In this document: positions 1 to 64,000 of the stretch, piece after piece
Numbering within the stretch: position 1 is the stretch's first letter
How the letters are laid out: the number at the start of each line of letters is the position of its first letter
Assembly (NCBI GenBank): GCA_965203375.1
Contig: OZ241886.1
Coordinates: 2,431,249 to 2,495,248 of the forward strand
Direction of reading: 5' to 3'
DNA length: 64,000 nt
Source: Candidatus Aldehydirespiratoraceae bacterium
GTDB lineage: Bacteria; Actinomycetota; Acidimicrobiia; Acidimicrobiales; Aldehydirespiratoraceae
Notes under the pieces: generated by a model
The model's input: the letters and a program-made list of their open reading frames with translations, nothing else
Databases searched by the model: none
What the model was told of the DNA's origin: nothing
Made by a program: the position numbers and the translations under genes

Positions 1-1
1 C

Positions 2-1162
2 TTGGAGATGAGCGTGGCCCTCACCGGGCCTCTGGCGGTGGCCATGCTGGTGGACCAGGGTGCGGCGGCGGTCAAGGTGGAGACGCCCGGCTTCGGCGAC
101 CAGGGCCGCTACATGGGGGTGGGCGCGGGCGGAATGTCGGCCATGTTCCAGATCTGCAACCGGGGCAAGCGGGCGGTGGCGGTGGACTGCGGCGACCCCC
201 GGGGCCGCGACATCGTGATGGACCTGGCCGCCGGCGCCGACGTGTTCGTCCAGAACATGCGGCCCGGCGCGGTCGAGCGGCTCGGCCTCGGCTATGAGGC
301 GGTGGCCGAGCGCAACCCCGACATCGTCTACGCCTCCATCACCGGCTTCGGGCCCGACGGCCCCTACGCCCACCGCCGGGCCTACGACTCGGTGCTGCAG
401 GCCCAGGCCGGCCTGGCCGCCAACCAGACCGGGCTCAGCGACGACCGGCCCAAGTTCCTCCGCCAGGCCGCGGCCGACAAGATCACCGCCCACACCGCCT
501 GCCAGGCCATCACCGCCGCCCTGTTCGCCCGGGCCCGGGGGGCGGGCGGCCAGCATGTGGAGCTGTCCATGCTCGACGCGACGGTGGCCTATCTGTTCCC
601 CGACTCGGCCGGCCATGAGGTGGCCCTGGACAACGAGCAGCCTCACCTGGGCCAGTCGATCGTGGCCAACCAGAGGGCCATGGCCTTCACCGACGGCCAC
701 GCGGTGATCGCCGCCGTGACCGACTCCGAGTTCCACGGCATGGGCCGGGCCTTCGGGGTGGACACCTCCGCCCCGGCCCTGGCCACCATGACCGACCGCT
801 GGAAGAACAAGGAGGCCTACAGCCGGGCGGTGCGGGCCGCCCACGCCGCGGCCGCGTCGATGACGCTGGCCGAGGGGGTGGAGGCCATGGAGCGCGAGGA
901 CGTGCCCTACGGGGTGGTGCTGGCCGTGGAGGACCTGGCCGACGACGCCCAGGTGATGCACAACGCCCTGCTGGAGGAGCACGACCACCCGGCGATGGGC
1001 CGGGTCCGCCAGCCCCGGGTCCCGGCCCGCTTCGGCGGCACCCCGGCCTCGTTGCGGAACCCCTCGGCGCCGACGGTGGGCCAGCACACCGACGAGGTGC
1101 TGACCGAGCTGGGCTGGGGTCACCGCCTGGCCGAGCTGCGGGCCGACAAGGTGGTGGCCTGA
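2..1162 (+). CDS. CoA-transferase family III (CaiB/BaiF-like), 5'-partial at window edge
   Basis: ORF open to position 2; family-III CoA-transferase sequence pattern (GPLAV..LVDQGA.V.KVE.PG.GD, ..ASITGFGPDGPY..). Confidence 0.8.
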   Translation: MEMSVALTGPLAVAMLVDQGAAAVKVETPGFGDQGRYMGVGAGGMSAMFQICNRGKRAVAVDCGDPRGRDIVMDLAAGADVFVQNMRPGAVERLGLGYEAVAERNPDIVYASITGFGPDGPYAHRRAYDSVLQAQAGLAANQTGLSDDRPKFLRQAAADKITAHTACQAITAALFARARGAGGQHVELSMLDATVAYLFPDSAGHEVALDNEQPHLGQSIVANQRAMAFTDGHAVIAAVTDSEFHGMGRAFGVDTSAPALATMTDRWKNKEAYSRAVRAAHAAAASMTLAEGVEAMEREDVPYGVVLAVEDLADDAQVMHNALLEEHDHPAMGRVRQPRVPARFGGTPASLRNPSAPTVGQHTDEVLTELGWGHRLAELRADKVVA

Positions 1163-1167
1163 CCCCC

Positions 1168-2040
1168 GTGACCGACCCGGCACCGGCCGATCGCGGGTCC
1201 GACTTGGCGGTGGCCGCTTCCAGGCCCGGACCAGCGGCATCCGACTCCCGGCCCGGCTCGGCGTCGGCCGCCTCTCAGACCGACCCGGCCGCCGGGTTGA
1301 TGAGCGCATCGGGGCGGCGGTGGCTCGATGTCGTCCGGATGGGGGAATGGGAGCGGCACTTCGAGAGCCGCGGCGAGGCACCGCCCATACCGGCGGCCAC
1401 GGTGGTGCTGCTGCGGGACGGCCCCTCGGGGCTGGAGACCCTGATGCTGCGCCGCAATACCGGGATCGACTTCGGCGGGATGTGGGTGTTCCCCGGGGGC
1501 CGGATCGACCCCGCCGACCAGGACCCGACCGGCGACGCCATCCGGGCCGCCCGCAACGCCGCCGTCCGGGAGGCCCGCGAGGAGGCGGACGCGGCGGTGG
1601 ACCCGCAATCCCTGGTCTACTTCGCCTTCTGGCTGCCGCCCCCCATCGCCCCCCGCCGCTACGCCACCTGGTTCTTCGCCGCCCGGGCCGCCGATGCCGC
1701 CGTGGTGGTGGACTCCGGCGAGATCGTGCGCCACGAGTGGATGGCCCCGGCCGAGGCCATGGACCGGGCGGAGGTGGAGCTGGCCCCGCCCACCTGGGTC
1801 ACGCTGCACACCCTGGGCCGGTTCGCCACCACCGAAGCGGCCCTGGAGGGGCTGGCCCGCCGCCGGCCCCGGCGCTATGAGACCAGCATCGGCGAGGGCC
1901 CCGACGGGCCGGTGGCCATGTGGTTCGGCGACGCCGGCTACGAGACGGCCGACCCGGCCGCGCCCGGCCCCCGCCACCGGCTGACCATGGCGCCCGGCGC
2001 CGGCTACCGCTTCGACGAGTCCGGCTACCGGGACCCTTAG
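1168..2040 (+). CDS. NUDIX hydrolase
   Basis: Nudix box GGMWVFPGGRIDP...AAVREAREEAD; alternative ATG start at 1300 in the same frame. Confidence 0.75.
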   Translation: MTDPAPADRGSDLAVAASRPGPAASDSRPGSASAASQTDPAAGLMSASGRRWLDVVRMGEWERHFESRGEAPPIPAATVVLLRDGPSGLETLMLRRNTGIDFGGMWVFPGGRIDPADQDPTGDAIRAARNAAVREAREEADAAVDPQSLVYFAFWLPPPIAPRRYATWFFAARAADAAVVVDSGEIVRHEWMAPAEAMDRAEVELAPPTWVTLHTLGRFATTEAALEGLARRRPRRYETSIGEGPDGPVAMWFGDAGYETADPAAPGPRHRLTMAPGAGYRFDESGYRDP

Positions 2041-2047
2041 GACCCGG

Positions 2048-3034
2048 TCAGGCCGGGCGGGCCAGGAGGTCCTCGATCAGCCCGGCCAGCTCCAGGGGCC
2101 GGTCGCCCTGGATGGAGTGGCCGGCGCCGTCGACCACCGCGTGGGTCGTCTGCGGACAGCGCCGCATCCACTCGGCCACGTCGGCGTCGTCCACCACGCT
2201 CCAGCGGCCCCCCTGCCACAGGGCCACCGGCATCCCCAGCCTGCCGACCATGTCCCACATGGTCCCGAAGGGCGAATCCCCGCCCACGTCGGTGCCGCCG
2301 TCCGAGCCTCCGCTGTCACCCGAGCCGCCGCCGTCGGCCGAGCCGGAGTACTCACCGCCGGAGCCGGTGCTGCCGGTGTCCTCCCAGTTGCGGATGCGGT
2401 CGTAGTTCCACCGCCAGCGGCCGTCGGGGCCCTCGTGGGCATTGTGGAGCACCCCCCGGCGCAGGGACTGCTCGCTGCGGCCCGGGTTGTGCTCGACGGT
2501 GCGGGCCAGGATGGCCTCGAAGCTGTCGAAGTCGTCGGGGCCGTCGATGAAGGCGACGATGGGGCCGGTCTTGGAGCCGTCCACCCCGGGGGTCACGTCC
2601 ACCACCCCGAGGCGGCGGACCAGGCCGGGGTGCTCGGCGGCCAAGGCGATGGCGGTAAGACCTCCCAGCGACATGCCCACCACCGCCTCGGCCTCGGGGG
2701 CCAGGGCGGCTGCGGCCGCGGCCACGTCGGCGGCCATGCTCGCAGGGCCGTAGCGGTGGTCGGGCCGGTGGTCGGAGTGGCCGTGCCCGGGGAGGTCCAC
2801 CGCCACCAGGGGCCGGTCGAGGGCCAGGGCCACCGTGTCCCAGGTGTGGGCGTTCTGGGCCCCGCCGTGGATGAGCACCAGCTCGGGCGGCCCGACGCCC
2901 CACACCAGCGCCGACAGGCTCAGCCCGCTGTCCAGCGGGACCGAAGCCCGGCGCACCTCCGGCGGGCCGCTCCAGTCGATGGAGTACTCGGCCGCGTTCT
3001 CGGCCAGCATCCCGAACTCGTCGTAGCCGGCCAT
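2048..3034 (-). CDS. alpha/beta-fold hydrolase (with Gly/Ser-rich insertion)
   Basis: LVLIHGG.QNAHTWD...DLPGHGHS...GMSLGG nucleophile elbow. Confidence 0.7.
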   Translation of the reverse strand: MAGYDEFGMLAENAAEYSIDWSGPPEVRRASVPLDSGLSLSALVWGVGPPELVLIHGGAQNAHTWDTVALALDRPLVAVDLPGHGHSDHRPDHRYGPASMAADVAAAAAALAPEAEAVVGMSLGGLTAIALAAEHPGLVRRLGVVDVTPGVDGSKTGPIVAFIDGPDDFDSFEAILARTVEHNPGRSEQSLRRGVLHNAHEGPDGRWRWNYDRIRNWEDTGSTGSGGEYSGSADGGGSGDSGGSDGGTDVGGDSPFGTMWDMVGRLGMPVALWQGGRWSVVDDADVAEWMRRCPQTTHAVVDGAGHSIQGDRPLELAGLIEDLLARPA

Positions 3035-3038
3035 CGCC

Positions 3039-3968
3039 TCAGCCTAGATTTGACCGGGGCGGACCCGGCGCGGCCGACTCGCTCGGACCGGCCCCGGCTG
3101 GCTCGGGTCCCGACGACTCGGGCCCGCTTTGGCCGGACCCGGAGCGGCCGGCTCGGGTCCGCCGGCCGACCACGCCCTCGTCCTGCGAACCCGCCGGCGC
3201 CCAGCGGAACCGGCGGGCTGCCACCAGCGCGGCGGCGGCCAGCCAGGCCCCCATGACGGCGAGATGGCCCCACTCGAAGGCGGGGGCGTCCGAGAAGGGC
3301 GACATGGCCTCCCCGAAGGCGGATGCGAAGTGCTTGAGGGGGAAGAAGTCGCCGATCACCTCCAGCCACCGGGGCGGGTCGCCGGCCGCGCCCAGCGAGA
3401 TGAAGACGTTGGACACGAAGCCCAGGGGTATGAGGGTGGCGTTGGTGATGGACTGGGCCGCGCCCATGGTCTTGGCCAGGGCCGAGACGGCCACGCCGGC
3501 GGTGGCGAAGGCGGCCGAGCCGACGACGAAGGCCAGGACCAGGGCCGGCAGCTTGGCCGCCTCAATGTTCACCCCGTAGGCCAGCACCCCCAGCGCCACC
3601 ATGACCGCCACGGACACCAGGGCGATCCACACCGCCGATCCCACCACCCCGGCCAGGTAGACCCACGGCGGCAGCGGCGTGCCCCGAACCCGCTTGAGGA
3701 TGCCCAGCTCGCGGCGGCTGGTGAGGTTGATGCCGATGTTGGTGTAGGTGGCCGAGGCGGCTGCGAACACGGCCAGGCCCGGGGTGTAGAACTGGCTGGT
3801 GGTGACCGTCCCGTAGGGGGTGTCGAAGCTCTCGTTGCCGAAGAGGGCGATGAACAGCACCAGCAGCATCACCGGGAAGATCAGGGTGAAGAAGGCGCCG
3901 ATCGGCACCCGCCAGAAGATCCGGTTCTGGCTGCGGATCTGCGACAGCACCAGGCCGAGCGTCCTCAC
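3039..3968 (-). CDS. ABC-2 family transporter permease
   Basis: 6 predicted TM segments, ABC-2 type; start overlaps upstream ATPase stop by 4 bp. Confidence 0.7.
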   Translation of the reverse strand: MRTLGLVLSQIRSQNRIFWRVPIGAFFTLIFPVMLLVLFIALFGNESFDTPYGTVTTSQFYTPGLAVFAAASATYTNIGINLTSRRELGILKRVRGTPLPPWVYLAGVVGSAVWIALVSVAVMVALGVLAYGVNIEAAKLPALVLAFVVGSAAFATAGVAVSALAKTMGAAQSITNATLIPLGFVSNVFISLGAAGDPPRWLEVIGDFFPLKHFASAFGEAMSPFSDAPAFEWGHLAVMGAWLAAAALVAARRFRWAPAGSQDEGVVGRRTRAGRSGSGQSGPESSGPEPAGAGPSESAAPGPPRSNLG

Positions 3969-5026
3969 TGCGGCCCCTCCCCGCCCCCGTTTTCGTTGCC
4001 GGCAGCGCTCCCGCCGCGGCTTCCGGCCCTGCCGCCGGTCCCGCCGGTCTCGCCGTCGCCGGCCCTGTCCTCGTCGTTGCCGTCGTCGTCATCGTCATCG
4101 TCGTCGCTTACCAGGGCCAGGTAGGCCTCTTCGAGGGTGGGGCTGGTGACGGTCAGCTCGGCCAGCTCGATCCCCCGGTGGAGGGCCCATCCGGTGAGGT
4201 GGGCCAGATCGGCGGTGGGGGTCTCGGTGGCCACTTCCAGGTGGCGGCCCCGGCCCTTGGCCCGGCCGGCCAGCGGGCCCACCAGCGACTCCACCGAGTC
4301 CGCCCGCTCGGGCAGCCGGAAGCGGATCAGGGTGGTGCCCGAGGCGTCGGCCCGGAGCCGGGCCGGGGTGCCCTCGGCCGCGATCCGGCCCCGGGCCAGC
4401 ACCGCCACCCGGTCGGCCAAGTGCTCGGCCTCCTCCAGGTAGTGGGTGGTCAGCAGCACGGTCCGGCCCCGGGCGGTGAGGGTCTTCACCAAGTCCCAGC
4501 TCCGGCGGCGGGCGGCCGGGTCGAAGCCGGTGGTCGGCTCGTCCAAGAAGATCAGCTCCGGGTCCCCCACCAGCCCCAGGGCCAGGTCGACCCGGCGCTG
4601 CTGGCCGCCCGACAGCGATGTCACCCGGGCCGAGGCCTTCTCGGTGAGCTCCACCATCTCGATCATCTCGTCGGTGGGGCGGGGCCGCCGGTAGACCCGG
4701 CGGTACAGGTCGATGACCTCGCGCACGGTCAGCTCGGGGTCGATCCCCGAGGACTGCAGCACGATGCCGATCCGGTCCCGGAACCAGCGGGGGGCCGAGC
4801 CGGGATCGACGCCCAGCACCTCCACCGACCCGGCGCTGCGGCGGCGGTGGCCCTCCAGGATCTCGACGATGGTGGACTTGCCAGCCCCGTTGGGGCCCAG
4901 CAGGGCCACCACCTCCCCCTCCCCCACCTCGAACGACACGCCGTCCACCGCCCGGACGGCCCCGTAGTCCTTGACCAGGCCGTCCACGGCGATCACGGCG
5001 CTCACGGCGGGCCACCCTACCGACAC
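3965..5026 (-). CDS. ABC transporter ATP-binding protein with poly-Asp C-terminal tail
   Basis: Walker A GPNGAGKST, ABC signature LSGGQQRRV, Walker B IFLDEPT; tail SDDDDDDDDGNDED; true start may be an internal GTG near 4990. Confidence 0.85.
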   Translation of the reverse strand: MSVGWPAVSAVIAVDGLVKDYGAVRAVDGVSFEVGEGEVVALLGPNGAGKSTIVEILEGHRRRSAGSVEVLGVDPGSAPRWFRDRIGIVLQSSGIDPELTVREVIDLYRRVYRRPRPTDEMIEMVELTEKASARVTSLSGGQQRRVDLALGLVGDPELIFLDEPTTGFDPAARRRSWDLVKTLTARGRTVLLTTHYLEEAEHLADRVAVLARGRIAAEGTPARLRADASGTTLIRFRLPERADSVESLVGPLAGRAKGRGRHLEVATETPTADLAHLTGWALHRGIELAELTVTSPTLEEAYLALVSDDDDDDDDGNDEDRAGDGETGGTGGRAGSRGGSAAGNENGGGEGPQ

Positions 5027-5042
5027 CGCGTACCATGGGACG

Positions 5043-5432
5043 ATGAGGCCGATGCGGGGGACGGTGGTGATCGCCGAGTACGCCGACCATCTGGAGGCGA
5101 AGGTGGCCGCGGCCCGCCTGACCGAGGCCGGGTTCGAGTCGACCGTGCTGATCGACCCGGCCGCCGGCGTGGCCCCCCATCACGTGACCGACCCGATGGC
5201 GGCCGTGGTCGTGGCCGAGGGGGCGGCCGAGGAGGCCGCGGCCGTTCTGGCCGAGGTGCCCGCCGACGAGGAGGCCGAGCGGCTCGACGCCGCCTTCCAC
5301 CACCGCCGATTCTCGGACCGCCCGGCCTGGGTCCGCTACGCCACCTGGGCCCTCATCCTGGCCATACCCGGCCCCGTCGCCCTCGCCGCCCTGTGGGTGC
5401 TGTGGCGGCTGCTGCAGGGCCTTTTCCCCTGA
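5043..5432 (+). CDS. hypothetical protein, DUF2007-like N-terminus plus C-terminal TM helix
   Basis: MRPMRGTVVIAEYADHLEAKVAAARLTEAGFESTV resembles putative signal-transducing DUF2007; divergent from ABC operon. Confidence 0.45.
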   Translation: MRPMRGTVVIAEYADHLEAKVAAARLTEAGFESTVLIDPAAGVAPHHVTDPMAAVVVAEGAAEEAAAVLAEVPADEEAERLDAAFHHRRFSDRPAWVRYATWALILAIPGPVALAALWVLWRLLQGLFP

Positions 5433-5464
5433 TCCGCCTCCGTCATCGAAGGGACCCAAGCCCC

Positions 5465-6400
5465 ATGTCCAAGCCAATAGCCGAGAGTCCGCCTGCCGAT
5501 TACTTGCAAATAGACCCACCTCCGCTCGACTCGGTACCGAACCCGTCAACGCCCGGTCCCGGCCCGGCGGCGCCGGCCGGCGGGCTGGCCGATCTGGTCG
5601 GCTACGCGGGCAAGAAGGTGGTGCTCACCGGCGGGGCCAGCGGGCTGGGGGCGGCCGCGGTCGAGCTGTTGGCCGCCTCGGGCTGCACCGACCTGACCGT
5701 GCTGGACGTGAAGGAGCCGACCGGGCCGGCCACCCGCTTCATACCCGCCGACATGAGCGACCCCGACTCGATAGACGCGGCCGCGGCCGAGGTCGGCGGC
5801 GGCACCGACGTGCTGTTCAACAACGCCGGAGTGGCCGGGGTCCACGCCGGCGACTTCGTGCTGCGGGTCAACTACCTGGGCCTGCGCCGCCTCAGCGAGA
5901 GCCTGCTGCCCACCATGAACTCGGGCGGGGCCATAGTCAACACCGCCTCCATCTACGGCTCTCGCTGGCCCGACCGGCTGGACGTGCTCAAAGAGCTGAT
6001 CGCCGTCGAGGGCTGGGACAAGGCGGTGGCGTGGATTCTGGACCGCGCCGAGATGGTGGAGGCCGACTCCTACGCCTTGTCCAAGGAGCTGGTGCAGGTG
6101 TGGACCATGCACAGCTCCCACCGCAGCCTCACCCGGTTCGGGGTGCGGACCAACAGCCTTTGCCCGGGCCCCATTGACACCCCGCTGATGGCCGACTTCC
6201 GCCGCCAGGCCACCGAGAAGGTGATCGACTGGGCCATCGAGCAGTCGGGCGGGATCATCAGCCCCGAGCACATGGCCCGGCTGCTGCTGGTGCTGGGCAG
6301 CGACGCGGCCGCGGCCGTCAACGGCGCCAACCTGGTGGCCGACCGGGGCTTCAGCGCCTGGATGGTCACCGACCACGTGGACTTCTCGGCCCTGGCCTGA
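5465..6400 (+). CDS. SDR family oxidoreductase
   Basis: TGGASGLG Rossmann motif, NNAG, YxxxK-type region; only the C-terminal part of the long 4178..6400 ORF is credible. Confidence 0.75.
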   Translation: MSKPIAESPPADYLQIDPPPLDSVPNPSTPGPGPAAPAGGLADLVGYAGKKVVLTGGASGLGAAAVELLAASGCTDLTVLDVKEPTGPATRFIPADMSDPDSIDAAAAEVGGGTDVLFNNAGVAGVHAGDFVLRVNYLGLRRLSESLLPTMNSGGAIVNTASIYGSRWPDRLDVLKELIAVEGWDKAVAWILDRAEMVEADSYALSKELVQVWTMHSSHRSLTRFGVRTNSLCPGPIDTPLMADFRRQATEKVIDWAIEQSGGIISPEHMARLLLVLGSDAAAAVNGANLVADRGFSAWMVTDHVDFSALA

Positions 6401-6466
6401 GATCAGGCTCGGAGCGCCGGACCGCCGTGAACGCCGCGGCCCCGGCGCTGTGAACCCCCCGGTGCC

Positions 6467-9076
6467 GTGACCACTCCGGCGCTGGGCGAGCGGATGCCGC
6501 CCGGCGGCGGCCCCGACGAGCTGCTGGAGGCCTTCGAGCAGTGGGCGGCCGACGCCGGCTTCGAGCTCTACGAGCATCAGCAGGAGGCGATGCTGCACCT
6601 GCTGGCCGACGACAACGTGGTGCTGGCCACCCCCACCGGGTCGGGCAAGTCGCTGGTGGCGATGGCCGGGATCTTCGCGGCGCTGGCCCGGGGCCGGCGG
6701 GCGGTCTACACCGCGCCGGTCAAGGCGCTGGTGAGCGAGAAGTTCTTCGAGCTGACCGCGGCCTTCGGCGCCGACCGGGTGGGCATGGTCACCGGCGACG
6801 CCACCGTCAACGGCAGCGCCCCGGTGATCGCCTGCACGGCCGAGATCCTGGCCAACCGGACCCTGCGGGCCGGGGCCGCCGCCGGCGCCGACTTCGTGGT
6901 GATGGACGAGATCCACTACTACGGCGACCGGGACCGGGGCTGGGCCTGGCAGGTGCCGCTGCTGGAGCTGCGCCGGGCCCAGTTCCTGCTCATGTCGGCC
7001 ACCCTGGGCGACACCGCCCGGATGCGGGACGACCTGGCCGCCCGGACCGGGCGGGACGCCGCCCTGGTGGCCGCGGCGGAGCGGCCGGTGCCCCTGGACT
7101 TCGAGTACCGCGAGACCCCGCTGCACGTGTCGGTGGAGAAGCTGCTGGAGCAGGGCAAGGCGCCGGTCTACATCGTCCACTTCACCCAGAAGGAGGCCTC
7201 GGCCCGGGCCCAGAGCCTCACCAGCCTCGACGTGCTGGACGCGGCCGGCAAGGCGGCGGTGCGGGAGGCGGTGGGCGGGTTCCGCTTCGACACCCCCGTC
7301 GGCAAGGACCTGAGGCGCTTCGTGACCGCCGGCATCGGCGTCCACCACGCCGGCCTGCTCCCCAAGTACCGGCTGCTGGTGGAGAAGCTGGCCCAGCAGG
7401 GCCACCTGCGTCTGATATGCGGCACCGACACCTTGGGGGTGGGGGTGAACATGCCGGTCCGCACCGTGCTGTTCACCCAGCTCTTCAAGTACGACGGGCG
7501 CCGCACCCGGGTGCTGTCGGTGCGGGACTTCCAGCAGATCGCGGGACGGGCCGGCCGCCGGGGCTTCGACGACGCCGGGAGCGTGTGGGTGCAGGCCCCC
7601 GAGCACGTCGTCGAGAACAAGCGGGCCGAGGTCAAGGCGGCGGCCGCGGCGGCGGCCGGCGGGGGCGGCAAGCGCCGCAAGCCGGTCCGCAAGAAGCCGC
7701 CCGAGCGGGGCTACGCCCACTACGACGGCGACACCCTGGTCCGCCTGGCCGGCGGGGCGCCCGAGACCCTGGAGTCGAGCTTCCGGGTGACCCATGCCAT
7801 GATGCTCAACGTCTTGGACCGGCCCGGCGACGGCTGCGCGGCCATGAAGAAGCTGCTGGTGGACAACCACGAGCCCCGGCCCCGCCAGCGCGACCACATC
7901 CGCCGGGCGGTGAGCGTGTTCCGGTCGCTGACCGACGCCGGGATCGTCGAGGTGCTGGACGAGCCCGACGAGCTGGGCCGCCCGGTGCGGGTCGGCCTCG
8001 ACCTCCAGGACGAGTTCCGGCTCAACCAGCCCCTGTCGCTGTTCGCGGTGGAGGCGGTGGCGGTGCTGGACCGGTCCGCGGCCGACTACCACCTGCAGGC
8101 GCTCAGCCTGGTGGAGTCGATCGTCGAGGACCCGACGGTGGTGCTGATGGCCCAGCTCGACCGGATCAAGGACGGGTTGATTACCCGGATGAAGGCCGAG
8201 GGGATCGAGTACGAGGAACGGATGAGCCGCCTGGCCGAGGTCACCTGGCCCCGGCCCGAGGCCGACTTCATCGAGGGGTCGTTCGAGGTGTTCGCCCGCC
8301 ACCACCCCTGGGTGGAGCGGGACCGGCCCAGCCCCAAGTCGGTGGTGCGGGACATGCTCGAGTGCGCCGACACCTTCAACCAGTACGTGGCCCGCTACGG
8401 CCTGAAGCGCTCGGAGGGGGTGCTGCTGCGCTACCTGTCGGACTGCTACCGGACGCTGACCCAGACCGTGCCGGCCGAGGCGGTCACCGACGAGTTGGAC
8501 GACGTCATCGCCTGGCTGGGGGCGGTCGTCCGCCACGTCGACTCCAGCCTGCTGGACGAGTGGGAGCGGCTCCGCCATCCCGAGGCGCCCGCGGCCTCCG
8601 CGCCGTCCCCCGGCGGCGAAGGAGACGACAGGGGCGAGGGTGGCGAGGAGGGCGACGGCGGCGAGAGCGGCAGGGGTGACGGGGGCGAGGAGGGCCAAGC
8701 CGACATCACCGCCGACCGGCGGGCCTTCGAGGTGATGGTCCGCAACGAGATGTTCGGCTGGGTGCAGTTGCTGGCCCGGCGGGCCCACGGCGAGCTGGCG
8801 GCCCGGCTGGCCGGCGGAGAGTCGAAGACCTGGACCGAGGCCGACCTCGACTCGGCCATGGCCCCGTACTGGGCCGAGCACGACGCCATCGGGATCGACG
8901 GCGAGGCCCGGTCCCGGAACTGGGTCGACATCGACCACGGCACCGGCCGAGTCGCCCAGCGACTGCTCGACCCGGCCGGTCACTGCGAATGGACAGTCGA
9001 GGCCCGCATCGACCGGGCCGCATCTCGGGCCCGCCAGCGGGCAGTGCTGGAGCTAGTCGGGATCAGCCGCCTCTAG
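6467..9076 (+). CDS. Ski2-like SF2 DEAD/DEAH-box helicase (DUF3516-type architecture)
   Basis: Walker A TPTGSGKS, DEIH box VMDEIHYY, helicase C motifs; ~870 aa with acidic low-complexity insert near the C-terminus. Confidence 0.8.
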   Translation: MTTPALGERMPPGGGPDELLEAFEQWAADAGFELYEHQQEAMLHLLADDNVVLATPTGSGKSLVAMAGIFAALARGRRAVYTAPVKALVSEKFFELTAAFGADRVGMVTGDATVNGSAPVIACTAEILANRTLRAGAAAGADFVVMDEIHYYGDRDRGWAWQVPLLELRRAQFLLMSATLGDTARMRDDLAARTGRDAALVAAAERPVPLDFEYRETPLHVSVEKLLEQGKAPVYIVHFTQKEASARAQSLTSLDVLDAAGKAAVREAVGGFRFDTPVGKDLRRFVTAGIGVHHAGLLPKYRLLVEKLAQQGHLRLICGTDTLGVGVNMPVRTVLFTQLFKYDGRRTRVLSVRDFQQIAGRAGRRGFDDAGSVWVQAPEHVVENKRAEVKAAAAAAAGGGGKRRKPVRKKPPERGYAHYDGDTLVRLAGGAPETLESSFRVTHAMMLNVLDRPGDGCAAMKKLLVDNHEPRPRQRDHIRRAVSVFRSLTDAGIVEVLDEPDELGRPVRVGLDLQDEFRLNQPLSLFAVEAVAVLDRSAADYHLQALSLVESIVEDPTVVLMAQLDRIKDGLITRMKAEGIEYEERMSRLAEVTWPRPEADFIEGSFEVFARHHPWVERDRPSPKSVVRDMLECADTFNQYVARYGLKRSEGVLLRYLSDCYRTLTQTVPAEAVTDELDDVIAWLGAVVRHVDSSLLDEWERLRHPEAPAASAPSPGGEGDDRGEGGEEGDGGESGRGDGGEEGQADITADRRAFEVMVRNEMFGWVQLLARRAHGELAARLAGGESKTWTEADLDSAMAPYWAEHDAIGIDGEARSRNWVDIDHGTGRVAQRLLDPAGHCEWTVEARIDRAASRARQRAVLELVGISRL

Positions 9077-9097
9077 CCCCGTTCAGCCCCCCTCCCC

Positions 9098-9153
9098 CGG
9101 GTTTTCTGAGCAAAAATCGTCGCTATACGCCAACTATTTGCTCAGAAAAACAG
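9098..9153. terminator. long AT-rich inverted repeat, putative bidirectional terminator between convergent genes
   Basis: GTTTTCTGAGCAAA ... TTTGCTCAGAAAAAC perfect 14-bp stems (extended imperfectly by CCCCTCCCCC / GAGGGGG), in the only AT-rich patch locally. Confidence 0.4.
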
Positions 9154-9162
9154 AAGAGGGGG

Positions 9163-9894
9163 TCAGCCGGACTCGGCGTCGTCGCCCTCGGTGTCGACAT
9201 CGGCGGCGTCGTCGCCCTCGGTGTCGACATCGGCGGCGTCGTCGCCCTCGGTGTCGACATCGGCGGCGTCGTCGCCCTCGGTGTCGACATCGGCGGCGTC
9301 GTCGCCCTCGGTGTCGACATCGGCGGCGTCGTCGCCCTCGGTGTCGACATCGGCGGCGTCGTCGCCCTCGGTGTCGACATCGGCGGCGTCGTCGCCCTCG
9401 GTGTCGACATCGGCGGCGTCGTCGCCCTCGGTGTCGACATCGGCGGCGTCGTCGCCCTCGGTGTCGACATCGGCGGCGTCGTCGCCCTCGGTGTCGACAT
9501 CGGCGGCGTCGTCGCCCTCGGTGTCGACATCGGCGGCGTCGTCGGACGAGGAGTCAGCGTCGGCGGCTTCGTCCGTGTCGGTTGAGCCGGCGGCTTCACC
9601 TGCGTCGTCGGCGTCGTCGGCGTCGTCGGTCCGGTCGACCGCCCGGCGCACGACATCGGGGACCCGGCCGCCGGTGAGGTCGTCGATCTTGTCGACCACG
9701 GCCTCGGCCACATCGCCGGCCTTGTGGGCGGCCTTGCCCGCCACATCGCCGGCCTTGTCCCAGACATCACCGGCCACGTCGCCGGCCTTGCCGACCAGGT
9801 CCCCCGCCTTGTCGCGAGCCTTGCTGGCCAGATCGCCCATCACGCCTTTGGCCTTGTCGGCAAAATCCTTGTCGTCCATGTCGTCCTCTCCCAT
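9163..9894 (-). CDS. acidic repeat protein: N-terminal KAGD-repeat (CsbD/LEA-like) region + (DDAADVDTEG)x12 C-terminus
   Basis: ATG at 9894 preceded by GGAGAG RBS; N-term DKAKGVMGDLASKARDKAGDLVGKAGDVAGD...; plus-strand ORFs over the same DNA are mirror frames. Confidence 0.65.
   Translation of the reverse strand: MGEDDMDDKDFADKAKGVMGDLASKARDKAGDLVGKAGDVAGDVWDKAGDVAGKAAHKAGDVAEAVVDKIDDLTGGRVPDVVRRAVDRTDDADDADDAGEAAGSTDTDEAADADSSSDDAADVDTEGDDAADVDTEGDDAADVDTEGDDAADVDTEGDDAADVDTEGDDAADVDTEGDDAADVDTEGDDAADVDTEGDDAADVDTEGDDAADVDTEGDDAADVDTEGDDAADVDTEGDDAESG
9184..9543. repeat. perfect tandem repeat, 30 bp x 12 (coding, in-frame)
   Basis: gccctcggtgtcgacatcggcggcgtcgtc repeated 12 times with no mismatches. 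Confidence 0.95.
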
Positions 9895-9971
9895 CGTCGA
9901 TTCTCTCCTGCCGGGCAAAGCTAACGGGCCCGGAGCCCGATCAGTTCCCCTCGATGCGGCGAGGGCCGAAC

Positions 9972-12884
9972 TCACTCGTCGGGGCTCTCCGCGGACGCCG
10001 GAGGGGGAACGGGGGCGAAGTATCCGACGATCAGCAGAAGGACGCCCACCCCTATGAACGAGACCACCCGGCCGAGGGCGTTCTGATCGCTGAGCTCGAC
10101 GAGAAACAGCTTGAGCACCACCACGCCCATGAACGAGGCGCCCGCCACCCACACGGCCCGGCGGGCGGAGCGCACGCCGACGACCATGCCCGCCAGGGCG
10201 ATCGCCGCCCAGAGGATGGACAGCGAAACCTGCAGCGCGGTGGAGTCGAACAGCGATTCGCCGTCGAAGGGAACGCCCAGCCAGTGGTGGACGGTGCGGG
10301 CCGCCGACATGGTGGCGAGGACGGTGCCCGCCGCGGCCATCGCCGGGGCCCACGGGGCCTCGACGAGGTCTTTGAACGGGTGGTCCCCCTCTTCGAACGC
10401 GGCCAGCCTCCTCCACCCGAGCGCCACCGCCAGCAGCAGGGCGGCGAGCAGCCCCAGCGGGTTAAGCAGGGGCAGGTGGGGCAGCGGCGAGAAGTCCCCG
10501 TCGGAGAGAACTGCCGCCAAGAACACCAGGGTGGCCAGCAGCACCAGCACCGGGCCGGCGCAGGCGGTGACGTAGCGGCGCCGATGCGCCCCCAGCGGCC
10601 ACGCGGATGAGCGCAGGCCCCCGAGGGTTCCCCCCACCAGGGCCAGCACCGCGGCCAGCGCGGCGACGGGCGGCCAGGCGCCGTCGGCGATCTGGTCCGT
10701 CTGCCAAAGCACTTCGACGCCGATCAACACGGCCATCACCCAGTAGCCGCCCGCGTGCAGCGCGGTCTGGAGCTTGGGGAACTCGCCCTCCCGCAGCCGC
10801 AGGAACGCGTAGTAGGCGGCGACGGACACGGGCCATGCGGCCCATCCGTAGTCACCGAGCGGATGGGTCTGCCCGACGACCGAGGCGTAGAGCGCCACGA
10901 CCATGGTCGGGAGGATCAGGGGCCCCAAGGCGCCGAGGTGCGGCCACCGGAGCCGCCGGGCCGACAGGCCCGCCGCGGCGAAGGAGAGCGCGGCGAAGGC
11001 GAGCGAGGCCGACAGCGTCCCGGCCGAGGCCTGGTAGCCGATCTCCATGAGCCCGCCCGCGAGCCACCAGAGGACCCCCCAGGCCAGCGCCAGCCAACAG
11101 ACCGATTCATCGGCGCCGATGCGGTCCCCGGACCGGTGCAGCAGCCAGCCCGACACCAGGCCCGCGCCGGCCAGCACGACGGCGCCCAAGAAGTACTCGT
11201 TGACGATCACCGGCGCGTCGGGCGGATACGGGAGGGACTCGCTCAGATGCGAGCCGAGCGAGGAGCCGGCCAGCGCCTGCAGCACGCCGCCGGCGACGAC
11301 GGCGAGCAGACGGGATCGGCGGAGGCCGAACCAAACCAGCAGTAGGCCCTGCAGCGCCCAGACGGTGGCGGTGTAGTAGGCGTCCAGCGCGAACGGGACG
11401 GCGATGACGGCGAACGCCGCGCCCAGGCCGACGTATGACTCCGTCAGCGCCCGTCCCCCTCCGCCCAGCTTGCGGGCGACCGCGGCCAAGCCGCCGTGGA
11501 CCAAGGCCAGCGCCAGCGCGCTCGCGGCCAGGCCGTACTCGGTGTGGCCGATCAGGATGGCCTGAAGGCCGAACCCGATGAACGGCGTGCCGAAGACGAG
11601 CGGCGCCGTCCGCACGTCCTTCAGGTCGGGGGCCGCCCGAGCGGCGAACAGCACCGGTATCGCCGCGTACATCAGCACGAACAGGGCGATGAACGGCTGG
11701 ATGGAGGCCCAGTCGTCAGACGTGTGGCGGTCCAGGAGCCAATAGGCGGAGATGGCGAACGTGAAGCCGAGGCCGGCCAGGTTGAGCTCGGGCCAGACCT
11801 TGAACCAGGCGACTCCGACGATGGCGGCGTTCAGCACCGCGTAGAAGCTGAAGACCCAGATGTGGTCCTCGGGCCGCGAGTAGGCCAGCACCGGGGCGAG
11901 GAATCCGCCGACGATGCCGAGAAGGGCCAGGGTCCGCGAGTCTTGGGTGACGGCGAGGACTCCCGCGCCGACCGTGACCGCCACGACGGCCGCCGCCGCG
12001 GGGGCGGGCGCCAGGACGTCGTACACCGCGAAGGCGGCGTACGTCGTCAGGTACAGCACGGCGATGCCCCCGCCTTGGAGGCTCAGGCCGTACACGGGGC
12101 GCCGGGCGCGGAGGCGCCAGCCCACGACGAGCAGCGCCAGGCCGAACATCGTGACGGCGGCCAGGATCATCTCGACGGTCAACTCGATGAGGCCGCGCTC
12201 GTTGGCCTCCCGAATCAAAAAACCCAGCCCTATGAGCGAGATCAGGACGCCGACCTTCACGGGCACGTTGCCGGTCAAGGCCCACGTCTTGACCGCGTCG
12301 GCGAACCGCGTCAGGGGATCGGCGAGTGCGGCCGGAGAGACGGAGGGCACCGGGGCGGGTTCGGCCGCGGGGCGGAACGTCCGCACCGCCTCCGCGGGCT
12401 TCTCCGAAGAGGCGGCCGGCGCCGGGGCGGGTTCGGCCGCGGCCGGCTCGGCCTGAGGGGAGGCAGGCGCCGACTGAGCCTCCTCCGACACCCAGGGAGA
12501 GACAGTCGGCTGAGCCTCCTCCGAAACCCACGGTGACACAGGCGACAACGCCTCCGGGGCCGGCCTTGAAATATCTGCAGGGCCGGCCGCCTCCGCCGGT
12601 GCGGCCTCAGCCTCCTCGCCCCCTTCGCGGGGGTCGGCGGCGGCCGGCTGCTCAACGGTCACCGGCGGCCGGGCCTGAGCCTCTTCAAACCAGGCCTGAG
12701 CGCTTCCGAACCAAGACTGGGCCCTTTCGAACCAGGCCTGAGATTGTTCGAACTCGTCGAGTCGTCGCCGCAAATCCCGGCACCGGCTTAAGAGAAAGCC
12801 GATGGCGCCGCCGAAGAAGACGCCCGGGAACTGATCGATGATCCCGCCCAGCACCGCGCCGACGACAACGAACAGGCCGGTCAA
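9972..12884 (-). CDS. DUF2339-family polytopic membrane protein
   Basis: N-terminal TM, AWFE repeats and Pro/Ala-rich linker, then ~20 TM helices; ~970 aa typical of actinobacterial DUF2339. Confidence 0.7.
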   Translation of the reverse strand: MTGLFVVVGAVLGGIIDQFPGVFFGGAIGFLLSRCRDLRRRLDEFEQSQAWFERAQSWFGSAQAWFEEAQARPPVTVEQPAAADPREGGEEAEAAPAEAAGPADISRPAPEALSPVSPWVSEEAQPTVSPWVSEEAQSAPASPQAEPAAAEPAPAPAASSEKPAEAVRTFRPAAEPAPVPSVSPAALADPLTRFADAVKTWALTGNVPVKVGVLISLIGLGFLIREANERGLIELTVEMILAAVTMFGLALLVVGWRLRARRPVYGLSLQGGGIAVLYLTTYAAFAVYDVLAPAPAAAAVVAVTVGAGVLAVTQDSRTLALLGIVGGFLAPVLAYSRPEDHIWVFSFYAVLNAAIVGVAWFKVWPELNLAGLGFTFAISAYWLLDRHTSDDWASIQPFIALFVLMYAAIPVLFAARAAPDLKDVRTAPLVFGTPFIGFGLQAILIGHTEYGLAASALALALVHGGLAAVARKLGGGGRALTESYVGLGAAFAVIAVPFALDAYYTATVWALQGLLLVWFGLRRSRLLAVVAGGVLQALAGSSLGSHLSESLPYPPDAPVIVNEYFLGAVVLAGAGLVSGWLLHRSGDRIGADESVCWLALAWGVLWWLAGGLMEIGYQASAGTLSASLAFAALSFAAAGLSARRLRWPHLGALGPLILPTMVVALYASVVGQTHPLGDYGWAAWPVSVAAYYAFLRLREGEFPKLQTALHAGGYWVMAVLIGVEVLWQTDQIADGAWPPVAALAAVLALVGGTLGGLRSSAWPLGAHRRRYVTACAGPVLVLLATLVFLAAVLSDGDFSPLPHLPLLNPLGLLAALLLAVALGWRRLAAFEEGDHPFKDLVEAPWAPAMAAAGTVLATMSAARTVHHWLGVPFDGESLFDSTALQVSLSILWAAIALAGMVVGVRSARRAVWVAGASFMGVVVLKLFLVELSDQNALGRVVSFIGVGVLLLIVGYFAPVPPPASAESPDE

Positions 12885-12885
12885 G

Positions 12886-13518
12886 TCACTCCCCTTCGGC
12901 CCGCCTCCTGGGCACCGGGCCCACTCGCTCCAGCACGGCCAGCAGGCCCGGAAACCCCTCGACGGACGACAGGCGGCGGTCCATGTACAACAGCGCCCCG
13001 GCGATGAGGACGAAGGAGACGACGTAGTTCACCACCGACCGGGTGGCCAAGAAGAAGCTCACCCCCGAGTTGTTGAACAGCCAGATGTCCCACACCGACG
13101 AGCCGACCTCGTAGACCACCACCAGCCAGGTGACGTTGCGCATGACGGACCTGAACCTCTGGTCGGCCAGCACCGACTCGGGCAGGTCGGCCACCTTGCG
13201 GGCCGCCCACAGCATGAAGGGCCGGCCGACGACGATGGTGGCCGCCGCGGCCAGACCGATCAGGAACTTGGTGCCTATGCCTATCCCGAAGTACACCGCC
13301 TCGGAGCTGACCCCGAAGTCCACCAGCTCCCGCTCAGCCGCGATGGTGACGGCCGCCCTGACCAGCAGATAGGCGGTTATGGCCGGCAGCCATTTCCCTA
13401 TGGGCAGGCCCCGGGCCTTCCGGCTGTAGGCCGCCTTGACCGACCATGCGGTGGCGGCCAGCACCGCCGCCTCCGTGTTCACCAGGTTGTACAAGACGAT
13501 GAACAGCACCACCGGCAT
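12886..13518 (-). CDS. hypothetical membrane protein (4-5 TM)
   Basis: start chosen at MPVVLFIVLY; upstream 144 codons of the ORF are Arg/Pro-rich and probably not coding, though a PLPEGQ-repeat extension cannot be excluded. Confidence 0.45.
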   Translation of the reverse strand: MPVVLFIVLYNLVNTEAAVLAATAWSVKAAYSRKARGLPIGKWLPAITAYLLVRAAVTIAAERELVDFGVSSEAVYFGIGIGTKFLIGLAAAATIVVGRPFMLWAARKVADLPESVLADQRFRSVMRNVTWLVVVYEVGSSVWDIWLFNNSGVSFFLATRSVVNYVVSFVLIAGALLYMDRRLSSVEGFPGLLAVLERVGPVPRRRAEGE

Positions 13519-13766
13519 GAGCTGGTCGAGGTTGCCTCCGCCCCGCCGCCGCTTGTCCGGCCGGCGGGTCCTGTCACGGGCGCGGATTTCGCCGCGGAGG
13601 CGGCGAAATCCTTGCCCCCGTGCCACCCCCCGGCCTGGCGGATCGCCCGCGGGGGATTCGCCCTCCTGGAGCTGCTGGCCCTCTGGGAGCGGCTGGTCTT
13701 CCGTCGGCGGCTGGCCTTCTGGGAGTGGCTGATCCAGCGGTGAAGAGCCTTGTGAGGGAGGGGAGC

Positions 13767-14498
13767 TCACGGGGAGAAGTTGATCCAGCTCTGGGCTGTG
13801 GCCTCGTCGCCGAACAGCTCCAGTTCGCTCACCGGCACCCGGCCCCACATGGCCAGGCACAGGGCACCGCCGGGGCCGCGCAGGGCAGCGTCGCCTTTGG
13901 CGTGAACGTGCTCGACCGAGACGGCTCCGCCCTCGCTGGTCAGCATCCACTCCCCGGGGCCGTCGGTCCGGTGCAGGTGCAGCGAGCCGGCGGGCAGGAC
14001 CCGACCCCGGGCCAGCATGGCCGGCGCCAGCACCTCGAACAGCTCGTCGATGCCGTCTGCGCCCTGATCGCCGTCGATGGCGAAGTCACGCCCGGCCGCG
14101 GCCTCGGCGTCCCAGCGGTGTACGGCCGTCTCGTGCCACAGGCGCCGGAACCAGAACGCGGCGTCGCGCCGGGCCGTCCAAGTCCACACCGCCTCGGCCG
14201 GGTCGATACCGCCGAGAGCGTCCAACAGCGCATCGAGGGCAGCAGAAGCGTACCCCATCAGAGCACCTTCGTCTGAGGCGTCAGGCGGGTTGGGAAGCTC
14301 CGAGTCCGACACCATCTCAGTGGCCCGCCGGGACATGACGACAGCGACCCGATTGTGTATCCGACCCATGTGCGCCACCAAGTCCCCGACCGTCCAGTCG
14401 CCGCAGGCGGCCACCGGCGCGTCGAGGTTGCCCCGGGCCGCCACCAGCAGCCCTCGGCCGTCGGCGGCGATGCGGCCGATCATGTCACGCTCGTTCAT
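13767..14498 (-). CDS. maleylpyruvate-isomerase-like / mycothiol-dependent enzyme family protein (DinB/YfiT fold)
   Basis: N-terminal GDWTVGDLVAHMG...H motif characteristic of the TIGR03083 family. Confidence 0.6.
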   Translation of the reverse strand: MNERDMIGRIAADGRGLLVAARGNLDAPVAACGDWTVGDLVAHMGRIHNRVAVVMSRRATEMVSDSELPNPPDASDEGALMGYASAALDALLDALGGIDPAEAVWTWTARRDAAFWFRRLWHETAVHRWDAEAAAGRDFAIDGDQGADGIDELFEVLAPAMLARGRVLPAGSLHLHRTDGPGEWMLTSEGGAVSVEHVHAKGDAALRGPGGALCLAMWGRVPVSELELFGDEATAQSWINFSP

Positions 14499-14628
14499 AC
14501 TGAAAGGGTAAGCCGATCTCGCCTAGTTCAACCGAGTCGCGGAAAGCTCAATCCCGATCGGCCCAGAGTGGTCGCCAAAACGGCGCAGACCCAGCGTGCC
14601 GCGGTCGAAGTCGGCCTACCTCTCGCGC

Positions 14629-17037
14629 TCAGCCGCCGGTCGCGTTGAGTTCGCTTTGCCATGTCTGTCCCCGATGGGTGAACTGGCCGGTGCTGATGCT
14701 GGCAATGTCGTAGTCGGGCAGCTTGACCTCCGCTGTGCATCTTCGGCCGTCGATGGATCCGCGCTCAATGAAGGCGAAGTCGAAATTGTCGAATCCGGAT
14801 TGTCGGCGGTGGTCGGGCAAATCCATTCTGTCGACTGGGAATACGTGTACGAAGAAATCGTCGCTGATATCACCGTTGTGGCATTGCTCTCGAATGTACA
14901 TCAAGGTTCTATCGCTGGTGAGATAGACATCAAAGCGGCCGCGAACAGCCGCAGTTGTGGGGAGGTTGATGACTTGATCCGCCCGTTGGTGCAACTCGGC
15001 ATTGGCTACATGGTCAGGCCCGAAGAATCTCCCACCCCAGATAGGTCCTCCACTGCTGGACTGGCCGGTGCTGATGCTGGCAATATCATAATCAGGCAGA
15101 TCAAAAATCACAACATACCGCTCGGCATCCATAATAAGCCGATCGAGCGGAGTGAAGCCGTAAGATTCGTGATCCTGGCTGGAATCCACAGGGTGGACTA
15201 TCAAATCGATAGGGCTTGACAGCAGCAGCGGATTTTCTGTGCAGCGATTCCCTATATATATGAGTTTTCTGTCATCGGTGAGGTAGACGTCAAAATCACC
15301 CCGAACCGCTGGCCTACTCCTTTCAACAATTTTGTTTATGCGTTCCTCATATGCATGCCGATCATACAGGTACATCACCTGATTGTCCGGCGTCAACAAA
15401 CCTCGAGCATCGTTTAGCTTGGGCTGAAGAATGAAATCAACTCTGTACGAATTGATGCGACAATCACGGCTATCAAATATGAGGCCACTGCCATGCAGAT
15501 AATAGAACAAGCCGTCATACGGCCAGACATAAGGATACCAGTCCCAGCCGTGGGGGTCGTATATGGGGATATCAGGGCGAGTATAGACAAGAATATTCCT
15601 TCCGTCGGTGAACGAGCGTATCATTTCAATATCATCTGCTATCAACTCTTCTATGTCCATAAACTCGGCACTAGGATCTTCAACCTCAGCATAGGCCACC
15701 CTATAGCTAGAGGTCACAAACAACACAAATGCACCCACTGCACTTAGCGGTAACAACTCTTTACCTTTGCCCGACCATTTATATAATAACGACAGAATCA
15801 AAGTATAAAAAAACAAGACCGCACCTACATAATACAAACTTTCAAATCCGTACGGATCATGTTGATGAATATTATATCGCATTGGAATTGACCAGCAGAA
15901 CCCGGAAAGAACTGCGGTCAAAGCCAGCAAACGATGACGCCTGAGATGAACCGCCCCGACTACACACACCCCGACCATGCCGATTCCCGCCAATGCAGCC
16001 TGAGGCACCGTCCGACCCGAGCCAGACCATGAACCGAATGGCAAAGCGAAAGGGATTGCCAGATACGACAATCTCTCCAACTGTGAATAAAGAAACGCAT
16101 CCCACCGTATCCTATAATCATCTGCCAGCCACTCATCCACGCTCCGCAGGTCTATTCCGGTGCGTCTCAACGCGGAGTCGACCGACGGCAGGTTTGATAA
16201 TGCTAATTGATCGCCTGCCCTAAAGTTGAGGGCATAGTATTCATTGGCGATATTGTAGGTTAATATCAATATCCCGAACCCCAGGGCAACAAACCCTAGA
16301 GTAAAATAGCGGCTAGTCATCACTCTCGATAAATAGAGTGAGAGTGAAAATCCTTGAATCGTCTTTGCCTTCTGCGCTTGGATGATCTCCTTGGCCAAGC
16401 CGAGAAGCACGAAAGGCAATAGCAACGCCAATACATGCCAGCCCAACAACAAAGCAAGACAGGCCTTAACCACTAACTGCCGAAAACGGCCATCTTGGGA
16501 GAAGATCACCATGCCATGGAAGGTAAGGGCGAACCCGAAAAGGTCGGGCATAAGTTCTGGCATTGTCGCGGTAGAATATGTCAACACTGTAGAGGATGCA
16601 AACCCCAGTAGAACTGCCGTGGAAGCAATCCATCGGTTTGAGATAAGCCGACATAGCGACCAATAGGCTAACACCACAGTACCGGCGAAGAACGCCACCA
16701 TAAGCATTTGAACCGCGGCGATACGAGTAGACAGGCCGTCACCCACAACCAAAGTGACTAACTTCATCAGCATATAGCCACCAGGAGGGAATCTATTATA
16801 TGCCACATAATCGATACCACCAGATACGTCGTAAATCTGATTAAAAAACCCCAGGAAATAGTGACTAGGGGAAAGATTGACGGCCACCGTTAAGTGCTGA
16901 TAATTCGAACGATATCCTTCGTTTAGAGTGCCAGTTATCCTGCCGAAGAAAAAAAACGTGGACAACCCGATCAACAACAAAACAAGCGGCAACGACCTCA
17001 GCCACAAGGCCGACCGATTATGACGCAAGAGAGCCAC
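14629..17037 (-). CDS. large polytopic membrane protein, paralog A (N-terminal ~10-12 TM + C-terminal duplicated soluble domain); possible GT-C-like glycosyltransferase
   Basis: low-GC gene; GTG start after GGTAGGAGA RBS; internal duplicated motifs LPDYDIASISTGQ and RG.FDVYLT.DR.L.YI; function not recognised. Confidence 0.65.
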   Translation of the reverse strand: MALLRHNRSALWLRSLPLVLLLIGLSTFFFFGRITGTLNEGYRSNYQHLTVAVNLSPSHYFLGFFNQIYDVSGGIDYVAYNRFPPGGYMLMKLVTLVVGDGLSTRIAAVQMLMVAFFAGTVVLAYWSLCRLISNRWIASTAVLLGFASSTVLTYSTATMPELMPDLFGFALTFHGMVIFSQDGRFRQLVVKACLALLLGWHVLALLLPFVLLGLAKEIIQAQKAKTIQGFSLSLYLSRVMTSRYFTLGFVALGFGILILTYNIANEYYALNFRAGDQLALSNLPSVDSALRRTGIDLRSVDEWLADDYRIRWDAFLYSQLERLSYLAIPFALPFGSWSGSGRTVPQAALAGIGMVGVCVVGAVHLRRHRLLALTAVLSGFCWSIPMRYNIHQHDPYGFESLYYVGAVLFFYTLILSLLYKWSGKGKELLPLSAVGAFVLFVTSSYRVAYAEVEDPSAEFMDIEELIADDIEMIRSFTDGRNILVYTRPDIPIYDPHGWDWYPYVWPYDGLFYYLHGSGLIFDSRDCRINSYRVDFILQPKLNDARGLLTPDNQVMYLYDRHAYEERINKIVERSRPAVRGDFDVYLTDDRKLIYIGNRCTENPLLLSSPIDLIVHPVDSSQDHESYGFTPLDRLIMDAERYVVIFDLPDYDIASISTGQSSSGGPIWGGRFFGPDHVANAELHQRADQVINLPTTAAVRGRFDVYLTSDRTLMYIREQCHNGDISDDFFVHVFPVDRMDLPDHRRQSGFDNFDFAFIERGSIDGRRCTAEVKLPDYDIASISTGQFTHRGQTWQSELNATGG

Positions 17038-17052
17038 TGATCTCCTACCTCA

Positions 17053-19500
17053 CTAGCCGCCAGTGGGGTTGAGTTCGCTGCGCCATATTTGTCCTTGATT
17101 GGTGAACTGTCCGGTGCTGATGCTGGCGATATCATAGTCGGGCAGTTCGATCTCCCCTACGCATCTTTGGCCGTCGATGGATCCGTATTCGGTGAAGGCG
17201 AAGTCGAAATTGTCGAATCCGGATTGTCGGCGATGGTCGGGCAGGTTCATTCTGTCAACTGGGAATATATGCACGAAGAAGTCGTCGCTGATATCACCGT
17301 TGTGGCATTGCTCTCGAATGTACATCAAGGTTCTATCGCTGGTGAGATAGACATCAAAGGGGCCGCGAACAGCCTCGATCCGTGAGAGACTGATGACTTG
17401 ATCCGCCCGTTGGTGCAACTCGGCATTGGCTACATGGTCGGGCCCGAAGAATCTCCCACCCCAGATAGGTCCTTCACTGCTGGACTGGCCGGTGCTGATG
17501 CTGGCAATATCATAATCGGGCAGATCAAAAATCACAACATACCGCTCGGCATCCATAATAAGTAGCTCGTGCATAGTGAAACCGTATAATTTGTAATCCT
17601 GACTGGAATCGGAGAGAACATTAGTATCCACAGGATAGACCATCAGATGAACATGATTTGACAGCAATAACGGGTTTATTGTGCAGCGATTTCCGACATA
17701 CAGGAGCTTTCGGTCATCGGTAAGATAGACATCAAAATCACCCCGAACCGCTGGCCCGATTTTTTCGACTATTTTATCTATACGTTCCTCATAAACATGC
17801 CGGTCATACAGGTACATCACCTGATTGTCCGGCGTCAACAAGCCTTGAGCGTCGTTCTGCTTAGGCTGAAGAATGAAATCCACTCTGTACGAACTGATGC
17901 GACAATCACGGCTATCAAATATAAGTCCACTGCCATGCAGATAATAGAACAACCCGCCATACGGCCAGATATAGGGATACCAATCCCAGCCGTGAGGGTC
18001 GTATATAGGGATATCAGGGCGAGTATAGACAAGAATATTCTTTCCATCACTTAACTGTCGGATAGTTTCAACATCATCTACTATCAAACTCTCTATATCA
18101 ATAAAAGCTTTGTCATTAGGACGCTCGATTTCAGCATAGGCTACCTTGTAGCTGGAGGTCACAAACAACACAAATGCACCTACTGCACTTAGCGGTAACA
18201 ACTTTTTACCTTTGCCCGACCATTTATATAATAACGACAGAATCAAGGTATAGAAAACCAAAATTACACCTATATAGTACAAACTCTCAAAAAAGTGCGG
18301 GCCAGTATTGTATCGCATAGGAATCGACCAGCAAAACCCGGAAAGAACCGCGGTCAGAACCAACAGACGATGACGCCTGAGGTGAACCGCCCCGATCACA
18401 CATACCCCGATCATGCTGATTCCCGCCGATGCAGCCCAAGGTATTGTTTTAACCAAGACCGTCCTATCCAAGCTAGACCATGAACCGAACGGCAAGGCAA
18501 AGGGAATCGCCAAGTACGACAATCTCTCCAACTGCGAATAAAGAAAAATATACCACTGCACCTGATATTCGCTGCTCAGCCATCTCCCTATTTCATCCGG
18601 GTTCCCTATGTCTGTTCCGGTGCGTCTCAACGCGGAGTCGATCGATGGCATATCTGATAATGCCAATTGATCGCCCGCCCTAAAGTTGAGGGCATAGTAT
18701 TCATTGGCGATATTGTAAGTTAATATCAATATCCCGAACCCCAGGGTAACAAACCCCAAGGTGAAATAGCGACTAGTCACCGCTCTCGATAAATAGAGTG
18801 ACAATGAGAATCCTTGAATCGTCTTTACCTTCCGAGCTTGGATGATTTCCTTAGTCAAGCCGAGAAGTACGAAAGGCAAGAGCAACGCCAATACATGCCA
18901 ACCCAACAACAAAGCAAGACATGCCTTAACAACCAACTGCCGGAAACGACCATCCTGAACGAAAATCACCATGCCATGAAAGGTGAGCGAAAACCCGAAA
19001 AGGTCGGGCATGATTTCCGGTATCGTCGCGGTAGAATATATCAACACCGTAGAGGATGAGAACCCCAACAAAACTGCCGTCGAAGCAATCCACCGGTTTG
19101 AGATAAGCCGACATAGCGACCAATAGGCCAACACCGCGGTTCCAGCGAAGAACGCCACCATAAGCATTTGAACAGCCGCGACACGAATAGACAAGCCATC
19201 ACCTACAACCAAAGTGATCAACTTCATCAGCATATAGCCACCAGGAGGAAATTTATTGTAGGCCGCATAATCGATACTACCAGATACGTCATAAACCTGA
19301 TTCAGGAACCCCAGGAAATGGTGACTGGGAGAAAGATTGATCGCCGCTGCCATATGTTGATGAGAAAGAAAATAGTTTTCGTTTAGGGTGCCAGTTATCC
19401 TGCCGAATAAAAAAATCGTGGACAACCCGATCAACAACAAGATGAGCGGCAACAACCTCAGCCTCGAAGCCAACCGACCTTGACCTAACGGAGCCACCAA
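17053..19500 (-). CDS. large polytopic membrane protein, paralog B (same architecture as A)
   Basis: TTG start after GGTAGGGGA RBS; same TM and C-terminal motif layout as A, with near-identical nucleotides over the 3'-terminal ~450 bp. Confidence 0.65.
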   Translation of the reverse strand: MVAPLGQGRLASRLRLLPLILLLIGLSTIFLFGRITGTLNENYFLSHQHMAAAINLSPSHHFLGFLNQVYDVSGSIDYAAYNKFPPGGYMLMKLITLVVGDGLSIRVAAVQMLMVAFFAGTAVLAYWSLCRLISNRWIASTAVLLGFSSSTVLIYSTATIPEIMPDLFGFSLTFHGMVIFVQDGRFRQLVVKACLALLLGWHVLALLLPFVLLGLTKEIIQARKVKTIQGFSLSLYLSRAVTSRYFTLGFVTLGFGILILTYNIANEYYALNFRAGDQLALSDMPSIDSALRRTGTDIGNPDEIGRWLSSEYQVQWYIFLYSQLERLSYLAIPFALPFGSWSSLDRTVLVKTIPWAASAGISMIGVCVIGAVHLRRHRLLVLTAVLSGFCWSIPMRYNTGPHFFESLYYIGVILVFYTLILSLLYKWSGKGKKLLPLSAVGAFVLFVTSSYKVAYAEIERPNDKAFIDIESLIVDDVETIRQLSDGKNILVYTRPDIPIYDPHGWDWYPYIWPYGGLFYYLHGSGLIFDSRDCRISSYRVDFILQPKQNDAQGLLTPDNQVMYLYDRHVYEERIDKIVEKIGPAVRGDFDVYLTDDRKLLYVGNRCTINPLLLSNHVHLMVYPVDTNVLSDSSQDYKLYGFTMHELLIMDAERYVVIFDLPDYDIASISTGQSSSEGPIWGGRFFGPDHVANAELHQRADQVISLSRIEAVRGPFDVYLTSDRTLMYIREQCHNGDISDDFFVHIFPVDRMNLPDHRRQSGFDNFDFAFTEYGSIDGQRCVGEIELPDYDIASISTGQFTNQGQIWRSELNPTGG

Positions 19501-19541
19501 TCCCCTACCTCACTGCCTTCCCCATAGGCCAGGTCCGGCTC

Positions 19542-20078
19542 TCAACTCAGACGGTCGCGGAGTTGTGCCACCAAGTGGCGCAGATCCTGCGCGCATCGGT
19601 CGAAGTCGGCCTGCTCCCCGGCACCCGGGTCGGCCACCTCCTCCCACGGCTCGGGCCGGACCCCGGCCAAGTCCAGCGCCGCGACCCGCTCCGCCAGCGT
19701 TGAAGGGCGGGCCGGCTCGGGTCGGGGCAGGTCCCGGGCCAGCCTCCGCAGCGATCCGACGACGGCCGCCGCAGCCGGGAAACGGGATCGAATCCACGAT
19801 AGGTGGGCCGGCTCCATGACCGCGATGAGGTCGGCGCCAGCCTCGCCATCCGAGAACTGCCGGGACCGGTGGCCGGGGTCGGCCAAGCCGCAGCCGGCCA
19901 GAGCCGTCCGGGTCCTCACCCCCATGGGCTGGCCCTCCACCACATGGGTGCCGGCGCTTAGCACCTCCAGATCCGGCGCCAGGGCCCGCAGCATGGCCGC
20001 GGCCATGACCGAGCGGGCCGCGTTGCCGGTGCAGACGAAGCACACCACCGGCCTCTCCGGGGCCGAATCCGGGCTCAC
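19542..20078 (-). CDS. low-molecular-weight phosphatase family protein (LMW-PTP/ArsC-like)
   Basis: P-loop VCFVCTGNAARS (CX4-AR-S); 41 bp upstream of paralog B on the same strand. Confidence 0.75.
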   Translation of the reverse strand: MSPDSAPERPVVCFVCTGNAARSVMAAAMLRALAPDLEVLSAGTHVVEGQPMGVRTRTALAGCGLADPGHRSRQFSDGEAGADLIAVMEPAHLSWIRSRFPAAAAVVGSLRRLARDLPRPEPARPSTLAERVAALDLAGVRPEPWEEVADPGAGEQADFDRCAQDLRHLVAQLRDRLS

Positions 20079-20138
20079 CGCGGAAGCCGTCCTAACGGGG
20101 CCGAGCCCGCGGGCATCGACGTCGGGGCCGGACCGGAC

Positions 20139-20924
20139 TCACGGGCGGGAGCGGAAGTCGGCTTTGCGGGCCCCGCCGGGGTCGATCACCGACCGGATCA
20201 AACCGATCTCGGCTTCGGTGGGAAGCCGGCTGACGGGCACCTCGTCGGGCACGGCCAGCTCGAAGGGGGCGGCGGCCGCCGCCTGGTCGACGGTGACGCC
20301 GGGGTGGACCGAGCGCAGGCGCATCCCCCGATCGGGAGTCTCGAAGTCGTAGACGCCCAGATCGGTCACCACCCGGCGCACCTCATGGAAGCGCCGACTC
20401 GGCTCGGCCAAGGCCGCCACCCGGTCATACCCCGGCCCCGACACCACGTCCACCGAGGCCGCGAAGGCGCGGGGCTGGTTGGGCACCCAGTAGCTAACGG
20501 TGTGGTTGATGACGTTGCCCGGAGCGCCCCTCATGCCCAGCAACTGGGCTTTGGGTCTCCGGTAGTCGCCGATGGCGGCGATGTTCTGGTTGCCGTGCCG
20601 GTCGATCTGGCTGGCCCCCATCACCACGTGGCGGCGCCCCGACCACACCTGGTCGAACACGGTGCGGAAGGGCATGTAGCCCTCCACCGCGGCCAAGTCG
20701 GGCTCGGCCCCCCACGGCAGGGTTCCGGTGACGGCGTAGGCGATGGTGTCGGTGAGCATCAGGTCGGGCTCGAAGCTGGCCCGGGCCAGCCGGCCCGCGA
20801 TCACCGGCACCGGCCCCATGGGATGGGCCAGGATCTCGCCGTCGCCCCGGAAGGCCTCGGCCAGCGCCACCACGCAGATCTCGTCCAGGGTGGCGGCCAC
20901 ATCGCCGGCCGCGGAAGGGCTCAC
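20139..20924 (-). CDS. CoA-transferase family I, subunit B
   Basis: SQIDRHGNQN motif; GTG start overlaps subunit A stop (GTGA). Confidence 0.8.
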   Translation of the reverse strand: MSPSAAGDVAATLDEICVVALAEAFRGDGEILAHPMGPVPVIAGRLARASFEPDLMLTDTIAYAVTGTLPWGAEPDLAAVEGYMPFRTVFDQVWSGRRHVVMGASQIDRHGNQNIAAIGDYRRPKAQLLGMRGAPGNVINHTVSYWVPNQPRAFAASVDVVSGPGYDRVAALAEPSRRFHEVRRVVTDLGVYDFETPDRGMRLRSVHPGVTVDQAAAAAPFELAVPDEVPVSRLPTEAEIGLIRSVIDPGGARKADFRSRP

Positions 20925-21766
20925 GAGGCCCTCCAGCGGGCCAGCCGATGCCGATAGGCACCGTGGGACTCGAACTCCAGCCATTCGGCCCGGAACTGAT
21001 CCCAAGTTTCGGGGTCGCGGGCCGCAGCCGCGTAGGCGCGCTGGAAGGCCTCGTCCCGGCCGTAGTCGGGCGGGCACTCGGTGAAATGCGCCCCCTCGGG
21101 GGCTTCCACCACCCCGTCGACGTGAAGGCGGGGCATGCGCAGGGTGTGGACCGGCCCCTCCTCCAGCAGGCTCTCGGTGGGGACGATCCTCTCGCACGAC
21201 ATGAAGGTGCGCTCGGCGGCCATGGCGAACAGGTCGTCGAAGTACAGGTCAGGCCCAAGGAACTGGCCGTTGCCCCGGGCGTCGGCCCGGTTCATGTGGA
21301 CCAGCGAGACATCGATGTCGAAGGCGGGCACCGCCACCAGCTCCTCGCCGTCGCCATAGGGGCTCCTCACCGTCTTGAGGCCGGGGTTGACGGTCAACAT
21401 GTCGGACCCCAGCCCGGCCCGGGTCGGATAAAACGGCATGCGGTGGGAGGCGGCCAGCAGGCCCAGGTAGAAGGCGCCCTCGTCCAGCTCGAACGCCTCG
21501 ACTGCGCCGGTCTGGCGGGCGGTCCGGAAATGGGGCTCCAGCGGGATCGAATCCAACGACACGAACCCGTAGCTGACCTTGCGGACCCTGCCGGCCGCGC
21601 AGAGCAGGCCCACATCGGGCCCGCCGTAGGAGACCACATGCAAATCGTCCACCCCGCGGCGCAACAAGGCCCGCACCAAAGACATGGGCTTGCGGCGGGA
21701 CCCCCAGCCGCCGATGCCCACCGTCATGCCGCTGGCGATCTCGCCGACGACCTCGTCTTCGGTCAT
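20921..21766 (-). CDS. CoA-transferase family I, subunit A
   Basis: MTVGIGGWGSRRKPMSLVRALL; start at MTEDEVVGEIASG leaves a 92-bp divergent gap to the SDR gene. Confidence 0.8.
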   Translation of the reverse strand: MTEDEVVGEIASGMTVGIGGWGSRRKPMSLVRALLRRGVDDLHVVSYGGPDVGLLCAAGRVRKVSYGFVSLDSIPLEPHFRTARQTGAVEAFELDEGAFYLGLLAASHRMPFYPTRAGLGSDMLTVNPGLKTVRSPYGDGEELVAVPAFDIDVSLVHMNRADARGNGQFLGPDLYFDDLFAMAAERTFMSCERIVPTESLLEEGPVHTLRMPRLHVDGVVEAPEGAHFTECPPDYGRDEAFQRAYAAAARDPETWDQFRAEWLEFESHGAYRHRLARWRAS

Positions 21767-21858
21767 CACCTTGTCGGCCACGGCCCAATCGTACGCGACC
21801 GCCGGGCCGTCACGGGCCGCGCTAGCTTCAACCGGGTTGCCGACACCAGGGGGGCAGG

Positions 21859-22704
21859 GTGCAGGCCTATCCATTCGACATGACCGGGCGGACCGTGATC
21901 GTCACCGGCGGCACCGCCGGCCTGGGCCGGGCCGCGGCCGGGGCCTTCCTGGACCACGGCGCCGACGTGGTGATCTGCGCCCGCCGACCGCCGGACGGGC
22001 CGGTGACCGGGCCGGGCCGGACGGACCGGACCGCCCGCTTCGTGGCCGCCGACGTCCGAGACTCCGAGCAGATCGCGGCGGTGGTGGCCGCGGCCACCGA
22101 AGCGACCGGGCGCATCGACGTGCTGGTAAACAACGCCGGGGGCGCCCCCCCGACCGACTCGGCCGCGGTGTCGCCCCGCTTCAACGAGAAGGTCGTGGCC
22201 TTGAACCTGCTGGCCCCGCTCGCCTTCGCCCAGGCCGTGCGGCCGGTGATGGCCGCCCAGGACGACGGCGGCGTGATCGTCAACATCTCGTCGCTGTCGG
22301 GGACCCGGCCCAACCCCACCGGCGCCGCCTACGGCGCGTCCAAGTCCGGGCTGGACAACCTGACGCAGACCCTGGCCCACGAGTGGGGGCCGGCCATCCG
22401 GGTGGTCAGCGTGACGGTGGGGTTCGTGCTCACCGAGCAGGCCCGCCTCTACTACGGCGACGACGCCGGCATCGAGGCGGTGGGCCGCACGGTGGCCCTG
22501 AAGCGGCTGGCCGACCCGGCCGAGGTGGCCAATGTGGTGCTGTTCCTGGCCTCGCCGCTGGCCTCCTACGTCACCGGCGCCACCGTCCCGGTACACGGCG
22601 GCGGCGAGGTCCCGGCCTATCTGGCCGCCTCCACCGGCGCCGTCGCCCGCATCGCCCGCCGCCCTGAGCCAGGCAAGACGCCGCCAGGCGAGTCGCAAAG
22701 ATGA
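21859..22704 (+). CDS. SDR family oxidoreductase (FabG-like)
   Basis: TGGTAGLG, NNAG, S...Y..SK catalytic pattern. Confidence 0.8.
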   Translation: MQAYPFDMTGRTVIVTGGTAGLGRAAAGAFLDHGADVVICARRPPDGPVTGPGRTDRTARFVAADVRDSEQIAAVVAAATEATGRIDVLVNNAGGAPPTDSAAVSPRFNEKVVALNLLAPLAFAQAVRPVMAAQDDGGVIVNISSLSGTRPNPTGAAYGASKSGLDNLTQTLAHEWGPAIRVVSVTVGFVLTEQARLYYGDDAGIEAVGRTVALKRLADPAEVANVVLFLASPLASYVTGATVPVHGGGEVPAYLAASTGAVARIARRPEPGKTPPGESQR

Positions 22705-23210
22705 GGCGCAGCCGGGGAAGTCACAGACCAGGAAGCAGCAGCCGGGAGAATCGCAATCCAGCCAGTCGACGCCAGCTTGCCGGGCGGCGCGCGGTCAGTG
22801 CAGCCGTCGGCGCGCTCGCGGTCTGCGTCTGGCTGGCCGCGCCCGCCGGTCCAACTCAGGCGTCGGCGGGCGTCGGCGGGCCCCTCTATCACCACCCCGA
22901 CCACGACGACCTTCCCGACACCACCTTCGTGCCCCAGTCGGACGTGACCGAGGCCGACTTGGCCGATGAGGCCGAAGTCGGCGACCTCCCGCCGGGCGCG
23001 GGGCGGATCATCGGCTCGCCCGACCCCGGGCCCGAGCCCCAGCATTCGGGGGACCGGGGCGGCTGGCGCCAGCTCGCGTTGCTGGGCGCGCTGGCCGCGG
23101 CGGTGGCCGCCATCATGGTCCGGATCCTGCTGGCCGCCCGCCGCCAGCAGGACCGGGCCGGGTCGGATCAGCCTCAGCCGGCGAGAGCAGCCACCGGCAC
23201 CGAGACCTGA
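22701..23210 (+). CDS. hypothetical small membrane protein (2 TM)
   Basis: ATG overlaps SDR stop (ATGA); two hydrophobic helices; no recognisable domain. Confidence 0.35.
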   Translation: MRRSRGSHRPGSSSRENRNPASRRQLAGRRAVSAAVGALAVCVWLAAPAGPTQASAGVGGPLYHHPDHDDLPDTTFVPQSDVTEADLADEAEVGDLPPGAGRIIGSPDPGPEPQHSGDRGGWRQLALLGALAAAVAAIMVRILLAARRQQDRAGSDQPQPARAATGTET

Positions 23211-23273
23211 CCCGCGTCGCGCCCGAGTCCGACCGGCGCGACCCGATCCACGTCAGGCCCAGCGGCTGAAGCC

Positions 23274-24281
23274 TCAGCGGGCCGAGGGGGCGGCCACCGG
23301 CACCGGATGGTGACAGGCGACGAAGTGGTCGCCGTCGCCCACCCGGGCCGCGGTCGGCTCGGTGCTGCGGCACAGCTCGTCGGCCCGGGGGCAGCGGGTG
23401 TGGAACCGGCACCCCTCGGGCGGGGTCACCGGCGAGGGCAGCTCTCCGGCGATGTCGCCCTCGGCCGGGTCCACGGTGGCGGCGGGATCGGGTATTGAGG
23501 CCAGCAGTGCCCGGGTGTAGGGGTGGACCGGCCGCTCGTAGAGCTCGTCGGCCGCCCCGATCTCGCACACCTTGCCCGCGTACATGACCACGATCCGGTC
23601 GCTCACGTTCTTGACCACGGCCAAGTCGTGGGAGATGAACAGCACGGTCAGCCCGTAGCGGCGCTTCATGTCCTGGAGCAGGTTCAGGATCTGGGCCTGG
23701 ATCGACACGTCGAGGGCCGACACCGGCTCGTCGCAGATCAGCACCTCGGGGTCGAGGGCCAGGGCCCGGGCGATGCCGATGCGCTGGCACTGCCCGCCGG
23801 AGAACTGGTGGGGGTAGCGGTCGCCGAAGCGGGGGTCCACCCCCACCGCCTCCATCAGCTCGTCGATGCGGTCCCGGCTCCACGTTCCCCGGTCGTCGCC
23901 CCAGACGGCCAGGCCCTCGCCGATCACGTCCCGCACCCGGCGGCGAGGGTTGAGCGAGGAGATCGGGTCCTGGAAGATCATCTGCAGGTTGGGCCGCACC
24001 CGGCGCAGGGCCTCGCCCTCCAGCTCGGCCAGGTTCTGGCCCCGGTAGGCCACCCGCCCGGAGCGGATCGGGTTGAGCCGGATGATGGACCGGGCCACGG
24101 TCGATTTGCCGCACCCTGACTCGCCCACGATGCCCAGGGTCTCGCCCTCGGCCACGTCGAAGCTCACCGACGAGACGGCATGCACTACCTGTTTGCGCCC
24201 CGCCGGGAACTCCACCACCAGGTCCTCCACCCCCAGCAGGGCCTCGTCGCCGCGGAGCTGGGCCCGGCCCGAGCCGGCCAT
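23274..24281 (-). CDS. peptide ABC transporter ATP-binding protein (DppF/OppF-like)
   Basis: Walker A GESGCGKST, LSGGQ, C-terminal oligopeptide-ABC extension; start overlaps DppD stop. Confidence 0.85.
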   Translation of the reverse strand: MAGSGRAQLRGDEALLGVEDLVVEFPAGRKQVVHAVSSVSFDVAEGETLGIVGESGCGKSTVARSIIRLNPIRSGRVAYRGQNLAELEGEALRRVRPNLQMIFQDPISSLNPRRRVRDVIGEGLAVWGDDRGTWSRDRIDELMEAVGVDPRFGDRYPHQFSGGQCQRIGIARALALDPEVLICDEPVSALDVSIQAQILNLLQDMKRRYGLTVLFISHDLAVVKNVSDRIVVMYAGKVCEIGAADELYERPVHPYTRALLASIPDPAATVDPAEGDIAGELPSPVTPPEGCRFHTRCPRADELCRSTEPTAARVGDGDHFVACHHPVPVAAPSAR

Positions 24282-25432
24282 CAGCCCGTCACCTCGCGGG
24301 TCTCGGTCAGGGACAGGCCCATGGCGTTTTGGCCGGCGGCCTGGTTGGCGGCCAGCGCGGCCCGGCCCCGGTCGGTGCCCACCGGGTGGTAGCAGGAGAA
24401 GCGGTGCAGACCCTCCAGCCCGGTCAGCTCGGGCACCGCCTCCAGGCAGTCCCGGCGGGCGTAGCGGCAGCGGTCGGCGAAGCTGCACCGCGGGGGCGGG
24501 TCGATCAGGTCGGGGGGCCGGCCGCCGATGGGGTCGAGGCGATGGCCGCTGGGGTCGTCGATGCGGGGGATCGACCGCAGCAGGGCCTCGGTGTAGGGGT
24601 GGCGCATCTCGGTGAACAGCGAGACGGTGTCGGCCAGCTCCACGATGCGGCCGGCGTACATGACGGCCACGTCGTCGGTGCGGCCCTTGGCCACCCCCAG
24701 GTCGTGGGTGATGAGGATCATGGCCATCTCCCGCTCGGCCCGCAGCCGGTCCAGCAGGTCCAGCAGGTGCTTCTGCACGGTCACGTCCACCGCGGTGGTG
24801 GGCTCGTCGGCGATGAGCAGCCGGGGCCGGCAGGCCAGGGCCATGGCGATCACCACCCGCTGGCGGAGCCCGCCCGACAGCTCGTGGGGGTACTGGGCCA
24901 CCCGGCGGGCCGGCTCGGGCACCCCGACCTGGCCCAGCAGGTCGGCGGCCTCGGCCAGGGCCTCGCCCCGGCTCCGGCCCAGGTGGTAGCGCAGCGTCTC
25001 CGCGATCTGCTCGCCCACCTTCTTCACCGGGTTGAGCGAGGTCATGGGGTCCTGGAACACCATGGTCATCTCGACGCCCCAGAAGTGCTTGGCCCCGGCT
25101 GCGGCCAGGTCTCGCACGTCTTTGCCCTCATAGAGCACCTCGCCGCTCACCAGGGCGGTGCGGGGCAGCAGGTTCATCAGCGTGCGGGCGGTGACCGACT
25201 TGCCCGACCCCGACTCCCCCACGATGCCCAGGGTCTGGCCCGGCCGCAGGTCGAAGCTCAGCCCGTCGACGGCGTGGACGACGCCTCGGGGGGTGGGGAA
25301 GCGGACCCGCAGGTCGCGGACCTCCAGCAGCGGCCGGTCGGCCATACCGCCGTCGGACCGGCTGACGCCCGTCTGGGTCCCGGCCATCCCGCCGCCGCCG
25401 GACCGGCTGACGCCCGTCTGGGTCCCGGCCAT
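24281..25432 (-). CDS. peptide ABC transporter ATP-binding protein (DppD/OppD-like)
   Basis: Walker A GESGSGKS; ATG at 25432 overlaps permease stop (TGATG); N-terminus carries tandem MAGTQTGVSRS duplication. Confidence 0.85.
   Translation of the reverse strand: MAGTQTGVSRSGGGGMAGTQTGVSRSDGGMADRPLLEVRDLRVRFPTPRGVVHAVDGLSFDLRPGQTLGIVGESGSGKSVTARTLMNLLPRTALVSGEVLYEGKDVRDLAAAGAKHFWGVEMTMVFQDPMTSLNPVKKVGEQIAETLRYHLGRSRGEALAEAADLLGQVGVPEPARRVAQYPHELSGGLRQRVVIAMALACRPRLLIADEPTTAVDVTVQKHLLDLLDRLRAEREMAMILITHDLGVAKGRTDDVAVMYAGRIVELADTVSLFTEMRHPYTEALLRSIPRIDDPSGHRLDPIGGRPPDLIDPPPRCSFADRCRYARRDCLEAVPELTGLEGLHRFSCYHPVGTDRGRAALAANQAAGQNAMGLSLTETREVTG
25341..25432. repeat. 42-45-bp in-frame tandem duplication at the 5' end of dppD
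   Basis: encodes MAGTQTGVSRSGGGG / MAGTQTGVSRSDGG immediately before MADRPLLEV. Confidence 0.7.
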
Positions 25433-26349
25433 CAGAAGGCCAGCTCGCGCACGTCGAAGTACTCCCGGATGCGGTCGCCCACGAAATTGAGGGCCAGAAC
25501 GGTGAGAAACATGGCGGCGATCGGGAACATGGCCACGTGGGGAGACTGCTGGAGGTCGCGGAGCTGGGCCCCGTCCACGATCATCTTGCCCCACGAGATG
25601 GCCTCGTCGCCCGCCACCGACAGGCCCAGAAAGGCCAGCGCCCCCTCGGCCACCACGGTCACGGCCATGCCCAGCAGGGTCAGGGCCCCCATCGGGATCA
25701 GCACGTTGGGGAGCAGCTCCCGCACGATGATGCGGGCCCGGCGGGCGCCCAGCACCCGGGCCGCGGTCACGAACTCCCGCTCGGCGTACACCAGGGTGGT
25801 GGCCCGGGCCAGCCGCCCGACCGGGGCGATGGCCAGGATGCCGAGGGTGAGGCTCACCACCAGCAGGGTCCGGTCCAGGGTGGCGGTGATCAGGATGGCC
25901 AGCACCAGGGCCGGGAACGACAGCAGCACGAAGAAGACGAAGCCGATGAGCTGGTCGAGGCGGCCCTTGAAGAAGCCGGCCAGGATGCCCAGCCCGCCCC
26001 CGAAGACGATCCCGAAGCCGATGGCGAACCCCCCCACGGCCAGGCTGATCCGGGCCCCGTGGACGGTGCGGGCGAACACGTCCCGGCCCAGCGAGTCGGT
26101 GCCGAAGAACCAGTCTGTTGACGGCGCCAGCCGGGGGCCGCCCGCCCCCACGTCGGTGGGGTCGGTGAGCGGCAGGACCGGGGCCAGCACCGCGGCCCCC
26201 ACGACGGCCGCCACCCAGCCCGCGGCCAGCCAGAAGCCGAGCCCGAGCCGGCGTTGCTTCCCGCCGCCCGCGCCGCCCGCGCCGTCCGCCATCTCCTGAC
26301 CGGCGGAGGTCATGGCACCCGCGCCGTCGGTTGAACCGGCGGGGGTCAT
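25432..26349 (-). CDS. peptide ABC transporter permease (DppC/OppC-like)
   Basis: 6 TM, ABC transporter permease (EAA-loop-like) region; ATG overlaps DppB stop (ATGA). Confidence 0.8.
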   Translation of the reverse strand: MTPAGSTDGAGAMTSAGQEMADGAGGAGGGKQRRLGLGFWLAAGWVAAVVGAAVLAPVLPLTDPTDVGAGGPRLAPSTDWFFGTDSLGRDVFARTVHGARISLAVGGFAIGFGIVFGGGLGILAGFFKGRLDQLIGFVFFVLLSFPALVLAILITATLDRTLLVVSLTLGILAIAPVGRLARATTLVYAEREFVTAARVLGARRARIIVRELLPNVLIPMGALTLLGMAVTVVAEGALAFLGLSVAGDEAISWGKMIVDGAQLRDLQQSPHVAMFPIAAMFLTVLALNFVGDRIREYFDVRELAF

Positions 26350-27347
26350 GCCGCCCGCACCCTGGGGTCGAGCCACGAGTAGAGCAGGTCCACCACGAAG
26401 TTGACCACCACGAAGCCGACCGCGATCACCACCACCGCGGCCAGCACCACCGGGAAGTCGTCGCGGATCACCGCGGTGACGATCTCCCGGCCGATGCCGG
26501 GTATGCCGAAGATCTGCTCCACCACCAGCGAGCCCCCGATGAGGGTGCCGGTGTTGAGGCCGAACACGGTCACCATCGAGAACATGGAGGGCCGCAAGGC
26601 GTGGCGGAACATGATCCGGACCGGGGTGAGCCCCTTGGCCCGGGCCATGTGGACGAAGTCCTCTTGGAGGGTGGTGATGAGGTCGGTGCGCAGCAGCCGC
26701 TGGTAGGCGGCGGCCAGCGGCAGCCCCAGGGTGACCGCGGGCAGGATCAGCGACCGGAGCCGCACCAGCAGGCCGGCGTCGTCAAAGGCGGAGGGGAGGA
26801 CGCTCCAGCGCAGGGTGAACAGGTACAGCAGCACCACGCCCATGGCGAAGACCGGCACCGACAGCAGCCCGAAGGACCCGATGGTGGAGGCCCGGTCGAA
26901 GGAGCGGTTGGCCCGGTAGGCCGAGGCCACCCCCCAGGGGATGGATACCCCCAGCGCCACGGCCTGGGCCATGGCCATCAGCAGCAGCGACTCGGGGAAC
27001 TTCTCCCGGAGCACCTCGCCCACCGGCTGGTTGTTCTGGAACGAGGTGCCGAAGTCGCCCCGGATCAGATCGCCGAGCCACAGGAAGTAGCGGGGGGCCA
27101 GGGGTCGGTCGAGGTGGTATTCGGCCCTGGCCTCGGCGATTATCTCGCAGTCGCCCTTGGGGTTGAGCGACGTGGACCGGTCCTCGGCCGCGCCGGCGTA
27201 GACCTCGGTGCAGTCCTTCTCGGCCAGCGGGCCGACGATGTTGACCAAGGGGTCGCCCAGCACGTTCAGGGCCGCGAAGGCGGTGAAGGTGACGGCCAGA
27301 AGGACCAGCACCAGCATGGCTGCTCGCCGGGCCACGAACCCGGTCAC
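26346..27347 (-). CDS. peptide ABC transporter permease (DppB/OppB-like)
   Basis: typical DppB N-terminus and TM layout. Confidence 0.85.
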   Translation of the reverse strand: MTGFVARRAAMLVLVLLAVTFTAFAALNVLGDPLVNIVGPLAEKDCTEVYAGAAEDRSTSLNPKGDCEIIAEARAEYHLDRPLAPRYFLWLGDLIRGDFGTSFQNNQPVGEVLREKFPESLLLMAMAQAVALGVSIPWGVASAYRANRSFDRASTIGSFGLLSVPVFAMGVVLLYLFTLRWSVLPSAFDDAGLLVRLRSLILPAVTLGLPLAAAYQRLLRTDLITTLQEDFVHMARAKGLTPVRIMFRHALRPSMFSMVTVFGLNTGTLIGGSLVVEQIFGIPGIGREIVTAVIRDDFPVVLAAVVVIAVGFVVVNFVVDLLYSWLDPRVRAA

Positions 27348-27354
27348 GGCGACG

Positions 27355-27500
27355 GCCCCCGCCGGGCGAACCCGGTCCGGGCGACGAACCTGGTCACGGC
27401 GCTGACCGGGGCCGGGCGAACCCGGTCACGGCGACGGCCCCCGCCGGGCGAACCCGGTCACGGTGCTGACCCGGGCCGGGCGGACCGGGATGTGCCCGTC
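27355..27500. repeat. intergenic array of ~42-bp hairpin-containing repeats (x3.5) between SBP and permease genes
   Basis: GACCGGG-GCCGGGCGAA-CCCGGTC units at ~27362, 27404, 27446, 27478. Confidence 0.6.
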
Positions 27501-27521
27501 ACGGAGCGGCGGCGGGCGGGG

Positions 27522-29333
27522 TCACTCCTGGCTCAGCCAGACGCCCTGCAGCCAGATCCGGCCCTGGTTGTTGCAGAACAGCTCGTCGCCGTCGGGGCCC
27601 CTCTGGCCGCAGATGCCCCGGACGTTGTCGCGGGCGCCGACGGTCCAGTTGGCGTGGTTGAAGAAGATGTAGGTGTAGGAGTCCCGCATGTTCTCCTGGA
27701 CCTGGCGCCAGACCTCCACCCGCCGGTCGAGGTCGTCGCTGGACCGCTGCTCGAACATGAGCGCGTCCCGCTCCGGGTCGCAGTCGCGGGGCCAGTTGAT
27801 CGAGATGGGGCCGACGGTGGAGCACTGGAGCCACACCACGTCGTTGTCGGGGTCGGGCTCGCCGAACTGGCGCCAGGTGACCACGTTGTACTGGCCGGTG
27901 GCCACCTCGATGATGTGCTGGTCTTGGAGCAGCTCCTGTTGGGTGACGTTGAAGTAGTCCTCCCAACTGTCGCTCAGCAGGTCGGCGATGCGGGTCTGGA
28001 TCACCGAGGGGCCCGAGTACTGGAGCTCCACGTTGATCTTGCCGCCGGTGCAGTTCTCGGGGAAGTCGCCGCAGTATCCGGCCACCAGCGGGGCGGCCCT
28101 ATCTGGCTGGTTGGTCTCCTGCACCACGTCGGGGTTGTGCCAGATGAGGTCGGGGTGGAACATGGTGTCGGCGGCCGGGGCGGTGCCCTGGCGGATGAGC
28201 GACAGGTAGGCGTCCCGGTCGGTGGCGAAGGTGATGGCCTGGCGGGCCCGGATGTCGTCGAAGGGGGGCACCTGGACGTTCAGCATGGCGAACTCCTCGC
28301 TGGAGCGAAGGTTCTCGATGGTTCTCACCCCGTCGCCGCCCCTCAGGGTCAAGATGGCCTCGGAGCTGCTGGTGACCACCACGTCGAGATCGCCGGCGAT
28401 CAGGCGCTCGGAGGCCACGACCGAGTCGGTTATGGGGTAGATCTCGATGCGGTCCAGATAGGCGTCGACCATGTCGGCGGCCCAGTAGTCGGGGTTCTTC
28501 GCCAGCACCGTCGACTGGTCCTGGGTCCGGCTCTCGATCATGTAGGGCCCGGTGCCGATCGGCATCTGGTCGAGGCTGGGGTCCTCGGCCCGGAGGGCCA
28601 GCCACTCCGACGGGAGTATCTGGCCGAGCTGGCTGGTGAGGCTCTGGGGGAAGAAGGCGAAGGACCGGACGGGATTGAACTGCACCGTGTAGTCGTCGAT
28701 CTTCTCGATGGCGTCTTCCTTGAACACCCCGTCCACCGTGTAGGTGGGCCTCACCGCCAGGCTGACGACCAGGCTGGCGAGCTGGGCCTGGAAGGTGGCC
28801 ACCACGTCGTCGGCGTCGAGCTCGGTGCCGTCGTGGAAGCGGATCCCCTCCCGCAGCTTGAGCTGCCACGACGAGCCGTCGCCGATCTTGGTGAACGACT
28901 CGGCCAGGTGCGGCACCCAGTTGCCGTTGACGTCCCAGTAGGCCACCGGCTCGACGACCGGGAAGGTCATGACGTAGGCCGAGACGGCGAAGTTGTTGGC
29001 GGTGGGGTTCAGGCCGTCGGCTTCGGCCTCCACCCCCACCCGCAGGGTGCCCCCGAACTGGGGCGCCTCCTCGACCGGATCGGCCGGCTCGGCCGGCACC
29101 GTGTCGGTGGGCGCGGTCAGCTCGCCCGGGTCCTCCTCTTGGGTGGTGGTGGGTTCGGGCTCGGGTGCGGGGGCGGGGGCGGTTTCGGTGTCGCCCCCCA
29201 CTTCAGCCTGGCCCCCGCCGGGGTCGGGGGCGGTTTCGCCGTCGCCGCCGCCCCCGCAGGCCGCGGCGGCGAGCCCCAGCACGATCAGAGTGGCGGACAG
29301 CGCCGACCGGCTCGTTCGGTGAGATCGGATCAT
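27522..29333 (-). CDS. ABC transporter substrate-binding lipoprotein, family 5 (DppA/OppA-like)
   Basis: lipobox LGLAAAAC, then family-5 SBP sequence; long upstream ORF extension rejected. Confidence 0.8.
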   Translation of the reverse strand: MIRSHRTSRSALSATLIVLGLAAAACGGGGDGETAPDPGGGQAEVGGDTETAPAPAPEPEPTTTQEEDPGELTAPTDTVPAEPADPVEEAPQFGGTLRVGVEAEADGLNPTANNFAVSAYVMTFPVVEPVAYWDVNGNWVPHLAESFTKIGDGSSWQLKLREGIRFHDGTELDADDVVATFQAQLASLVVSLAVRPTYTVDGVFKEDAIEKIDDYTVQFNPVRSFAFFPQSLTSQLGQILPSEWLALRAEDPSLDQMPIGTGPYMIESRTQDQSTVLAKNPDYWAADMVDAYLDRIEIYPITDSVVASERLIAGDLDVVVTSSSEAILTLRGGDGVRTIENLRSSEEFAMLNVQVPPFDDIRARQAITFATDRDAYLSLIRQGTAPAADTMFHPDLIWHNPDVVQETNQPDRAAPLVAGYCGDFPENCTGGKINVELQYSGPSVIQTRIADLLSDSWEDYFNVTQQELLQDQHIIEVATGQYNVVTWRQFGEPDPDNDVVWLQCSTVGPISINWPRDCDPERDALMFEQRSSDDLDRRVEVWRQVQENMRDSYTYIFFNHANWTVGARDNVRGICGQRGPDGDELFCNNQGRIWLQGVWLSQE

Positions 29334-29560
29334 CGAGATGCACCCCCGAGGTGAGAGCTTCCGGGAGCGGGGCCGCGGGTCCCGAGGGGGCCGCGCCGCC
29401 GCCGCTCGCCGTTGGTGGATGCCACCACTTTGGCCGCAAAAAGCGCCGCCCGCCACTCCCACCGACCAGCTTTCTTGCGGCAGCCCTCTCCGTGGCAGCT
29501 CAGCCCGTGGCCAGAGCGAGGACTAGCACCACCGTGGACGAGGATTCGCTGGCCGTGGCG

Positions 29561-30308
29561 TCAGGGGTGCTGGCTGCTGACCGACACTGCCTCGCCGGTC
29601 ATGTAGCCGGACAGGTCGCTGGCCAAGAACACCATCACGTTGGCCACCTCCCAGGGCTCGGCCGCCCGCCCGAAGGGCTCCAGGGCGGCCAGCTCCTCCA
29701 GCTTGGCGGGGTCCATCACCCGGTCCAGGAACGGGTGGCGGGCCAGGCTGGGGGCCACGCAGTTGACCCGGACGCCGTGCTCGGCCGCCTCGGCCGCCGC
29801 GCAGCGGGTTAGGGCCATCACCCCGGCCTTGGCCGCGGCGTAGTGGGCCTGCTCGGGCTGGGCCCGCCAGCCCAGCACCGAGGCGTTGTTGACGATGGCT
29901 CCCCCGCGGCCCTGGTCGATGAGCAGGCGCAGCGCGGCCCGGGTGCAGCGCATGGTCCCCTCCAGGGTGACGCCGACCACGGCCGACCACTGCTCGTCGG
30001 TCATGTCCACCAGCCGGACCGAGCCTCCCAGCCCGGCGTTGTTGACCATCACGTCGAGGCCGCCCAGCTCGGCGGCGGCCGCGGCCATCAGCGCCTGCAC
30101 CTGGGCCTCGACCGTCACGTCGCACAGGGCGGCGGCGGGGCGCGACCCGGTGGCGGCCTCGAGCTGGTCGGCGGCTTCGTGCAGCCGGCGCTCGTGGATG
30201 TCGGAGATCAGCACCCGGGCCCCCTCCAGCAGAGCCCGGCGGGCGACGGCCGAGCCGATGCCCGCGCCGGCCGCGGCGGTGACCACCACCCGCTTGTCCT
30301 CCAGCAGG
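29561..30308 (-). CDS. SDR family oxidoreductase (start codon unresolved, no canonical start near LLEDKRVVVT)
   Basis: VVVTAAAGAGIGSAV Rossmann motif, NNAG, Y..AK; nearest in-frame candidate is a CTG. Confidence 0.6.
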
Positions 30309-30342
30309 CCCCGCCCCGGCGGCTCCGCGGGCAGTGGTTCGG

Positions 30343-31269
30343 TCAGGACCCGCCCCCGGAGGTCTCGGCCTGGGCGGACATGCGGCGCTCCAAGTCGACG
30401 ACGAAGGGGTGGGGCTCCTGGCCGACGGCGCCCGGGAGCATCTCGGCTATCTCCGCCGGGGTCCAGCGGTCGCCCGGCGCCCACATCGACCGCAGTTCGG
30501 CCGGCTGGTTCCACACCGAGATCCGCCGTCCCACCACGGTGTAGATCTGGGCGTTGACATCGCGGCCGGCGTCGCTCATCAGATAGACGGCCATGGGGGC
30601 CACGTCGGCGGGGTCGCCGGTCTCGATCTCGAAGGGCACGTTCTCGCTCATGCGGGTGCGGGCCACCGGGGCGATGCAGTTGGCGTTGATGGGCGGGCCG
30701 CCCCGCAGCCTCAGGCTGGCGGCCAGCAGGGCGGCCGAGCGGGTGAGGCTCACCACCCCGCCCTTGGCCGCGGCGTAGTTGGCCTGGGCCACCGAGGCCA
30801 CGAACGCCCCCGAGGCGAAGCCCACCAGCGACCCGCCGGCGGGCTGCTTGCGCATCCGGGCCAGCCCGGCCCGGTAGAGGTTGAAGTGGCCCTTGAGGTG
30901 GACGGCCACCACGTGGTCCCACTCCTGTTCGGCCATGTTGAACAGCATCCGCTCCCGCAGCACCCCGGCCGGGCAGGCGATCCCGTCGATGGCGCCCCAG
31001 TTGTCGCAGGCCGCGGCCACGATCTCCTCCCCCACCCCGAAGACCGAGACGTCGCCGGCCACGGCCACCGCCTCGCCCCCGGCCGCGGCGATCTCGTCGG
31101 CCACCTGCTGGGCCCGCTCACTCGACGGGTTGGACCCGTCGAGGTCCACCCCGTAGTCGGCCACCACCACGTTGGCCCCCTCGGCCGCGCAGGCCAGCGA
31201 AACGGCCCGGCCGATGCCGCTGCCGCCGCCGGTCACGGCGATGCTCTTGCCCTCGAGGTGCCCGCTCAT
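30343..31269 (-). CDS. SDR family oxidoreductase
   Basis: ATG at 31269 (MSGHLEGKSIAVTGGGSGIGRAV); Y..AK catalytic pair. Confidence 0.75.
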   Translation of the reverse strand: MSGHLEGKSIAVTGGGSGIGRAVSLACAAEGANVVVADYGVDLDGSNPSSERAQQVADEIAAAGGEAVAVAGDVSVFGVGEEIVAAACDNWGAIDGIACPAGVLRERMLFNMAEQEWDHVVAVHLKGHFNLYRAGLARMRKQPAGGSLVGFASGAFVASVAQANYAAAKGGVVSLTRSAALLAASLRLRGGPPINANCIAPVARTRMSENVPFEIETGDPADVAPMAVYLMSDAGRDVNAQIYTVVGRRISVWNQPAELRSMWAPGDRWTPAEIAEMLPGAVGQEPHPFVVDLERRMSAQAETSGGGS

Positions 31270-31316
31270 CCGAACCACCGGCGCCGTACGGCCAGCCAGC
31301 CGATCAGCGGCGGCGC

Positions 31317-32684
31317 TCAGTCGGCGGCGTCTTGGGCAACCAGATCGTCGGCCCGGGCCCCGGCCGGGTGTCGGGCGGACGCAGACCGCTGCACACCCTG
31401 GCCGGCGCCCCCTCGGTTGCGCAGGGAGGCGAGGAGGTCCACGCCGGTGGCGGCCTCGATCTGCTCGGTCATCGACACCAGCGAGGCCGGGAGCTGGCTC
31501 AGCAGCCCGGGGATGCCCCCGGCCGACCCGCCGCCGTTGCCGCCGGACGATCCGGCGCCGCTGTCCACCACCGCCACCCGGTCGATGCTCACGCCCTGCA
31601 CCGTGGCCACGATCTTGTCGACCAGCTCGGGCAGCATGTTGAGCACCAGCAGGTCGTGGCCGTCCGCGCCGGCGGCCTGGTACTGCTCGGTGAGGCGGCG
31701 GAACACCTCGACCTGGGCCTTGCCGTCCTCGACGATCCGGGCCGCGTCGGCTTGGGCCTGGAGCTGGCGGGCCTCGAGATCGGCCCGGGCGGGGATGACC
31801 ACGTCGGCCTCCACCCGGCGCTTCTCCAGCTCGATGCGCTCCTGCTCGAGCTGCTGGCTGGCCACCGCCTTGGCCGTCTCGCCGGCCACCAGCGCCTCCT
31901 CCTCCCGGGCCTTGGAGATGGCCTCCAGCTCGGCGGTGCGCACCCGCAGGGCGTTCTGCTCCTCGACGATGGCCTTGTCGGCCTCGATGGTGGCCACCTG
32001 GGCGGCCCGCCGGGCCTCGGCCTCGGCCTGCTCGGACTCGGAGGTGCGGTTGGCCTCGGCCACCCTGGCGTCCTTCACCACCTCGGCGGTGAGCCGCCGC
32101 CCCACCGACTCCAGGTAGTTCACGTCGTCGGTGACGTTCTGGATCTTCAGCACGTCCAGCTCCAGGCCCAGGGTCTTGATGTCGTCGTCGGCCTCGTCGA
32201 TGAGCTGCTGGCTGAACTTGAGCCGGTCCTCGTTCACCTCTTCGGGCGACAGGGTGGCCAGCACGCCGCGGAGGTTGGCCTCGAGGGTCTCCTTGGCGAT
32301 CTGGCCGATGGCCTGGTGCGGGACGTTCAGGAACCGCTCGGCCGCGTTCTCCAGCAGGCTCTCGGTGCTCGACACCTTCACGTTGGCGATGCCCTGGACG
32401 TTGAGTGGGATGGTGCCCCTGGAGTAGGCGTTTGACACCGAGACCTCCAGCGGGATGGTGTTGAGGTCCATCCACGAAACCTTCTCGATGATGGGGATGC
32501 GCATGGTCCGGCCCCCCCGCAGGACGCGGTAGCCGACCAGCCGACCGTCGGACAGCGCCCGCTTGCGGCCGGAGATCACCGCCACCCGGTTGGGGGGGCA
32601 GATGATGATCAGCCGCTTGATGATCAACACGATGAAGATCACGATCAGGGCCAGGATCAGCCCCAGCGTTGTTGGAGTGTTCAC
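31317..32684 (-). CDS. flotillin/SPFH (band 7) family protein
   Basis: N-terminal TM, SPFH domain, long Ala/Glu-rich coiled coil. Confidence 0.85.
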   Translation of the reverse strand: MNTPTTLGLILALIVIFIVLIIKRLIIICPPNRVAVISGRKRALSDGRLVGYRVLRGGRTMRIPIIEKVSWMDLNTIPLEVSVSNAYSRGTIPLNVQGIANVKVSSTESLLENAAERFLNVPHQAIGQIAKETLEANLRGVLATLSPEEVNEDRLKFSQQLIDEADDDIKTLGLELDVLKIQNVTDDVNYLESVGRRLTAEVVKDARVAEANRTSESEQAEAEARRAAQVATIEADKAIVEEQNALRVRTAELEAISKAREEEALVAGETAKAVASQQLEQERIELEKRRVEADVVIPARADLEARQLQAQADAARIVEDGKAQVEVFRRLTEQYQAAGADGHDLLVLNMLPELVDKIVATVQGVSIDRVAVVDSGAGSSGGNGGGSAGGIPGLLSQLPASLVSMTEQIEAATGVDLLASLRNRGGAGQGVQRSASARHPAGARADDLVAQDAAD

Positions 32685-32763
32685 GTTGATGTCCTCGCTT
32701 TCATTCCTCGAGCTCGTTGTCGGCTCTCGTTCTTCGAGCGCTTTCGAGTCCTCATTCCCCGAG

Positions 32764-33324
32764 CTATTCCTCGAGCTCGTTCATGCCCTCGAGCTCGGGG
32801 GCCAGCCGGGTCACCAGCGCGACGCCGTCCTTGACCCCCACCACGATGACCCGGGCGCCCGCCTCGATCTCGCCGCCCTCGCCCTCGTCGACGGGGGCGG
32901 CGGTCATCCGGGCCTGCGACCCGCCGACGTCGAGCACGATCCGGCCCCGGTGTACCGATGAGACGGGCAGGGCCACCCGGGCGATGGTCCCCTCCAGCTC
33001 CTTGTCGGTCACCTCGCTGGACACCTCGGTGCGGCGGAGCCAGGCGAACACGGTGCTGTTGAGGACGCCGGCCACCACCCCGACGGCCAGGGCCAGGCCC
33101 AGCGCGGTCACCGGCCCCGAGCCGGCCCAGCGGGTCAGCAGCCCGGTGACGCCGAAGAAGGTGAGCACGAAGGCCAGGGTGCTCAAGGGGATGACCGACA
33201 TGACTCCGCCGCCGTCGCCGTCGGCGTCGGCGTTGCCGCCCAGGTCGGCGTCTCCCCCGCTGAAGGCGAACCACACCAGCAGCGGGGCCCCGGCCATCAG
33301 CGCGAAGAGGAACAGCCCGTTCAC
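32764..33324 (-). CDS. NfeD-like membrane protein (flotillin partner)
   Basis: TM helices plus C-terminal OB-like domain, immediately upstream of flotillin; GTG start after AGGAGA. Confidence 0.6.
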   Translation of the reverse strand: MNGLFLFALMAGAPLLVWFAFSGGDADLGGNADADGDGGGVMSVIPLSTLAFVLTFFGVTGLLTRWAGSGPVTALGLALAVGVVAGVLNSTVFAWLRRTEVSSEVTDKELEGTIARVALPVSSVHRGRIVLDVGGSQARMTAAPVDEGEGGEIEAGARVIVVGVKDGVALVTRLAPELEGMNELEE

Positions 33325-33367
33325 TCTCCTGAAGCTAGTGTCTGGCCGTGGATTCTGCTCGCCCAGT

Positions 33368-33505
33368 GCCTGAGTTCTCTGCTGTCTTCGGACTCGCCGT
33401 CCCGAGGCGGCGCCGTGAGTTCTCCGTGAGCCCCAGCCCCGTCGTCCCGGGGCGGCGCCGTGAGTCGTCGGTGGGCTTCGGACTCGCTTACCCGGCGGCG
33501 GCGCC
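33368..33505. repeat. ~46-bp imperfect tandem repeats (x3-4) each containing GTGAGT, running into the cyclase start codon
   Basis: units at 33370, 33415, 33460, 33506. Confidence 0.6.
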
Positions 33506-33509
33506 GTGA
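33426..33509 (+). CDS. candidate upstream mini-ORF (27 codons) whose TGA overlaps the cyclase GTG
   Basis: GTG 33426 ... TGA 33507-33509; preceded by a 4-codon ORF (33415-33429) with the same GTGA overlap. Confidence 0.3.
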   Translation: MSPSPVVPGRRRESSVGFGLAYPAAAP

Positions 33510-34468
33510 GTTTCAGCCCGGCTTTCTTCGAGGTCAGGGACCGGGTCCGCAACTGGGGGCGGTGGGGGGACGACGACCGGCTCGGCACCTTGAACCTGAT
33601 CGACGACGCGGCGGTGGCCCATGCCGCCTCGCTGGTGCGGTCCGGGCGGCGGGTGTCGTGCGCCCTGGAACTGAAGCACGAGGGCGGGGTGCAGATCGGG
33701 CAGATGCACGGCCGGATCAACCCGCTGCACGCCATGGTGAAGATCGACAGCCCCGACCTCGGCGACCCCGACGGCAAGGGGCTGGTCGCCCACTTCTCCG
33801 ACGACATCGTGACCATGGCTCTGCAGGCCGCCACCCACTGGGACGGGCTGTCCCACGTGAGCTACGAGCACACCCTCTACAACGGGGTGTCGGTCGACAC
33901 CATCACCGCGGTGGGCGGGGCCACGGTGCTGGGCATCGAGAACGTCCGCTGGCTGACCGGGCGGGGCGTGCTGCTGGACGTGGCCGCGGCCCGGGGGGTG
34001 GAGCGGCTGCCCAGCGACTGCGAGGTCACCGGGGCCGACCTCGACGAGGCGGCGGAGTTCGGGGGGGTGGAGATGCGGCCGGGCGACATCGTGCTGCTGC
34101 GGACCGGGCGGATGCAGGTGTTCCGCGAGATGGGGGCCACGGAGTACGTCGCCGGCCCCGACCGCGACGGCACCAGCCCCGGGCCGGGCCTGGACGCGGT
34201 GGAGTGGTTCCACCGCCGCGACGTGGCCGCCGTGGCCAACGACACCTACATCTTCGAGGCGTTCCCCGGCCCCAGATGGGACGACGCCCTGGCCGTTCAC
34301 TGCCTGCACGTGGTGGACATGGGCATGACCCAGGGCCAGAACTGGGACCTGGAGGAGCTGTCGGCAGCCTGCGCGGCCGAGGGCCGCTACGAGTTCCTGT
34401 TGGCCGCCAACCCCGAGCCGTTCGTCGGCGGCTGCGGCTCCCCAGTCAACCCGGTGGCGATCTTCTAA
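33506..34468 (+). CDS. cyclase family protein (kynurenine-formamidase-like fold)
   Basis: cyclase family (PF04199)-like sequence with His-rich metal-site residues; GTG start. Confidence 0.75.
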   Translation: MSFSPAFFEVRDRVRNWGRWGDDDRLGTLNLIDDAAVAHAASLVRSGRRVSCALELKHEGGVQIGQMHGRINPLHAMVKIDSPDLGDPDGKGLVAHFSDDIVTMALQAATHWDGLSHVSYEHTLYNGVSVDTITAVGGATVLGIENVRWLTGRGVLLDVAAARGVERLPSDCEVTGADLDEAAEFGGVEMRPGDIVLLRTGRMQVFREMGATEYVAGPDRDGTSPGPGLDAVEWFHRRDVAAVANDTYIFEAFPGPRWDDALAVHCLHVVDMGMTQGQNWDLEELSAACAAEGRYEFLLAANPEPFVGGCGSPVNPVAIF

Positions 34469-34617
34469 CCAGAGGTTGTTTCGGCGACGGGCTCGGCCGC
34501 CGACTCGCAGCTCGACCGCAGTCTCCTCGTGTCCGACCCACAGTGTCCGCCGAGTGGTGGGCTTTGCGGTAGCCGCAGGGGTCCGCCCCGAGTGGGCCAT
34601 CGGCGAGGTGTACGCTG

Positions 34618-35844
34618 GTGACAATGGGGGGAGGAGCCATCGGTGCCCAGATCCGGGGGCTGAGGGAGGCTGTGGGTTGCGAGCGATCGGCTCTGGCTGA
34701 GGCGCTGGGGCTCGATCCCGCCGAGATGGCGGAGATGGAGTTCGGCCGCCGGGCTGTCCGGGCGGAGGATGTCGCGGCCGCTGCTGAGTTCTTGGGCGTC
34801 TCACAACTGGCGATCCTGCAGCCGGGGTCGCTGCTCGGACGGCTCGCGGTGGCTGCCCGCACGAACGGTCACGGTGAACCGGACCGGGGGGCGGTGATGC
34901 GCCTGACGGCTCTGGCGGAACTGAGCCATGTGCTGACCCAAGGCGGCCACCCCCCTCCTCTTGCCCCGTCCGGCACCGACGGGGCACCTGAGGGTAAGCC
35001 GGGCCAGTCGTGGCTGAGCCGCGCTCGCGACCTGGCCGAATGGGCCGTCGGGCAGTTCGGCTCAGGTTGGAGGCAGGGCCACCCGCTGCCCGATCTGGCC
35101 GAAGCCATAGAGGACAGCCTGAGCGTTGATGTGATGGTGGAGGGCCTCGGCGGCACCGGGGCGCCGCTAGGCGTTTCCATAACCGACGCGGATTTCCCCT
35201 TCATCATGGTCAACGCCGATCAGCCCACCCCTCGGGCGCTGTTCTCCCTGGCCCACGAGTTGGGCCACGTTTTGAGCCGAGACGGCTACGCGCTGCGAAT
35301 CGACAACCACTTTCGGGCGCCCAACGACAGCGAACGGGCAGCCAACGCCTTCGCCGCCAGCCTGCTGATGCCCGAGGACGACGTGCGCCGCACCGTCGCC
35401 CAGCACGGTCGCACTGCCGAGTCTTTGGCCCGGATGCTCATTGACTTCGGTGTGAGCTATGAGTCGCTCATCTACCGGTTGCACAATCTGAGACTCATCA
35501 ACGCCAACGGCCGAGACCGTCTCAAAGCCGTGGGCTGGGCTGGCCTCATGAACGCCGTCAACGACGCCGGTGTCACCAAAGCGTTGCTCTCTGCTCGGGG
35601 CACTCGACCGGCGCGACGGCCTCCCATCCTGCTGGCGAGGCGATGTCTGCGCGGAGCGCTGGACGGAACGGTGAGCGCGGCCCCGCTGGCAAGGCTGCTC
35701 AACGCCGACATCGACGAAATAATCGACAAGATCGACTCGATAGGACCTGAATCCGCTGCCGCGATCAACGATAACTACTCGTCGCCACCCGATCCTGACG
35801 ATGTCGCCCACTCGGCTTTAGACGACGATCCCTTAGCCGTGTAG
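34618..35844 (+). CDS. XRE-family HTH fused to ImmA/IrrE-family zinc metallopeptidase
   Basis: HTH region IRGLREAVGCERSALAEALGL...; HEXXH as LAHELGHVL. Confidence 0.8.
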   Translation: MTMGGGAIGAQIRGLREAVGCERSALAEALGLDPAEMAEMEFGRRAVRAEDVAAAAEFLGVSQLAILQPGSLLGRLAVAARTNGHGEPDRGAVMRLTALAELSHVLTQGGHPPPLAPSGTDGAPEGKPGQSWLSRARDLAEWAVGQFGSGWRQGHPLPDLAEAIEDSLSVDVMVEGLGGTGAPLGVSITDADFPFIMVNADQPTPRALFSLAHELGHVLSRDGYALRIDNHFRAPNDSERAANAFAASLLMPEDDVRRTVAQHGRTAESLARMLIDFGVSYESLIYRLHNLRLINANGRDRLKAVGWAGLMNAVNDAGVTKALLSARGTRPARRPPILLARRCLRGALDGTVSAAPLARLLNADIDEIIDKIDSIGPESAAAINDNYSSPPDPDDVAHSALDDDPLAV

Positions 35845-35860
35845 GCCCGATCGGGCTTCG

Positions 35861-36424
35861 GTGGCGACGATGAAACCGGTGCTGCACGACGCGGTCACCT
35901 TGCGCCACTTTGCCGCTGTATCTAGAATCGATATTCTAGAAGCCCGGCACGGACAACGGCCGCCGCCTCTGTGGGCAGAAGCCGTGCATGAAGAAATACG
36001 ATCTGGCGTGGAAGCGGGCAACGCATACTGTTCTGATGTGCTTGAAGCCTCATGGCTTGGGAACCCTGCGCCTGTGCAAGAAGCCGACTTAGAGCCTATC
36101 TTCTTCTTACAGGTGGGCATAAATCAAGGTATCTATCCTCCCGATATGAAGCGTAACCGAGGAGAGGCAGAAAGCATCTATTTTGCTGAAAGACACGACG
36201 GACAATTCGCCACTGACGACAACGCGGCTTACAAGTTCGCCTGTCGGCGGCCTTCACTCGGCCCTGGCAGAGTGATCGACTCCATCGACATCTTAAGAAC
36301 CGCCGTCGCCCTAGGAGAGATCACCGCGACTGACGCCTTCACCGTCGCTGAAAACATAGAAGCAGAAGGGCGATTCTTCCGACCAGAACATCGCATCCCC
36401 AGAAAACCCAGCTACTTCACCTAA
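35861..36424 (+). CDS. hypothetical protein, possible PIN-like nuclease partner of ImmA/IrrE (DUF4411-like)
   Basis: 17 bp downstream of the ImmA/IrrE gene; low GC; N-terminal VLHDAVTLRHF strand and later acidic residues are compatible with a PIN fold; fold assignment is inference. Confidence 0.5.
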   Translation: MATMKPVLHDAVTLRHFAAVSRIDILEARHGQRPPPLWAEAVHEEIRSGVEAGNAYCSDVLEASWLGNPAPVQEADLEPIFFLQVGINQGIYPPDMKRNRGEAESIYFAERHDGQFATDDNAAYKFACRRPSLGPGRVIDSIDILRTAVALGEITATDAFTVAENIEAEGRFFRPEHRIPRKPSYFT

Positions 36425-37377
36425 GAGCATGCGCGGATTGCTCAGGGGTTTGGGTTCCAGCGGTTGCGGTGGTTGATGAGTTTGGCGGTGAGGATGCAGG
36501 CGATGGCGAGGGCGAGTTGGGCTCGTCGGTGGTGGGGACGGCGGTCGGTGTTGCGTCGGAGTTGCCCGAAGTTCGACAGCCATGAGTTGGTGCGTTCGAT
36601 GCTCCAGCGCCGGCCGAGGGGCACGGGCCGGGGCCCGGCGGCGCCTGGGGAGCGTCTTTGGGGGCAGGCGACGTCGGCGATGCCCGCGTCGGCGCACAGG
36701 CGGCGCGCAGTGGCGCTGTCATAGCCGCGGTCTAGGTGCAGGGTCTCGATGCCCTGGAGCAGTCCCCGCCGGCCGGCGGCTCGCAGGGTGGGTTCCAGCA
36801 GGGTCAGGTCACAGCGGTTGGCGCCGTCGAGCGCGGCTACGGCCGGTATGCCCCAACGGTCGGTCAAAAGCGACCACTTGAACCCGAGTTTGCCCCTGTC
36901 AACAGGGCTTTTGCCGGTTCCTTCGCCTCCGCAGGGGGCCTTGTGGATTGACCCGTCGATGCAGGCTTCGGTCAGGTCCAGCCCCACGATGCGGTCATAG
37001 GCCTCGACGGCTTCGTCTTCGAGGTCCTCGAACACCCCCGCGGCGATCCATTCGTCGCGGCGGGCCCGCATGGTGGTGTCAGACACCCGGCCCCCCAACA
37101 GCTTCTCCGCGGTGACCCATGAGCAGCCGGTGACCAGCCGGGTGAGCATCCCCCAAAAACAGATCCGGTCCGGGATCCGCGGCCTGTGCCCCCGGGTTGA
37201 GGGTCTCTGTGCCCGGACCGGGACCCGGGACTTGATCGCGGCCCACACCGCATCCACCACCTCAGGAACCAACGCGCGCATGATGTAGCCGGCCTCCACG
37301 GTCGTCTTGTTGCTGACACCCCGACATACAAGCCGGGACAACCAGACGACCCGTGGATGGTCAATCCGCGCGCGCTC
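36425..37377. mobile_element. IS5-family insertion sequence (IS1031-like), intact
   Basis: 16-bp terminal inverted repeats GAGCATGCGCGGATTG / CAATCCGCGCGCGCTC with 14/16 matches; 3-bp TAA direct repeats at 36422-36424 and 37378-37380. Confidence 0.8.
36442..37281 (-). CDS. IS5-family DDE transposase
   Basis: HLDRGYDS and RWSIERTNSWL motifs; ~280 aa single ORF. Confidence 0.8.
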   Translation of the reverse strand: MRALVPEVVDAVWAAIKSRVPVRAQRPSTRGHRPRIPDRICFWGMLTRLVTGCSWVTAEKLLGGRVSDTTMRARRDEWIAAGVFEDLEDEAVEAYDRIVGLDLTEACIDGSIHKAPCGGEGTGKSPVDRGKLGFKWSLLTDRWGIPAVAALDGANRCDLTLLEPTLRAAGRRGLLQGIETLHLDRGYDSATARRLCADAGIADVACPQRRSPGAAGPRPVPLGRRWSIERTNSWLSNFGQLRRNTDRRPHHRRAQLALAIACILTAKLINHRNRWNPNP

Positions 37378-37752
37378 TAAGCCGGGCGACATCGTGCTGC
37401 CGCAGAAGGCGGAAGCAGTAGCCGTGGATCGTGCCCACGAACAGGCCCCCGATCCGTGAGATGGCCACCTCGGTGCTTGACAGCGGCCAGTGCGTCGCCC
37501 TCCAGGGTTGGCACGTCCATCCGCTCATTGTGCCGGGAGGATGCTCTACCCGCCGCAGCCTCAAAGATTTTTCCGAACGGGCGTTGTGACTGTCACAGGG
37601 GTCTGATACATTGTCGCTACCGGTCGTGGAACCTCGCAGGCGGAATCGTCAGCGGGTTCCGGCGCTTCCCCGGACCGGTGAAATCGCCAGCGCAGGCCGG
37701 CCCCAGGACCGACCCGGCTCCTTCGGGAGTTGGGCTTGCGAGGAAGCGCAAC

Positions 37753-39090
37753 ATGTTCGAAGCATTCAAGACCTTCATCGACACACTGAACGGCTCCGAT
37801 GTGGGGGCCTTGGACCGGGCCGGGCTGGACGAAGCCGCCGGCTGGACCAAGCGGGCCCGCTCGGCCCTCGACGCCTACGAAGCCCGGCTGCTGACCGCCG
37901 CCAACCGGGCCTTCGACGGCGGCGCGGCCGGCGCCGAACTGATGCGAACCGCCGCCGGATGCTCCCAGCGCGAGGCCCGCCGCCGGGCCCGCCGAGCCGA
38001 AACCCTGGCCGACATGCCCGCCGTGGCCCAAGCCCTGTCGGATGGCGCCATCACCGCCGAACACGCCGACGCGTTGGTGAAGGCCGCCGAGGCCACCTCG
38101 ACAGCGGCGGTGGACGCCGACCCGTCCCTGCTGGCCAAGGCCGAGTCGCTGCCCGCCGATTTGGCCGCCCGAGAGGTCGCGGATTGGGCTCACCGCCGCC
38201 AATCCGAACAAGACCGCGAAGCCAAGCTCCGCCGCCAGCGGGCGCTGCGCAGCCACCGAACCTGGATCGACGCCGACGGCATGTTCAACACCAGAGGCCG
38301 CTTCGACCCCGTCACCGGCGCCAGCATCCGAGCCGTCATCGACGACACCGCCAACCGCCTCTACCGAACCGACGGAGGCCGAGACGGCGGCAACAAAATC
38401 CGCACCTGGGACCAGCGCAACGCCGACGCCCTAGCCGCCGCCCTAGGAGTGATCCCCACCCCCGTGACAGGACCCGCCGGCCGGGACAACCCGCAACCCG
38501 CCAGCCGAGATGAACACCAACTTGCCATCACGAACCGGCACGGCCCCAGCCTGCGCAACCAGATCCTCGTCATCGCCCACACCGACGCCATCACCGGCGC
38601 CGACCCCGACGCCCCCTGCGAAATCCCCGGAACCGGCCCCATACCCCGCTCTGAACTCGAACGGCTTGCCTGCGAGTCGGAATTGTTCGGAATCCTCTTC
38701 GACGGCCGCGGCCTGCCCCTATGGCACGGACGACGAACCCGAACCGTCACCCCCCAGCAATGGCGAACCCTGGTAGCCCGAGACCGCGGCTGCGTCCTCT
38801 GCGGCACCAACCCCTCCTACTGCCACGCCCACCACATCGTGCCATGGACCGCCCCCGCCGAAGGCCCCACCGACATCGACAACCTCGTGCTGGTCTGCAA
38901 CCGGCACCACCACCACATCCACCAACACCACCTCACCCTCACCCGCCACCCCGACGGCCACTGGACAACGGCCGACTCCAGCCACCGAAAACCCGCCCAC
39001 AGCAACCACCACAACAACGGCACGAGACCGGCTAGCCGCGACCACACTCCGGCAGCCAAGCCGCCAACCGGTATCAGAGCCGGACCATGA
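37753..39090 (+). CDS. DUF222 + HNH endonuclease (REP13E12-family-like)
   Basis: N-terminal DUF222-like region; C-terminal HNH (CVLCGTNPSYCHAHHIVPW...DNLVLVCNRHH). Confidence 0.8.
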   Translation: MFEAFKTFIDTLNGSDVGALDRAGLDEAAGWTKRARSALDAYEARLLTAANRAFDGGAAGAELMRTAAGCSQREARRRARRAETLADMPAVAQALSDGAITAEHADALVKAAEATSTAAVDADPSLLAKAESLPADLAAREVADWAHRRQSEQDREAKLRRQRALRSHRTWIDADGMFNTRGRFDPVTGASIRAVIDDTANRLYRTDGGRDGGNKIRTWDQRNADALAAALGVIPTPVTGPAGRDNPQPASRDEHQLAITNRHGPSLRNQILVIAHTDAITGADPDAPCEIPGTGPIPRSELERLACESELFGILFDGRGLPLWHGRRTRTVTPQQWRTLVARDRGCVLCGTNPSYCHAHHIVPWTAPAEGPTDIDNLVLVCNRHHHHIHQHHLTLTRHPDGHWTTADSSHRKPAHSNHHNNGTRPASRDHTPAAKPPTGIRAGP

Positions 39091-39127
39091 CCACCGAGGC
39101 CCCGGGGCCGGGTTTGGCAGCCGATCC

Positions 39128-39225
39128 GCCAGGCCGGGGGTGGCACGGGGGCAAGGTTTTTGCCGCCCCGCGGCGAAAACCGCGCCCGTGACAGGACCCG
39201 CCGGCCGGGACGAACGGCAACGACC
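39128..39225. repeat. ~110-bp dispersed repeat, copy A
   Basis: 5' box GCCAGGCCGGGGGTGGCACGGGGG, G(T)nGCCGC...GCGGC(A)nC hairpin, 3' box CCCGTGACAGGACCCGCCGGCCGGGACGA (also present inside the HNH gene at 38462-38490). Confidence 0.6.
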
Positions 39226-39302
39226 TACACGGAACAGCCGCCTCAGCCGGGACCAGCCCCCCGGCCGGAGCGGACAGCGGCCCGGCGGTTTAGTCTTGGC
39301 CC

Positions 39303-40265
39303 GTGAGCAGCAGCGTCGTCGCGGCTCCGGTGTGCGCCGATCCGGTGGCTTTGAACCTGTGGCATCCGGTGGCGGCGGTGACCGACACCGCCCCCGGCGT
39401 CGTGCATGAGACCCGGCTGCTCGAAGAGCCCCTGTCTTATGCGGTGACCGCCGGCGGCGAGGTCTGCGCCTGGCGGCCGGTCCCGCCGCTGGCGCCGGGC
39501 TCGCCGTTCGAGGCCGCCCCGGTGGCCGAGCCGCTTCCCGCCGTCACCCGGTACGGCTACCTCTGGGCCAGCTACGGCACACCGCCCGACAACCTCTTCG
39601 ACCTGCCCGAATTCCACGAACCCGACCGCCACAACGTCTGCGGCGCCACCATCGGAGTCCGCACCTCCGCCCCCCGGGCAGTGGAGAACTTCCTGGACAT
39701 GGGCCACTTCCCCTACGTCCACACCGGCTACCTCGGCATCGAGCCCCACACCGAGGTGGCCGACTACGACGTGAACCTGAGCCCCGACGGCTCACAGATC
39801 GTGGCCACCCGCTGCCAGTTCTTCCAGCCGATGGGCGCGGTCAACTCCTCCGGCGGAATGATGGTGGGCTACGTGTACCGGGTGCCCCACCCCTACTGCG
39901 CCATCCTCTACAAGTCAAACCCCCTCGACACCTCCCGCAGCGACGTCATAGCCCTCTTCTGCCAGCCAGTCGACGAAGTGACCATCCGGGCCCACATGCT
40001 GATGTCAATGCTCGACGACAGCGACCACCGGCTCATCAAATGGTTCCAATTGCTCATCTTCGGCCAAGACAAGCCCATCCTCGAAAACCAACACCCCCAA
40101 CGCCTGCCCCTGCACCCCCGAGCAGAAACACCAATCCGCGCCGACAAAATGGCCATCGCCTACCGGCGCTGGCTGACCGACATGGGCCTCGCCTACGGCG
40201 TCATCCCGGCCGAGGTGACAGGCAACGGGCACCGCGGCACCTGGCCGTTGCCGACCCGGAAGTGA
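39303..40265 (+). CDS. ring-hydroxylating-oxygenase alpha-subunit-like protein without recognisable Rieske ligands
   Basis: catalytic-domain-like ENFLDMGHFPYVHTGYLG; no CxH...CxxH in the N-terminal region. Confidence 0.5.
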   Translation: MSSSVVAAPVCADPVALNLWHPVAAVTDTAPGVVHETRLLEEPLSYAVTAGGEVCAWRPVPPLAPGSPFEAAPVAEPLPAVTRYGYLWASYGTPPDNLFDLPEFHEPDRHNVCGATIGVRTSAPRAVENFLDMGHFPYVHTGYLGIEPHTEVADYDVNLSPDGSQIVATRCQFFQPMGAVNSSGGMMVGYVYRVPHPYCAILYKSNPLDTSRSDVIALFCQPVDEVTIRAHMLMSMLDDSDHRLIKWFQLLIFGQDKPILENQHPQRLPLHPRAETPIRADKMAIAYRRWLTDMGLAYGVIPAEVTGNGHRGTWPLPTRK

Positions 40266-40282
40266 GACCCACAGCGAAAGCC

Positions 40283-41251
40283 GTGGTGAAACCCGCAACC
40301 GCGCCAGCCGCGGCCCCCACCCCGCTCGCCGGGGGGCCGGAGGTGGCCGTGGTGGGCAGCGCCAACCTGGATCTGGTGGTGGAGGTGGAGGCCGTCCCGG
40401 TGGCGGGCCAGACGGTGATGGGCGGCGACCTGGCCCGGATTCCCGGCGGCAAGGGGGCCAACCAGGCCGTGGCCGCGGCCCGGCTGGGCCGCCGGGTGGC
40501 CATGGTCGGGCGGGTCGGCGACGACGAGGCCGGGGCCATGCTGCGGGAGGCGCTGGCCGCCGCCGGGGTGGACGTCGCCTGCCTGCGGACTGCGCCCGGC
40601 GCCCCCAGCGGGGTGGCGCTCATCGCGGTGGCCGCCGACGGTGACAACGCCATAGTGGTCAGCCCCGGCGCCAACGGCCGGGTGGCCCGCGGCGACGTGA
40701 TCTCGGCCGGGTCGGTTCTGGCCCGGGCCAAGGTGACCCTGCTGCAGCTCGAGATCCCCCTCGACGCGGTGGCCGACGCGGCCTCGGCCTCGGCCGGGAC
40801 GGTGGTGCTGAACCCGGCCCCGGCCACTCCCCTGCCCGACGGCCTGCTCGAACGGGTGGACGTGCTGGTCCCCAACCAGACCGAGCTGGCCGCGCTGGTC
40901 GGCCACGACGGGCCGGTGGACGCCGAGGCGGCCGCCGCCCTGGCCCGCCAGCTCCCGACGGCCGCCGTGGTCGTCACCCTGGGGGCCGAGGGCGCGCTGG
41001 TGGTGGCCGACGGCGACGCCACCCTGGTGCCGGCGCCGCCGGTGACCCCCAAAGACACCACCGCAGCCGGCGACGCCTTCTGCGGCGCCTTGGCCGACGC
41101 GCTGGTGGACGGCGCCGATCTGGTGGAGGCAACCCGCTGGGCCGTGCGGGTGGGCGCGGCCGCCACTCTGCGCCCCGGCGCCCAGCCCTCGCTCCCCACC
41201 CGCCCCGAAGTAGACCGCCTACTAACAGAAGCCGCCAACGACCGTGCCTGA
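40283..41251 (+). CDS. rbsK: ribokinase (PfkB family)
   Basis: VAVVGSANLDLVV..., GGKGANQA, C-terminal DTTAAGDAF; GTG start just after previous stop. Confidence 0.8.
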   Translation: MVKPATAPAAAPTPLAGGPEVAVVGSANLDLVVEVEAVPVAGQTVMGGDLARIPGGKGANQAVAAARLGRRVAMVGRVGDDEAGAMLREALAAAGVDVACLRTAPGAPSGVALIAVAADGDNAIVVSPGANGRVARGDVISAGSVLARAKVTLLQLEIPLDAVADAASASAGTVVLNPAPATPLPDGLLERVDVLVPNQTELAALVGHDGPVDAEAAAALARQLPTAAVVVTLGAEGALVVADGDATLVPAPPVTPKDTTAAGDAFCGALADALVDGADLVEATRWAVRVGAAATLRPGAQPSLPTRPEVDRLLTEAANDRA

Positions 41252-41299
41252 ATGAGCTAAACCCGAGATGCGGCGGCAGAGGTGAGCGGTACGGGCTGC

Positions 41300-41743
41300 C
41301 TACTGTCGGTTCGGGTTGCGATCGAGCCAGATCTGGAGCGTTTCGGTGGTCCAAGTAGGCACGCCAGTACCCAGGTAGTCGTTGTCGTTGGTCCAGATAC
41401 CCGCCGACAGCACCAACGCGCAGGCGACCGCGGGCCAGTCGTCGGGGTCGCGCCGTGACCGGGCGAGAGCCTCGTCCTCGGCAGCGGCGTAGACGGCCTT
41501 GTCAATCACGGTGATGTTGGCTCGGACAGTCCCGAGGCAAATGGAGGTCAACTCTTCGACGATCTCGTATCGGAGCTGCCGAGCGCGCCCGAACGCTGCG
41601 GCCCGCCGGGGCAGTTCCACGGTTGTCTCAATCCACATCTGGTCAGGCAAGAACAATTCGAGCCGGTCATCCTCTAGACGTTGACGGCCCTTGACGCGAA
41701 GCAACTCGCCGACGAGCACGCTGGTGTCGACGACCAGTCGCAT
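41300..41743 (-). CDS. vapC: type II toxin VapC (PIN domain)
   Basis: MRLVVDTSVLVGELL N-terminus; ATG overlaps antitoxin stop (TGATG). Confidence 0.75.
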   Translation of the reverse strand: MRLVVDTSVLVGELLRVKGRQRLEDDRLELFLPDQMWIETTVELPRRAAAFGRARQLRYEIVEELTSICLGTVRANITVIDKAVYAAAEDEALARSRRDPDDWPAVACALVLSAGIWTNDNDYLGTGVPTWTTETLQIWLDRNPNRQ

Positions 41744-41985
41744 CAACACCAGCCGCGGGTTACCTCTTCGACCAACTCGTCTTCGTTGAGGCCGGTCCTG
41801 GCCAGGATGTCCTCGACCACATCGCCCAAACGCTCGAGAGCTTCCCGGCCAGCGCGTCGGTCTTTCGCCGAGATGGGGACGAAGAACCCGATGGGCTCGC
41901 CGCGGCGCTCTATGACAAGCATCTCTCCCGCGCTCATCATCCGCGTCGCCCCGTCTCTGAACTCTCTCACTCCGACGGTCCTCAT
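41743..41985 (-). CDS. Phd/YefM-family antitoxin
   Basis: MRTVGVREFRDGATRMM...; 80 aa; translationally coupled to vapC. Confidence 0.7.
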   Translation of the reverse strand: MRTVGVREFRDGATRMMSAGEMLVIERRGEPIGFFVPISAKDRRAGREALERLGDVVEDILARTGLNEDELVEEVTRGWC

Positions 41986-42072
41986 AGAACACTCCTCAAC
42001 GGTTGTGGTCACCAATGTAGCCACAACATGAATGTAACAGCGATGCCGGGTGATCCCGTTACTTGAATCCCA

Positions 42073-42185
42073 TGCGCCAGGCCGGGGGGTGGCACGGGGG
42101 TTAGCGTCGGCGCCGCTCGCGGCGACGACCGCCCCCGTGACAGGACCCGCCGGCCGGGACGATCCGCAACCGCCCGCGACGGACA
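42073..42185. repeat. ~110-bp dispersed repeat, copy B
   Basis: same 5' box, hairpin and 3' box as copy A. Confidence 0.6.
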
Positions 42186-42239
42186 ATCCCAGAAGTCGAA
42201 TCTCCGAGAGATCGGCGACCCGGCACCTAGGCTCAGACC

Positions 42240-43193
42240 ATGAGCGCTGGGTCTGGCGATCGGCCCCGGATGCTGCTCGACTGCGATCCGGGGCTCGACG
42301 ACGCCGTCGCCATCCTGACCGCCGCCCATTACGGCGACTTGGTGGGTATCACCACCGTCAGCGGGAACGTGGGGCTCGACCACACCACCCGCAACGCCCT
42401 GGCCGTCGCCGAACTCGCCGGACTCGACGTGCCGGTGCATCGGGGCGCGGCCCGGCCCCTGGTGGCCCCGGCCCAGGACGCGGCCCGCGTCCACGGACCC
42501 ACCGGGCTGGGCGACGCCGTCCTGCCCGAGCCCGTCCGGTCGGCCGGCCCCGGAAGTGCCGCCGACTTCATATCCGAGACGGCCCGGACGGTCGACGGCC
42601 TTCACCTGGTGGCGATCGGCCCGTTCACCAACGTGGCGCTGGCGCTGCGCAACGACCCCGACTTGGCCGGGCATCTGGACGGGATCACCGTCATGGGCGG
42701 GTCGGCCGCCGGCGGCAATGTCACCGCGGCCGCCGAGTTCAACGTCTGGGCCGACCCCGAGGCGGCCGCCATCGTCTTCGCCGACGCCGCCCCGACCACC
42801 CCGGTCACCATGGTCGGGCTCGACGCCACCGGCCAGGTGCTGTTCGGCCCGCCCGAGGCCGACCGGATGCGGGCTTCGGGCATCCCGGCGGCCGCCTTGG
42901 CCGCCGACTTGGTGGACTACGCCCACCGGCGGTGCCTGGAGGCCGGGCGCCCGGCCACCCCCCTGCACGACGCGGTGGCCGTCATCGCCGTCACCCATCG
43001 GGGCCTGTTCACCACATCGCGCCGCCCGGTGGAGGTGGAACTGCGGGGCGAGCACACCCGGGGCATGACCGTGGTGGACGACCGTCCCGGTGCCGAGGGC
43101 ACAGGAGCCTGCGACGTGGTGCGCGAAGTTCAAGCCGACCGGGTCAAAGAACTCATAATCGAGGCGGTGACCGCAGCGCCAGCCACCCCGTAG
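42240..43193 (+). CDS. nucleoside hydrolase (IUNH family)
   Basis: LLDCDPGLDDAVAIL aspartate cluster. Confidence 0.85.
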   Translation: MSAGSGDRPRMLLDCDPGLDDAVAILTAAHYGDLVGITTVSGNVGLDHTTRNALAVAELAGLDVPVHRGAARPLVAPAQDAARVHGPTGLGDAVLPEPVRSAGPGSAADFISETARTVDGLHLVAIGPFTNVALALRNDPDLAGHLDGITVMGGSAAGGNVTAAAEFNVWADPEAAAIVFADAAPTTPVTMVGLDATGQVLFGPPEADRMRASGIPAAALAADLVDYAHRRCLEAGRPATPLHDAVAVIAVTHRGLFTTSRRPVEVELRGEHTRGMTVVDDRPGAEGTGACDVVREVQADRVKELIIEAVTAAPATP

Positions 43194-43300
43194 AGGGCAA
43201 CCGGCTATGGCATCCGATGTGATCCCCGGCGCGAGCCCGCGTTAGAGATTGCCCGTGGCGAGCTTCCCTTCAGAGGCGGTTAACCCAGAACCGCTCTCAG

Positions 43301-43723
43301 TCAGAGCGAGTCGAGCCCCGAAGGGTCGATGCGGCGGCGGGCCCGCTTGGTCTCGGACCGGCGGCGCTTCCCGTCGAGCCGCCGCCGACGGGCCCGGCCG
43401 GACGGGCGAGTAGGCCGTCTCGGCTCGGCAGAGGCGAGGCCGTCCCGCAGCCGCTGCTCCAGCCGGTCAAGGGCAATGTCGCGGTTGCGGGCCTGCGAGC
43501 GGGTGTCGTCGACTGCCACCCGCAGGTCGGGGCCGTACTGCTCGACCAGTTTGCGGCGGGTCTCGGGCGACATGGACCCAGCCTCGCCCAAGTCGATCAC
43601 CGCCTCCGCCCTGGTGCTCGAGCGGTTGGCGTGCTGCCCGCCCGGCCCGCCGGAGGGGCTGAACCGCCAGGAGACCTCCGCGGCCGACACGCTCCCGCCC
43701 GAAAAAGTGAGCACGCGTTCCAC
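43301..43723 (-). CDS. arfB: alternative ribosome-rescue factor ArfB (peptidyl-tRNA hydrolase, GGQ)
   Basis: GPGGQHANRSST motif and basic C-terminal tail. Confidence 0.8.
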   Translation of the reverse strand: MERVLTFSGGSVSAAEVSWRFSPSGGPGGQHANRSSTRAEAVIDLGEAGSMSPETRRKLVEQYGPDLRVAVDDTRSQARNRDIALDRLEQRLRDGLASAEPRRPTRPSGRARRRRLDGKRRRSETKRARRRIDPSGLDSL

Positions 43724-43756
43724 CCACCCGAACCTACCGGTGCGCTCCGACCCCAG

Positions 43757-44203
43757 TCAGCGGGGGCGGTGGATTTCGGCTAGCCAGTTGTCGTCGATCT
43801 CGATTGGGCACAGCGACCAGCAGGCGCTCACCAGCCAGGCCACCACCTCGGCGGGGCCGGTGCCGGAGGCAACTTCGGCCACGATCCCCCGCTTGGCGTG
43901 GTCCTGCACCTTCCGCCAGCCCGTGGGCAGGTCCAGTCCGGCGTCCCGCAGCCGGTCCAGGGCTTTGGGCCCGGCCCCGTGGGCGACGCCGACCACGGCC
44001 GGCGACGGCTTCCGGCCCGCCCGGCCCCCGGCGGGCTCACCGGTCTTCACCGCCGGGGTCCAGGTGCCCATGGGCACGACCGGGCCCCGGCCCGAGAACC
44101 ACCGGCCCAGCGCGGACGGCGCCGGAAGCCGGTCGATCTGGTCGTCTCGCAGCCCCGGCCCCAGGTTGATCCAGCCCCGGCCCAGGGCCTCTAGTTCGAT
44201 CAT
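43757..44203 (-). CDS. hypothetical protein (doubtful)
   Basis: ORF with ordinary composition but no recognisable domain; the listed ORF upstream of 44203 overlaps the metY leader. Confidence 0.25.
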   Translation of the reverse strand: MIELEALGRGWINLGPGLRDDQIDRLPAPSALGRWFSGRGPVVPMGTWTPAVKTGEPAGGRAGRKPSPAVVGVAHGAGPKALDRLRDAGLDLPTGWRKVQDHAKRGIVAEVASGTGPAEVVAWLVSACWSLCPIEIDDNWLAEIHRPR

Positions 44204-44297
44204 GGCCGCCTCGACCGGCCCCGGCGACGCCGAGGTGAAGGCAACCGTCTCGGTCTCGAACGATCTCACCGCCGCCGACGGTACCCTCCGACCTGCT

Positions 44298-45593
44298 ATG
44301 GCCGACCGATCCTGGGGCTTCAGGACCAGGGCCCTGCACGCCGGCGCCCCGCCCGATCCCACCACCGGGGCCCGGGCCCTGCCCATCTACCAGTCGACCA
44401 GCTTCGTGTTCGAGGACACCGCCGACGCCGCCGACCTGTTCGCCCTCCAGAAGTACGGCACCATCTACACTCGCATCTCCAACCCCACCACCGCCGCCTT
44501 CGAGGAGCGCATGGCCAGCCTGGAGGGGGGCATCGGGGCGGTGGCCACGGCCAGCGGCCAGGCCGCCGAGTTCCTCACCGCCACCGCCCTGGCCTCGGCC
44601 GGCGACCACATGGTGGCCTCAGCCGGGCTCTACGGCGGCACCTACACCCAGTTCGACGTGACCCTGCGCCGCCTCGGCATCGACACCACCTTCGTGGACG
44701 GCACCGACCCGTGCGCCTTCGCCGCCGCGGTCCGGCCCGAGACCAAGCTGCTGTACACCGAGATAATCGCCAACCCGTCGGGGGCCATCGCCGACGTGGA
44801 GGCCCTGGCCGAGGTGGCCCGGGCCCACAAGCTCCCCCTGGCCGTCGACTCCACCTTCGCCACCCCGTATCTGTGCCGGCCCCTCGATCACGGGGCCGAC
44901 ATCGCCCTGCACTCGGCCACCAAGTTCCTGGGCGGCCACGGCACTTCCATCGCCGGGGTGATCGCCGAGGCGGGCCGGTTCGACTGGGCGTCGGGCCGGT
45001 TCCCGGAGTTCACCGAGCCGATACCGAGCTACAACGGCCTGCGGTGGTGGGGCAACTTCGGCGAGTACGCCTTCTGCACCAAGGTGAGGGCCGAGCAGCT
45101 GCGGGACGTGGGGGCCTGCCTGTCGCCGTTCAACGCCTTTCTGCTCATGCAGGGGCTGGAGACGCTGGCGCTGCGCATGGACGCCCACGTGGCCAACGCC
45201 CGGGCTGTAGCCGAGTGGCTCGACGCCGACCCCAGGGTGACCTGGGTGAAGTGGGCCGGACTGGAGGACCACCCCCACCACGAGCTGGCCCGCCGCTATC
45301 TGCCCAAGGGTCCGGGGGCCGTCTTCACCTTCGGGGTGAGGGGCGGGCGGGCGGCCGGGGCGCGCTTCATCGAGTCGCTGCAGCTCATCTCTCATTTGGC
45401 CAACGTGGGCGACGCCAAGTCGCTGGTGATCCACCCGGCCTCCACCACCCATCAGCAGCTCTCCGACGACGAGCTGGCCGCGGCCGGGGTGGGCGAGGAC
45501 ATGGTGCGCATCTCAGTCGGGCTGGAGGACATCGACGACATCCTGTGGGACCTCGACCAGGCACTGACCGCCGCCGCGGCCGACCGAGGCTGA
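44298..45593 (+). CDS. metY: O-acetylhomoserine aminocarboxypropyltransferase (PLP-dependent)
   Basis: Cys/Met-metabolism PLP enzyme motifs incl. PLP-lysine context HSATKFLGGH; first ~320 codons of the long ORF rejected. Confidence 0.85.
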   Translation: MADRSWGFRTRALHAGAPPDPTTGARALPIYQSTSFVFEDTADAADLFALQKYGTIYTRISNPTTAAFEERMASLEGGIGAVATASGQAAEFLTATALASAGDHMVASAGLYGGTYTQFDVTLRRLGIDTTFVDGTDPCAFAAAVRPETKLLYTEIIANPSGAIADVEALAEVARAHKLPLAVDSTFATPYLCRPLDHGADIALHSATKFLGGHGTSIAGVIAEAGRFDWASGRFPEFTEPIPSYNGLRWWGNFGEYAFCTKVRAEQLRDVGACLSPFNAFLLMQGLETLALRMDAHVANARAVAEWLDADPRVTWVKWAGLEDHPHHELARRYLPKGPGAVFTFGVRGGRAAGARFIESLQLISHLANVGDAKSLVIHPASTTHQQLSDDELAAAGVGEDMVRISVGLEDIDDILWDLDQALTAAAADRG

Positions 45594-45668
45594 CCGTGGC
45601 TGACCAGCCCAGACGCCGGGCCGTGGCTGAGACCCGAAACAAGGCCGGAACCGCCCCGAGAGCAAACC

Positions 45669-46199
45669 ATGGCTGACCGCACCGACGAACTGCGCCCCGA
45701 GGAGGCCGAGGCCGTCGAGGGCTGGGCGCCGCCCACCGCCCAGCAGCGGCGGGCGATCCTGCGGCGGTCGAAGTCGGTGGCCATGGTGGGGGCGTCGTCG
45801 AACCCGGCCCGGGCCAGCAACTTCGTGGCCACCTACCTGCTGTCGTCCTCCACCGACTACGACGTGTACTTCGTCAACCCCCGGGAGAGCGAGATCTACG
45901 GCCGGCCGGTGTACGACTCCCTGGAGGACCTGCCGGTGACGCCCGACATCGTCGACGTGTTCCGCCGCTCCGAGGACCTGCCCGAGGCGGCCGACGCCGC
46001 CATCGCGGCCGGGGCCCGCACTTTCTGGGCCCAGCTCGGCCTGTGGAGCCCCGAGGCCGTCCGCCGGTGCGCAGCCGCCGGCCTGGACGTGGTGATGAAC
46101 CGCTGCCTGAAGATCGAGCACGCCCGCTTCGCCGGCGGGCTGAACCTGGCCGGCTTCGACACCGGAGTCATCACCTCCCGCCGCTTCGCCCGCCTCTGA
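45669..46199 (+). CDS. CoA-binding domain protein (YccU-like)
   Basis: VAMVGASSNPARASNFV Rossmann-like CoA-binding pattern. Confidence 0.65.
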   Translation: MADRTDELRPEEAEAVEGWAPPTAQQRRAILRRSKSVAMVGASSNPARASNFVATYLLSSSTDYDVYFVNPRESEIYGRPVYDSLEDLPVTPDIVDVFRRSEDLPEAADAAIAAGARTFWAQLGLWSPEAVRRCAAAGLDVVMNRCLKIEHARFAGGLNLAGFDTGVITSRRFARL

Positions 46200-46214
46200 C
46201 CGCGCCATGACGCA

Positions 46215-47219
46215 ATGACCGGCAACAAGTCGCCCGAAGACGCCCGCGACGCTGAAACTGCCGTAAGCGAAGCATCAAGCGAAGCATCAACAGATGAAGC
46301 ATCAACAGACGTTGACCGCATACAAGGCGGTGAGCATCCAAACGACCGGGTTGTCTTCAGCGACAACATGGAAGTGCTGCCCTCGCTGCCCGCCGCCTCG
46401 GCCCGGCTGATCTACATCGACCCGCCGTTCAACACCGGCACGACCCGGGTGAGGCGAACGCTGGAGACAGTGCGCAGCGACGACGGCGACCGCACCGGCT
46501 TCGGGGGCCGCAGCTACCGGTCCGCCGAACTGGGACGCACCGAGTACGGCGACAGCTTCGACAGCTTTCTCGACTTCATCGGGCCCCGCCTGCGCCAGGC
46601 CCGCCGCCTGCTAACCGACGACGGCACCCTCTACCTGCACCTCGACTACCGCGAGGCCCATTACTGCAAGGTGCTGCTCGATCAAATCTTCGGGCGGGAG
46701 TGCTTCATAAACGAGATCATCTGGGCCTACGACTACGGCGGGCGCTCCAAGCGGCGCTGGCCCGCCAAACACGACACCATCCTCATGTACGCCAAGGACC
46801 CGGACCGCTATTTCTTCGACCAAGACGCCATCGAGCGCATCCCCTACATGGCGCCGGGGCTGGTGTCGGCCGAGAAGGCCAGCCGGGGCAAGCTGCCCAC
46901 CGACGTGTGGTGGCACACCATCGTCGCCACCAACGGCTCGGAGAAGACCGGCTACGCCACCCAGAAGCCCGAAGGAGTGCTACGCCGCATAATCATGGCG
47001 TCCTCGCAGCCCGGCGACCTAGTGGTGGACTTCTTCGCCGGATCGGGAACCACCGGGGCGGTGGCCCGCCAGCTAGATCGCTCGTTCCTGCTGGTCGACA
47101 GCAACTGGACGGCGATCGAGACCATCGCCCGCCGGCTGGGCCTCGCCGGCATCGCCTACACCGACGCCGCCGGCCGCCCCATCGACGACAAACACCTTCT
47201 CTCGCTGGGAACGACTTAG
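46215..47219 (+). CDS. beta-class DNA methyltransferase (probably N6-adenine), orphan
   Basis: motif IV DPPF precedes motif I FAGSGTT; acidic Ser/Glu-rich N-terminus. Confidence 0.8.
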   Translation: MTGNKSPEDARDAETAVSEASSEASTDEASTDVDRIQGGEHPNDRVVFSDNMEVLPSLPAASARLIYIDPPFNTGTTRVRRTLETVRSDDGDRTGFGGRSYRSAELGRTEYGDSFDSFLDFIGPRLRQARRLLTDDGTLYLHLDYREAHYCKVLLDQIFGRECFINEIIWAYDYGGRSKRRWPAKHDTILMYAKDPDRYFFDQDAIERIPYMAPGLVSAEKASRGKLPTDVWWHTIVATNGSEKTGYATQKPEGVLRRIIMASSQPGDLVVDFFAGSGTTGAVARQLDRSFLLVDSNWTAIETIARRLGLAGIAYTDAAGRPIDDKHLLSLGTT

Positions 47220-47377
47220 AGCGTCACTCCGCGATCCTCGTCAAGCACATCCGCGGTGCGTCGCTTGGCCTTGCATCGAACGACCGGTTCCAAGCGATGG
47301 CGCTTCGGAGGGGTGATCCACCCCTCTTCGATTCCCCGGTCGAGTATTGAGCCGTCGGAATAGTCGATCTGCTTCAT
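47216..47377 (-). CDS. small basic ORF (53 aa) with strong Shine-Dalgarno, convergent on MTase
   Basis: GAGGTGA 6 nt upstream of ATG; the RBS overlaps the map stop codon; below the ORF-track length cutoff. Confidence 0.3.
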   Translation of the reverse strand: MKQIDYSDGSILDRGIEEGWITPPKRHRLEPVVRCKAKRRTADVLDEDRGVTL

Positions 47378-47385
47378 GGATCACC

Positions 47386-48351
47386 TCATGGAAGAGTCAA
47401 GGCATCGGCCAACATATCGTGGGCGCATTCGCCGGCGGGGGTGGCGGTGAGGATCTGGGCCCCGCCGTCGACGCAGGCCAGGGTGTGCTCGAACTGGGCG
47501 GTGCGGCGGCCGTCCCGGGTGACCGCGGTCCACTGGTCGTCCCAGATCACCACCTCGGGCGAGCCGAGGGTGAGCATGGGCTCGATGGTGAAGGTCATAC
47601 CCTCGGCCAGGGCGGTGTCGGCGAAGCGGTCGTAGTAGTGGGGTATCTGCAGGCTGGCGTGGAACTCGGTCCCGACTCCGTGGCCGATGAACTCCCGCAC
47701 CACCCCCAGGCCGGAGCGGCCGGCGCGGGTCTCGATGGCCCGGCCGATGGCCGACACCGGCGCCCCCGGCCGCACCGCCTCGATCCCGGCGTAGAGCGCG
47801 GCCCGGGTCTCGGTCACCAGCCGCCGGGAGTGCTCGTCCACGTCGCCCACCATCACCGTGACCGAGGTGTCGCCGTGAACCCCCTCGCGGTACACGGTGA
47901 CGTCGATGTTGACGATGTCGCCGTCGGCCAACTCGCGGGAGTCGGGGATGCCGTGGCAGATCACCTCGTTCACCGAGGTGCACACCGACTTGGGGAACCC
48001 CCGGTAGCCGAGCGGGCTCGGGTAGGCGCCGGCCGCCACCGCCGCGTCGTGTACGAAGCGGTCCAGCGAATCGGTGGTGACCCCCGGCGCCGCCCGCTCG
48101 CAGGCCCGGATGAGTATCTCCGCGGCCAGCGCCCCGGTGCGGGCCATGGCCTCCAGCTCCGCCGGGGTCCGCACCGGTGAAGATGTCGGCCGGCCGGGTT
48201 CGCCCGAGGGGGCCAGGGCGTAGGGGGGCCGGTCGATCCCCCGGGGAACCGGCCGGCGGGGGCTGACCAGGCCGGCCCGCACCGGCGGCTCCGACGGCGG
48301 AATGCGGGCCGCGCCCGCCGGCACTGCAGGCCGCCGCTTGCGCTTAGCCAC
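47386..48351 (-). CDS. map: methionine aminopeptidase, type Ic (N-terminal extension)
   Basis: pita-bread metal ligands (D, D, H, E, E pattern), PxxP-rich N-terminal extension. Confidence 0.85.
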   Translation of the reverse strand: MAKRKRRPAVPAGAARIPPSEPPVRAGLVSPRRPVPRGIDRPPYALAPSGEPGRPTSSPVRTPAELEAMARTGALAAEILIRACERAAPGVTTDSLDRFVHDAAVAAGAYPSPLGYRGFPKSVCTSVNEVICHGIPDSRELADGDIVNIDVTVYREGVHGDTSVTVMVGDVDEHSRRLVTETRAALYAGIEAVRPGAPVSAIGRAIETRAGRSGLGVVREFIGHGVGTEFHASLQIPHYYDRFADTALAEGMTFTIEPMLTLGSPEVVIWDDQWTAVTRDGRRTAQFEHTLACVDGGAQILTATPAGECAHDMLADALTLP

Positions 48352-48565
48352 AGCCGCTCTCAGCCACGGTTGCGCTCGCCGGTTCTATTCGGCTCCAGCC
48401 GCGCTCACGCCCGGTCAATTGATCGCGCTCCGGCTGGCATGCTCCAGCGAGTGCGTGGCGCGTCCCGGCTTGGCACGCTCCGACGTAGGCGCTCTCAGCC
48501 ACGGCCGCGCCTGGTCATTCATCGCGCTTGGCGCGGCGAACTCGGCCATGACTCAAGGGTAGGAC

Positions 48566-49072
48566 TCAGGGCAGGAACCGGCTGACCGACTCGACCACGC
48601 AGGCCGGCTTCTCCGCGCCCTCGATCTCCACGGTGATGGTGATGACCGCCTGCACTCCCCCGCCGGGCAGTTCGGATACCTCGGTGACCACGGCCGAGCC
48701 CCGAACCCTAGACCCCGCCGTCACCGGATGCGGGAACCTCACCCGGTTGACGCCGTAGTTGATCCCCATCGAGATCCCCTCCACCCGCATGACCTCCGGG
48801 AGGAAGAGGCTGGTGAGGGCCAGGGTCAGATAGCCGTGGGCGATAGTGGCCCCGAACGGCCCCTTCGCCGCGGCCTGCGGATCGACGTGGATCCACTGGT
48901 GGTCGCCGGTGGCCTCCGCGAACAGGTTTATGCGGTCCTGGTCGATGGTGATCCAGTCGCTGTTCCCGAGATGGCGGCCGACGGCGCCGAGCAGTTCCCG
49001 GGGGGAGGCGAACACGGCAGTCACCCGCCCGACGCTACCGGGCCACCGGCCGAGGTCACCGGCCGAGGTCAC
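48566..49072 (-). CDS. MaoC-like (R)-hydratase / hot-dog fold protein
   Basis: hot-dog fold, ...DHQWIHVD...GATIAHG. Confidence 0.75.
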   Translation of the reverse strand: MTSAGDLGRWPGSVGRVTAVFASPRELLGAVGRHLGNSDWITIDQDRINLFAEATGDHQWIHVDPQAAAKGPFGATIAHGYLTLALTSLFLPEVMRVEGISMGINYGVNRVRFPHPVTAGSRVRGSAVVTEVSELPGGGVQAVITITVEIEGAEKPACVVESVSRFLP

Positions 49073-49095
49073 CGGCCGAGGTCACCGGCCGCCCT
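49041..49095. repeat. 13-bp direct repeat x3.5 (ACCGGCCGAGGTC) in divergent promoter region
   Basis: four consecutive units overlapping the putative MaoC start. Confidence 0.7.
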
Positions 49096-49207
49096 GGCCC
49101 GACCAAGCGAGGCACCACCGCCGCCTAACCTCGAACAGGCGGACCGCCGCCCGGCCGCCCAGCCCGGATCACCAACGACCGAGCGGGCGGCGCTACCCTG
49201 GCCCGGC

Positions 49208-50305
49208 GTGGCGGCAGGCGGAGGCACCAAGGCGATCCTGGCCGCCCTGTTCGCCAACCTCGGGATAGCCATCGCCAAGTTCGTCGCCTTCGCCTTCACC
49301 CGGTCGTCGTCGATGCTGGCTGAGGCCATCCACAGCGTGGCCGACACCTCCAACCAGGCCCTGCTGCTGCTGGGCGGCCGCCTGGCCCGCCGGGACGCCA
49401 CCGACGAGCACCAGTTCGGGTTCGGGCGGGAGCGCTACTTCTGGTCCTTCGTGGTGGCCTTGGTGCTGTTCTCGGTGGGATCGCTGTTCGCCCTCTGGGA
49501 GGGCGTGGAGAAGATCCGCCACCCCCACGAGATCGACTCGCCCCTCTGGGCCATCTCGGTGCTGTCCATCGGCATCGTGCTGGAGGGCTTTTCCTTCAGA
49601 ACCGCCATCGTCGAGTCGAACCGCATCCGGGGCTCGGCCTCCTGGACGGCCTTCATCCGCCGATCCCGGACCCCGGAGCTGCCGGTGGTGCTGCTGGAGG
49701 ATCTCGGCGCCATGATCGGCCTGGTTTTCGCCCTGACCGCGGTGAGCATCGCCACCGTCTTCGACGCCCCGGTGTGGGACGGGATCGGCACCCTGTCCAT
49801 CGGCGTGCTGCTGGGGGCCATCGCCGTGGTGCTGATGGTGGAGATGCGCAGCCTGCTGCTGGGAGAGTCGGCCGGCAAGGCCGACGCCGCCGCCATCCGG
49901 GCCGCCATCTCCTCCACCGAGGGGGTGGAGAGGCTGATCCACCTGCGCACCCAGCACCTCGGGCCCGACGAGCTGCTGGTGGCGGCCAAGGTGCAGTTCG
50001 ACCCCGGCTACACCACCGCCGAACTGGCCGCGGCCATCGACCGGGTGGAAACCAACACCCGCCGGGCCGTGCCCATCGCCAGCCCCATGTACGTGGAACC
50101 CGGCATCGGGCAGGTCGAGGGCTCCGAGGAAGAGCACTCCGAAGGCGACGGCCCCGAAGGCGAACACTCCGAGGACGGCCAAGCCCGGGGCAGCGAAGGC
50201 AGCGGTTTCGCAAGCGAGAGCCCCGAAGGCGGCGAGGACGACGGCCCCGAAGGCGGCGAGGACGACGGCCCCGAAGGCGGCGACCGGGCCCGAGACCGGG
50301 AATGA
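49208..50305 (+). CDS. cation diffusion facilitator (CDF) transporter with acidic C-terminal tail
   Basis: 6 TM + C-terminal cytoplasmic domain; GTG start; tail EGSEEEHSEGDGPEGE... Confidence 0.8.
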   Translation: MAAGGGTKAILAALFANLGIAIAKFVAFAFTRSSSMLAEAIHSVADTSNQALLLLGGRLARRDATDEHQFGFGRERYFWSFVVALVLFSVGSLFALWEGVEKIRHPHEIDSPLWAISVLSIGIVLEGFSFRTAIVESNRIRGSASWTAFIRRSRTPELPVVLLEDLGAMIGLVFALTAVSIATVFDAPVWDGIGTLSIGVLLGAIAVVLMVEMRSLLLGESAGKADAAAIRAAISSTEGVERLIHLRTQHLGPDELLVAAKVQFDPGYTTAELAAAIDRVETNTRRAVPIASPMYVEPGIGQVEGSEEEHSEGDGPEGEHSEDGQARGSEGSGFASESPEGGEDDGPEGGEDDGPEGGDRARDRE

Positions 50306-50970
50306 CCGAGCTTCACGCCACAACCACCGGCTCGGGGCCGCCGGTGGTGCTGCTGCACGGCATGGGCGACGACTCGTCGGTGTGGGACCAGACGGTGGCC
50401 GACCTGGCCGGCGACTTCGCCTGCACCGCGGTGGACCTCCCGGGCCACGGCCGCTCCCCCGTCCCCGACGACCCCGACGCCTACCGGCGCGAGGCGGTGC
50501 TCGAAGCCCTCGACGCGGTGCTGGAGCAAACCGGCCCCGCCCTGGTGGTGGGCCACTCCCTCGGCGGCTACCTGGCCCTGGCCCACCGGATCACCCGCCA
50601 GGACGGCCCGACGGCCGCCGGTCTGGTGCTGGTCTCGACCGGCCCCGGGTTCCGGGACGCCGACTCCATGGCCCAGTGGAACGACCGGGTGAACGCCAAC
50701 GCCCCCAATCTCTCCGTGCCCCCCGCCGCGGCCATCGGCCTCCACGTCGATTCGATGGTGATCGACCGGCTGGAGGAGGTGACGGTCCCGGTGGGGCTGG
50801 TGGTGGGCGACGGCGACCGCAACTTCATGGGGGCCAACGACTACATGGAGGCCCGGCTGTCCGACGTGAGGCGGGTGACCGTCGAGGGCGGCCGCCACCG
50901 GGTGATGCTGACCCATCCCGGCGAAGTGGCGGCCATGGCCCGCCGAGTGGCCGCCGCGGCCGGCATGTGA
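50302..50970 (+). CDS. alpha/beta-fold hydrolase
   Basis: VVLLHGMGDDSSVW...GHSLGG; ATG overlaps CDF stop (ATGA). Confidence 0.65.
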   Translation: MTELHATTTGSGPPVVLLHGMGDDSSVWDQTVADLAGDFACTAVDLPGHGRSPVPDDPDAYRREAVLEALDAVLEQTGPALVVGHSLGGYLALAHRITRQDGPTAAGLVLVSTGPGFRDADSMAQWNDRVNANAPNLSVPPAAAIGLHVDSMVIDRLEEVTVPVGLVVGDGDRNFMGANDYMEARLSDVRRVTVEGGRHRVMLTHPGEVAAMARRVAAAAGM

Positions 50971-51131
50971 GCACCCGGACTGTGACATGGGACGAAGACT
51001 GACACCGGGGTGTGACAGCGCAGGCCGCGGGGCCGCCGAGAACTGACGCGAACAGGCAGGAGGCATCGGGGTGAGACATCGCAAGACCCTCATCAAAGGT
51101 TGAACACGGAGACGGACGTAACACCGACAAC

Positions 51132-52103
51132 ATGAGCACAAATGACATGGGCTTAGACACGGACACATTCGGGCCGGTAGTAGCTGCCGGCTGGCTGGCC
51201 GACAACCTCGACTCGGTGGTGGTCGCCGACGTGCGGTGGTACCTGGACGGCCGCTCGGGCCGGGACGCCTACGACCGGGGCCACCTGCCGGGGGCCCGCT
51301 TCGTGGACCTCGACACCGACCTATCCGGGCGCTCCACAACCGTCGGGGGCCGCCATCCCCTGCCCGACCCCAACCGCTTCGCCGAGGCCATGGGCCGCCT
51401 CGGCATTGGCGACGGCGACCCGGTGGTGGTCTACGACGACGCCGGCGGGGTGATCGCGGGTCGGATGTGGTGGATGCTCGACTCGCTGGGACATCCCGCG
51501 GCGGTGCTCGACGGCGGCATCGGGGCCTGGGCCGGGCCGCTGGAGACGGCCCCGGCCGCCTGGGCGCCGGCTGAGTTCACCCCCCGGCCCTGGCCCGAGA
51601 ACCGCTTCGTCGGCATCGACGAGATGGACCGCCTCCGGGACCGGCCCGGCGCCGTGGTCATCGACGCCCGCTCGCCCGAGCGCTACCGGGGCGACCCCAA
51701 CCCCATCGACCCCCGCTTCGGCCATGTGCCCGGGGCGCTGAACATGCCCGCCACCGCCAACCTGGCCGCCAACGGCAGGCTGCTGCCCGCGACCGAACTG
51801 CGGGCCCGCTACACGGCCATCGGCGCCGCCGAACCGGGCGCAGAAACACCAGGCGCCGAGGCGGAAACATCGGGCGCAGAAACACCGGGCGCAGAATCCC
51901 CCGACCCAGGGGCGTCCAACTCCTCCAACATCATCGCCTACTGCGGCAGCGGCGTGTCGGCCTGCTGCGATCTGCTGGCCCTGCGCCGGGCCGGACTGGG
52001 CAACGGGCGGCTGTTCGTGGGGTCGTGGTCGGCCTGGGGCGCCGATCCCGCCCGGCCCGTCGAAACCAGCCAGCCTGCGGTCGGCGGCAGCCACGGCGGT
52101 TGA
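51132..52103 (+). CDS. two-domain rhodanese sulfurtransferase (3-mercaptopyruvate-ST-like)
   Basis: active-site loop CGSGVSA; low-complexity PGAE insertion. Confidence 0.8.
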   Translation: MSTNDMGLDTDTFGPVVAAGWLADNLDSVVVADVRWYLDGRSGRDAYDRGHLPGARFVDLDTDLSGRSTTVGGRHPLPDPNRFAEAMGRLGIGDGDPVVVYDDAGGVIAGRMWWMLDSLGHPAAVLDGGIGAWAGPLETAPAAWAPAEFTPRPWPENRFVGIDEMDRLRDRPGAVVIDARSPERYRGDPNPIDPRFGHVPGALNMPATANLAANGRLLPATELRARYTAIGAAEPGAETPGAEAETSGAETPGAESPDPGASNSSNIIAYCGSGVSACCDLLALRRAGLGNGRLFVGSWSAWGADPARPVETSQPAVGGSHGG

Positions 52104-52159
52104 TGCCGCCAGCCGCCACCGACACCGGCGCCGACCCGCTGCGCCCAAACCCCGCCTGA
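52103..52159 (+). CDS. leader mini-ORF 1 (18 aa, MPPAATDTGADPLRPNPA), copy of the Ppx N-terminus
   Basis: ATG shares A with rhodanese TGA; its own TGA shares A with the next ATG. Confidence 0.4.
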   Translation: MPPAATDTGADPLRPNPA

Positions 52160-52215
52160 TGCCGCACCCAGCCACCGACACGGGCGCCGACCCGCTGCGC
52201 CCAAACCCCGCCTGA
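52159..52215 (+). CDS. leader mini-ORF 2 (18 aa, MPHPATDTGADPLRPNPA)
   Basis: second 56-bp tandem unit; TGA overlaps Ppx ATG (TGATG). Confidence 0.4.
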   Translation: MPHPATDTGADPLRPNPA

Positions 52216-53966
52216 TGCCGCACCCCGCCACCGACACGGGCGCCGACCCGCTGCGCCCAGACCCCAAACCGCTGGCCGCCATCGACGTGGGCACCAACTC
52301 GGTACACATGGTGGTGGCCCGGCCCGTTCCCGGCGGTCCGCCCGACTTCCTGGCCACAGAACGCATGCCGGTGCGGCTGGGCTCGGGCGGCAACGACATG
52401 AAGCGGCTCCACCCCGACGCCGTCGACCGGGCCGTGGCCGCCCTCGACGAGTGCCGCCGCATCGCCGAGGCCCACCAGGCCGACGTGGTGGCGGTGGCCA
52501 CCAGCGCGGTGCGCGAGGCGGCCAACGCCGCCGACTTCCTGCGCCGGGCCCGCACCGAGGCCGGCGTGGCGGTGGAGGTGGTGTCGGGGGTGGAGGAGGC
52601 CCGCCTGATCCACCTGGGGGCCATGAGCGCGGTGCCCATCGCGGGCCGGCCCCATCTGGTGATCGACATCGGGGGCGGGTCCACCGAGGTGATCGCCGGC
52701 ACCGGCACCGAGCCGGCCCTGGCCCGCAGCCTGAAGCTGGGCCACATCCGCCTCACCGACCGGTTCTTCCCCGGCGGAGTCGTCAAGCCCGGGGCGGTGA
52801 AGTCCTGCCGCCGCCACATCCAGTCCTTCATCGCCCCGTTCCTGCGGGAGATGCCCGAGTTCGAGACGGCGGTGGGCTGCTCGGGCACCATCGAGGCCCT
52901 GGCCCTGATGGGGGCGGCCCGCCGGGGCGCGCCCCTGCGGACGGTGGGCAACGCCGCCCTCGCCCGCGGTGACCTCGACGCGGTGGTGGCCGACCTCGTG
53001 TCCCGTCCCCGCCCGGCCGACCGGGCCGGGGCGCCCGGACTCGACCCGGGCCGGGCCGAGGTGATCGTGGCCGGCGCCGTCCTGCTCCGCCAGATGTTCA
53101 AGGCCCTGGGCATTCGCACCCTAACCGTGTCCACCGGGGCGCTGCGGGAGGGGCTGCTGCTGGACAGGTTTCACCGGAGGGACCGGTCGCCGGCCCGCGG
53201 GCTGCACCACCTCAACGACCTGCGGCGGTCCAGCGTGCTGGCCGTCGCCCGCCGCTACGACCAGGACCTCGCCCACGCCGAGCACTCCACCAACCTGGCC
53301 CTGGAGCTCTTCGACGAGACCCGGCCGATCCACGGGCTGGACGAGGCCGAGCGGGAGGTGCTGGAGGCGGCCGGGCTGCTGCACAACATCGGGCGGTTCG
53401 TGGCCCACGCCGCCCACCACCAGCACTCCTACTACCTGATCCGCCACAGCGAGCAGCTCGCCGGGTTCACCGAGAACGAGCTGGAGCTGATCGCCCAGGT
53501 GGCCCGCTACCACCGCAAGAGCGCCCCCCGCAAGTCCCACCCGAGCTTCGCCGGGCTGGACCGGGCCGATCAGCGGCGGGTCCGGCTGCTGGCCGGGATG
53601 CTGCGGGTGGGGATCGCCCTGGACCGCACCTACCGGCGTGCGGTGCGCCACGTCTCCGCCGACACCGACGACCGGGGCCTGCGGATCGCAGGTCCACACG
53701 ATCGCCGGCACCGACGCCGAGCTGGAGATGTTCACCGCCCGGGACCGCTGCGGCCTGCTGGCCGACGCCCTGGACCGCCCGGTGCGCTTCGAGATAACGC
53801 CATACGGCCTCGGGCAGTCCGGGCAAACCGAAGCCGCCGCGGCGACCGAGACCGCGCCGTCGGCCCTCAGCCGCAGAGCCGGATGACGCCACCGGACCGC
53901 CCCGGCGTGCTTTCCAGGCTGGTTCCAGGCCGGGCGCGATCCCAGCTCAGCCGCAGGGCTGGATGA
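52215..53966 (+). CDS. Ppx/GppA exopolyphosphatase with C-terminal HD domain; probable frameshift near 53687-53692
   Basis: AIDVGTNSVHMVVAR actin-like ATPase fold N-terminus, HD region HN.G..V....HH; after ~53690 the +1 frame (53638..53886) reads protein-like while frame 0 becomes Arg/Pro junk. Confidence 0.75.
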   Translation: MPHPATDTGADPLRPDPKPLAAIDVGTNSVHMVVARPVPGGPPDFLATERMPVRLGSGGNDMKRLHPDAVDRAVAALDECRRIAEAHQADVVAVATSAVREAANAADFLRRARTEAGVAVEVVSGVEEARLIHLGAMSAVPIAGRPHLVIDIGGGSTEVIAGTGTEPALARSLKLGHIRLTDRFFPGGVVKPGAVKSCRRHIQSFIAPFLREMPEFETAVGCSGTIEALALMGAARRGAPLRTVGNAALARGDLDAVVADLVSRPRPADRAGAPGLDPGRAEVIVAGAVLLRQMFKALGIRTLTVSTGALREGLLLDRFHRRDRSPARGLHHLNDLRRSSVLAVARRYDQDLAHAEHSTNLALELFDETRPIHGLDEAEREVLEAAGLLHNIGRFVAHAAHHQHSYYLIRHSEQLAGFTENELELIAQVARYHRKSAPRKSHPSFAGLDRADQRRVRLLAGMLRVGIALDRTYRRAVRHVSADTDDRGLRIAGPHDRRHRRRAGDVHRPGPLRPAGRRPGPPGALRDNAIRPRAVRANRSRRGDRDRAVGPQPQSRMTPPDRPGVLSRLVPGRARSQLSRRAG

Positions 53967-54810
53967 CCGAGCGGCCGAAGTCGGCCAGGGCCTCCTCGGT
54001 GTGGCGGAAATAGCGGAAGGCCGGCGCCAGCAGCCGGTGTACGCCCCACGACTCGGCCTCAGCCACCGCGGCGGACGGGTCGTCGCCCAGCAGCCCGGGA
54101 TGGAACGTGGTCACCTCGATCGATGCGGGGTCCCGGCCGGCCTCGGCCGCCTCGGCCCGGGCCATCTGGGCCAGGGAGGCCACGTCCCCCTCGGCCGGGA
54201 AGAAGCCGTCGCCCACCCGGCCAGCCCGGCGGGCCGAGGCCGGGCTATGGCCGCCGATGTGGACCGGCACCCGGCCCGCGGCCGGCTTGGGGTTGGAGCT
54301 GACCCGCTCGAACGACACGAACTCGCCCTCGAAGGACACGTCGTCCTCGGCCCACACCCGCCGCATCACCTCCAGGTACTCCTCGGTGCGGGCCCCCCGC
54401 CGGGCCCAGGGCACGCCCAGTGCCTCGAACTCCTCCCGCAGCCAGCCCACGCCGATCCCCAGCTCCACCCGTCCCCCCGACATGGAGTCGACGGTGGCCA
54501 CCTCCTTGGCGAAGACGAGGGGGTGGCGCTCGGCCAGCAGCGAGATGCCGGTGGCCAGCCGGATTTCGGAGGTGGCGGCGGCCACGTGGCCCAGCCAGGC
54601 CAGCGGGTCGGGGATGGGGTTGCGGCCCGACCCCGGCATCTTCCCGCTGGGCCCGTAGGGGTACACCGACTCGTACCCCTCGGGGTAGACGACGTGCTCC
54701 ACCGTCCACAGCGACTCGAACCCGGCCGCCTCGGCCGAGGCGGCCAGCTTGACGGCCCCGGGCCCGGAGGCGAAGGGCCCGGTGTTGGCGAACCCGATGC
54801 CGAACTTCAC
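53947..54810 (-). CDS. LLM-class (luciferase-like) F420-dependent oxidoreductase
   Basis: MKFGIGFANTGPFASG...; LLM fold. Confidence 0.8.
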   Translation of the reverse strand: MKFGIGFANTGPFASGPGAVKLAASAEAAGFESLWTVEHVVYPEGYESVYPYGPSGKMPGSGRNPIPDPLAWLGHVAAATSEIRLATGISLLAERHPLVFAKEVATVDSMSGGRVELGIGVGWLREEFEALGVPWARRGARTEEYLEVMRRVWAEDDVSFEGEFVSFERVSSNPKPAAGRVPVHIGGHSPASARRAGRVGDGFFPAEGDVASLAQMARAEAAEAGRDPASIEVTTFHPGLLGDDPSAAVAEAESWGVHRLLAPAFRYFRHTEEALADFGRSVIQPCG

Positions 54811-54863
54811 CGCACCCCCGCTCTATCCAATCGCCGCCAATCCGAGCGGTACCCTAACCAGCC

Positions 54864-54938
54864 GTGACCGGACCCGGCCCCCTCACCGCCTCGACCAACC
54901 ACCCCGGACCAACCTCGATCAAAGACATCGAACCGTGA
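54864..54938 (+). CDS. leader mini-ORF (24 aa, VTGPGPLTAST...) duplicating the aminotransferase start
   Basis: GTG 54864; TGA 54936-54938 overlaps GTG 54935 of the main ORF (GTGA). Confidence 0.35.
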   Translation: MTGPGPLTASTNHPGPTSIKDIEP

Positions 54939-56206
54939 CCGGACCCGGCACCCTCAACCACGTCGACACCGAAGCCGACTCGGCTGCCCTTGACCGCGGA
55001 GACAGCAGGGCCGACCCGACCGCCTTCCACCGCGCCGACGCCGGAGCCGACCCGGTCGCCTTCGATCACGTCGACGTCGGGGGCAAGCGCAGCCCCCACA
55101 ACGCCAAGTGGTCCCAATACGGCCCCGACGTTCTGCCGGCCTGGGTGGCCGAGCACGACTTCCGCCAGCCCGACTCGGTGATAGAGGCCATGCGGGCCAC
55201 GATCGACCGGGGCGAGCTGGGCTATCACCGCCGCGACTCTGAGGTGGCCGAGGCCTTCGGGGGCTGGGCCCGGTCCCGCTACGGCTGGGACCCCGACCCG
55301 GCGCTGGCCGCGGTGTGCGTGGACGCCCTCCAGGGCGTCGTCGCCGCGGTCACCGCACTGGCCGGCCCCGGCGAGGGGGTGATCCTGACGCCGCCCGTCT
55401 ACCACGTGTTCTGGCAGATCTGCCCCACCTCGGGGCGGCGGCCGGTGGAGTGGCCGATGCGGCAAGGCCCCGGCGGATGGCGCCTCGACCCCGACGACCT
55501 CGAAGCGGTGGCCGCGGCCGACCCCGGCGCCAAGGTGCTGTTGCTGTCGCACCCCCAGAACCCCACCGGCCGGGTGGCCGACCGAGACACCCTGGCCCGC
55601 ATCGTCGAGGTGGCCCGCGATCGCGGCCTCTACGTCGTGTCCGACGAGATTCACGGCGACATGGTGTACCCCCCGGCCGAATTCGTGCCCATGCTGTCGC
55701 TGGACGGCGCCGCCGACCGGGTGATAACCGTGACCTCGCCGGCCAAGACCTTCGCCCTGTCGGGGCTGCGCTGCGCCCTAACCGTCTTCGGCTGCCCGGA
55801 GCTGCGCCGCCGGGTGATCGAGGCCCACCCTCCCCTGCTGCTGGGCCACGCCTCCCGGACGGGCATCGACGCCTCGGTGGCGGCCTGGACCGAGGGCGGG
55901 GCCTGGGCCGACCGGCTGCTCGACCAGCTCCGGGCGAACCGCGACCATCTGGCCCGGCGGCTGGCGGCCGAGGCCCCGGCGGTGCGGATGCACCTGCCGG
56001 AGTCGACGTTTCTGGCCTGGCTGGACGTGTCGGCCTGCGGCCTGGGCCACCGGCCCGCCGCCGCCCTGCTGGAGCGGGCCCGGGTGGCGCTGCTGGAGGG
56101 AACCGAGTTCGGGACCGGCGGCGAAGGCTGCGTGCGGCTCAACTTCGGGACGTCTGAGGCGCTGCTAGACGCCATAATAGACCGGCTCATCCCCCATCTG
56201 CGATGA
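54935..56206 (+). CDS. MalY/PatB-family PLP-dependent C-S lyase / aminotransferase
   Basis: FDHVDVGGKRSPHNAKW (PatB-type N-terminus), PLP-lysine context; start uncertain, GTG 54935 is the only nearby candidate. Confidence 0.75.
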   Translation: MTGPGTLNHVDTEADSAALDRGDSRADPTAFHRADAGADPVAFDHVDVGGKRSPHNAKWSQYGPDVLPAWVAEHDFRQPDSVIEAMRATIDRGELGYHRRDSEVAEAFGGWARSRYGWDPDPALAAVCVDALQGVVAAVTALAGPGEGVILTPPVYHVFWQICPTSGRRPVEWPMRQGPGGWRLDPDDLEAVAAADPGAKVLLLSHPQNPTGRVADRDTLARIVEVARDRGLYVVSDEIHGDMVYPPAEFVPMLSLDGAADRVITVTSPAKTFALSGLRCALTVFGCPELRRRVIEAHPPLLLGHASRTGIDASVAAWTEGGAWADRLLDQLRANRDHLARRLAAEAPAVRMHLPESTFLAWLDVSACGLGHRPAAALLERARVALLEGTEFGTGGEGCVRLNFGTSEALLDAIIDRLIPHLR

Positions 56207-58341
56207 CCGACCACCAGGGCCGTAGGTTCGAAATGCTCTTGCAGCGGTGTCCGTGGCTGGCTTGCGCGCTGTTTGTGGGAGTCGCGCTCGTCCATAACGA
56301 TACCCCCACCCCGCAGGATACAGTCTGGACCGCCCAAGCGACGACACCGGCCGAGACGACGGTGCAAGACTCGGCTAGATTATTAGGATCTATTGCCCCA
56401 GTTGAGGACGATCAAGGTTCGGATAAGGGCTCGATAGTTTTGTCATGGCCTAATCTTGGTGATACTTCAATCACTCATTATCAGTATAGATTCAGGAGTG
56501 CATCAAAGGCAGGGTACGGTCCGTGGATAGATGTTCCCTTCAACTATGAGACCACCACTGTAAATACCATCACCAACCTTAAAACGGATATGGCCTATCA
56601 TATACGATATCGAGCCTGCAGGCCGACCAAATGCGGAATTGCGAGAGTTAAATGGCATGTAAGAGCTTGCAACACGGGCGAATGTAAAGCTAAAAAGCTT
56701 CAAATAAGGGTTCCAGTGTTTCCGTCGGATGTTCCCCCTCCACCTGGTTTCTGGTTCTTAGACGATGACGGCAGTATCCACGAGGGCGCCATTGAGGCAC
56801 TCGCGGCCGTGGGCGTCGCCCGAGGGTGCCGATACGACCTCTATTGCCCCGATGAGGAGGTGACCCGCGGCCAGTTCGCCGCGCTATTGGCGCGGGCCTT
56901 TCCCGGCTTGGTCCCCGACGACGCCGACGACTTCTTCGGCGACGACGACGGCAGCGTCCACGAGGCCGCCGTCAACGGCCTCGCCGCTGCGGGGATCGCG
57001 AGCGGCTGCGGGCCGGGCCGTTACTGCCCCGCCGAACCGATGACCCGAGCCCAGATGGCGACACTGCTGGCCCGGGCCCTCCCCGGTTTGGCTTCCCCCG
57101 ACCGGGATCATTTCTCCGATGACGACGGGACCGTCCATGAGGTCGCCATCAACGCGTTGGCCGAAAACGGCATCGTCTCCGGCTGCGGACCGGGCCGGTA
57201 CTGCCCCGACGATCCGATGCGGCGCGATCAGGCGGCGACGCTGCTGGCCCGGGCACTGGACCTGAAGCCGACCCAGCCTGAGCCGAGCCCGTGGCGGCTC
57301 GAGCCGGTGGCCGACGGCATCGACGGCGGCCCCACCGACCTCCAAGCCCCAGACGGCGACGACCGCTTGTTCCTGGCAACCAAACAGGGGGCGATCCTCA
57401 TAATCGCCGACGGCGCCCTATTGACCGAACCGTTTCTTGACTTGACCAGCGAAGTCATGTCCGCGGGCGGCGAACAAGGTCTGCTCGGGATGGCATTCCA
57501 CCCCCACTACGACACCAGCTTCAGGTTCTATGTCTTTTATACCGACTTAGACGGCCATAGCCAAATATATGAGTACCGGACCGACCCCGAGAACCCGAAC
57601 CAGGCCGACGCTTCCACCGCCCGTCACATCATCACCATCGAACAGACCAACGCTATACATATGGGCGGACAGCTTCAATTCGGCGCTGACGGCTACCTAT
57701 ACATAGCCGTCGGTGACGACCTGCTCTCTAACAACGGACAGAACCCCAGAACAGCGCCGGGAACCATCCTCCGCATAGATATAGACGACGTCGACTCCTA
57801 CTCGATTCCTGCCGACAACCCCTTCGCCGACGGCCAAGAAGGTCTACCCGAAGTCTGGGCCTACGGGCTGCGTAACCCCTGGCGATTCAGCTTCGACGGC
57901 TCCAACATCTACATCGCTGATGTAGGGCATAATGAACGAGAGGAAATCAACATCGTCGACACCTCAAGGGGTGGAATAAACTACGGCTGGCCCATCGTGG
58001 GTGATACCCAATGCATCAACTCAAACTCGAACTGCGCCGGACTGTTCACCCCTCAAATCGAATACTACCGCAACGATGGGTTTGCCGTCATCGGCGGCTA
58101 CGTATATCGAGGCACCGCCATAGGTGAGATGACCGGCCGATACTTCTACTCCGACATCAGCGGCCGATGGATCCGCACCTTCGCCTACCAAGACGGCGAG
58201 ATCACCGAGCACTATGACTGGTCCCAGGCGATCGAAGATCTCGGGCAGGTGTGGTCATTCGGCAAAGACGGCCACGGAGAGCTCTACGTGCTGACCAGCG
58301 ACGCCGTCTACAAGATCGCCCCCGCTAGCCTCAACCCATGA
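56203..58341 (+). CDS. surface protein paralog 1: TM/signal + FN3 + 3 SLH-like repeats + PQQ-type soluble sugar dehydrogenase beta-propeller
   Basis: ATG overlaps aminotransferase stop (ATGA); SLH-like FSDDDGS.HE.AI..LA..GI..GC....YCP....TR.Q.A.LLARA x3; propeller motifs GLLGMAFHP, GGQLQFGADGYLY, GLRNPWRFSFD, GGINYGWP. Confidence 0.75.
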   Translation: MTDHQGRRFEMLLQRCPWLACALFVGVALVHNDTPTPQDTVWTAQATTPAETTVQDSARLLGSIAPVEDDQGSDKGSIVLSWPNLGDTSITHYQYRFRSASKAGYGPWIDVPFNYETTTVNTITNLKTDMAYHIRYRACRPTKCGIARVKWHVRACNTGECKAKKLQIRVPVFPSDVPPPPGFWFLDDDGSIHEGAIEALAAVGVARGCRYDLYCPDEEVTRGQFAALLARAFPGLVPDDADDFFGDDDGSVHEAAVNGLAAAGIASGCGPGRYCPAEPMTRAQMATLLARALPGLASPDRDHFSDDDGTVHEVAINALAENGIVSGCGPGRYCPDDPMRRDQAATLLARALDLKPTQPEPSPWRLEPVADGIDGGPTDLQAPDGDDRLFLATKQGAILIIADGALLTEPFLDLTSEVMSAGGEQGLLGMAFHPHYDTSFRFYVFYTDLDGHSQIYEYRTDPENPNQADASTARHIITIEQTNAIHMGGQLQFGADGYLYIAVGDDLLSNNGQNPRTAPGTILRIDIDDVDSYSIPADNPFADGQEGLPEVWAYGLRNPWRFSFDGSNIYIADVGHNEREEINIVDTSRGGINYGWPIVGDTQCINSNSNCAGLFTPQIEYYRNDGFAVIGGYVYRGTAIGEMTGRYFYSDISGRWIRTFAYQDGEITEHYDWSQAIEDLGQVWSFGKDGHGELYVLTSDAVYKIAPASLNP

Positions 58342-60719
58342 CCTCCGATCGAACAGCCCACCCGTCTTGCACGCGCGTTGAAATCATGTGCATCGTTATC
58401 TGCTTCTTGATCTGTGCGCTAGTCGCCGGACTGTTACCACAAATGGTAATTCCCCGTACGGCTCATGCTCAGGCCGCGAACAATGCGGCGGTTCCAGGGG
58501 AACCGTGTGGGTTGTCGGCTGTGGGTAGGAACGGCTCGGGTTCTGGCGATGGTTCAATTGTCCTGTCATGGGATGATCCCGGCGACTCTTCAATCAATGG
58601 TTATCAGTACCGGCTGAGGACCCCTGATACGTCTGAAGAATACGGCTCGTGGATCGACATCCCTGGCAGCGGAGCCTCCACCACCGGCCACACCATCACC
58701 GGCCTTAACAACCACACGCGCTATAATGTGCGGCTGCGGGCTGGCAACACAGCCGGGTGGGGGGCCAGTCGGGTCTATTTTAGTGCTCGGACGACCACGG
58801 TTCCTGCCACCACTGCGACATATGTTCCAAGCCGGCCGGTCCTATTGGCCTCGTCTTTCTACGACGGCACCATTACCATTGCCTGGGATTGCCCGCGGAC
58901 GCAAGACCAAGTCCTCTGGTACCAATACCGATACAAGATCGGGCCCGGCATGTGGTCAGACTGGATTACATTGCCACCGACGGACCGCAGCCTTACCCTG
59001 GCCGTCCTGGACCGTGACACTCGGCACTACGTGGTTCTGCGAGCCGTCAACAGCGCGGGCTTCGGCAGCAGCATCTTAGCCTTTCCCCGGGTTCCCCCTC
59101 CACCTGGTTTTTGGTTCTCAGACGACGATGGGAGCATCCACGAGGGCGCTATTGAGGCCGTCGCCGCCGCGGGCGTCGCCCCGGGTTGCCAGCACAACCT
59201 CTATTGCCCTGCCGATTCGATGACCAGGGCCCAGTTCGCTTCCCTCTTGGTACGAGCCTTCCCCGATCTGATCCCCGAAGACGCCGAAAACTATTTCAGC
59301 GACGACGACGGGACCGTTGACGAGAGTGCCATCAACCGGCTGGCCGCCGCGGGGATAACCGCGGGCTGTGGGCCCCGGCGGTATTGCCCCGACGATTCGA
59401 TGACCCGGGCCCAGGCGGCGACGCTGCTGGCCCGGGCCCTCTCCGGCCTGGCTCCGCCCGACCGGGATCATTTCTCCGACGACGACGGGACCGTCCATGA
59501 GATCGCCATCAACGCGTTGGCCGAAAACGGCATCGTCTCCGACTGCGGGGCGGGCCGGTACTGCCCCGACGATCCGATGCGGCGCGACCAAGCGGCGACA
59601 CTGCTGGCCCGGGCCCTCAACCTGGAGCCGACCCAGCCGGCACCGAGCCCCTGGCAACTCGAGTCGGTGGCCGACGGCATCGACGGCGGCCCCACCGACC
59701 TTCAGGCCCCAGCCAGCGACGACCGCTTGTTCCTGGCAACCAAACAGGGGGCGATCCGCATAATCGCCGACGGCGCCTTATTGCTCGAACCGCTCCTCGA
59801 TTTGACCGGCAAAGTCAATTCCGAGACCGTCGAAGAAGGCCTGCTCGGGCTGGCCTTCCACCCCCACTACGCCACCAACCACAAGTTCTATGTCTTTTAT
59901 ACCGACTTAGACGGTCACAATCAGGTCTACGAGTACAGGACCGACCCCTCCGACCCCAACCGGGCCGACTCCTCCACCGCCCGCCACATCATCACCTTCA
60001 CCCAGGAATGCCTCTGGCACAATGGCGGACAGCTCCAATTCGGTGCCGACGGCTACCTATACATAGCCGTCGGCGACGGAGCATGCTTCAATCTTGGCAA
60101 CAAGCCAGAAACTTTGGACCAAACCCCCCACAACATCCTAGGGACCATCGTTCGCATAGATGTAGACAATGGTGACCCCTACTCGATTCCTGCCGATAAC
60201 CCCTTCGCCGACGGCCAAGATGGCCTGCCAGAAGTGTGGGCCTACGGACTGCGCAACCCCTGGAGATTCAGCTTCGACGGCCCCAACATTTACATCGCTG
60301 ATGTAGGGCACCACGAACGGGAGGAGATCAACATCGCCGACGTCTCAAGGGGCGGAATAAACTACGGCTGGCCCATCGTGGGTGATACCCAATGCATCAA
60401 CTCGAACTCGAACTGCGCCGGACTGTTCACCCCTCAAATCGAATACTATCGCAACGATGGGTTCGTCGTCATCGGCGGCTACGTATATCGAGGAACTGCC
60501 ATAGGTGAGATGGTCGGCCGATACTTCTACGCCGACTACACCGGATGGATACGCACCTTCGCCTACCAAGACGGCGAGATCACCGAGCACTATGACTGGT
60601 CCCAGGCGATCGAAGATCTCGGGCAGGTGTGGTCATTCGGCAAAGACGGCCACGGGGAGCTCTACGTGCTGACCAGCGACGCCGTCTACAAGATCGCCCC
60701 CACTAGCCTCAACCCATGA
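58338..60719 (+). CDS. surface protein paralog 2: signal peptide + 2 FN3 + 3 SLH-like + PQQ-type dehydrogenase propeller
   Basis: ATGA overlap with paralog 1 stop; signal peptide ending AHAQA; same domain order. Confidence 0.75.
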   Translation: MTSDRTAHPSCTRVEIMCIVICFLICALVAGLLPQMVIPRTAHAQAANNAAVPGEPCGLSAVGRNGSGSGDGSIVLSWDDPGDSSINGYQYRLRTPDTSEEYGSWIDIPGSGASTTGHTITGLNNHTRYNVRLRAGNTAGWGASRVYFSARTTTVPATTATYVPSRPVLLASSFYDGTITIAWDCPRTQDQVLWYQYRYKIGPGMWSDWITLPPTDRSLTLAVLDRDTRHYVVLRAVNSAGFGSSILAFPRVPPPPGFWFSDDDGSIHEGAIEAVAAAGVAPGCQHNLYCPADSMTRAQFASLLVRAFPDLIPEDAENYFSDDDGTVDESAINRLAAAGITAGCGPRRYCPDDSMTRAQAATLLARALSGLAPPDRDHFSDDDGTVHEIAINALAENGIVSDCGAGRYCPDDPMRRDQAATLLARALNLEPTQPAPSPWQLESVADGIDGGPTDLQAPASDDRLFLATKQGAIRIIADGALLLEPLLDLTGKVNSETVEEGLLGLAFHPHYATNHKFYVFYTDLDGHNQVYEYRTDPSDPNRADSSTARHIITFTQECLWHNGGQLQFGADGYLYIAVGDGACFNLGNKPETLDQTPHNILGTIVRIDVDNGDPYSIPADNPFADGQDGLPEVWAYGLRNPWRFSFDGPNIYIADVGHHEREEINIADVSRGGINYGWPIVGDTQCINSNSNCAGLFTPQIEYYRNDGFVVIGGYVYRGTAIGEMVGRYFYADYTGWIRTFAYQDGEITEHYDWSQAIEDLGQVWSFGKDGHGELYVLTSDAVYKIAPTSLNP

Positions 60720-60751
60720 CCTCCGATCAACCTGCTCATCCCCCACCTGCA

Positions 60752-62868
60752 ATGACCGACCACCAGAGCCGTAAATTCAAAATGCTCTTGCTGAGATGTC
60801 CGTGGCTGACTTGCGCACTGTTTGCGGGAATCGCGTTCGTCCATAACAATACCCCCCCCCGCAGGATGCGGTCCAGACCGCTCAAGCGGCGACACCGTCC
60901 AAGACGATGACACAAGATTCGGCTAAATTAGTGGGATCAGTTGCCTCAGTTGAGGATGATCAAGGTTCGAATAAGGGCTCGATAGTTTTGTCATGGTCTA
61001 ATCCTGGTAATCCTTCAATCACTCATTATCAGTATCAATTCAGAAGTGCATCAGAGGTAGGATACGGTCCGTGGATTGATATTCCTGACAGCAGAGCGTC
61101 CACTACTGAATATACCATCACCGGCCTTAGAACCAATGCAATATATAATGTAAGACTTAGAGCCTGTAAGAGATCTGTATGTTGGGATTTCAGTAGTTTA
61201 TGGCATGTAAGAGTCTGTGAAATGACCGAATCGACCAAATGTGAAGTTACTGCGATAGGCTACCCAGTGATCGCGCCAACTGTTCCCCCTCCACCTGGTT
61301 TCTGGTTCTCAGACGATGACGGCAGCCGCCATGAGGGGGCCATTGAAGCTCTCGCGGCCGCGAGAATCGCATCTGGGTGCGGACGGCACCTTTATTGCCC
61401 CGCTGAGGAGACGACCCGGGGCCAGTTCGCCTCGCTGTTGGCGCGGGCCTTCCCCGACTTGGTCCCCGACTACACCGGAGACTTCTTCGGCGACGACAAC
61501 GGCAGCGTCCACGAGGCCGACATCAACAGGCTGGCCGCAGTGGAGATCGCGGCCGGCTGCGGGCCGAGCCGGTTCTGCCCCGACGACCCGATACGGCGCG
61601 ACCAAGCGGCGACGCTGCTGGCCCGGGCCCTCCCCGGCCTGGCTCCGCCCGAACGGGATCACTTCTCCGACGACGACGGCAGCATCCACGAGATCGCCGT
61701 CAACGCCATGGCCGAAAACGGCATCCTCGCCGGCTGCGGGCCGAGCCGGTTCTGCCCCGACGACCCGATACGGCGCGACCAGGCCGCGACCCTGCTCGCC
61801 CGGGTCCTCAACCTGAATCGGGCCGAACCTCAACTAAGCCTGTGGCGGCTCGAGCTAGTGGCCGACGGGATTGTCGGCGGCGTCACCGACCTGCAGGCCC
61901 CCATCGGCGACGACCGGGCATTTCTGGCCACCAGACGAGGGATGATCCGTGTGATGGCCGACGGCGCCCTTTTACCCGGGCCATTCCTCGACTTGACCAG
62001 TAAAATCTCAGGGGGCCTGTTCGGGCTGGCCTTCCACCCCCGCTACGACACCAACGGCAAGTTCTACGTCTTCTATATTGCCTTAGACGGCAACATCCGA
62101 ATATACGAGTACCGGGCCGACTCCGAGAACCCCAACCGGGCCGATCCTTCGACCGCCCGCCACATCGTCACCATAGAGCGAGACACAAGTACTCACCACG
62201 GAGGGCAGCTCCAATTCGGTCCTGATGGCTACCTATACATCGGCATCGGTGACAACAACAACCCCGAAAGCAGTCAGAATTTGCAAACCGCGCATGGGAC
62301 CATCCTCCGCATAGATGTAGACAACGGTGAACCCTACTCCATCCCTGCCGATAACCCCTTCGCCGACGGCCAAGATGGCCTACCTGAAGTGTGGGCCTAC
62401 GGGCTGCGCCATCCTTGGCGATTCAGCTTCGACGGCCCCAATATCTACATCGCCGACGTGGGAGATGTCCACATTGAGGAGATCAACATCGCCAAGGCTT
62501 CCCAGGGTGGAATAAACTACGGCTCGCCGGTCATGGACGGCTCCATATGCGTCAGTCCAACCTCAAACTGCGCCGGGCTGTTCACTCCTCAAATCGAATA
62601 CTACCATGCCCAGGGTTTTGCCGTCATCGGCGGCTACGTATACCGAGGCACTGCCTTACCTGAAATGGTCGGCCGATACTTCTACTCCGACTACACCGGC
62701 GCATGGATCCGCACATTCCTCTACAACGACGACGGCGAGGTGACAGAGCACTACGACTGGTCCTCAGCAGTCGAAAACGTCGCGCAGATGCAGTCATTCG
62801 GCAAAGACGGCCACGGAGAGCTCTACGTGCTGACCGGCTACGCCGTCTACAAGATCGTCCCCCGCTAG
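60752..62868 (+). pseudogene. surface protein paralog 3, interrupted by a frameshift at a C9 homopolymer (60852-60860)
   Basis: N-terminal TM segment (60752-60860) and body (ATG 60907 onward) lie in different frames; a C10 tract would restore a full-length reading frame homologous to paralog 1. Confidence 0.6.
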
Positions 62869-62877
62869 CCTCAGCCC

Positions 62878-64000
62878 ATGATCTCCGATCGCCAGGCCCA
62901 CCCGTCCTGCAATCGCCTTCAAATGGGTCGGGGCATAGAAATCCCGGCCGGTTCGGCCAGCATTAGGTCCTGGCCAGCCTCTGGTATTGTCAAGATAGCC
63001 CACGGTGCATGCGATGATCGGGAACGGCGCAAGACCCATATGCCTCGTTTGACTACTTTACTGGTCTGTGCGCTGATCGCTGGACTATTGTCACAAGTGA
63101 CAACTCCCGTAGTAGTCCATGCTCAGGCGGCGAGCAATGCGGCGATTCCAAGAGAACCGTGCATGGTGTCTGCAACCACTGAAGACGTAGTTTCACGGCC
63201 AAGACGACCGGTCCTATTGGCCTCGTCTTTCTACAGCGGCACCATTACTGTCGCATGGGACTGCCCGCGGGCGCAAGACCAAGTCCTCTGGTACCAATAC
63301 CGCTACAAGATCGGGCCTGGCATGTCGTCAGGCTGGATTAAATTGCCACCGACGGCTCGTAGCCTGACCCTGACCGTCCTGGACCGTGACACCCGGCACT
63401 ACGTGGTTCTGCGAGCCGTCAACAGCGCGGGTCCAGGCAACAGTGTCTTAGCCTACCCCCGGGTTCCCCCTCCACCTGGTTTCTGGTTCTCCGACGACGG
63501 CGGGAGCGTCTACGAGGGCGCTATTGAGGCCGTCGCCGCCGCGGGCATCGCCCCCGGGTGCCGACACAACCTCTATTGCCCCGCCGATCCGATGACCAGA
63601 GGCCAGTTCGCTTCCCTCCTGGTACGAGCCTTCCCCGACCTGATCCCCGACGACGCCGAAAACTACTTCTCCGACGACAACGGGACCGTCCACGAGATCG
63701 CCATCAACCGGCTGGCCTCCGCGGGTATAACCGCGGGCTGCAAGCCGGGCCGGTACTGCCCCGCCGATCCGATGCGGCGCGACCAAGCGGCGACGCTGCT
63801 GGCCCGGGCCCTCCCCGGCCTGATTCCGCCCAACGGGGATCATTTCTCCGACGACGACGGGACCGTCCACGAGATCGCCATCAACGTGTTGGCTGAAAAC
63901 GGCATCGTCTCCGGCTGCGGGCCGGGCCGGTACTGCCCCGCCGATCCGATGCGGCGCGATCAGGCGGCGGCGCTGCTGGCCCGGGCCCTCAACCTGGAGA
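62878..64000 (+). CDS. surface protein paralog 4 (paralog-2-like, one FN3), 3'-partial at window edge
   Basis: no stop in frame from 62878 to the window end; alternative start ATG 63040 (MPRLTTLLVCALIAGLL...AQAA signal peptide). Confidence 0.6.
   Translation, partial: MISDRQAHPSCNRLQMGRGIEIPAGSASIRSWPASGIVKIAHGACDDRERRKTHMPRLTTLLVCALIAGLLSQVTTPVVVHAQAASNAAIPREPCMVSATTEDVVSRPRRPVLLASSFYSGTITVAWDCPRAQDQVLWYQYRYKIGPGMSSGWIKLPPTARSLTLTVLDRDTRHYVVLRAVNSAGPGNSVLAYPRVPPPPGFWFSDDGGSVYEGAIEAVAAAGIAPGCRHNLYCPADPMTRGQFASLLVRAFPDLIPDDAENYFSDDNGTVHEIAINRLASAGITAGCKPGRYCPADPMRRDQAATLLARALPGLIPPNGDHFSDDDGTVHEIAINVLAENGIVSGCGPGRYCPADPMRRDQAAALLARALNLE

Follow-up and report, generated by a model that had tools for sequence, protein, structure and literature searches.

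Twelve identical 30-bp units in the acidic tail of a small PF14013-like actinobacterial protein

How does the end of a small gene come to carry twelve copies of a 30-bp unit that do not differ at a single position, can such a count be trusted, and what might the strongly acidic tail encoded by it do for the cell? These questions are raised by a minus-strand gene of the window, by which we mean the whole stretch of 64,000 nucleotides analysed here.

The array, its reading frame and its count

Searched as an exact pattern, the unit GACGACGCCGCCGATGTCGACACCGAGGGC occurs twelve times back to back at 9184-9543 of the minus strand, without a single mismatch, and in 0 of 100 dinucleotide-preserving shuffles. 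TRF placed the array at 9174-9544 (period 30, 12.4 copies, 100% matches, 0 indels), and a direct w[i]=w[i+30] scan reproduced these bounds. The observation of the preliminary description, namely twelve perfectly identical 30-bp repeats encoding (DDAADVDTEG)x12 at the C-terminus of a KAGD-repeat protein, is therefore exact and confirmed, and the translated 243-aa product carries four KAGD motifs. The features of the gene are the following.

9163..9894, minus strand: gene of a 243-aa protein, with its TGA stop codon at 9163-9165 (translation, in-frame start list).
9879, minus strand: alternative, more conserved ATG start (MDDKDF..., 238 aa; in-frame start list).
9903..9908, minus strand: Shine-Dalgarno-like GGAGAG, 8 nt upstream of the ATG at 9894 (sequence).
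Within codons 2-4, minus strand: second Shine-Dalgarno-like motif, GGAGAGG, ahead of the ATG at 9879 (sequence).
9923..9948, minus strand: candidate ECF-sigma-type promoter GGAAC-N17-CGTT, 28 nt upstream of the start (a weak lead).
9664..9861, minus strand: six 11-residue amphipathic repeats with the consensus a-D-K-A-G-D-V-A-G-D-V, residues about 12-77, corresponding to the KAGD repeats (TRF, 11-mer register).
9619..9759, minus strand: conserved family core, residues 46-92 (...AEAVVDKIDDLTGGRVPDVVRRAVDRTD), Pfam PF14013 MT0933_antitox (Pfam, family alignments).
9602..9629, minus strand: second perfect micro-repeat of the tail, GACGACGCC x3 (DDADDADDA; TRF).
9544..9573, minus strand: diverged proto-unit GACGAAGCCGCCGACGCTGACTCCTCGTCC (DEAADADSSS), directly upstream of the array in the coding direction (window compared with the L172 units).
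9184..9543, minus strand: twelve identical 30-bp units, (DDAADVDTEG)x12 (TRF, exact search, periodicity scan, unit-by-unit comparison).
Within the perfect periodicity that reaches 9174-9544, minus strand: partial 13th unit GACGACGCCG, continuing into DDAESG*.

The protein starts MGEDDMDDKDFADKAKGVMGDLASKARDKAGDLVGKAGD..., ends ...SSS(DDAADVDTEG)x12 DDAESG* in the minus-strand translation of 9894..9163, and is hydrophilic in composition (GRAVY -0.90). The array codons are identical 120/120, third positions included, which points to recency or homogenisation and counts against purifying selection on the peptide. The 9-mer GACGACGCC of the micro-repeat is also the start of each 30-bp unit, and the 9-bp x3.1 array is likewise present in the sister genome L172 (loci of relatives are given by such numbers). 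Moreover, the segment forming the proto-unit is single-copy in two conspecific loci, L178 and L173. The exact 30-mer had no match in metagenome_contigs, and both the exact protein, with its four alternative starts, and the L172 allele were absent from the protein collection.

We take the minus-strand ORF as the coding frame because a GGAGAG ribosome-binding site precedes it, its N-terminal part matches a Pfam family and about 57 homologues, and the same ORF is called in L172 with a 243-aa product. Regarding the start, the first ATG reads ACG in L173 and L178, where the genes are called from MDDKDF, and in relatives GGAGAG precedes MGIKDF. The candidate promoter follows GGAAC-N17-CGTT, which we take to be an ECF-sigma consensus; the motif has 2 matches on both strands of the 64-kb window against 1.2 expected by chance. 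It is kept in L172 and L173, and CGTT is changed to GGTT in L178. In L176 and more distant relatives the promoter region is not alignable, which leaves the motif unconserved beyond the species.

Could the count of twelve come from the assembly? It is very unlikely, in our opinion, that the array is real while its count and perfect identity are products of assembly or polishing. Such an origin would fit the conspecific short-read scaffolds L173 and L174, two scaffolds of one sample that both break inside the array (with a 100-N gap and a contig end, respectively), and the length of the perfect array, which at 371 bp exceeds typical short-read k-mers. Furthermore, variant units of the window's array might conceivably have been made uniform when a long-read assembly was polished. 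However, a 3,744,278-bp contig is recorded as encoding the exact products of the flanking genes, and an independent 3.66-Mb contig from another sample (L172, 238x coverage) holds an array of identical length in which two variant units are retained, so that variants are not automatically erased. The long-read origin of both contigs is deduced from their size and naming. Given these flanks and the equal array length in an independent assembly, the count of 12 is credible.

Helix, family core and acidic tail

TRF reported periods of 33, 21 and 54 nt in the N-terminal repeat region. With the six 11-mers in register, the hydrophobic moment was 0.43 at 98.2 degrees (z=5.8), a value reached in 0 of 2000 shuffles. 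AF2 predicts helices at residues 7-74 and 80-89 with a pLDDT of 54-75 (model mean 54), a confidence that is modest even for the helix. The number of 11-mers differs between strains, L178 having 29 and L173 40 additional residues in the repeat region. The "TGGRVPD" core comes after the six 11-mers.

The N-terminal 117 aa scored 28.8 bits with PF14013 MT0933_antitox (gathering threshold 27 bits, E=1.4e-6), the match covering positions 2-48 of the 49-position profile. No other family exceeded its threshold, and the match is marginal and vanishes in the full-length scan, probably owing to the compositional bias of the tail. An exhaustive HMMER and profile search delineated a family of about 57 relatives of 38-203 aa, 37 of which (of the 57) carry a precomputed PF14013 match; word-indexed searches gave 2 matches with the full-length protein and 1 with the N-terminal part.

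The N-terminus had been described as CsbD/LEA-type. As a statement on family this does not stand: neither the full-length protein nor its N-terminal 117 aa matched CsbD (PF05532) in Pfam at E<=10, and neither LEA_4 (PF02987) nor another LEA model did so at E<=10. As HMMER filters discard most matches above about 0.1, any CsbD similarity would be weaker than that. What does stand is the LEA_4-like 11-mer amphipathic helix, together with precomputed matches of Pfam PF28479 'At4g13230' on three relatives (P0157, P0167 and P0201), At4g13230 being an Arabidopsis LEA_4 protein (PMC2292704). The helix thus supports the notion that the protein works like group 3 LEA proteins, and not membership among them. 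JGI automatic names point in several directions, with 'YjbJ (UPF0337 family)' for the relative P0156 and 'ElaB/YqjD/DUF883' for P0005. The PDB held no solved homologue of the N-terminal domain; profile matches to Hsp12 and apolipophorin-III were weak and not significant.

Does the Pfam name then identify the protein as an antitoxin of an Rv0909-Rv0910-type toxin-antitoxin (TA) pair? The PF14013 match would speak for it, as would the report that Rv0909/MSMEG_5635 rescued the growth inhibition caused by the START-domain protein Rv0910/MSMEG_5634 (PMC2781298). On the other hand, the TA status of this founding pair has itself been questioned, since later work saw neither toxicity nor interaction (reviewed in PMC13525633), and the genes around the array are of other kinds.

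6467..9076, plus strand: DEAD-box/DUF3516 helicase, convergent, a conserved neighbour of the gene family (Pfam, synteny).
9089..9162, unstranded: strong hairpin between the convergent stop codons, with a 13-bp AT-rich stem, TTTTCTGAGCAAA / TTTGCTCAGAAAA, and GC-rich outer arms (inverted repeat, RNA fold).
9972..12884, minus strand: DUF2339 membrane protein, upstream of the repeat gene and on the same strand (Pfam).

No START/SRPBCC or polyketide-cyclase gene was found among the called neighbours here or in L081-L087 and L168-L178, which gives 0 of the 12 relatives' loci inspected. Together, these data make a role as antitoxin highly improbable. As regards anti-phage defence, PADLOC returned 0 families at E<=1 for the protein. 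The DUF2339 gene is the neighbour in L172, L173, L176 and L178 and is absent at L081, L085, L169 and L170. Positional orthologues of 77-106 aa lie tail-to-tail with the DUF3516 helicase at L081, L085-87, L169 and L170-171 (in L081 and L085, the helicase protein is 65-66% identical). When GTDB species representatives and JGI metagenomes were searched for the locus with the helicase, the only matches had <=52% identity (C-terminal 311 aa), none with a family member beside the helicase. Variation is also seen in other acidic low-complexity linkers of the genomes in which the tail varies, for instance that of the helicase. As for the hairpin, its RNA fold has -51.7 kcal/mol (z=-5.55), and its core is kept in L176 amid diverged intergenic sequence and duplicated in L173 and L178. 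It is likely where transcripts of both genes end; with no U-tract after the stem on either strand, however, it does not qualify as a canonical terminator.

The tail comprises 153 aa with 75 acidic and 0 basic residues (48% acidic, net charge per residue 0.48). It had been called unusual, which is true of its length and not of its acidity: in 51 relatives the tails are always acidic and nearly free of K/R, and they measure 4-33 aa (median 9). The tail is predicted to be disordered, with a hydropathy of 0.376 against the Uversky boundary of 0.587 and, from residue 90 on, an AF2 model with no secondary structure and a pLDDT below about 55.

The tail had also been likened to Ca- or metal-binding sequences, a comparison that our searches do not bear out. 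Were each DVDTEG(DD) an EF-hand-like DxDxDG loop, the protein would be a high-capacity Ca2+/Mg2+ buffer, and indeed the tail has 12 DxDx[DE]G motifs besides its many acidic residues. Low-affinity condensation of cations on such a polyanion is, moreover, physically unavoidable. However, all 12 motifs read DxDxEG and 0 read DxDxDG, and no EF-hand, TSP3, RTX or other Ca-binding family was matched at E<=10 in Pfam or NCBIfam; NCBIfam gave only compositional matches to staphylococcal Clf/Sdr Ser-Asp repeat adhesins, far below cutoffs. Furthermore, sister strains swap the unit for DDTEG, DGTEG or GDDGA, none of which has the motif, and therefore no specific loop geometry is conserved. Dedicated metal binding is thus clearly unlikely.

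A further set of readings would have the repeat act at another level, as a pentapeptide-repeat beta-helix (a DNA mimic), an opposite-strand ORF, phased DNA-binding sites or a structured RNA. In their favour, the tail aligned in a search of PDB sequences with the repeats of Legionella DotG/IcmE, likewise of 10 residues (E=3.7e-7), and a near-palindrome, GATGTCGACACC, occurs in every unit. The array also folds strongly on itself (DNA z=-4.3, RNA z=-6.4), and sub-threshold Rfam matches to miRNA precursors were obtained. We rejected the DotG/IcmE match as period-10 compositional: all that the two share is G, A and D in a G..A.D skeleton, and where DotG has F, at one of its two hydrophobic core positions, our tail has Asp. 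A beta-helix of the DotG/IcmE or MfpA/Qnr kind was likewise discarded, as an L/F centre is not present in every pentapeptide and AF2 models the tail at low pLDDT and without strands. GC3 is equally high in the plus-strand frame (GVVALGVDIG)n, but this frame extends over the intergenic hairpin as well as the 3' end of the helicase gene, and no homologues of it were found. Rfam gave nothing at gathering thresholds; the permissive matches, far below gathering scores and to eukaryotic families, are spurious and arise because the array is self-complementary. Since sister strains in addition carry different units, we consider an action at any of these levels barely credible.

Tail alleles in relatives and a proposed origin

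We reached the close relatives via cluster members of the flanking genes, which yielded six contigs out of 34 helicase-cluster and 19 DUF2339-cluster contigs. L172, whose flanks are 98.5-98.9% identical to those of the window, also has 12 units, and its units 4 and 9 end in TCCTCGTCC. Unit-by-unit comparison showed that these are the last 9 nt of the flanking proto-unit, their donor, and the mosaic units thus bear a signature of gene conversion. In L178 (flanks 96-97%) the unit has 15 bp and encodes DDTE(S/G) x5, and in L173/L174 (flanks 96-97%) a 15-bp unit encodes DGTEG at least five times, the array being interrupted by the gap and contig end described above. That both scaffolds of this sample fail there is a slight hint of varying copy number within the population. 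As the scaffolds with the 15-bp alleles were assembled from short reads, the arrays in them may be collapsed. L176 (flanks 86-91%) has GDDGA x3. In positional orthologues from more distant relatives the tail measures 11-33 aa, and the L081 orthologue contains its own perfect 2 x 33-nt tail duplication.

Five alleles thus occupy the orthologous site among loci with flanks 86-99% identical, and 12 is the count in both of the most complete genomes. This comparison of repeat number among strains, which had been proposed earlier, sets 30-bp x12 against the 15-bp DDTEG/DGTEG units and GDDGA x3. It bears out the suspected recent expansion or homogenisation, with its 120 identical codons, as the L172 mosaic units record exchange between units. 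The suspected hypervariability holds as well, with one qualification: repeat type and number differ among strains (L172, L178, L173, L176), but both long contigs count 12, and therefore allelic turnover between strains is shown, and not rapid change of count. Judging from these alignments, we regard the tail as genuinely hypervariable, in frame, and probably driven by recombination or slippage. Given the same count in the two closest genomes, the 12-unit length could even be under selection.

Every allele is in frame, acidic and without basic residues, and most end in ...ESG*, which suggests that the polyanionic character of the tail may be maintained as its precise sequence, period and length drift. 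Considering all the above results, we propose, with a probability of roughly 0.6, that the gene encodes a cytoplasmic PF14013-family protein in which an 11-mer helix and core are followed by a polyanion tail amplified in frame, and that it would act as a hydrophilin-like brush and not as a TA partner. This small hydrophilic MT0933/Rv0909-like protein would consist of an amphipathic helix of ~65 residues in 11-mers, of the LEA_4/apolipoprotein/alpha-synuclein type, a TGG(K/R)VPD core and an unstructured acidic C-terminal tail that may be a mutational hotspot in this lineage. The source of the array may have been a 30-bp segment (DDAADVD+TEG), single-copy in sister strains and bounded by the 10-nt direct repeat GACGACGCCG. 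After a first duplication, replication slippage or unequal recombination could have raised it in frame to 12 copies, aided by self-folding of the array, and gene conversion between units may have kept or made them identical. By analogy, the helix would adsorb to the surface of membranes, lipids or proteins; the tail, with 75 negative and 0 positive charges, would form a hydrated, cation-holding and aggregation-preventing brush, as in hydrophilin/LEA-type stress proteins.

Could the length or type of the tail instead be selected, making the repeat an adaptive contingency or tuning locus that generates heritable, reversible polyanion variation for cation buffering or surface charge? Genomes whose flanks are 96-99% identical have at least four tail alleles among them, none of the changes breaks the frame, the number of N-terminal 11-mers varies too, and two independent genomes hold exactly 12 units despite unit exchange. 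However, in-frame units of 15, 30 and 33 nt change length and do not switch the gene on or off, and the varying linker of the helicase and the like suggest a general mutational tendency rather than locus-specific selection; we hold such tuning to be rather unlikely. In its fullest form, the alleles of a selected, tunable polyanion would be maintained because length sets cation buffering, the surface charge of a helix-coated membrane or lipid body, or protection against crowding, and the 12 units would be actively maintained. This is distinctly unlikely; were it true, the locus would be a rare cytoplasmic contingency locus that modulates length, not on/off state, in a LEA-like bacterial protein, with a natural allelic series at hand.

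Significance and comparison with known systems

If, as we propose, the tail is a drifting polyanion on a conserved helix, the locus illustrates, in a clean natural case, the concerted evolution and allelic turnover of a disordered tail, with one short acidic segment amplified at periods of 15 and 30 nt among strains that are 96-99% identical. The label 'MT0933-like antitoxin' would then be a poor guide to a subfamily that is an orphan of LEA-like architecture, with the convergent helicase as its only conserved neighbour. Moreover, the one conserved helix comes with an allelic series of tails from ~10 to 153 residues, which would lend itself directly to the study of polyanionic tails in bacterial stress proteins. 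No new mechanism or system is implied, and in high-GC actinobacteria one would expect low-complexity coding regions to have unstable repeats. What the alignments suggest is a fast-evolving repeat hotspot in a protein with putative likeness to stress proteins, rather than a system of a new kind.

VNTRs in coding regions, and tandem repeats that evolve in concert, are known from bacteria, such as the MIRU-VNTR loci of mycobacteria and the Ser-Asp repeat regions of staphylococcal Clf/Sdr proteins. The present locus resembles them in its in-frame tandem units, strain variation in number and type, homogenised units and mosaics indicating intra-array recombination. It differs in that the array forms the tail of a small cytoplasmic protein, and not an adhesin stalk or intergenic locus, and in that the period itself changes between strains (15 vs 30 nt).

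With mycobacterial Rv0909/MSMEG_5635 (PF14013), the protein shares the features of a small helical actinobacterial protein with a D-K-x-D-x-x-T-G-G-K/R core. In contrast, this subfamily continues as TGGKVPD where the canonical form is of the TGGKYSD type (as in P0031, P0130 and P0144), its 153-aa tail compares with about 50-100 aa for whole family members, and an adjacent START-domain partner is missing. Likewise, CsbD/YjbJ proteins (UPF0337, PF05532) are small, helical, bacterial and rich in Lys, Asp, Gly and Ala, and differ in lacking a profile match to our protein at E<=10.

Group 3 LEA proteins (LEA_4, At4g13230), apolipoproteins, perilipins and yeast Hsp12 are alike in being hydrophilic and in forming one long amphipathic 11/3 helix from tandem 11-mers. 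The consensus here, aDKAGDVAGDV, is not that of LEA_4, and the window protein has no LEA Pfam match at E<=10. Finally, alpha-synuclein joins N-terminal, lipid-binding amphipathic 11-mer repeats to a disordered, strongly acidic and cation-binding C-terminal tail. It is alike in architecture and serves as an analogy only, given that there is no sequence homology, and the bacterial tail is ~4x longer and built of perfect tandem repeats.

The array, its reading frame and its surroundings

We conclude that the 30-bp array is real: the tail of this small orphan protein, which is both MT0933-like and LEA-like, is a repeat hotspot, and the window has an extreme allele of it. By exact-pattern search, the 30-mer GACGACGCCGCCGATGTCGACACCGAGGGC was found in 12 contiguous minus-strand copies at 9184-9543 with 0 mismatches, and no match to it occurred in any of 100 dinucleotide-preserving shuffles. 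TRF gave a period of 30 with 12.4 copies at 9174-9544 (100% identity, 0 indels), and a direct periodicity scan returned the same limits (9174-9544). The minus-strand ORF 9894..9163 translates into a 243-aa protein, MGEDDMDDKDFADKAKGVMGDLASKARDKAGDLVGKAGDVAGDVWDKAGDVAGKAAHKAGDVAEAVVDKIDDLTGGRVPDVVRRAVDRTDDADDADDAGEAAGSTDTDEAADADSSS(DDAADVDTEG)12DDAESG*. Since GC3 within the unit is 0.9 in the coding frame and in the plus-strand frame alike, it cannot tell one from the other. Three other observations mark the minus-strand frame as the coding one: a GGAGAG ribosome-binding site precedes the ATG, the N-terminal half contains a Pfam domain and has dozens of homologues, and a sister genome has the same ORF called. 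The exact search, TRF and the translation thus confirm the coordinates, unit, count and reading frame of the preliminary description.

The following features surround the repeat-protein gene:

6467-9076: DEAD/DUF3516 helicase gene, convergent with the repeat-protein gene
9972-12884: DUF2339 membrane protein gene, upstream of the repeat-protein gene
9925-9939, minus strand: GC-rich hairpin with a T-rich run, 3' of the DUF2339 stop; weak as a transcription signal
9923-9948, minus strand: GGAAC-N17-CGTT, a weak candidate ECF-sigma-like motif, 28 nt upstream of the repeat-protein start

GGAAC-N16-18-CGTT matches the window twice, at 9923-9948 (-) and 41592-41618 (-), versus 1.2 matches expected by chance. 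Among the relatives' loci (L-numbers), the N17 motif is kept in L172 and L173, altered in L178 and unrecognisable in further relatives. L173 and L178 have ACG in place of the first ATG (9894), and the conserved start is therefore 9879 (MDDKDF).

Downstream of the repeat gene, between the convergent genes, lies an AT-rich hairpin at 9089-9162 (-51.7 kcal/mol, z=-5.55), with a 13-bp stem (TTTTCTGAGCAAA/TTTGCTCAGAAAA) and a 22-nt loop, present in a single copy in the 64-kb window. It is kept even in the 86-91% relative, whose remaining spacer diverged, and is tandemly duplicated, with ~100 extra nt, in L173 (about 7650-7780) and L178. On each strand the stem is preceded by U-tracts and followed by A-tracts, which is not the layout of a canonical intrinsic terminator.

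The helicase itself carries an acidic, Gly/Glu/Asp-rich linker at 8611-8695 (codons about 716-743; GGEGDDRGEGGEEGDGGESGRGDGGEEG, a 42-bp unit present twice), which ranges from ~10 to ~36 residues across its 90%-identity cluster, giving proteins of 844-872 aa. This second strain-variable acidic low-complexity segment beside the repeat gene suggests a general tendency in the lineage. Elsewhere in the window, perfect repeats occur at 49044-49091 (13-bp unit CACCGGCCGAGGT, 3.7 copies, a period not divisible by 3) and at 50220-50283 (24-bp unit, 2.7 copies). Two tandem paralogues of 802 and 815 aa, spaced by ~2.4 kb, occupy 14629-19500 (-), with 80-89% DNA identity across repeated segments; a Pfam scan of the 802-aa paralogue gave no match at E<=1e-5. 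At about 56200-64000 lies a tandem series of paralogous genes, three at the least and probably four, at intervals of about 2.2-2.4 kb. The two that were scanned both encode SLH (177-bp internal repeats) and a GSDH (glucose/sorbosone dehydrogenase) beta-propeller, one also fn3; such an SLH-anchored GSDH paralogue array is unusual for an actinobacterium. A putatively stand-alone N6/N4 DNA methylase gene (PF01555) lies at 46215-47219 (+).

Alleles in close relatives and the origin of the repeat

For both the helicase and DUF2339, the exact window proteins are on record on a 3,744,278-bp contig. From their 90%-identity clusters (34 and 19 members, respectively), some members were fetched, which led to orthologous loci in near-identical genomes, here listed with flank nucleotide identity to the window:

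L172 (3.66-Mb contig, 238x): 98.5-98.9%; 12.4 units; 243 aa, equal to the window
L178: 96-97%; ...DSSS DEAADAD DTES (DDTEG)3 DDTESG*, 15-nt units; 171 aa
L173 and L174 (one sample, ERZ23496253): 96.5-97.4%; DGTEG, at least five times
L176 and L177: 86-91%; GDDGA three times; 165 aa

This strain comparison, which the preliminary description had named as a check, revealed different unit types and numbers. All alleles are acidic and in frame, and four of five end in ...ESG*. The 30-nt unit that was amplified in the window lineage has its counterpart in DEAADAD+DTE(S/G), of which L178 and L173 have one copy each; these two loci amplified solely the 15-nt 3' half of that segment. The N-terminal 11-mer region also varies (+29 aa in L178, +40 aa in L173/L174). 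The array is interrupted by a 100-N scaffold gap in L173 and by the contig end in L174, two scaffolds of one short-read assembly (ERZ23496253) with an identical DUF2339 gene; these breaks are compatible with an array that exceeds the read length, or else with copy numbers that differ within the sample.

In L172, units 4 and 9 read GACGACGCCGCCGATGTCGAC-TCCTCGTCC (DDAADVDSSS), and their final 9 nt equal those of the diverged segment flanking the array, DEAADADSSS (9544..9573, minus strand). Since the five clustered differences are common to both units and to this nearby donor, the mosaic units bear the signature of between-unit exchange, by unequal crossover or gene conversion, rather than that of point mutation. 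In the window, 120 of 120 array codons are identical from unit to unit, third positions included, which argues that the uniformity reflects recency or homogenisation rather than purifying selection on the peptide. The proposal of recent expansion or continual homogenisation is therefore borne out, in the form of between-strain allelic turnover (alleles at 86-99% flank identity, L172 mosaics). As for the claim of a hypervariable locus, this turnover sustains it, but rapid change in count is not demonstrated, as the two most complete genomes both have 12 units; selection on array length may be involved.

A 10-nt direct repeat, GACGACGCCG, bounds the array, forming the first 10 nt of every unit and the start of the terminal DDAESG codons. 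Microhomology such as GACGACGCCG would be of the kind that seeds a first slippage duplication. The 9-mer that begins each unit, GACGACGCC, also stands in three copies at 9602-9629 (TRF), an independent triplication. The unit contains GATGTCGACACC and is hence partially self-complementary; four units form a long imperfect hairpin, with z=-4.3 for DNA (-40.3 kcal/mol) and z=-6.4 for RNA. Folding of such repeat units favours slippage. A permissive Rfam search of 9181-9547 returned ~20 matches to eukaryotic miRNA-precursor families (MIR4374, MIR5534, mir-598 and others); all score well short of the gathering level and together they tile the array, and we rejected them as an artefact of its self-complementarity.

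Protein family, acidic tail and possible function

Without the tail, the first 117 aa match PF14013, 'MT0933-like antitoxin', over profile positions 2-48 of 49 (E=1.4e-6; 28.8 bits against a cutoff of 27). Sub-threshold Pfam matches of the window protein are DUF3659, YtxH and Rv1893-like; NCBIfam gave solely composition-driven matches to Ser-Asp repeat adhesins of staphylococci, and a PADLOC scan gave none. The Pfam name goes back to the mycobacterial pair Rv0909/Rv0910. Rv0910, a START-domain protein, and its orthologue in M. smegmatis acted as growth inhibitors, and the small neighbour rescued growth (PMC2781298). According to a 2026 review, later work found neither toxicity nor interaction for Rv0909-Rv0910, and Rv0910 is reassigned to acyl-AcpM binding (PMC13525633). 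We rejected a toxin-antitoxin module here, since the neighbours are the DUF3516 helicase and DUF2339 genes and no START-type gene is adjacent in the window or at the relatives' loci inspected.

Word-indexed homology searches were nearly empty; exhaustive HMMER followed by a profile search delimited a subfamily of 57 proteins (median 72 aa; longest 130 aa, setting aside one unrelated-looking 203-aa match). Its members start with MG(I/L)KDFADKAK, followed by a variable count of (D/E)KAGD-type repeats, the core AAEAxVDKVDDMTGGKVPDAVKxAVDKIDG and an acidic tail. Four of six distant members checked (proteins P0081, P0160, P0005 and P0164) are encoded tail-to-tail with a DUF3516 helicase, as in the window; the two helicases compared (L081, L085) are 65-66% identical to the window's. 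These positional orthologues have 77-106 aa and tails of 11-33 aa. The L081 tail holds its own perfect duplication (2.2 x 33 nt, DGDADETDGEV twice), so tail duplication recurs in the family. The repeat-protein gene is absent from the helicase loci of more distant Actinomycetota, the best matches among these being Ilumatobacteraceae and Acidimicrobiales (46-52% identity).

In the 51 relatives with a locatable core, tails measure 4-33 aa (median 9) and nearly lack Lys/Arg. The tail of the window protein has 153 aa, ~4.6x the next longest, with 75 Asp+Glu and 0 basic residues (whole protein: pI ~4.05, net charge ~-81). An acidic tail is therefore the family norm, and of the tail that had been called unusual it is the length that is exceptional, not the acidity.

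Residues 12-77 form six 11-mers (ADKAKGVMGDL / ASKARDKAGDL / VGKAGDVAGDV / WDKAGDVAGKA / AHKAGDVAEAV / VDKIDDLTGGR), all with Lys at position 3 and with hydrophobic positions 1, 4, 7 and 11. A maximum hydrophobic moment of 0.43 falls at 98.2 degrees, the 11/3-helix angle (z=5.8; reached by 0/2000 shuffles). From a 37-sequence alignment, AlphaFold2 predicted a long helix (7-74) and a short one (80-89) at pLDDT 54-75, with residue 90 onward devoid of secondary structure (pLDDT below ~55); on the charge-hydropathy plot the tail (H=0.376, boundary 0.587) falls far into the disordered side. Three relatives have precomputed matches to PF28479 'At4g13230', a protein listed among Arabidopsis LEA_4 proteins (PMC2292704), which supports a LEA-like architecture, and the JGI pipeline labels one relative YjbJ/UPF0337 and another ElaB/YqjD. 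The reported CsbD/LEA-type character of the N-terminus consequently holds for its physical kind (amphipathic 11-mer helix, PF28479 and one YjbJ name in relatives), but not for family membership, as Pfam gives PF14013 and lists neither CsbD nor LEA families even at E<=10.

Our preferred model for the window protein, by analogy, is hydrophilin/LEA-type protection, in which the 11-mer helix would adsorb to the surface of a membrane, a lipid or a protein and the disordered polyanionic tail would act as a hydrated, cation-condensing, aggregation-preventing brush, its length and sequence only loosely constrained. We rank specific Ca2+ binding by the tail, as the earlier likening to Ca/metal-binding sequences implied, below this: the protein has 12 DxDxEG and 0 DxDxDG motifs, and matches no Ca-binding family in Pfam or NCBIfam, and sister alleles have other units in place of this one, none with the motif pattern. 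A pentapeptide beta-helix, to which a DotG/IcmE match (E=3.7e-7) would point, was rejected, since the shared residues are limited to G, A and D at period 10, a core Phe position is Asp in the window tail, and the AlphaFold2 tail is unstructured.

The main value of the locus lies in its natural allelic series and in the caution that it urges over the 'antitoxin' label. Coding VNTRs and the PF14013 family, to which it belongs, are both kinds already known. An amphipathic 11-mer helix followed by an acidic tail is an architecture that the protein has in common with group 3 LEA proteins and apolipoproteins and, by analogy, with alpha-synuclein.

Follow-up and report, generated by a model that had tools for sequence, protein, structure and literature searches.

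Two adjacent minus-strand genes in the window (the whole stretch of 64,000 nucleotides that was analysed) represent a new, previously unnamed GT-C family that probably diversifies surface glycans. Each gene encodes a polytopic protein of the cytoplasmic membrane with the GT-C glycosyltransferase fold. On the outer side of this membrane, the enzyme would remove a sugar from a donor linked to polyprenyl phosphate and pass it to an extracytoplasmic acceptor, which is most likely a glycan of the cell surface but may be a surface protein. Two C-terminal beta-sandwich modules located outside the cell would bind or position this acceptor. The mechanism is proposed by analogy with every characterised enzyme of the GT-C fold, and the biological role is likely to be surface-glycan variation, similar to that provided by the type-specific Gtr glucosyltransferases in enterobacterial O-antigen modification. 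We hold this reading of the two proteins, termed FamA and FamB, with moderate confidence. The relevant features of the region are as follows.

13767..14498, minus strand: MDMPI-family (mycothiol-dependent isomerase-like) gene of high GC content (Pfam and synteny)
14530..14620, minus strand: decayed 3' copy of the LMWPc gene (last ~70 nt plus downstream spacer), directly after the FamA stop (repeat search and alignment)
14629..17037, minus strand: FamA, open reading frame of 802 aa, with predicted GT-C-fold membrane domain, alpha/beta domain and two beta-sandwich modules
17041..17051, minus strand: Shine-Dalgarno-like GAGGTAGGAGA, preceding the GTG start of FamA by 3 nt (read from the sequence)
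17053..19497, minus strand: FamB, 814 aa, tandem paralogue of FamA (815 aa if the TTG at 19500 is used as start)
19501..19511, minus strand: Shine-Dalgarno-like GAGGTAGGGGA, preceding the GTG start of FamB by 3 nt (read from the sequence)
19542..20078, minus strand: LMWPc (low-molecular-weight phosphatase) gene of high GC content, upstream boundary of the island (Pfam and synteny)

An earlier note on this DNA had described a low-GC island containing a compositionally foreign pair of tandem paralogues, and these descriptions are borne out. In 1-kb windows, GC drops sharply to 0.47, 0.49, 0.50, and 0.45 between 15 and 19 kb, compared to 0.69-0.77 in the flanks, while 200-nt windows place the island edges at ~14.6 kb and ~19.5 kb; over this span (14.6-19.5 kb), the island has a GC of ~0.47-0.49 against ~0.72 in the flanks. 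Similarly, GC3 is 0.55 and 0.54 in FamA and FamB, as opposed to 0.82-0.97 in nine flanking genes. No integrase, transposase, or tRNA is present at the island borders (Pfam annotation and tRNA scan), and neither Rfam nor tRNA scans yielded any feature in the region. FamA and FamB share 81% amino acid identity over 792 aa, with a dS of 0.44 and an overall dN/dS of 0.22, which indicates that both genes have been maintained. The ratio is ~0.1 in the TM core and peaks in two outer loops (EL1 and EL4) and module 1.

Both open reading frames reported previously (14629-17037 and 17053-19500) exist, and only the start of the upstream gene requires revision. FamB most likely begins at GTG 19497 (814 aa) rather than at TTG 19500, because this start is preceded by the same ribosome binding site and spacer as that of FamA (GAGGTAGG(A/G)GA followed by 3 nt) and opens with the same GTGGCTC, and because the public gene call for the upstream gene in this genome is also 814 aa long. 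Judging from the sequence, the Shine-Dalgarno-like element at 19501..19511 has been duplicated along with the gene. Only 15 nt separate the stop of FamB from the start of FamA, which makes co-transcription of the two genes probable. Assembly chimerism is unlikely, given that the same or very similar arrangements recur in independent assemblies.

In the structure model, FamA consists of a helical membrane domain (~residues 8-477; 11 predicted TM segments, N-terminus in) and a beta-rich domain (481-798), the latter comprising an alpha/beta domain (481-573) and two novel beta-sandwich modules (~575-672 and 695-798) that align with each other at 38% identity (E 5e-20). This arrangement agrees with the earlier proposal of many TM helices followed by a hydrophilic part built from a duplicated module, and both motifs quoted for this module occur exactly twice in each protein. 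The modelled membrane domain displays the GT-C helical architecture, with Pmt4, Pmt2, AglB, STT3, and PglB among its best structural matches, and the predicted topology combines a cytoplasmic N-terminus, a long first outer loop, and an extracytoplasmic soluble domain, as in GT-C enzymes. Across 79 family members, the density of K+R is 0.16-0.40 in predicted cytoplasmic loops and 0-0.08 in predicted outer loops. Following this topology, the two C-terminal modules would be extracytoplasmic; the C-terminal domain carries a net charge of -25 and three invariant cysteines (Cys599, Cys719, and Cys767). A BFVD viral fold search provided no informative match.

The previous guess of a GT-C-like enzyme stands at the level of fold, whereas it finds no counterpart in a named sequence family. 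Pfam returned no match for either protein at E up to 1, and Pfam, NCBIfam, and PADLOC scans produced nothing usable; matches to VirE1, DesA, and DUF2953 were far below the cut-offs and were rejected. A single marginal PHROGs match (E 0.009) pointed to a family of uncharacterised function, and a PDB profile search yielded chance-level matches only, such as glutaconate CoA-transferase at E 0.09. There was no significant profile match to ArnT, PMT_2, or PMT (PF13231, PF02366; GT83, GT39), and hhalign comparison of the 79-sequence family profile with E. coli ArnT gave a non-significant probability of 0.2%. For STT3, PglB, and AglB (PF02516; GT66), neither a Pfam nor a PDB sequence match nor a conserved WWDYG was detected, and the window proteins have no match to GtrII (PF14264) and no gtrA/gtrB neighbours. 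Taken together, Pfam, hhalign against ArnT, and the PDB profile search gave no connection at the sequence level with any characterised GT-C family.

In many GT-C enzymes, the catalytic Asp is located in the first outer loop. Among 148 divergent representatives of the family, no conserved acidic residue was found in EL1; D70 is 87% conserved in a close alignment, but only 36% among these representatives, and was rejected as the catalytic residue. Acidic conservation falls on D156 in EL2 (94%) and on E266 where EL4 begins (98%), and R82, P84, H174, W200 (100%), and R292 are likewise conserved on the outer face. Both window proteins contain Thr at position 156 in place of the Asp found in 94% of the family; at this site, they and the relatives nearest to them (P0002-P0006) carry Thr, Ala, or Val, and at positions 97-98 they have VV instead of the conserved PF. 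Because of these replacements, the catalytic competence of the window proteins and P0002-P0006 is uncertain. We nevertheless consider it rather unlikely that FamA and FamB are pseudoenzymes with a GT-C fold or do something other than glycosyl transfer, for example bind lipid-linked substrates, support a catalytic paralogue as its scaffold or partner subunit, or act as a surface receptor using the beta-sandwich modules. Purifying selection acts most strongly on the TM core (omega ~0.1), the window proteins retain the other conserved outer-face residues (R82, P84, E161, D165, H174, W200, H201, E266, and R292), and a second sub-clade lacking D156 has gained D199, which resembles active-site remodelling rather than decay.

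The acceptor could also be a protein, with FamA and FamB acting as active GT-C enzymes in a PMT- or oligosaccharyltransferase-like glycosylation of secreted or surface proteins. The prominence of Pmt4, Pmt2, AglB, STT3, and PglB among the structural matches would be consistent with this scenario, as would the presence of the family in both diderms and monoderms, which implies a generic acceptor, and a tandem trio of fn3+SLH surface proteins in the window might serve as substrates. We find a protein acceptor quite improbable, since Pfam detected no MIR-type or WWDYG-type acceptor-peptide domain in the window proteins and the C-terminal module is common to GtrII-like cores and a sub-threshold SGNH/AlgX-like match, i.e. 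families acting on polysaccharides. The sequence GWDWYPY (496-502) was considered as a WWDYG equivalent and rejected, as it is modelled with low confidence and varies across the family; in the family consensus, conservation is also missing from the region that follows the last TM segment. The module also occurs in fusions with a GtrII core that is significant in Pfam, with weak PMT_2 cores, and with a GDSL/AlgX-type SGNH match that is weak and below threshold, in all cases C-terminal to the TM segments, and a GtrII-family protein carrying the same C-terminal module is present in a related locus. From these fusions, we infer that the module may be an accessory of surface-polysaccharide modifiers.

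The family comprises ~2,850 clusters at 50% identity, has 458 confirmed loci in species-representative genomes, and is found in MAGs of many phyla from diderm and monoderm lineages. Tandem arrays reach seven genes, and two genomes contain ~22 and ~16 copies. In most cases (89 vs. 18), the nearest relative of a paralogue resides in its own genome, and pairs from different phyla are up to 80% identical; evolution of the family proceeds by birth and death in tandem arrays, with movement between phyla. No conserved partner gene emerged from 142 immediate neighbours. The commonest neighbour is GT2 (5/142), as would be expected if a common polyprenyl-phosphate-sugar pool was used, and one copy in Dehalococcoidia adjoins both Bac_transf and GT2. 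Together with the outer-face conservation of R82, K92, and R292, the GT2 neighbours hint at a polyprenyl-phosphate- or polyprenyl-diphosphate-linked sugar donor. A phage-borne, gtr-like origin is unsupported, with no relatives found among GenBank phages, IMG/VR, or PLSDB plasmids.

The earlier note had also interpreted the pair as horizontally acquired, potentially defence-related cargo. A recently acquired, strain-specific island with defence-related or other accessory functions would account for the strongly deviant GC and GC3, for the short direct repeat flanking the pair, and for the mobility that the family clearly displays between phyla elsewhere. This interpretation is largely refuted, and we regard it as very improbable, because at least five other related Acidimicrobiales assemblies contain equally AT-rich copies of the same clade at the same hotspot, beside MDMPI/LMWPc/CoA-transferase, with 1, 2, 4, at least 4-5, and 1 copies, respectively. 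The hotspot is occupied in all six related assemblies examined, and in the tree its copies group into one clade, with orthologues by position and duplications within single genomes. The flanking proteins of these assemblies share 80-91% identity (71-74% for DUF2339), and across this 10-20% divergence of flanking proteins the hotspot copies have a GC3 of 0.38-0.55 compared to ~0.9. The array is an old resident of one chromosomal hotspot in this Acidimicrobiales lineage, AT-rich throughout, and the island is not a recent insertion. Thus, the foreign composition and the cross-phylum mobility of the family stand, whereas strain-specific recent acquisition does not.

The borders of the island point in the same direction. 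In every related genome examined, the MDMPI-family gene is conserved as the boundary on the downstream side of the hotspot, and the LMWPc gene is located downstream of the array or absent in the relatives. The segment at 14530..14620 forms a direct repeat with 19577-19612 (36 nt, 86%) and was identified as an LMWPc remnant by aligning it to the 3' ends of LMWPc in the window and in L002 and L078; it is the scar of an array rearrangement relative to LMWPc, and was rejected as the att site of a known element. The locus is present in all six related assemblies instead of being patchily distributed. Likewise, neither protein matched any PADLOC-DB defence family at E up to 0.01, leaving a defence-related function unsupported.

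Several known systems invite comparison with the surface-glycan transferase that we propose. ArnT (GT83) and the PMT/PMT_2 protein O-mannosyltransferases (GT39) have no detectable sequence homology to the family, which differs from them in lacking a conserved Asp/Glu in the first loop, in its predicted 11 rather than 13 TM segments, in a C-terminal domain made of two novel beta-sandwich modules, and in its massive paralogy. In contrast to STT3/PglB/AglB (GT66), the family lacks a conserved WWDYG as well as a Pfam match to STT3, and the gene is located outside any pgl/agl-type glycan assembly cluster. A functional parallel might be the Gtr glucosyltransferases of Shigella and Salmonella (GtrII, PF14264), which, as we suppose for FamA and FamB, are stand-alone, highly divergent, polytopic membrane transferases modifying an existing surface glycan from a shared polyprenyl-phosphate-sugar pool. 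Clusters of gtr genes typically have a lower GC content than their host and are horizontally exchanged; the window pair is similarly low in GC and its family horizontally exchanged, and the module shared with a GtrII-family protein of a related locus provides a further likeness. However, the window proteins lack a PF14264 match and adjacent gtrA/gtrB-like genes. While gtrA-gtrB-gtr(type) clusters often reside on a prophage, no phage association is seen here, and the family reaches far higher copy numbers. Low-GC O-antigen and capsule loci are also persistently AT-rich and hypervariable, differ in copy number or content, encode surface-glycan functions of the kind proposed here for the array, and are located between conserved housekeeping flanks in related genomes. 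Unlike these loci, the array contains only paralogues of one gene family, and no nucleotide-sugar genes, flippase, or polymerase.

If correct, this reading would extend the GT-C glycosyltransferases by a new branch, formed by a sizeable protein family without name or model, which accounts for thousands of clusters at 50% identity and hundreds of species-representative loci. It would also define a new extracytoplasmic module common to several classes of surface-glycan modifiers. Given ~20 copies per genome, birth-and-death arrays, and near-identical copies across phyla, the family is a candidate route to surface variation in uncultured, probably host-associated bacteria. A broader scenario, which we consider conceivable and put forward tentatively, is that of a community-wide, horizontally shared surface-glycan toolkit of a host-associated consortium, probably in marine sponges. 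Arrays of up to ~20 GT-C paralogues per genome, each remodelled in its outer loops and active site, could then generate variable glycan patterns on symbionts, allowing host recognition or evasion of phages or phagocytosis, and the module would be a common acceptor-binding unit of several unrelated membrane enzymes. The proposed sponge association is based on the list of host taxa, a sponge data note with overlapping phyla, and a contig name resembling those of metaMDBG, the assembler used in that data note.

As part of the same scenario, the Acidimicrobiales array might be held at a GC3 of ~0.4 against ~0.9 by a locus-specific mutational or selective regime rather than by recent transfer. The hotspot also offers a clean natural case to ask why some loci remain far from genomic GC for long periods. 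Terminator-like sites are not in excess within the island, and promoter-like matches are, at the level expected of AT-rich DNA.

FamA and FamB are present as the two tandem minus-strand open reading frames that the earlier note had described:

14629-17037, minus strand: FamA, 802 aa
17053-19497, minus strand: FamB, tandem paralogue of FamA

The two proteins are 81% identical across 792 residues, and the two motifs singled out previously each occur exactly twice in each of them. The internal duplication of the C-terminal module also held up, its two copies aligning with 38% identity (E 5e-20). The start of FamB is corrected here. Given that GAGGTAGG(A/G)GA, three bases and GTGGCTC stand 5' of both genes, FamB most likely begins at GTG 19497 (814 aa), and the public gene call of this genome agrees with this length. 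Comparison of the two genes by the Nei-Gojobori method yielded a dS of 0.44, a dN of 0.095 and a dN/dS of 0.22; the duplication is not a very recent one, and selection maintains both copies.

Neither protein matched a Pfam or NCBIfam model at E-values up to 1, and the only PHROGs match was marginal (E 0.009) and to a family whose function is unknown. No PDB entry was found with a 79-homologue profile, and 0 of 349 homologues from a collection of 5.8 billion proteins carry a Pfam domain or a name. A PADLOC scan of both proteins likewise found no match, and the proposal of defence-related cargo was not borne out. With the 79-sequence alignment as input, AlphaFold2 gave a model (mean pLDDT 85, pTM 0.81) in which a helical membrane domain (8-477) is followed by a small alpha/beta domain (481-573) and a pair of beta-sandwiches; a Foldseek search with this model retrieved GT-C-fold families. 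The initial guess of a GT-C-like glycosyltransferase is thus supported by the predicted model at the level of the fold, but not at the level of sequence, where Pfam and PDB offer no match. Eleven TM helices were assigned from the helices of the model, and the assignment was tested across the 79-member alignment. Every predicted cytoplasmic loop is net positive, with a K/R density of 0.16-0.40, whereas every predicted outside loop has a density of 0-0.08; the C-terminal 350 residues carry a net charge of -25 and three invariant cysteines. Together, these features predict that the N-terminus is inside and the beta-sandwich domain outside. The same orientation, N-terminus in and soluble domain out, is found in ArnT, PglB and the PMTs. 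FamA and FamB most likely belong to polyprenyl-phosphate-sugar-dependent transferases modifying a surface glycan or glycoprotein, for which tandem paralogues would supply differing specificities. They represent a new, unnamed family with a new accessory module inside a known superfamily.

Among 148 divergent representatives, the best-conserved positions of the membrane domain are R82, P84, R130, D156, H174, K191, W200, E266 and R292. R82 and P84 lie at the end of the first outer loop, D156 (94%) in the second outer loop and E266 (98%) at the start of the large outer loop, while W200 is invariant (100%). Unlike the usual GT-C pattern, the first outer loop contains no acidic residue conserved among these representatives, D70 reaching 36%. 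In FamA, FamB and their nearest relatives, D156 is replaced by Thr, Ala or Val, and the conserved P97-F98 by VV. With D156 replaced, catalysis by FamA and FamB should not be taken for granted, and the missing Asp156 is the main uncertainty for both. Another Acidimicrobiales sub-clade lacks D156 and D165 and has gained D199 beside the invariant W200, which looks like active-site remodelling among paralogues. At outer-face positions 97-98, 156, 165 and 199 (FamA numbering, alignment A1), the Acidimicrobiales paralogues show at least three variants:

Canonical variant: PF...NDM...D165...G199
'NTT' variant: T156, G165, D199
Window variant: VV97-98, T156, D165, G199

More than one variant can occur on a single contig, as in a 15,016-bp contig encoding both P0016 and P0021, two homologous proteins.

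The C-terminal module of about 115 residues has no Pfam model and is also attached to proteins outside the family in related loci, always after TM segments:

L036, 11878-13896, minus strand: module carrier
L024, 11195-13570, plus strand: module carrier
L047, 2839-5775, minus strand: module carrier
L021, 14402-16093, minus strand: module carrier

Similarity is limited to the module (hhalign probability 100% and 99.8%). One carrier has a Pfam-significant GtrII core (PF14264, 34 bits vs a cut-off of 30), two match PMT_2 weakly, another, with a single TM segment, matches GDSL/AlgX-type SGNH families weakly and below threshold, and several are unassigned proteins of 7-13 TM segments. Within the family, the number of modules ranges from none (proteins of ~550-600 aa) to 10 matched stretches (1,851 aa). 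GtrII and AlgX-type enzymes modify extracytoplasmic polysaccharides, so the module most plausibly binds or positions the acceptor in surface-glycan modifiers.

When 1.84 billion representatives were scanned in full with HMMER, 2,850 clusters matched with E-values no higher than 1e-3, and 1,179 with E-values no higher than 1e-30; scanning a single genome per species confirmed at least 458 loci. Hosts among the matches listed, all MAGs, include Dehalococcoidia and other Chloroflexota, Binatia, Nitrospirales, Latescibacterota, Gammaproteobacteria (including Ca. Azotimanducaceae), Bryobacterales, Ca. Marinacidobacterium and Acidimicrobiales. The genes typically stand in tandem arrays of as many as seven: four loci (L005, L011, L037 and L019) contain head-to-tail arrays of 6-7 family genes, and adjacent reading frames in L005 and L011 overlap by ~40 nt. 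Among the loci fetched, ~22 copies come from a Binatia chromosome (OZ241979.1) and ~16 from a Dehalococcoidia chromosome (OZ251484.1); both counts are lower bounds, and the loci may overlap slightly. In most cases the closest copy is a paralogue from the same genome (89 vs 18). Proteins from different phyla can nevertheless be close, with 80% identity between Gammaproteobacteria OY282354.1 and Latescibacteria OY282352.1, and 75% between Dehalococcoidia OY282458.1 and gammaproteobacterial copies (comparisons L021:11975-14335 vs L025:7929-10211, and L018 vs L021). These identities show that the family has been transferred between phyla, and imply that such transfer was recent, possibly inside one community. 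No conserved partner gene was found among 142 immediate neighbours, GT2 being the commonest (5/142), and phage, IMG/VR and plasmid records contained no relative of the family. The host taxa overlap the phyla given in a sponge data note for a high-microbial-abundance sponge, and the name of the source contig, ctg22244_238x_c, resembles what we take to be output of metaMDBG, the assembler of that data note. The family may therefore be associated with sponges.

The pattern of family expansion and the persistent compositional anomaly are both striking. The low-GC island noticed at first reading is real: in 1-kb windows GC is 0.45-0.50 at 15-19 kb vs 0.69-0.77 elsewhere in the window, and 200-nt windows place sharp edges at ~14.6 kb and ~19.5 kb. 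The drop extends to codon usage, beyond amino-acid content alone, with GC3 values of 0.55 and 0.54 for the two island genes vs 0.82-0.97 for nine flanking genes. Counting both strands, the region 13500-20500 also contains 12 sigma-70-like promoter matches vs 4.3 +/- 2.2 in shuffles, several of them antisense and intragenic, an excess typical of AT-rich DNA within a GC-rich genome.

The earlier note saw in the pair a strong candidate for horizontally acquired cargo; recent acquisition is not supported, the site being occupied in related genomes. The window shares synteny with at least five further Acidimicrobiales assemblies; in a comparison of the window, L002 and L078, identity is 80-91% for flanking proteins and 71-74% for DUF2339, whereas family proteins are only 47-63% identical between genomes. 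Family genes number 1, 4, 2, at least 4-5 and 1 in these five assemblies and adjoin MDMPI, LMWPc or CoA-transferase genes. Three further related actinobacterial contigs (L083-L085) have a low-GC family copy (10001-12388 of L083) at a second site, flanked by GDPD-TatA-TatC and by a signal peptidase (S26) gene that lies downstream of a Pup-proteasome/PafBC cluster. A neighbour-joining tree groups all Acidimicrobiales copies into a single clade with a long stem, in which positional orthologues (L078_3/L081_1 and L078_4/L081_2) occur beside genome-specific duplications (the window pair; four L082 copies). Every Acidimicrobiales copy measured is AT-rich (GC 0.40-0.49, GC3 0.38-0.55; genome GC 0.70-0.73), whereas in most other phyla family genes match host GC, with differences of 0 to -0.10. 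Given this synteny, the single clade and the shared AT-richness, the array is a long-standing, fast-evolving resident of the lineage that has retained a foreign composition, rather than recent cargo, and resembles low-GC O-antigen loci. Among the possible reasons for its AT-richness are that a hypervariable locus escapes GC-biased processes linked to recombination, that expression or silencing is under selection, or that copies are repeatedly replaced from an unsampled pool.

The flanks are ordinary actinobacterial genes of high GC on the strand of the pair:

On one side: two CoA-transferase subunits and LMWPc, a low-molecular-weight phosphatase
On the other side: an MDMPI-family gene and a DUF2339 membrane protein
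Farther out: a DUF3516 helicase and an SDR

The island borders contain no integrase, transposase, tRNA or Rfam element. The last ~70 nt of LMWPc are present twice: the gene's intact 3' end lies upstream of the pair (19577-19612), and in direct repeat with it, on the other side of the pair directly after the FamA stop, lies a decayed, frameshifted remnant (14530-14620), which includes the spacer downstream of LMWPc. In related genomes LMWPc is downstream of the array, or absent altogether (L081). We interpret the repeat as the scar of a rearrangement at this locus, such as the duplication of a unit of array and LMWPc with later deletions, rather than as the att site of an element. A mobile-type gene patch of reduced GC (0.62-0.69) at 34618-39090, 15 kb from the island and with no obvious link to it, contains an HTH and Peptidase_M78 (ImmA/IrrE-like) gene, an IS4/5-family transposase (36442-37392, minus strand) and a DUF222-HNH endonuclease. 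A second stretch of lower GC (0.56-0.66), at 56203-62868 on the plus strand, encodes three tandem paralogues of 712, 793 and 653 aa. All three combine an S-layer-homology domain with a glucose/sorbosone dehydrogenase beta-propeller, and fn3 is present in two; the stretch is another surface-protein array within the same 64 kb.

Follow-up and report, generated by a model that had tools for sequence, protein, structure and literature searches.

A tandem repeat array at a cyclase gene start that is probably a locally born minisatellite within a coupled upstream ORF

The tandem repeats at the start of a cyclase-family gene in the window, by which we mean the whole 64-kb stretch of DNA that was analysed, are in our judgment quite probably a locally born 45-bp minisatellite, carried inside a conserved and probably leaderless upstream ORF (uORF) that is translationally coupled to the cyclase gene. 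The object so described is wider than the one found earlier. It would be a conserved promoter, active in both directions and probably leaderless, with each arm leading into a coupled uORF, and in the lineage of the window the plus-strand uORF appears to have been inflated by a minisatellite that preserves its frame. The closest genomes are metagenome-assembled genomes (MAGs) of Acidimicrobiales, part of them labelled Candidatus Aldehydirespirator. The main features of the region are the following.

31317-32684, minus strand: Band_7/flotillin gene (PF01145, E = 3.1e-20), following the NfeD-like gene within the divergent operon.
32764-33324, minus strand: NfeD-like membrane protein gene, 186 aa, with an N-terminus that aligns with the MTWLYAFMLA of relatives.
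33332-33341, both strands: conserved 10-bp core AAGCTAGTGT with overlapping -10-like hexamers, TAGTGT on the plus strand (33336-33341) and TAGCTT on the minus strand (33337 down to 33332).
33348-33509, plus strand: upstream ORF of 53 codons plus TGA, translated as VDSARPVPEFSAVFGLAVPRRRREFSVSPSPVVPGRRRESSVGFGLAYPAAAP and a stop; predicted leaderless; encloses the entire repeat array.
33506-33509, plus strand: GTGA tetramer, formed by the stop TGA of the uORF (33507-33509) and, overlapping it, the start GTG of the cyclase gene (33506-33508).
33506-34468, plus strand: cyclase-family gene (PF04199, E = 6.7e-20), kynurenine-formamidase-like, 320 aa, with a weak Shine-Dalgarno (SD) site of -5.6 kcal/mol.

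As judged from its homologues, position 33506 is the true cyclase start, since these (more than 80 of them) all begin with MSF[ST]; independent gene calls agree. An HTH_31-Peptidase_M78 gene lies immediately downstream of the cyclase locus. On the minus strand, the 186-aa protein scores 13.4 bits against the NfeD domain PF01957, below the cutoff of 29.1 (E = 0.095). Its position upstream of the Band_7 gene fits an NfeD-like role, with family membership unproven. The NfeD-like gene is predicted to be leaderless because its GTG, at 33324, sits 7 nt past the minus-strand TAGCTT. A sequence-only reading of this DNA had placed the repeats in a divergent promoter shared with the NfeD-like/flotillin operon. 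The divergent region is indeed shared with that operon; the repeats themselves are probably transcribed, and probably translated, sequence rather than promoter elements, because the conserved promoter core at 33332-33341 lies upstream of them.

That tandem repeats surround the cyclase start, as that reading had it, is confirmed by three lines of evidence. Tandem Repeats Finder places an array at 33371-33512 (period 45, 3.1 copies, 71% matches, score 136), a second repeat search finds three in-register copies at 45-bp spacing, and the exact 15-mer GGCGGCGCCGTGAGT occurs three times, at 33406, 33451 and 33497, where only 1.18 matches would be expected across the whole window with up to two mismatches allowed. 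This 15-mer is exactly the junction of SD-like sequence, start and stop. The period of about 46 bp reported earlier is corrected to 45, 45 and 46 bp, and the GTGAGT that every unit was said to carry is present at 33415, 33460 and 33506, the unit at 33370 having CTGAGT instead.

33370-33414, plus strand: repeat unit 1, 45 nt, beginning CTGAGT; the ancestral stop/start junction lay here and has been put out of use by loss of 1 nt (compare L094 and L108).
33415-33459, plus strand: repeat unit 2, 45 nt; the GTGAG inside it, at 33426, is a degenerate copy of the 5' end of the cyclase gene.
33460-33505, plus strand: repeat unit 3, 46 nt; its extra base shifts the uORF frame onto the final TGA.

Just 7 nt of a fourth unit (GTGAGTT) are present, and no repeat similarity was detected past them into the cyclase CDS (p = 0.15-0.74). 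Searches of the 64-kb window found no further copies of the unit, and the stretch between the -10-like hexamer and unit 1, tested as a diverged "unit 0", gave no significant match. Unit 3 is 46 nt long in every three-unit strain. Three independent assemblies of the same species (L001, L002 and L098; loci other than the window are given by such handles) have an identical array and other strains have differing ones, which rules out an assembly artefact. In L099 and L100 the contigs are broken inside the array, a state compatible with, and no proof of, an additional unit. Tandem repeats are common in the window, where 22 Tandem Repeats Finder rows score at least 60, and repeats unrelated to these occupy the same intergenic region in L007, L093 and L107.

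The sequence-only reading had described two nested uORFs, one of 4 codons and one of 27, as the relevant unit. The overlaps on which that description was built are as stated: GTG 33415 opens VSSP, whose TGA (33427-33429) overlaps GTG 33426, and the frame of GTG 33426 ends at the TGA at 33507-33509, overlapping the cyclase GTG at 33506. The 27-codon frame is correct too, not as a separate ORF, being the 3' part of a 53-codon ORF that starts at GTG 33348. According to the ORF listing, this GTG is the first in-frame start of the ORF ending at 33509, and it lies 6 nt past the -10-like TAGTGT (33336-33341). The relevant unit is instead this single ORF, 33348-33509. Two further reading frames in the array need to be distinguished from it.

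33415-33429, plus strand: mini-ORF encoding VSSP and a stop, 4 codons, in the pseudo-start frame; its TGA overlaps GTG 33426.
33460-34572, plus strand: spurious ORF of 370 codons that begins at the GTG of unit 3 and overlaps the cyclase CDS out of frame.

The VSSP ORF is in a different frame from the 53-codon ORF and is missing in L097, where its GTG opens a 289-codon out-of-frame ORF instead; it is probably an incidental by-product. Translation of the 370-codon ORF gives Arg/Gly/Pro-rich nonsense, a trap for gene callers. Ribosomes that began internally, at 33415 or 33460, would be out of frame, and avoidance of such starts is not consistent.

The peptide encoded by the uORF appears to be irrelevant in itself; what seems to be kept is the position of the start, the open frame, and a stop placed on the start codon of the next gene. 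No family matches to the peptide were found. Among strains with equal-length arrays, 27 of 162 uORF sites are variable, distributed 9/13/5 over the three codon positions; the corresponding figures for the cyclase CDS are 39 of 960 and 6/5/28. The GC content of the uORF by codon position (0.75/0.63/0.77) has no GC3 or coding signature, as would also be the case for untranslated DNA.

The conserved core has the appearance of a promoter that fires in both directions, its two -10 elements overlapping and the starts predicted from them lying some 24 bp from each other. The window shares the conserved block AAGCTAGT[AGC]T with L091, L094, L095, L097, L101, L108, L004-L007 and L107; L003, L093 and L104 have variants of it. 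On each strand a start codon stands 6-7 nt past the hexamer. About 12 related loci, like the window, have a TAG..T hexamer 6-7 nt before an RTG. The -10 assignment is based on a short TAnnnT pattern. In the more general form TAnnnT-N6/7-RTG, this pattern is enriched at long-ORF starts in the window (15/27 vs 19/110, p = 1e-4), and this enrichment makes it plausible that the pattern marks leaderless genes in this genome. A scan for sigma-70 promoters and terminators, which demands E. coli-like hexamers, found nothing. A GTG 6 nt past a -10-like hexamer is the hallmark of a leaderless mRNA, and GTG 33348 would probably be the 5' end of the cyclase mRNA, with the uORF leaderless. The predicted transcription start accordingly falls upstream of the repeats, the opposite of the downstream start that the earlier reading had named as speaking against it.

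Relatives whose cyclase is 79-93% identical to that of the window have the same layout, with uORFs of 8-53 codons whose sequences are unrelated. The following uORFs, all on the plus strand, end exactly on the cyclase RTG.

L004: 8 codons.
L007: 15 codons.
L091: 20 codons.
L093: 28 codons.
L103: 29 codons.
Window, L095, L097, L098 and L101: 53 codons.

Besides the window, the RTGA overlap occurs in L004, L007, L091, L093, L094, L103 and L108. In L094 and L108 the link is a two-step chain joined by GTGA, with 8 then 42 codons in the former and 8 then 16 in the latter; the TGA of the 8-codon ORF overlaps a pseudo-start GTG, and the second ORF ends on the true start. The uORF stop of L005 and L006 lies 11 nt into the CDS and does not form RTGA, and L003, L104, L105 and L107 have no start codon at the uORF start position. 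Among 80 homologue loci of the genome collection, only L004 and L007 have the same plus-strand architecture, which therefore seems restricted to a close clade with divergent NfeD-like synteny. The coupled uORF also occurs in relatives without these repeats. That the arrangement is kept in repeat-free relatives, and mirrored on the opposite strand as set out below, was overlooked by the earlier reading.

The strength of the SD site varies inversely with the presence of the uORF. Computed on the presupposition of a standard 16S 3' tail, SD duplex energies at coupled cyclase starts range from -6.3 to +0.1 kcal/mol, and those in the loci with no uORF start codon (L003, L104, L105 and L107) from -8.3 to -11.8 kcal/mol. 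The difference between coupled and uncoupled starts has a Mann-Whitney p of 0.019, or 0.069 with the sole exception, L103, which has a coupled uORF together with a strong SD.

The same device is found in mirror image. In L003-L007, L104 and L107, ORFs of 17, 17, 25, 25, 40, 13 and 27 codons, respectively, occupy the leaderless position on the minus strand. Each begins with ATG or GTG 6-7 nt past TAGCTT, the sequences are unrelated, and all end in ATGA on the NfeD-like start. L091 and L108 have a duplicated NfeD-like start region, of which the promoter-proximal copy opens an ORF of 25 and 24 codons, respectively, that ends in GTGA on the real NfeD-like start. We infer that in these relatives the minus-strand -10 of the core drives a second leaderless uORF, coupled to the NfeD-like gene. 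Taken over both strands, the coupling frame is kept in 15 of 17 distinct ORF lengths, where chance would give 1/3 (binomial p = 4.5e-6), a value to be read with the understanding that the lineages are related and the length classes not fully independent.

These regularities bear directly on one alternative, in which the minisatellite is neutral and lies in an intergenic spacer or a 5' leader that is not translated, and in which the frames and GTGA overlaps are a side effect of copying a junction that contains GTGA in high-GC, stop-poor DNA. We regard this as unlikely, even though much about the array would suit it: the abundance of tandem repeats in the window (the 22 rows scoring at least 60), the unrelated repeats in the same intergenic region of L007, L093 and L107, an array that evolves about four times faster than the CDS without third-position bias or GC3 signature, and the fact that open frames of some 50 codons are not rare at 68% GC. 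It leaves unexplained, however, why 15 of 17 lengths on two strands should fall in the one-in-three coupling frame, why an RTG should stand constantly 6-7 nt past a conserved -10-like hexamer, why SD strength should be inversely related to the uORF, and why, in the window lineage, a 46-nt unit should be offset by a 1-nt deletion.

The origin of the units can be read from the arrays of sister strains. Copies of the first 17 nt of the cyclase gene, matching at 15 of 17 positions, occur in L091 (at -35), L094 (at -125) and L101 (at -80), and the window has one matching at 12 of 17; the L101 copy at -80 corresponds in position to GTG 33426 of the window. Because such copies lie inside the arrays, the units are best described as products of a stop/start junction (GGCGCC followed by GTGAGTTTCAGCCC) that was duplicated in tandem more than once. 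A single protein cluster of 90% identity includes arrays of one unit, 35 nt long in L091 and 47 nt in L108, next to arrays of three, with lengths of 34/44/47 nt in L094 and 45/45/46 nt in the window. Units 1 and 2 of L097 are identical except for the first base, and this near-identity points to a recent duplication or conversion. The first junction reads GCGCCGTGA in L094 and L108 and GTGCC-TGA, with a 1-nt deletion, in the window. In the window lineage, then, 136 nt were added (45+45+46) and 1 nt was deleted at 33370, giving 135 nt, or 45 codons, with the frame restored. We propose that arrays persist only if their total length keeps the coupling frame. The units were also compared with the leaders of L003-L007, where the only match, between unit 1 and L003, is weak (p = 0.023, uncorrected, in 15 tests) and is not relied upon.

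Local birth is also what separates the array from a mobile repeat of the mycobacterial MIRU type that landed on the cyclase start codon and multiplied there, an origin which we hold to be very unlikely. Such an insertion would account for tandem units of 45-46 bp and for an ORF that runs through them and is coupled, at -4 nt, to the start of the gene, and a 2025 review (PMC12548453) describes MIRUs as inserting at start codons, with an internal ORF that couples at -4. With units of 45/45/46 bp and a GTGA link, the array agrees with a description of MIRUs as tandem intergenic units of ~46-101 bp with a coupled ORF. A metagenome scan for the doubled junction motif returned eight loci, none of them of this organism; two are mycobacterial MIRU-type and the others unrelated repeats. 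The metagenomic units L086 and L089 end GGAGGAGCGGCGCC followed by ATGAGT, close to CCCGAGGCGGCGCC followed by GTGAGT here, but this shared 12-mer was imposed by the search, whose pattern fixed 12 junction bases. Similarity to the mycobacterial MIRU consensus is confined to the junction, GAGG..GGCGCC followed by RTGAGT (L086, L089), and the interiors are unrelated. Against insertion stand also the lack of a second unit copy within the 64-kb window and the coupled uORF of L004 and L007, which is older than the repeats; the degenerate copies, within the units, of the 17 nt that open the cyclase gene itself, and the simpler one-unit states of the sister strains L091 and L108, argue for local duplication.

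It is highly improbable that the direct repeats are binding sites for a regulator (iteron-like or operator), for example the product of the HTH_31-Peptidase_M78 neighbour. Three exact 15-mers containing the palindrome GGCGCC, regularly spaced at 45 bp in a divergent intergenic region with an HTH-domain gene immediately downstream of the cyclase, would suit such a role. The units, however, differ strongly among strains of one 90% protein cluster and are absent in relatives that retain both the gene pair and the promoter core, the HTH-M78 neighbour is not syntenic in L091 and L093, the conserved -10 core precedes the repeats, and the conserved 15-mer coincides with the junction of SD-like sequence, start and stop.

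A structured RNA leader (riboswitch or attenuator), with hairpins that control the cyclase, is scarcely credible: a hairpin covering a GAGG/GGGG stretch can form in unit 1 and in unit 2 (z = -2.3 for unit 2), but these hairpins differ from unit to unit, the whole leader is no more stable than its shuffles (z = 0.11), the best Rfam score is 20 bits against a gathering score of 70, and relatives do not conserve the sequence. When the leader and the individual units were folded, on both strands, there was no overall excess stability and no common hairpin, and an Rfam scan of 32000-35000 with E up to 10 returned chance-level hits only.

For the coupled, probably leaderless uORF, the following course of events can be envisaged. 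RNA polymerase would use TAGTGT (33336-33341) and start at G33348, so that the transcript opens with GUG. In mycobacteria a 5'-terminal RTG is sufficient for ribosome loading (PMC4633059), and a 5'-terminal RTG would load ribosomes in this organism as well. Ribosomes would then read 53 codons, an open frame that runs through all three repeat units, terminate at the UGA at 33507-33509, and re-initiate at the overlapping GUG at 33506 (GUGA). Re-initiation would hand them to a cyclase start whose own Shine-Dalgarno site is weak. That the stop stays on the start codon while length and sequence change freely suggests that the uORF is a ribosome-delivery device and serves only for passing ribosomes to the cyclase gene.

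A more speculative extension, which we think improbable, is that the array is a selected, frame-aware variable-number repeat, acting as a contingency switch for cyclase translation. If this were true, gain or loss of 45 nt (15 codons) would tune the length of the uORF with coupling intact, and 1-nt changes or units of 46 or 47 nt would flip the ribosome stream among coupled, N-terminally fused and dead-end states. The 348-aa form of L094 would be an example of the fused state. The geometry of termination and re-initiation could then let strains switch cyclase output or adjust it by degrees, and on the other arm the duplicated NfeD-like start of L091 and L108 would be a further instance of this device.

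If the coupled-uORF reading is correct, the clade offers a natural evolution experiment in which the content and length of a uORF are free (8-53 codons, minisatellite expansion included) and its ends are fixed, on both arms of one compact bidirectional promoter. It would also provide comparative support, from outside the mycobacteria, for the notion that such ORFs deliver ribosomes to SD-poor genes, and it suggests a simple local route to MIRU-like coupled repeats, through duplication of a stop/start junction. For annotation, the consequence is that at repeats of this kind gene callers falsely extend the cyclase at its N-terminus (to 348 aa and 326 aa) and call a phantom ORF of 370 codons.

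Several known systems resemble this locus, which probably works as they do and is a probable member of the "leaderless coupled ORF" kind, with its start site predicted. Closest are the leaderless coupled small ORFs of mycobacteria described by Shell et al. in 2015 (PMC4633059), in which an RTGA tetramer forms the link and in which the leaderless start and the coupling, not the peptide, are conserved. Here too an RTG stands at the (predicted) 5' end of the mRNA, the TGA is part of a shared RTGA tetramer, and relatives conserve the architecture and not the peptide sequence. At 53 codons, the uORF of the window is just above the 5-50 aa range of the mycobacterial ORFs, whereas those of relatives have 8-29. 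The host differs as well, being a member of the Acidimicrobiia known from a metagenome-assembled genome, with a start predicted from sequence; and, unlike the mycobacterial ORFs, the uORF here is expanded by a tandem minisatellite and is mirrored, across one shared 10-bp promoter core, by a coupled uORF or a leaderless gene on the opposite strand.

In M. tuberculosis, PPE2, which is without an SD, needs a uORF that overlaps it through AUGA, by termination-reinitiation (Kipkorir et al. 2024, PMC11260477). The cyclase gene is similar in that it has no good SD, but uPPE2 is leadered and lies behind a B12 riboswitch, whereas here there is no riboswitch and the uORF is predicted to be leaderless. 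The likeness to MIRUs consists of tandem units of ~45-50 bp at a gene start, an ORF with a -4 overlap, and a unit end with SD-like GAGG, then GGCGCC, then RTGAGT. MIRUs as described by Supply et al. in 1997, in the account given in PMC12548453, are dispersed and apparently mobile, share a consensus, and usually lie between the genes of operons. In contrast, the present array is single-copy in the 64-kb window, is built from the start region of the cyclase itself, and lies in the first ORF of its transcript, where the upstream gene is divergent and no co-directional stop is overlapped; for these differences it is not classed as a MIRU. The core, finally, recalls the bidirectional promoters with overlapping -10 elements of Warman et al. 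(bioRxiv 10.1101/2020.01.31.928960), whose commonest class is 18 bp and another 23 bp. In both cases -10-like hexamers on opposite strands share bases, with predicted starts about 24 bp apart here; the locus differs from those promoters in that both of its transcripts are predicted to be leaderless, and both, in relatives, to open with coupled uORFs.

The 45-bp-type repeats at the start of the cyclase gene mislead gene callers. In the window they create a phantom ORF of 370 codons, out of frame, at 33460-34572 on the plus strand. In sister strains they yield cyclase predictions (proteins P0108, P0109 and P0110) with an N-terminal extension, at 348 aa and 326 aa, where an indel brings an upstream GTG or TTG into frame.

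The conserved core AAGCTAGTRT, in the region 33322-33350 of the window, offers -10-like hexamers on either strand. On the minus-strand arm, seven related loci (L003-L007, L104 and L107) have predicted leaderless uORFs of 13-40 codons, all of which terminate in ATGA at the start of the NfeD-like gene. Two others, L091 and L108, show a duplication of the NfeD-like start region, in which the copy is joined to the real start by GTGA. Downstream of the locus, the window and the related locus L001 carry an IS4/5-family transposase gene (DUF4096 plus DDE_Tnp_1; 36442-37392, minus strand). This gene is a strain-level insertion polymorphism, as the otherwise identical L002 has a DUF222 gene at the same position.

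Long-ORF starts across the window are strongly enriched in the motif TAnnnT followed, after 6-7 nt, by ATG or GTG, and many genes of the source genome are therefore probably leaderless, the HTH_31-Peptidase_M78 gene (ATG 34624) probably among them. Two other short ORFs lie at leaderless-type motifs, and the TGA of each overlaps a long ORF's start.

Example starts with the TAnnnT-N6/7-ATG/GTG motif, and short ORFs coupled to long ones
39303, 42240, 58338, 62878 and 34624, plus strand: motif-bearing starts
16512 and 3034, minus strand: motif-bearing starts
60716, plus strand: short ORF of 64 codons, ATGA junction to a 653-codon ORF
18704, minus strand: short ORF of 25 codons, TTGA junction to a 525-codon ORF

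The pair at 60716 may represent a frameshifted paralogue of 58338, a gene with the same N-terminus and promoter. For the ORF at 18704, both the promoter and the beginning of the peptide recur at 16244, also on the minus strand.

Tandem repeats are unusually abundant in the window, and several are perfect.

Examples of other tandem repeats in the window
9174-9544: 30 nt, 12.4 copies, 100% identity
49044-49091: 13 nt, 3.7 copies
50220-50283: 24 nt, 2.7 copies
52101-52265: 56 nt, 2.9 copies
63667-63990: 177 nt, 1.8 copies

Coupled uORFs of other lineages contain unrelated tandem repeats of independent origin. These include a 15-nt unit encoding PTSSD three times in L093 (2847-3000). In the intergenic region of L007 the minus-strand uORF carries a unit of about 28 nt, and in that of L107 a 17-nt unit lies 5' of the cyclase gene.

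The junction repeated at the cyclase start is very similar to one found in MIRU-type units of metagenomic mycobacterial sequences (L086, 899-962; L089, 1821-1883), which end in GGAGGAGCGGCGCC joined directly to ATGAGT, where the ATG serves as the downstream gene's start codon.
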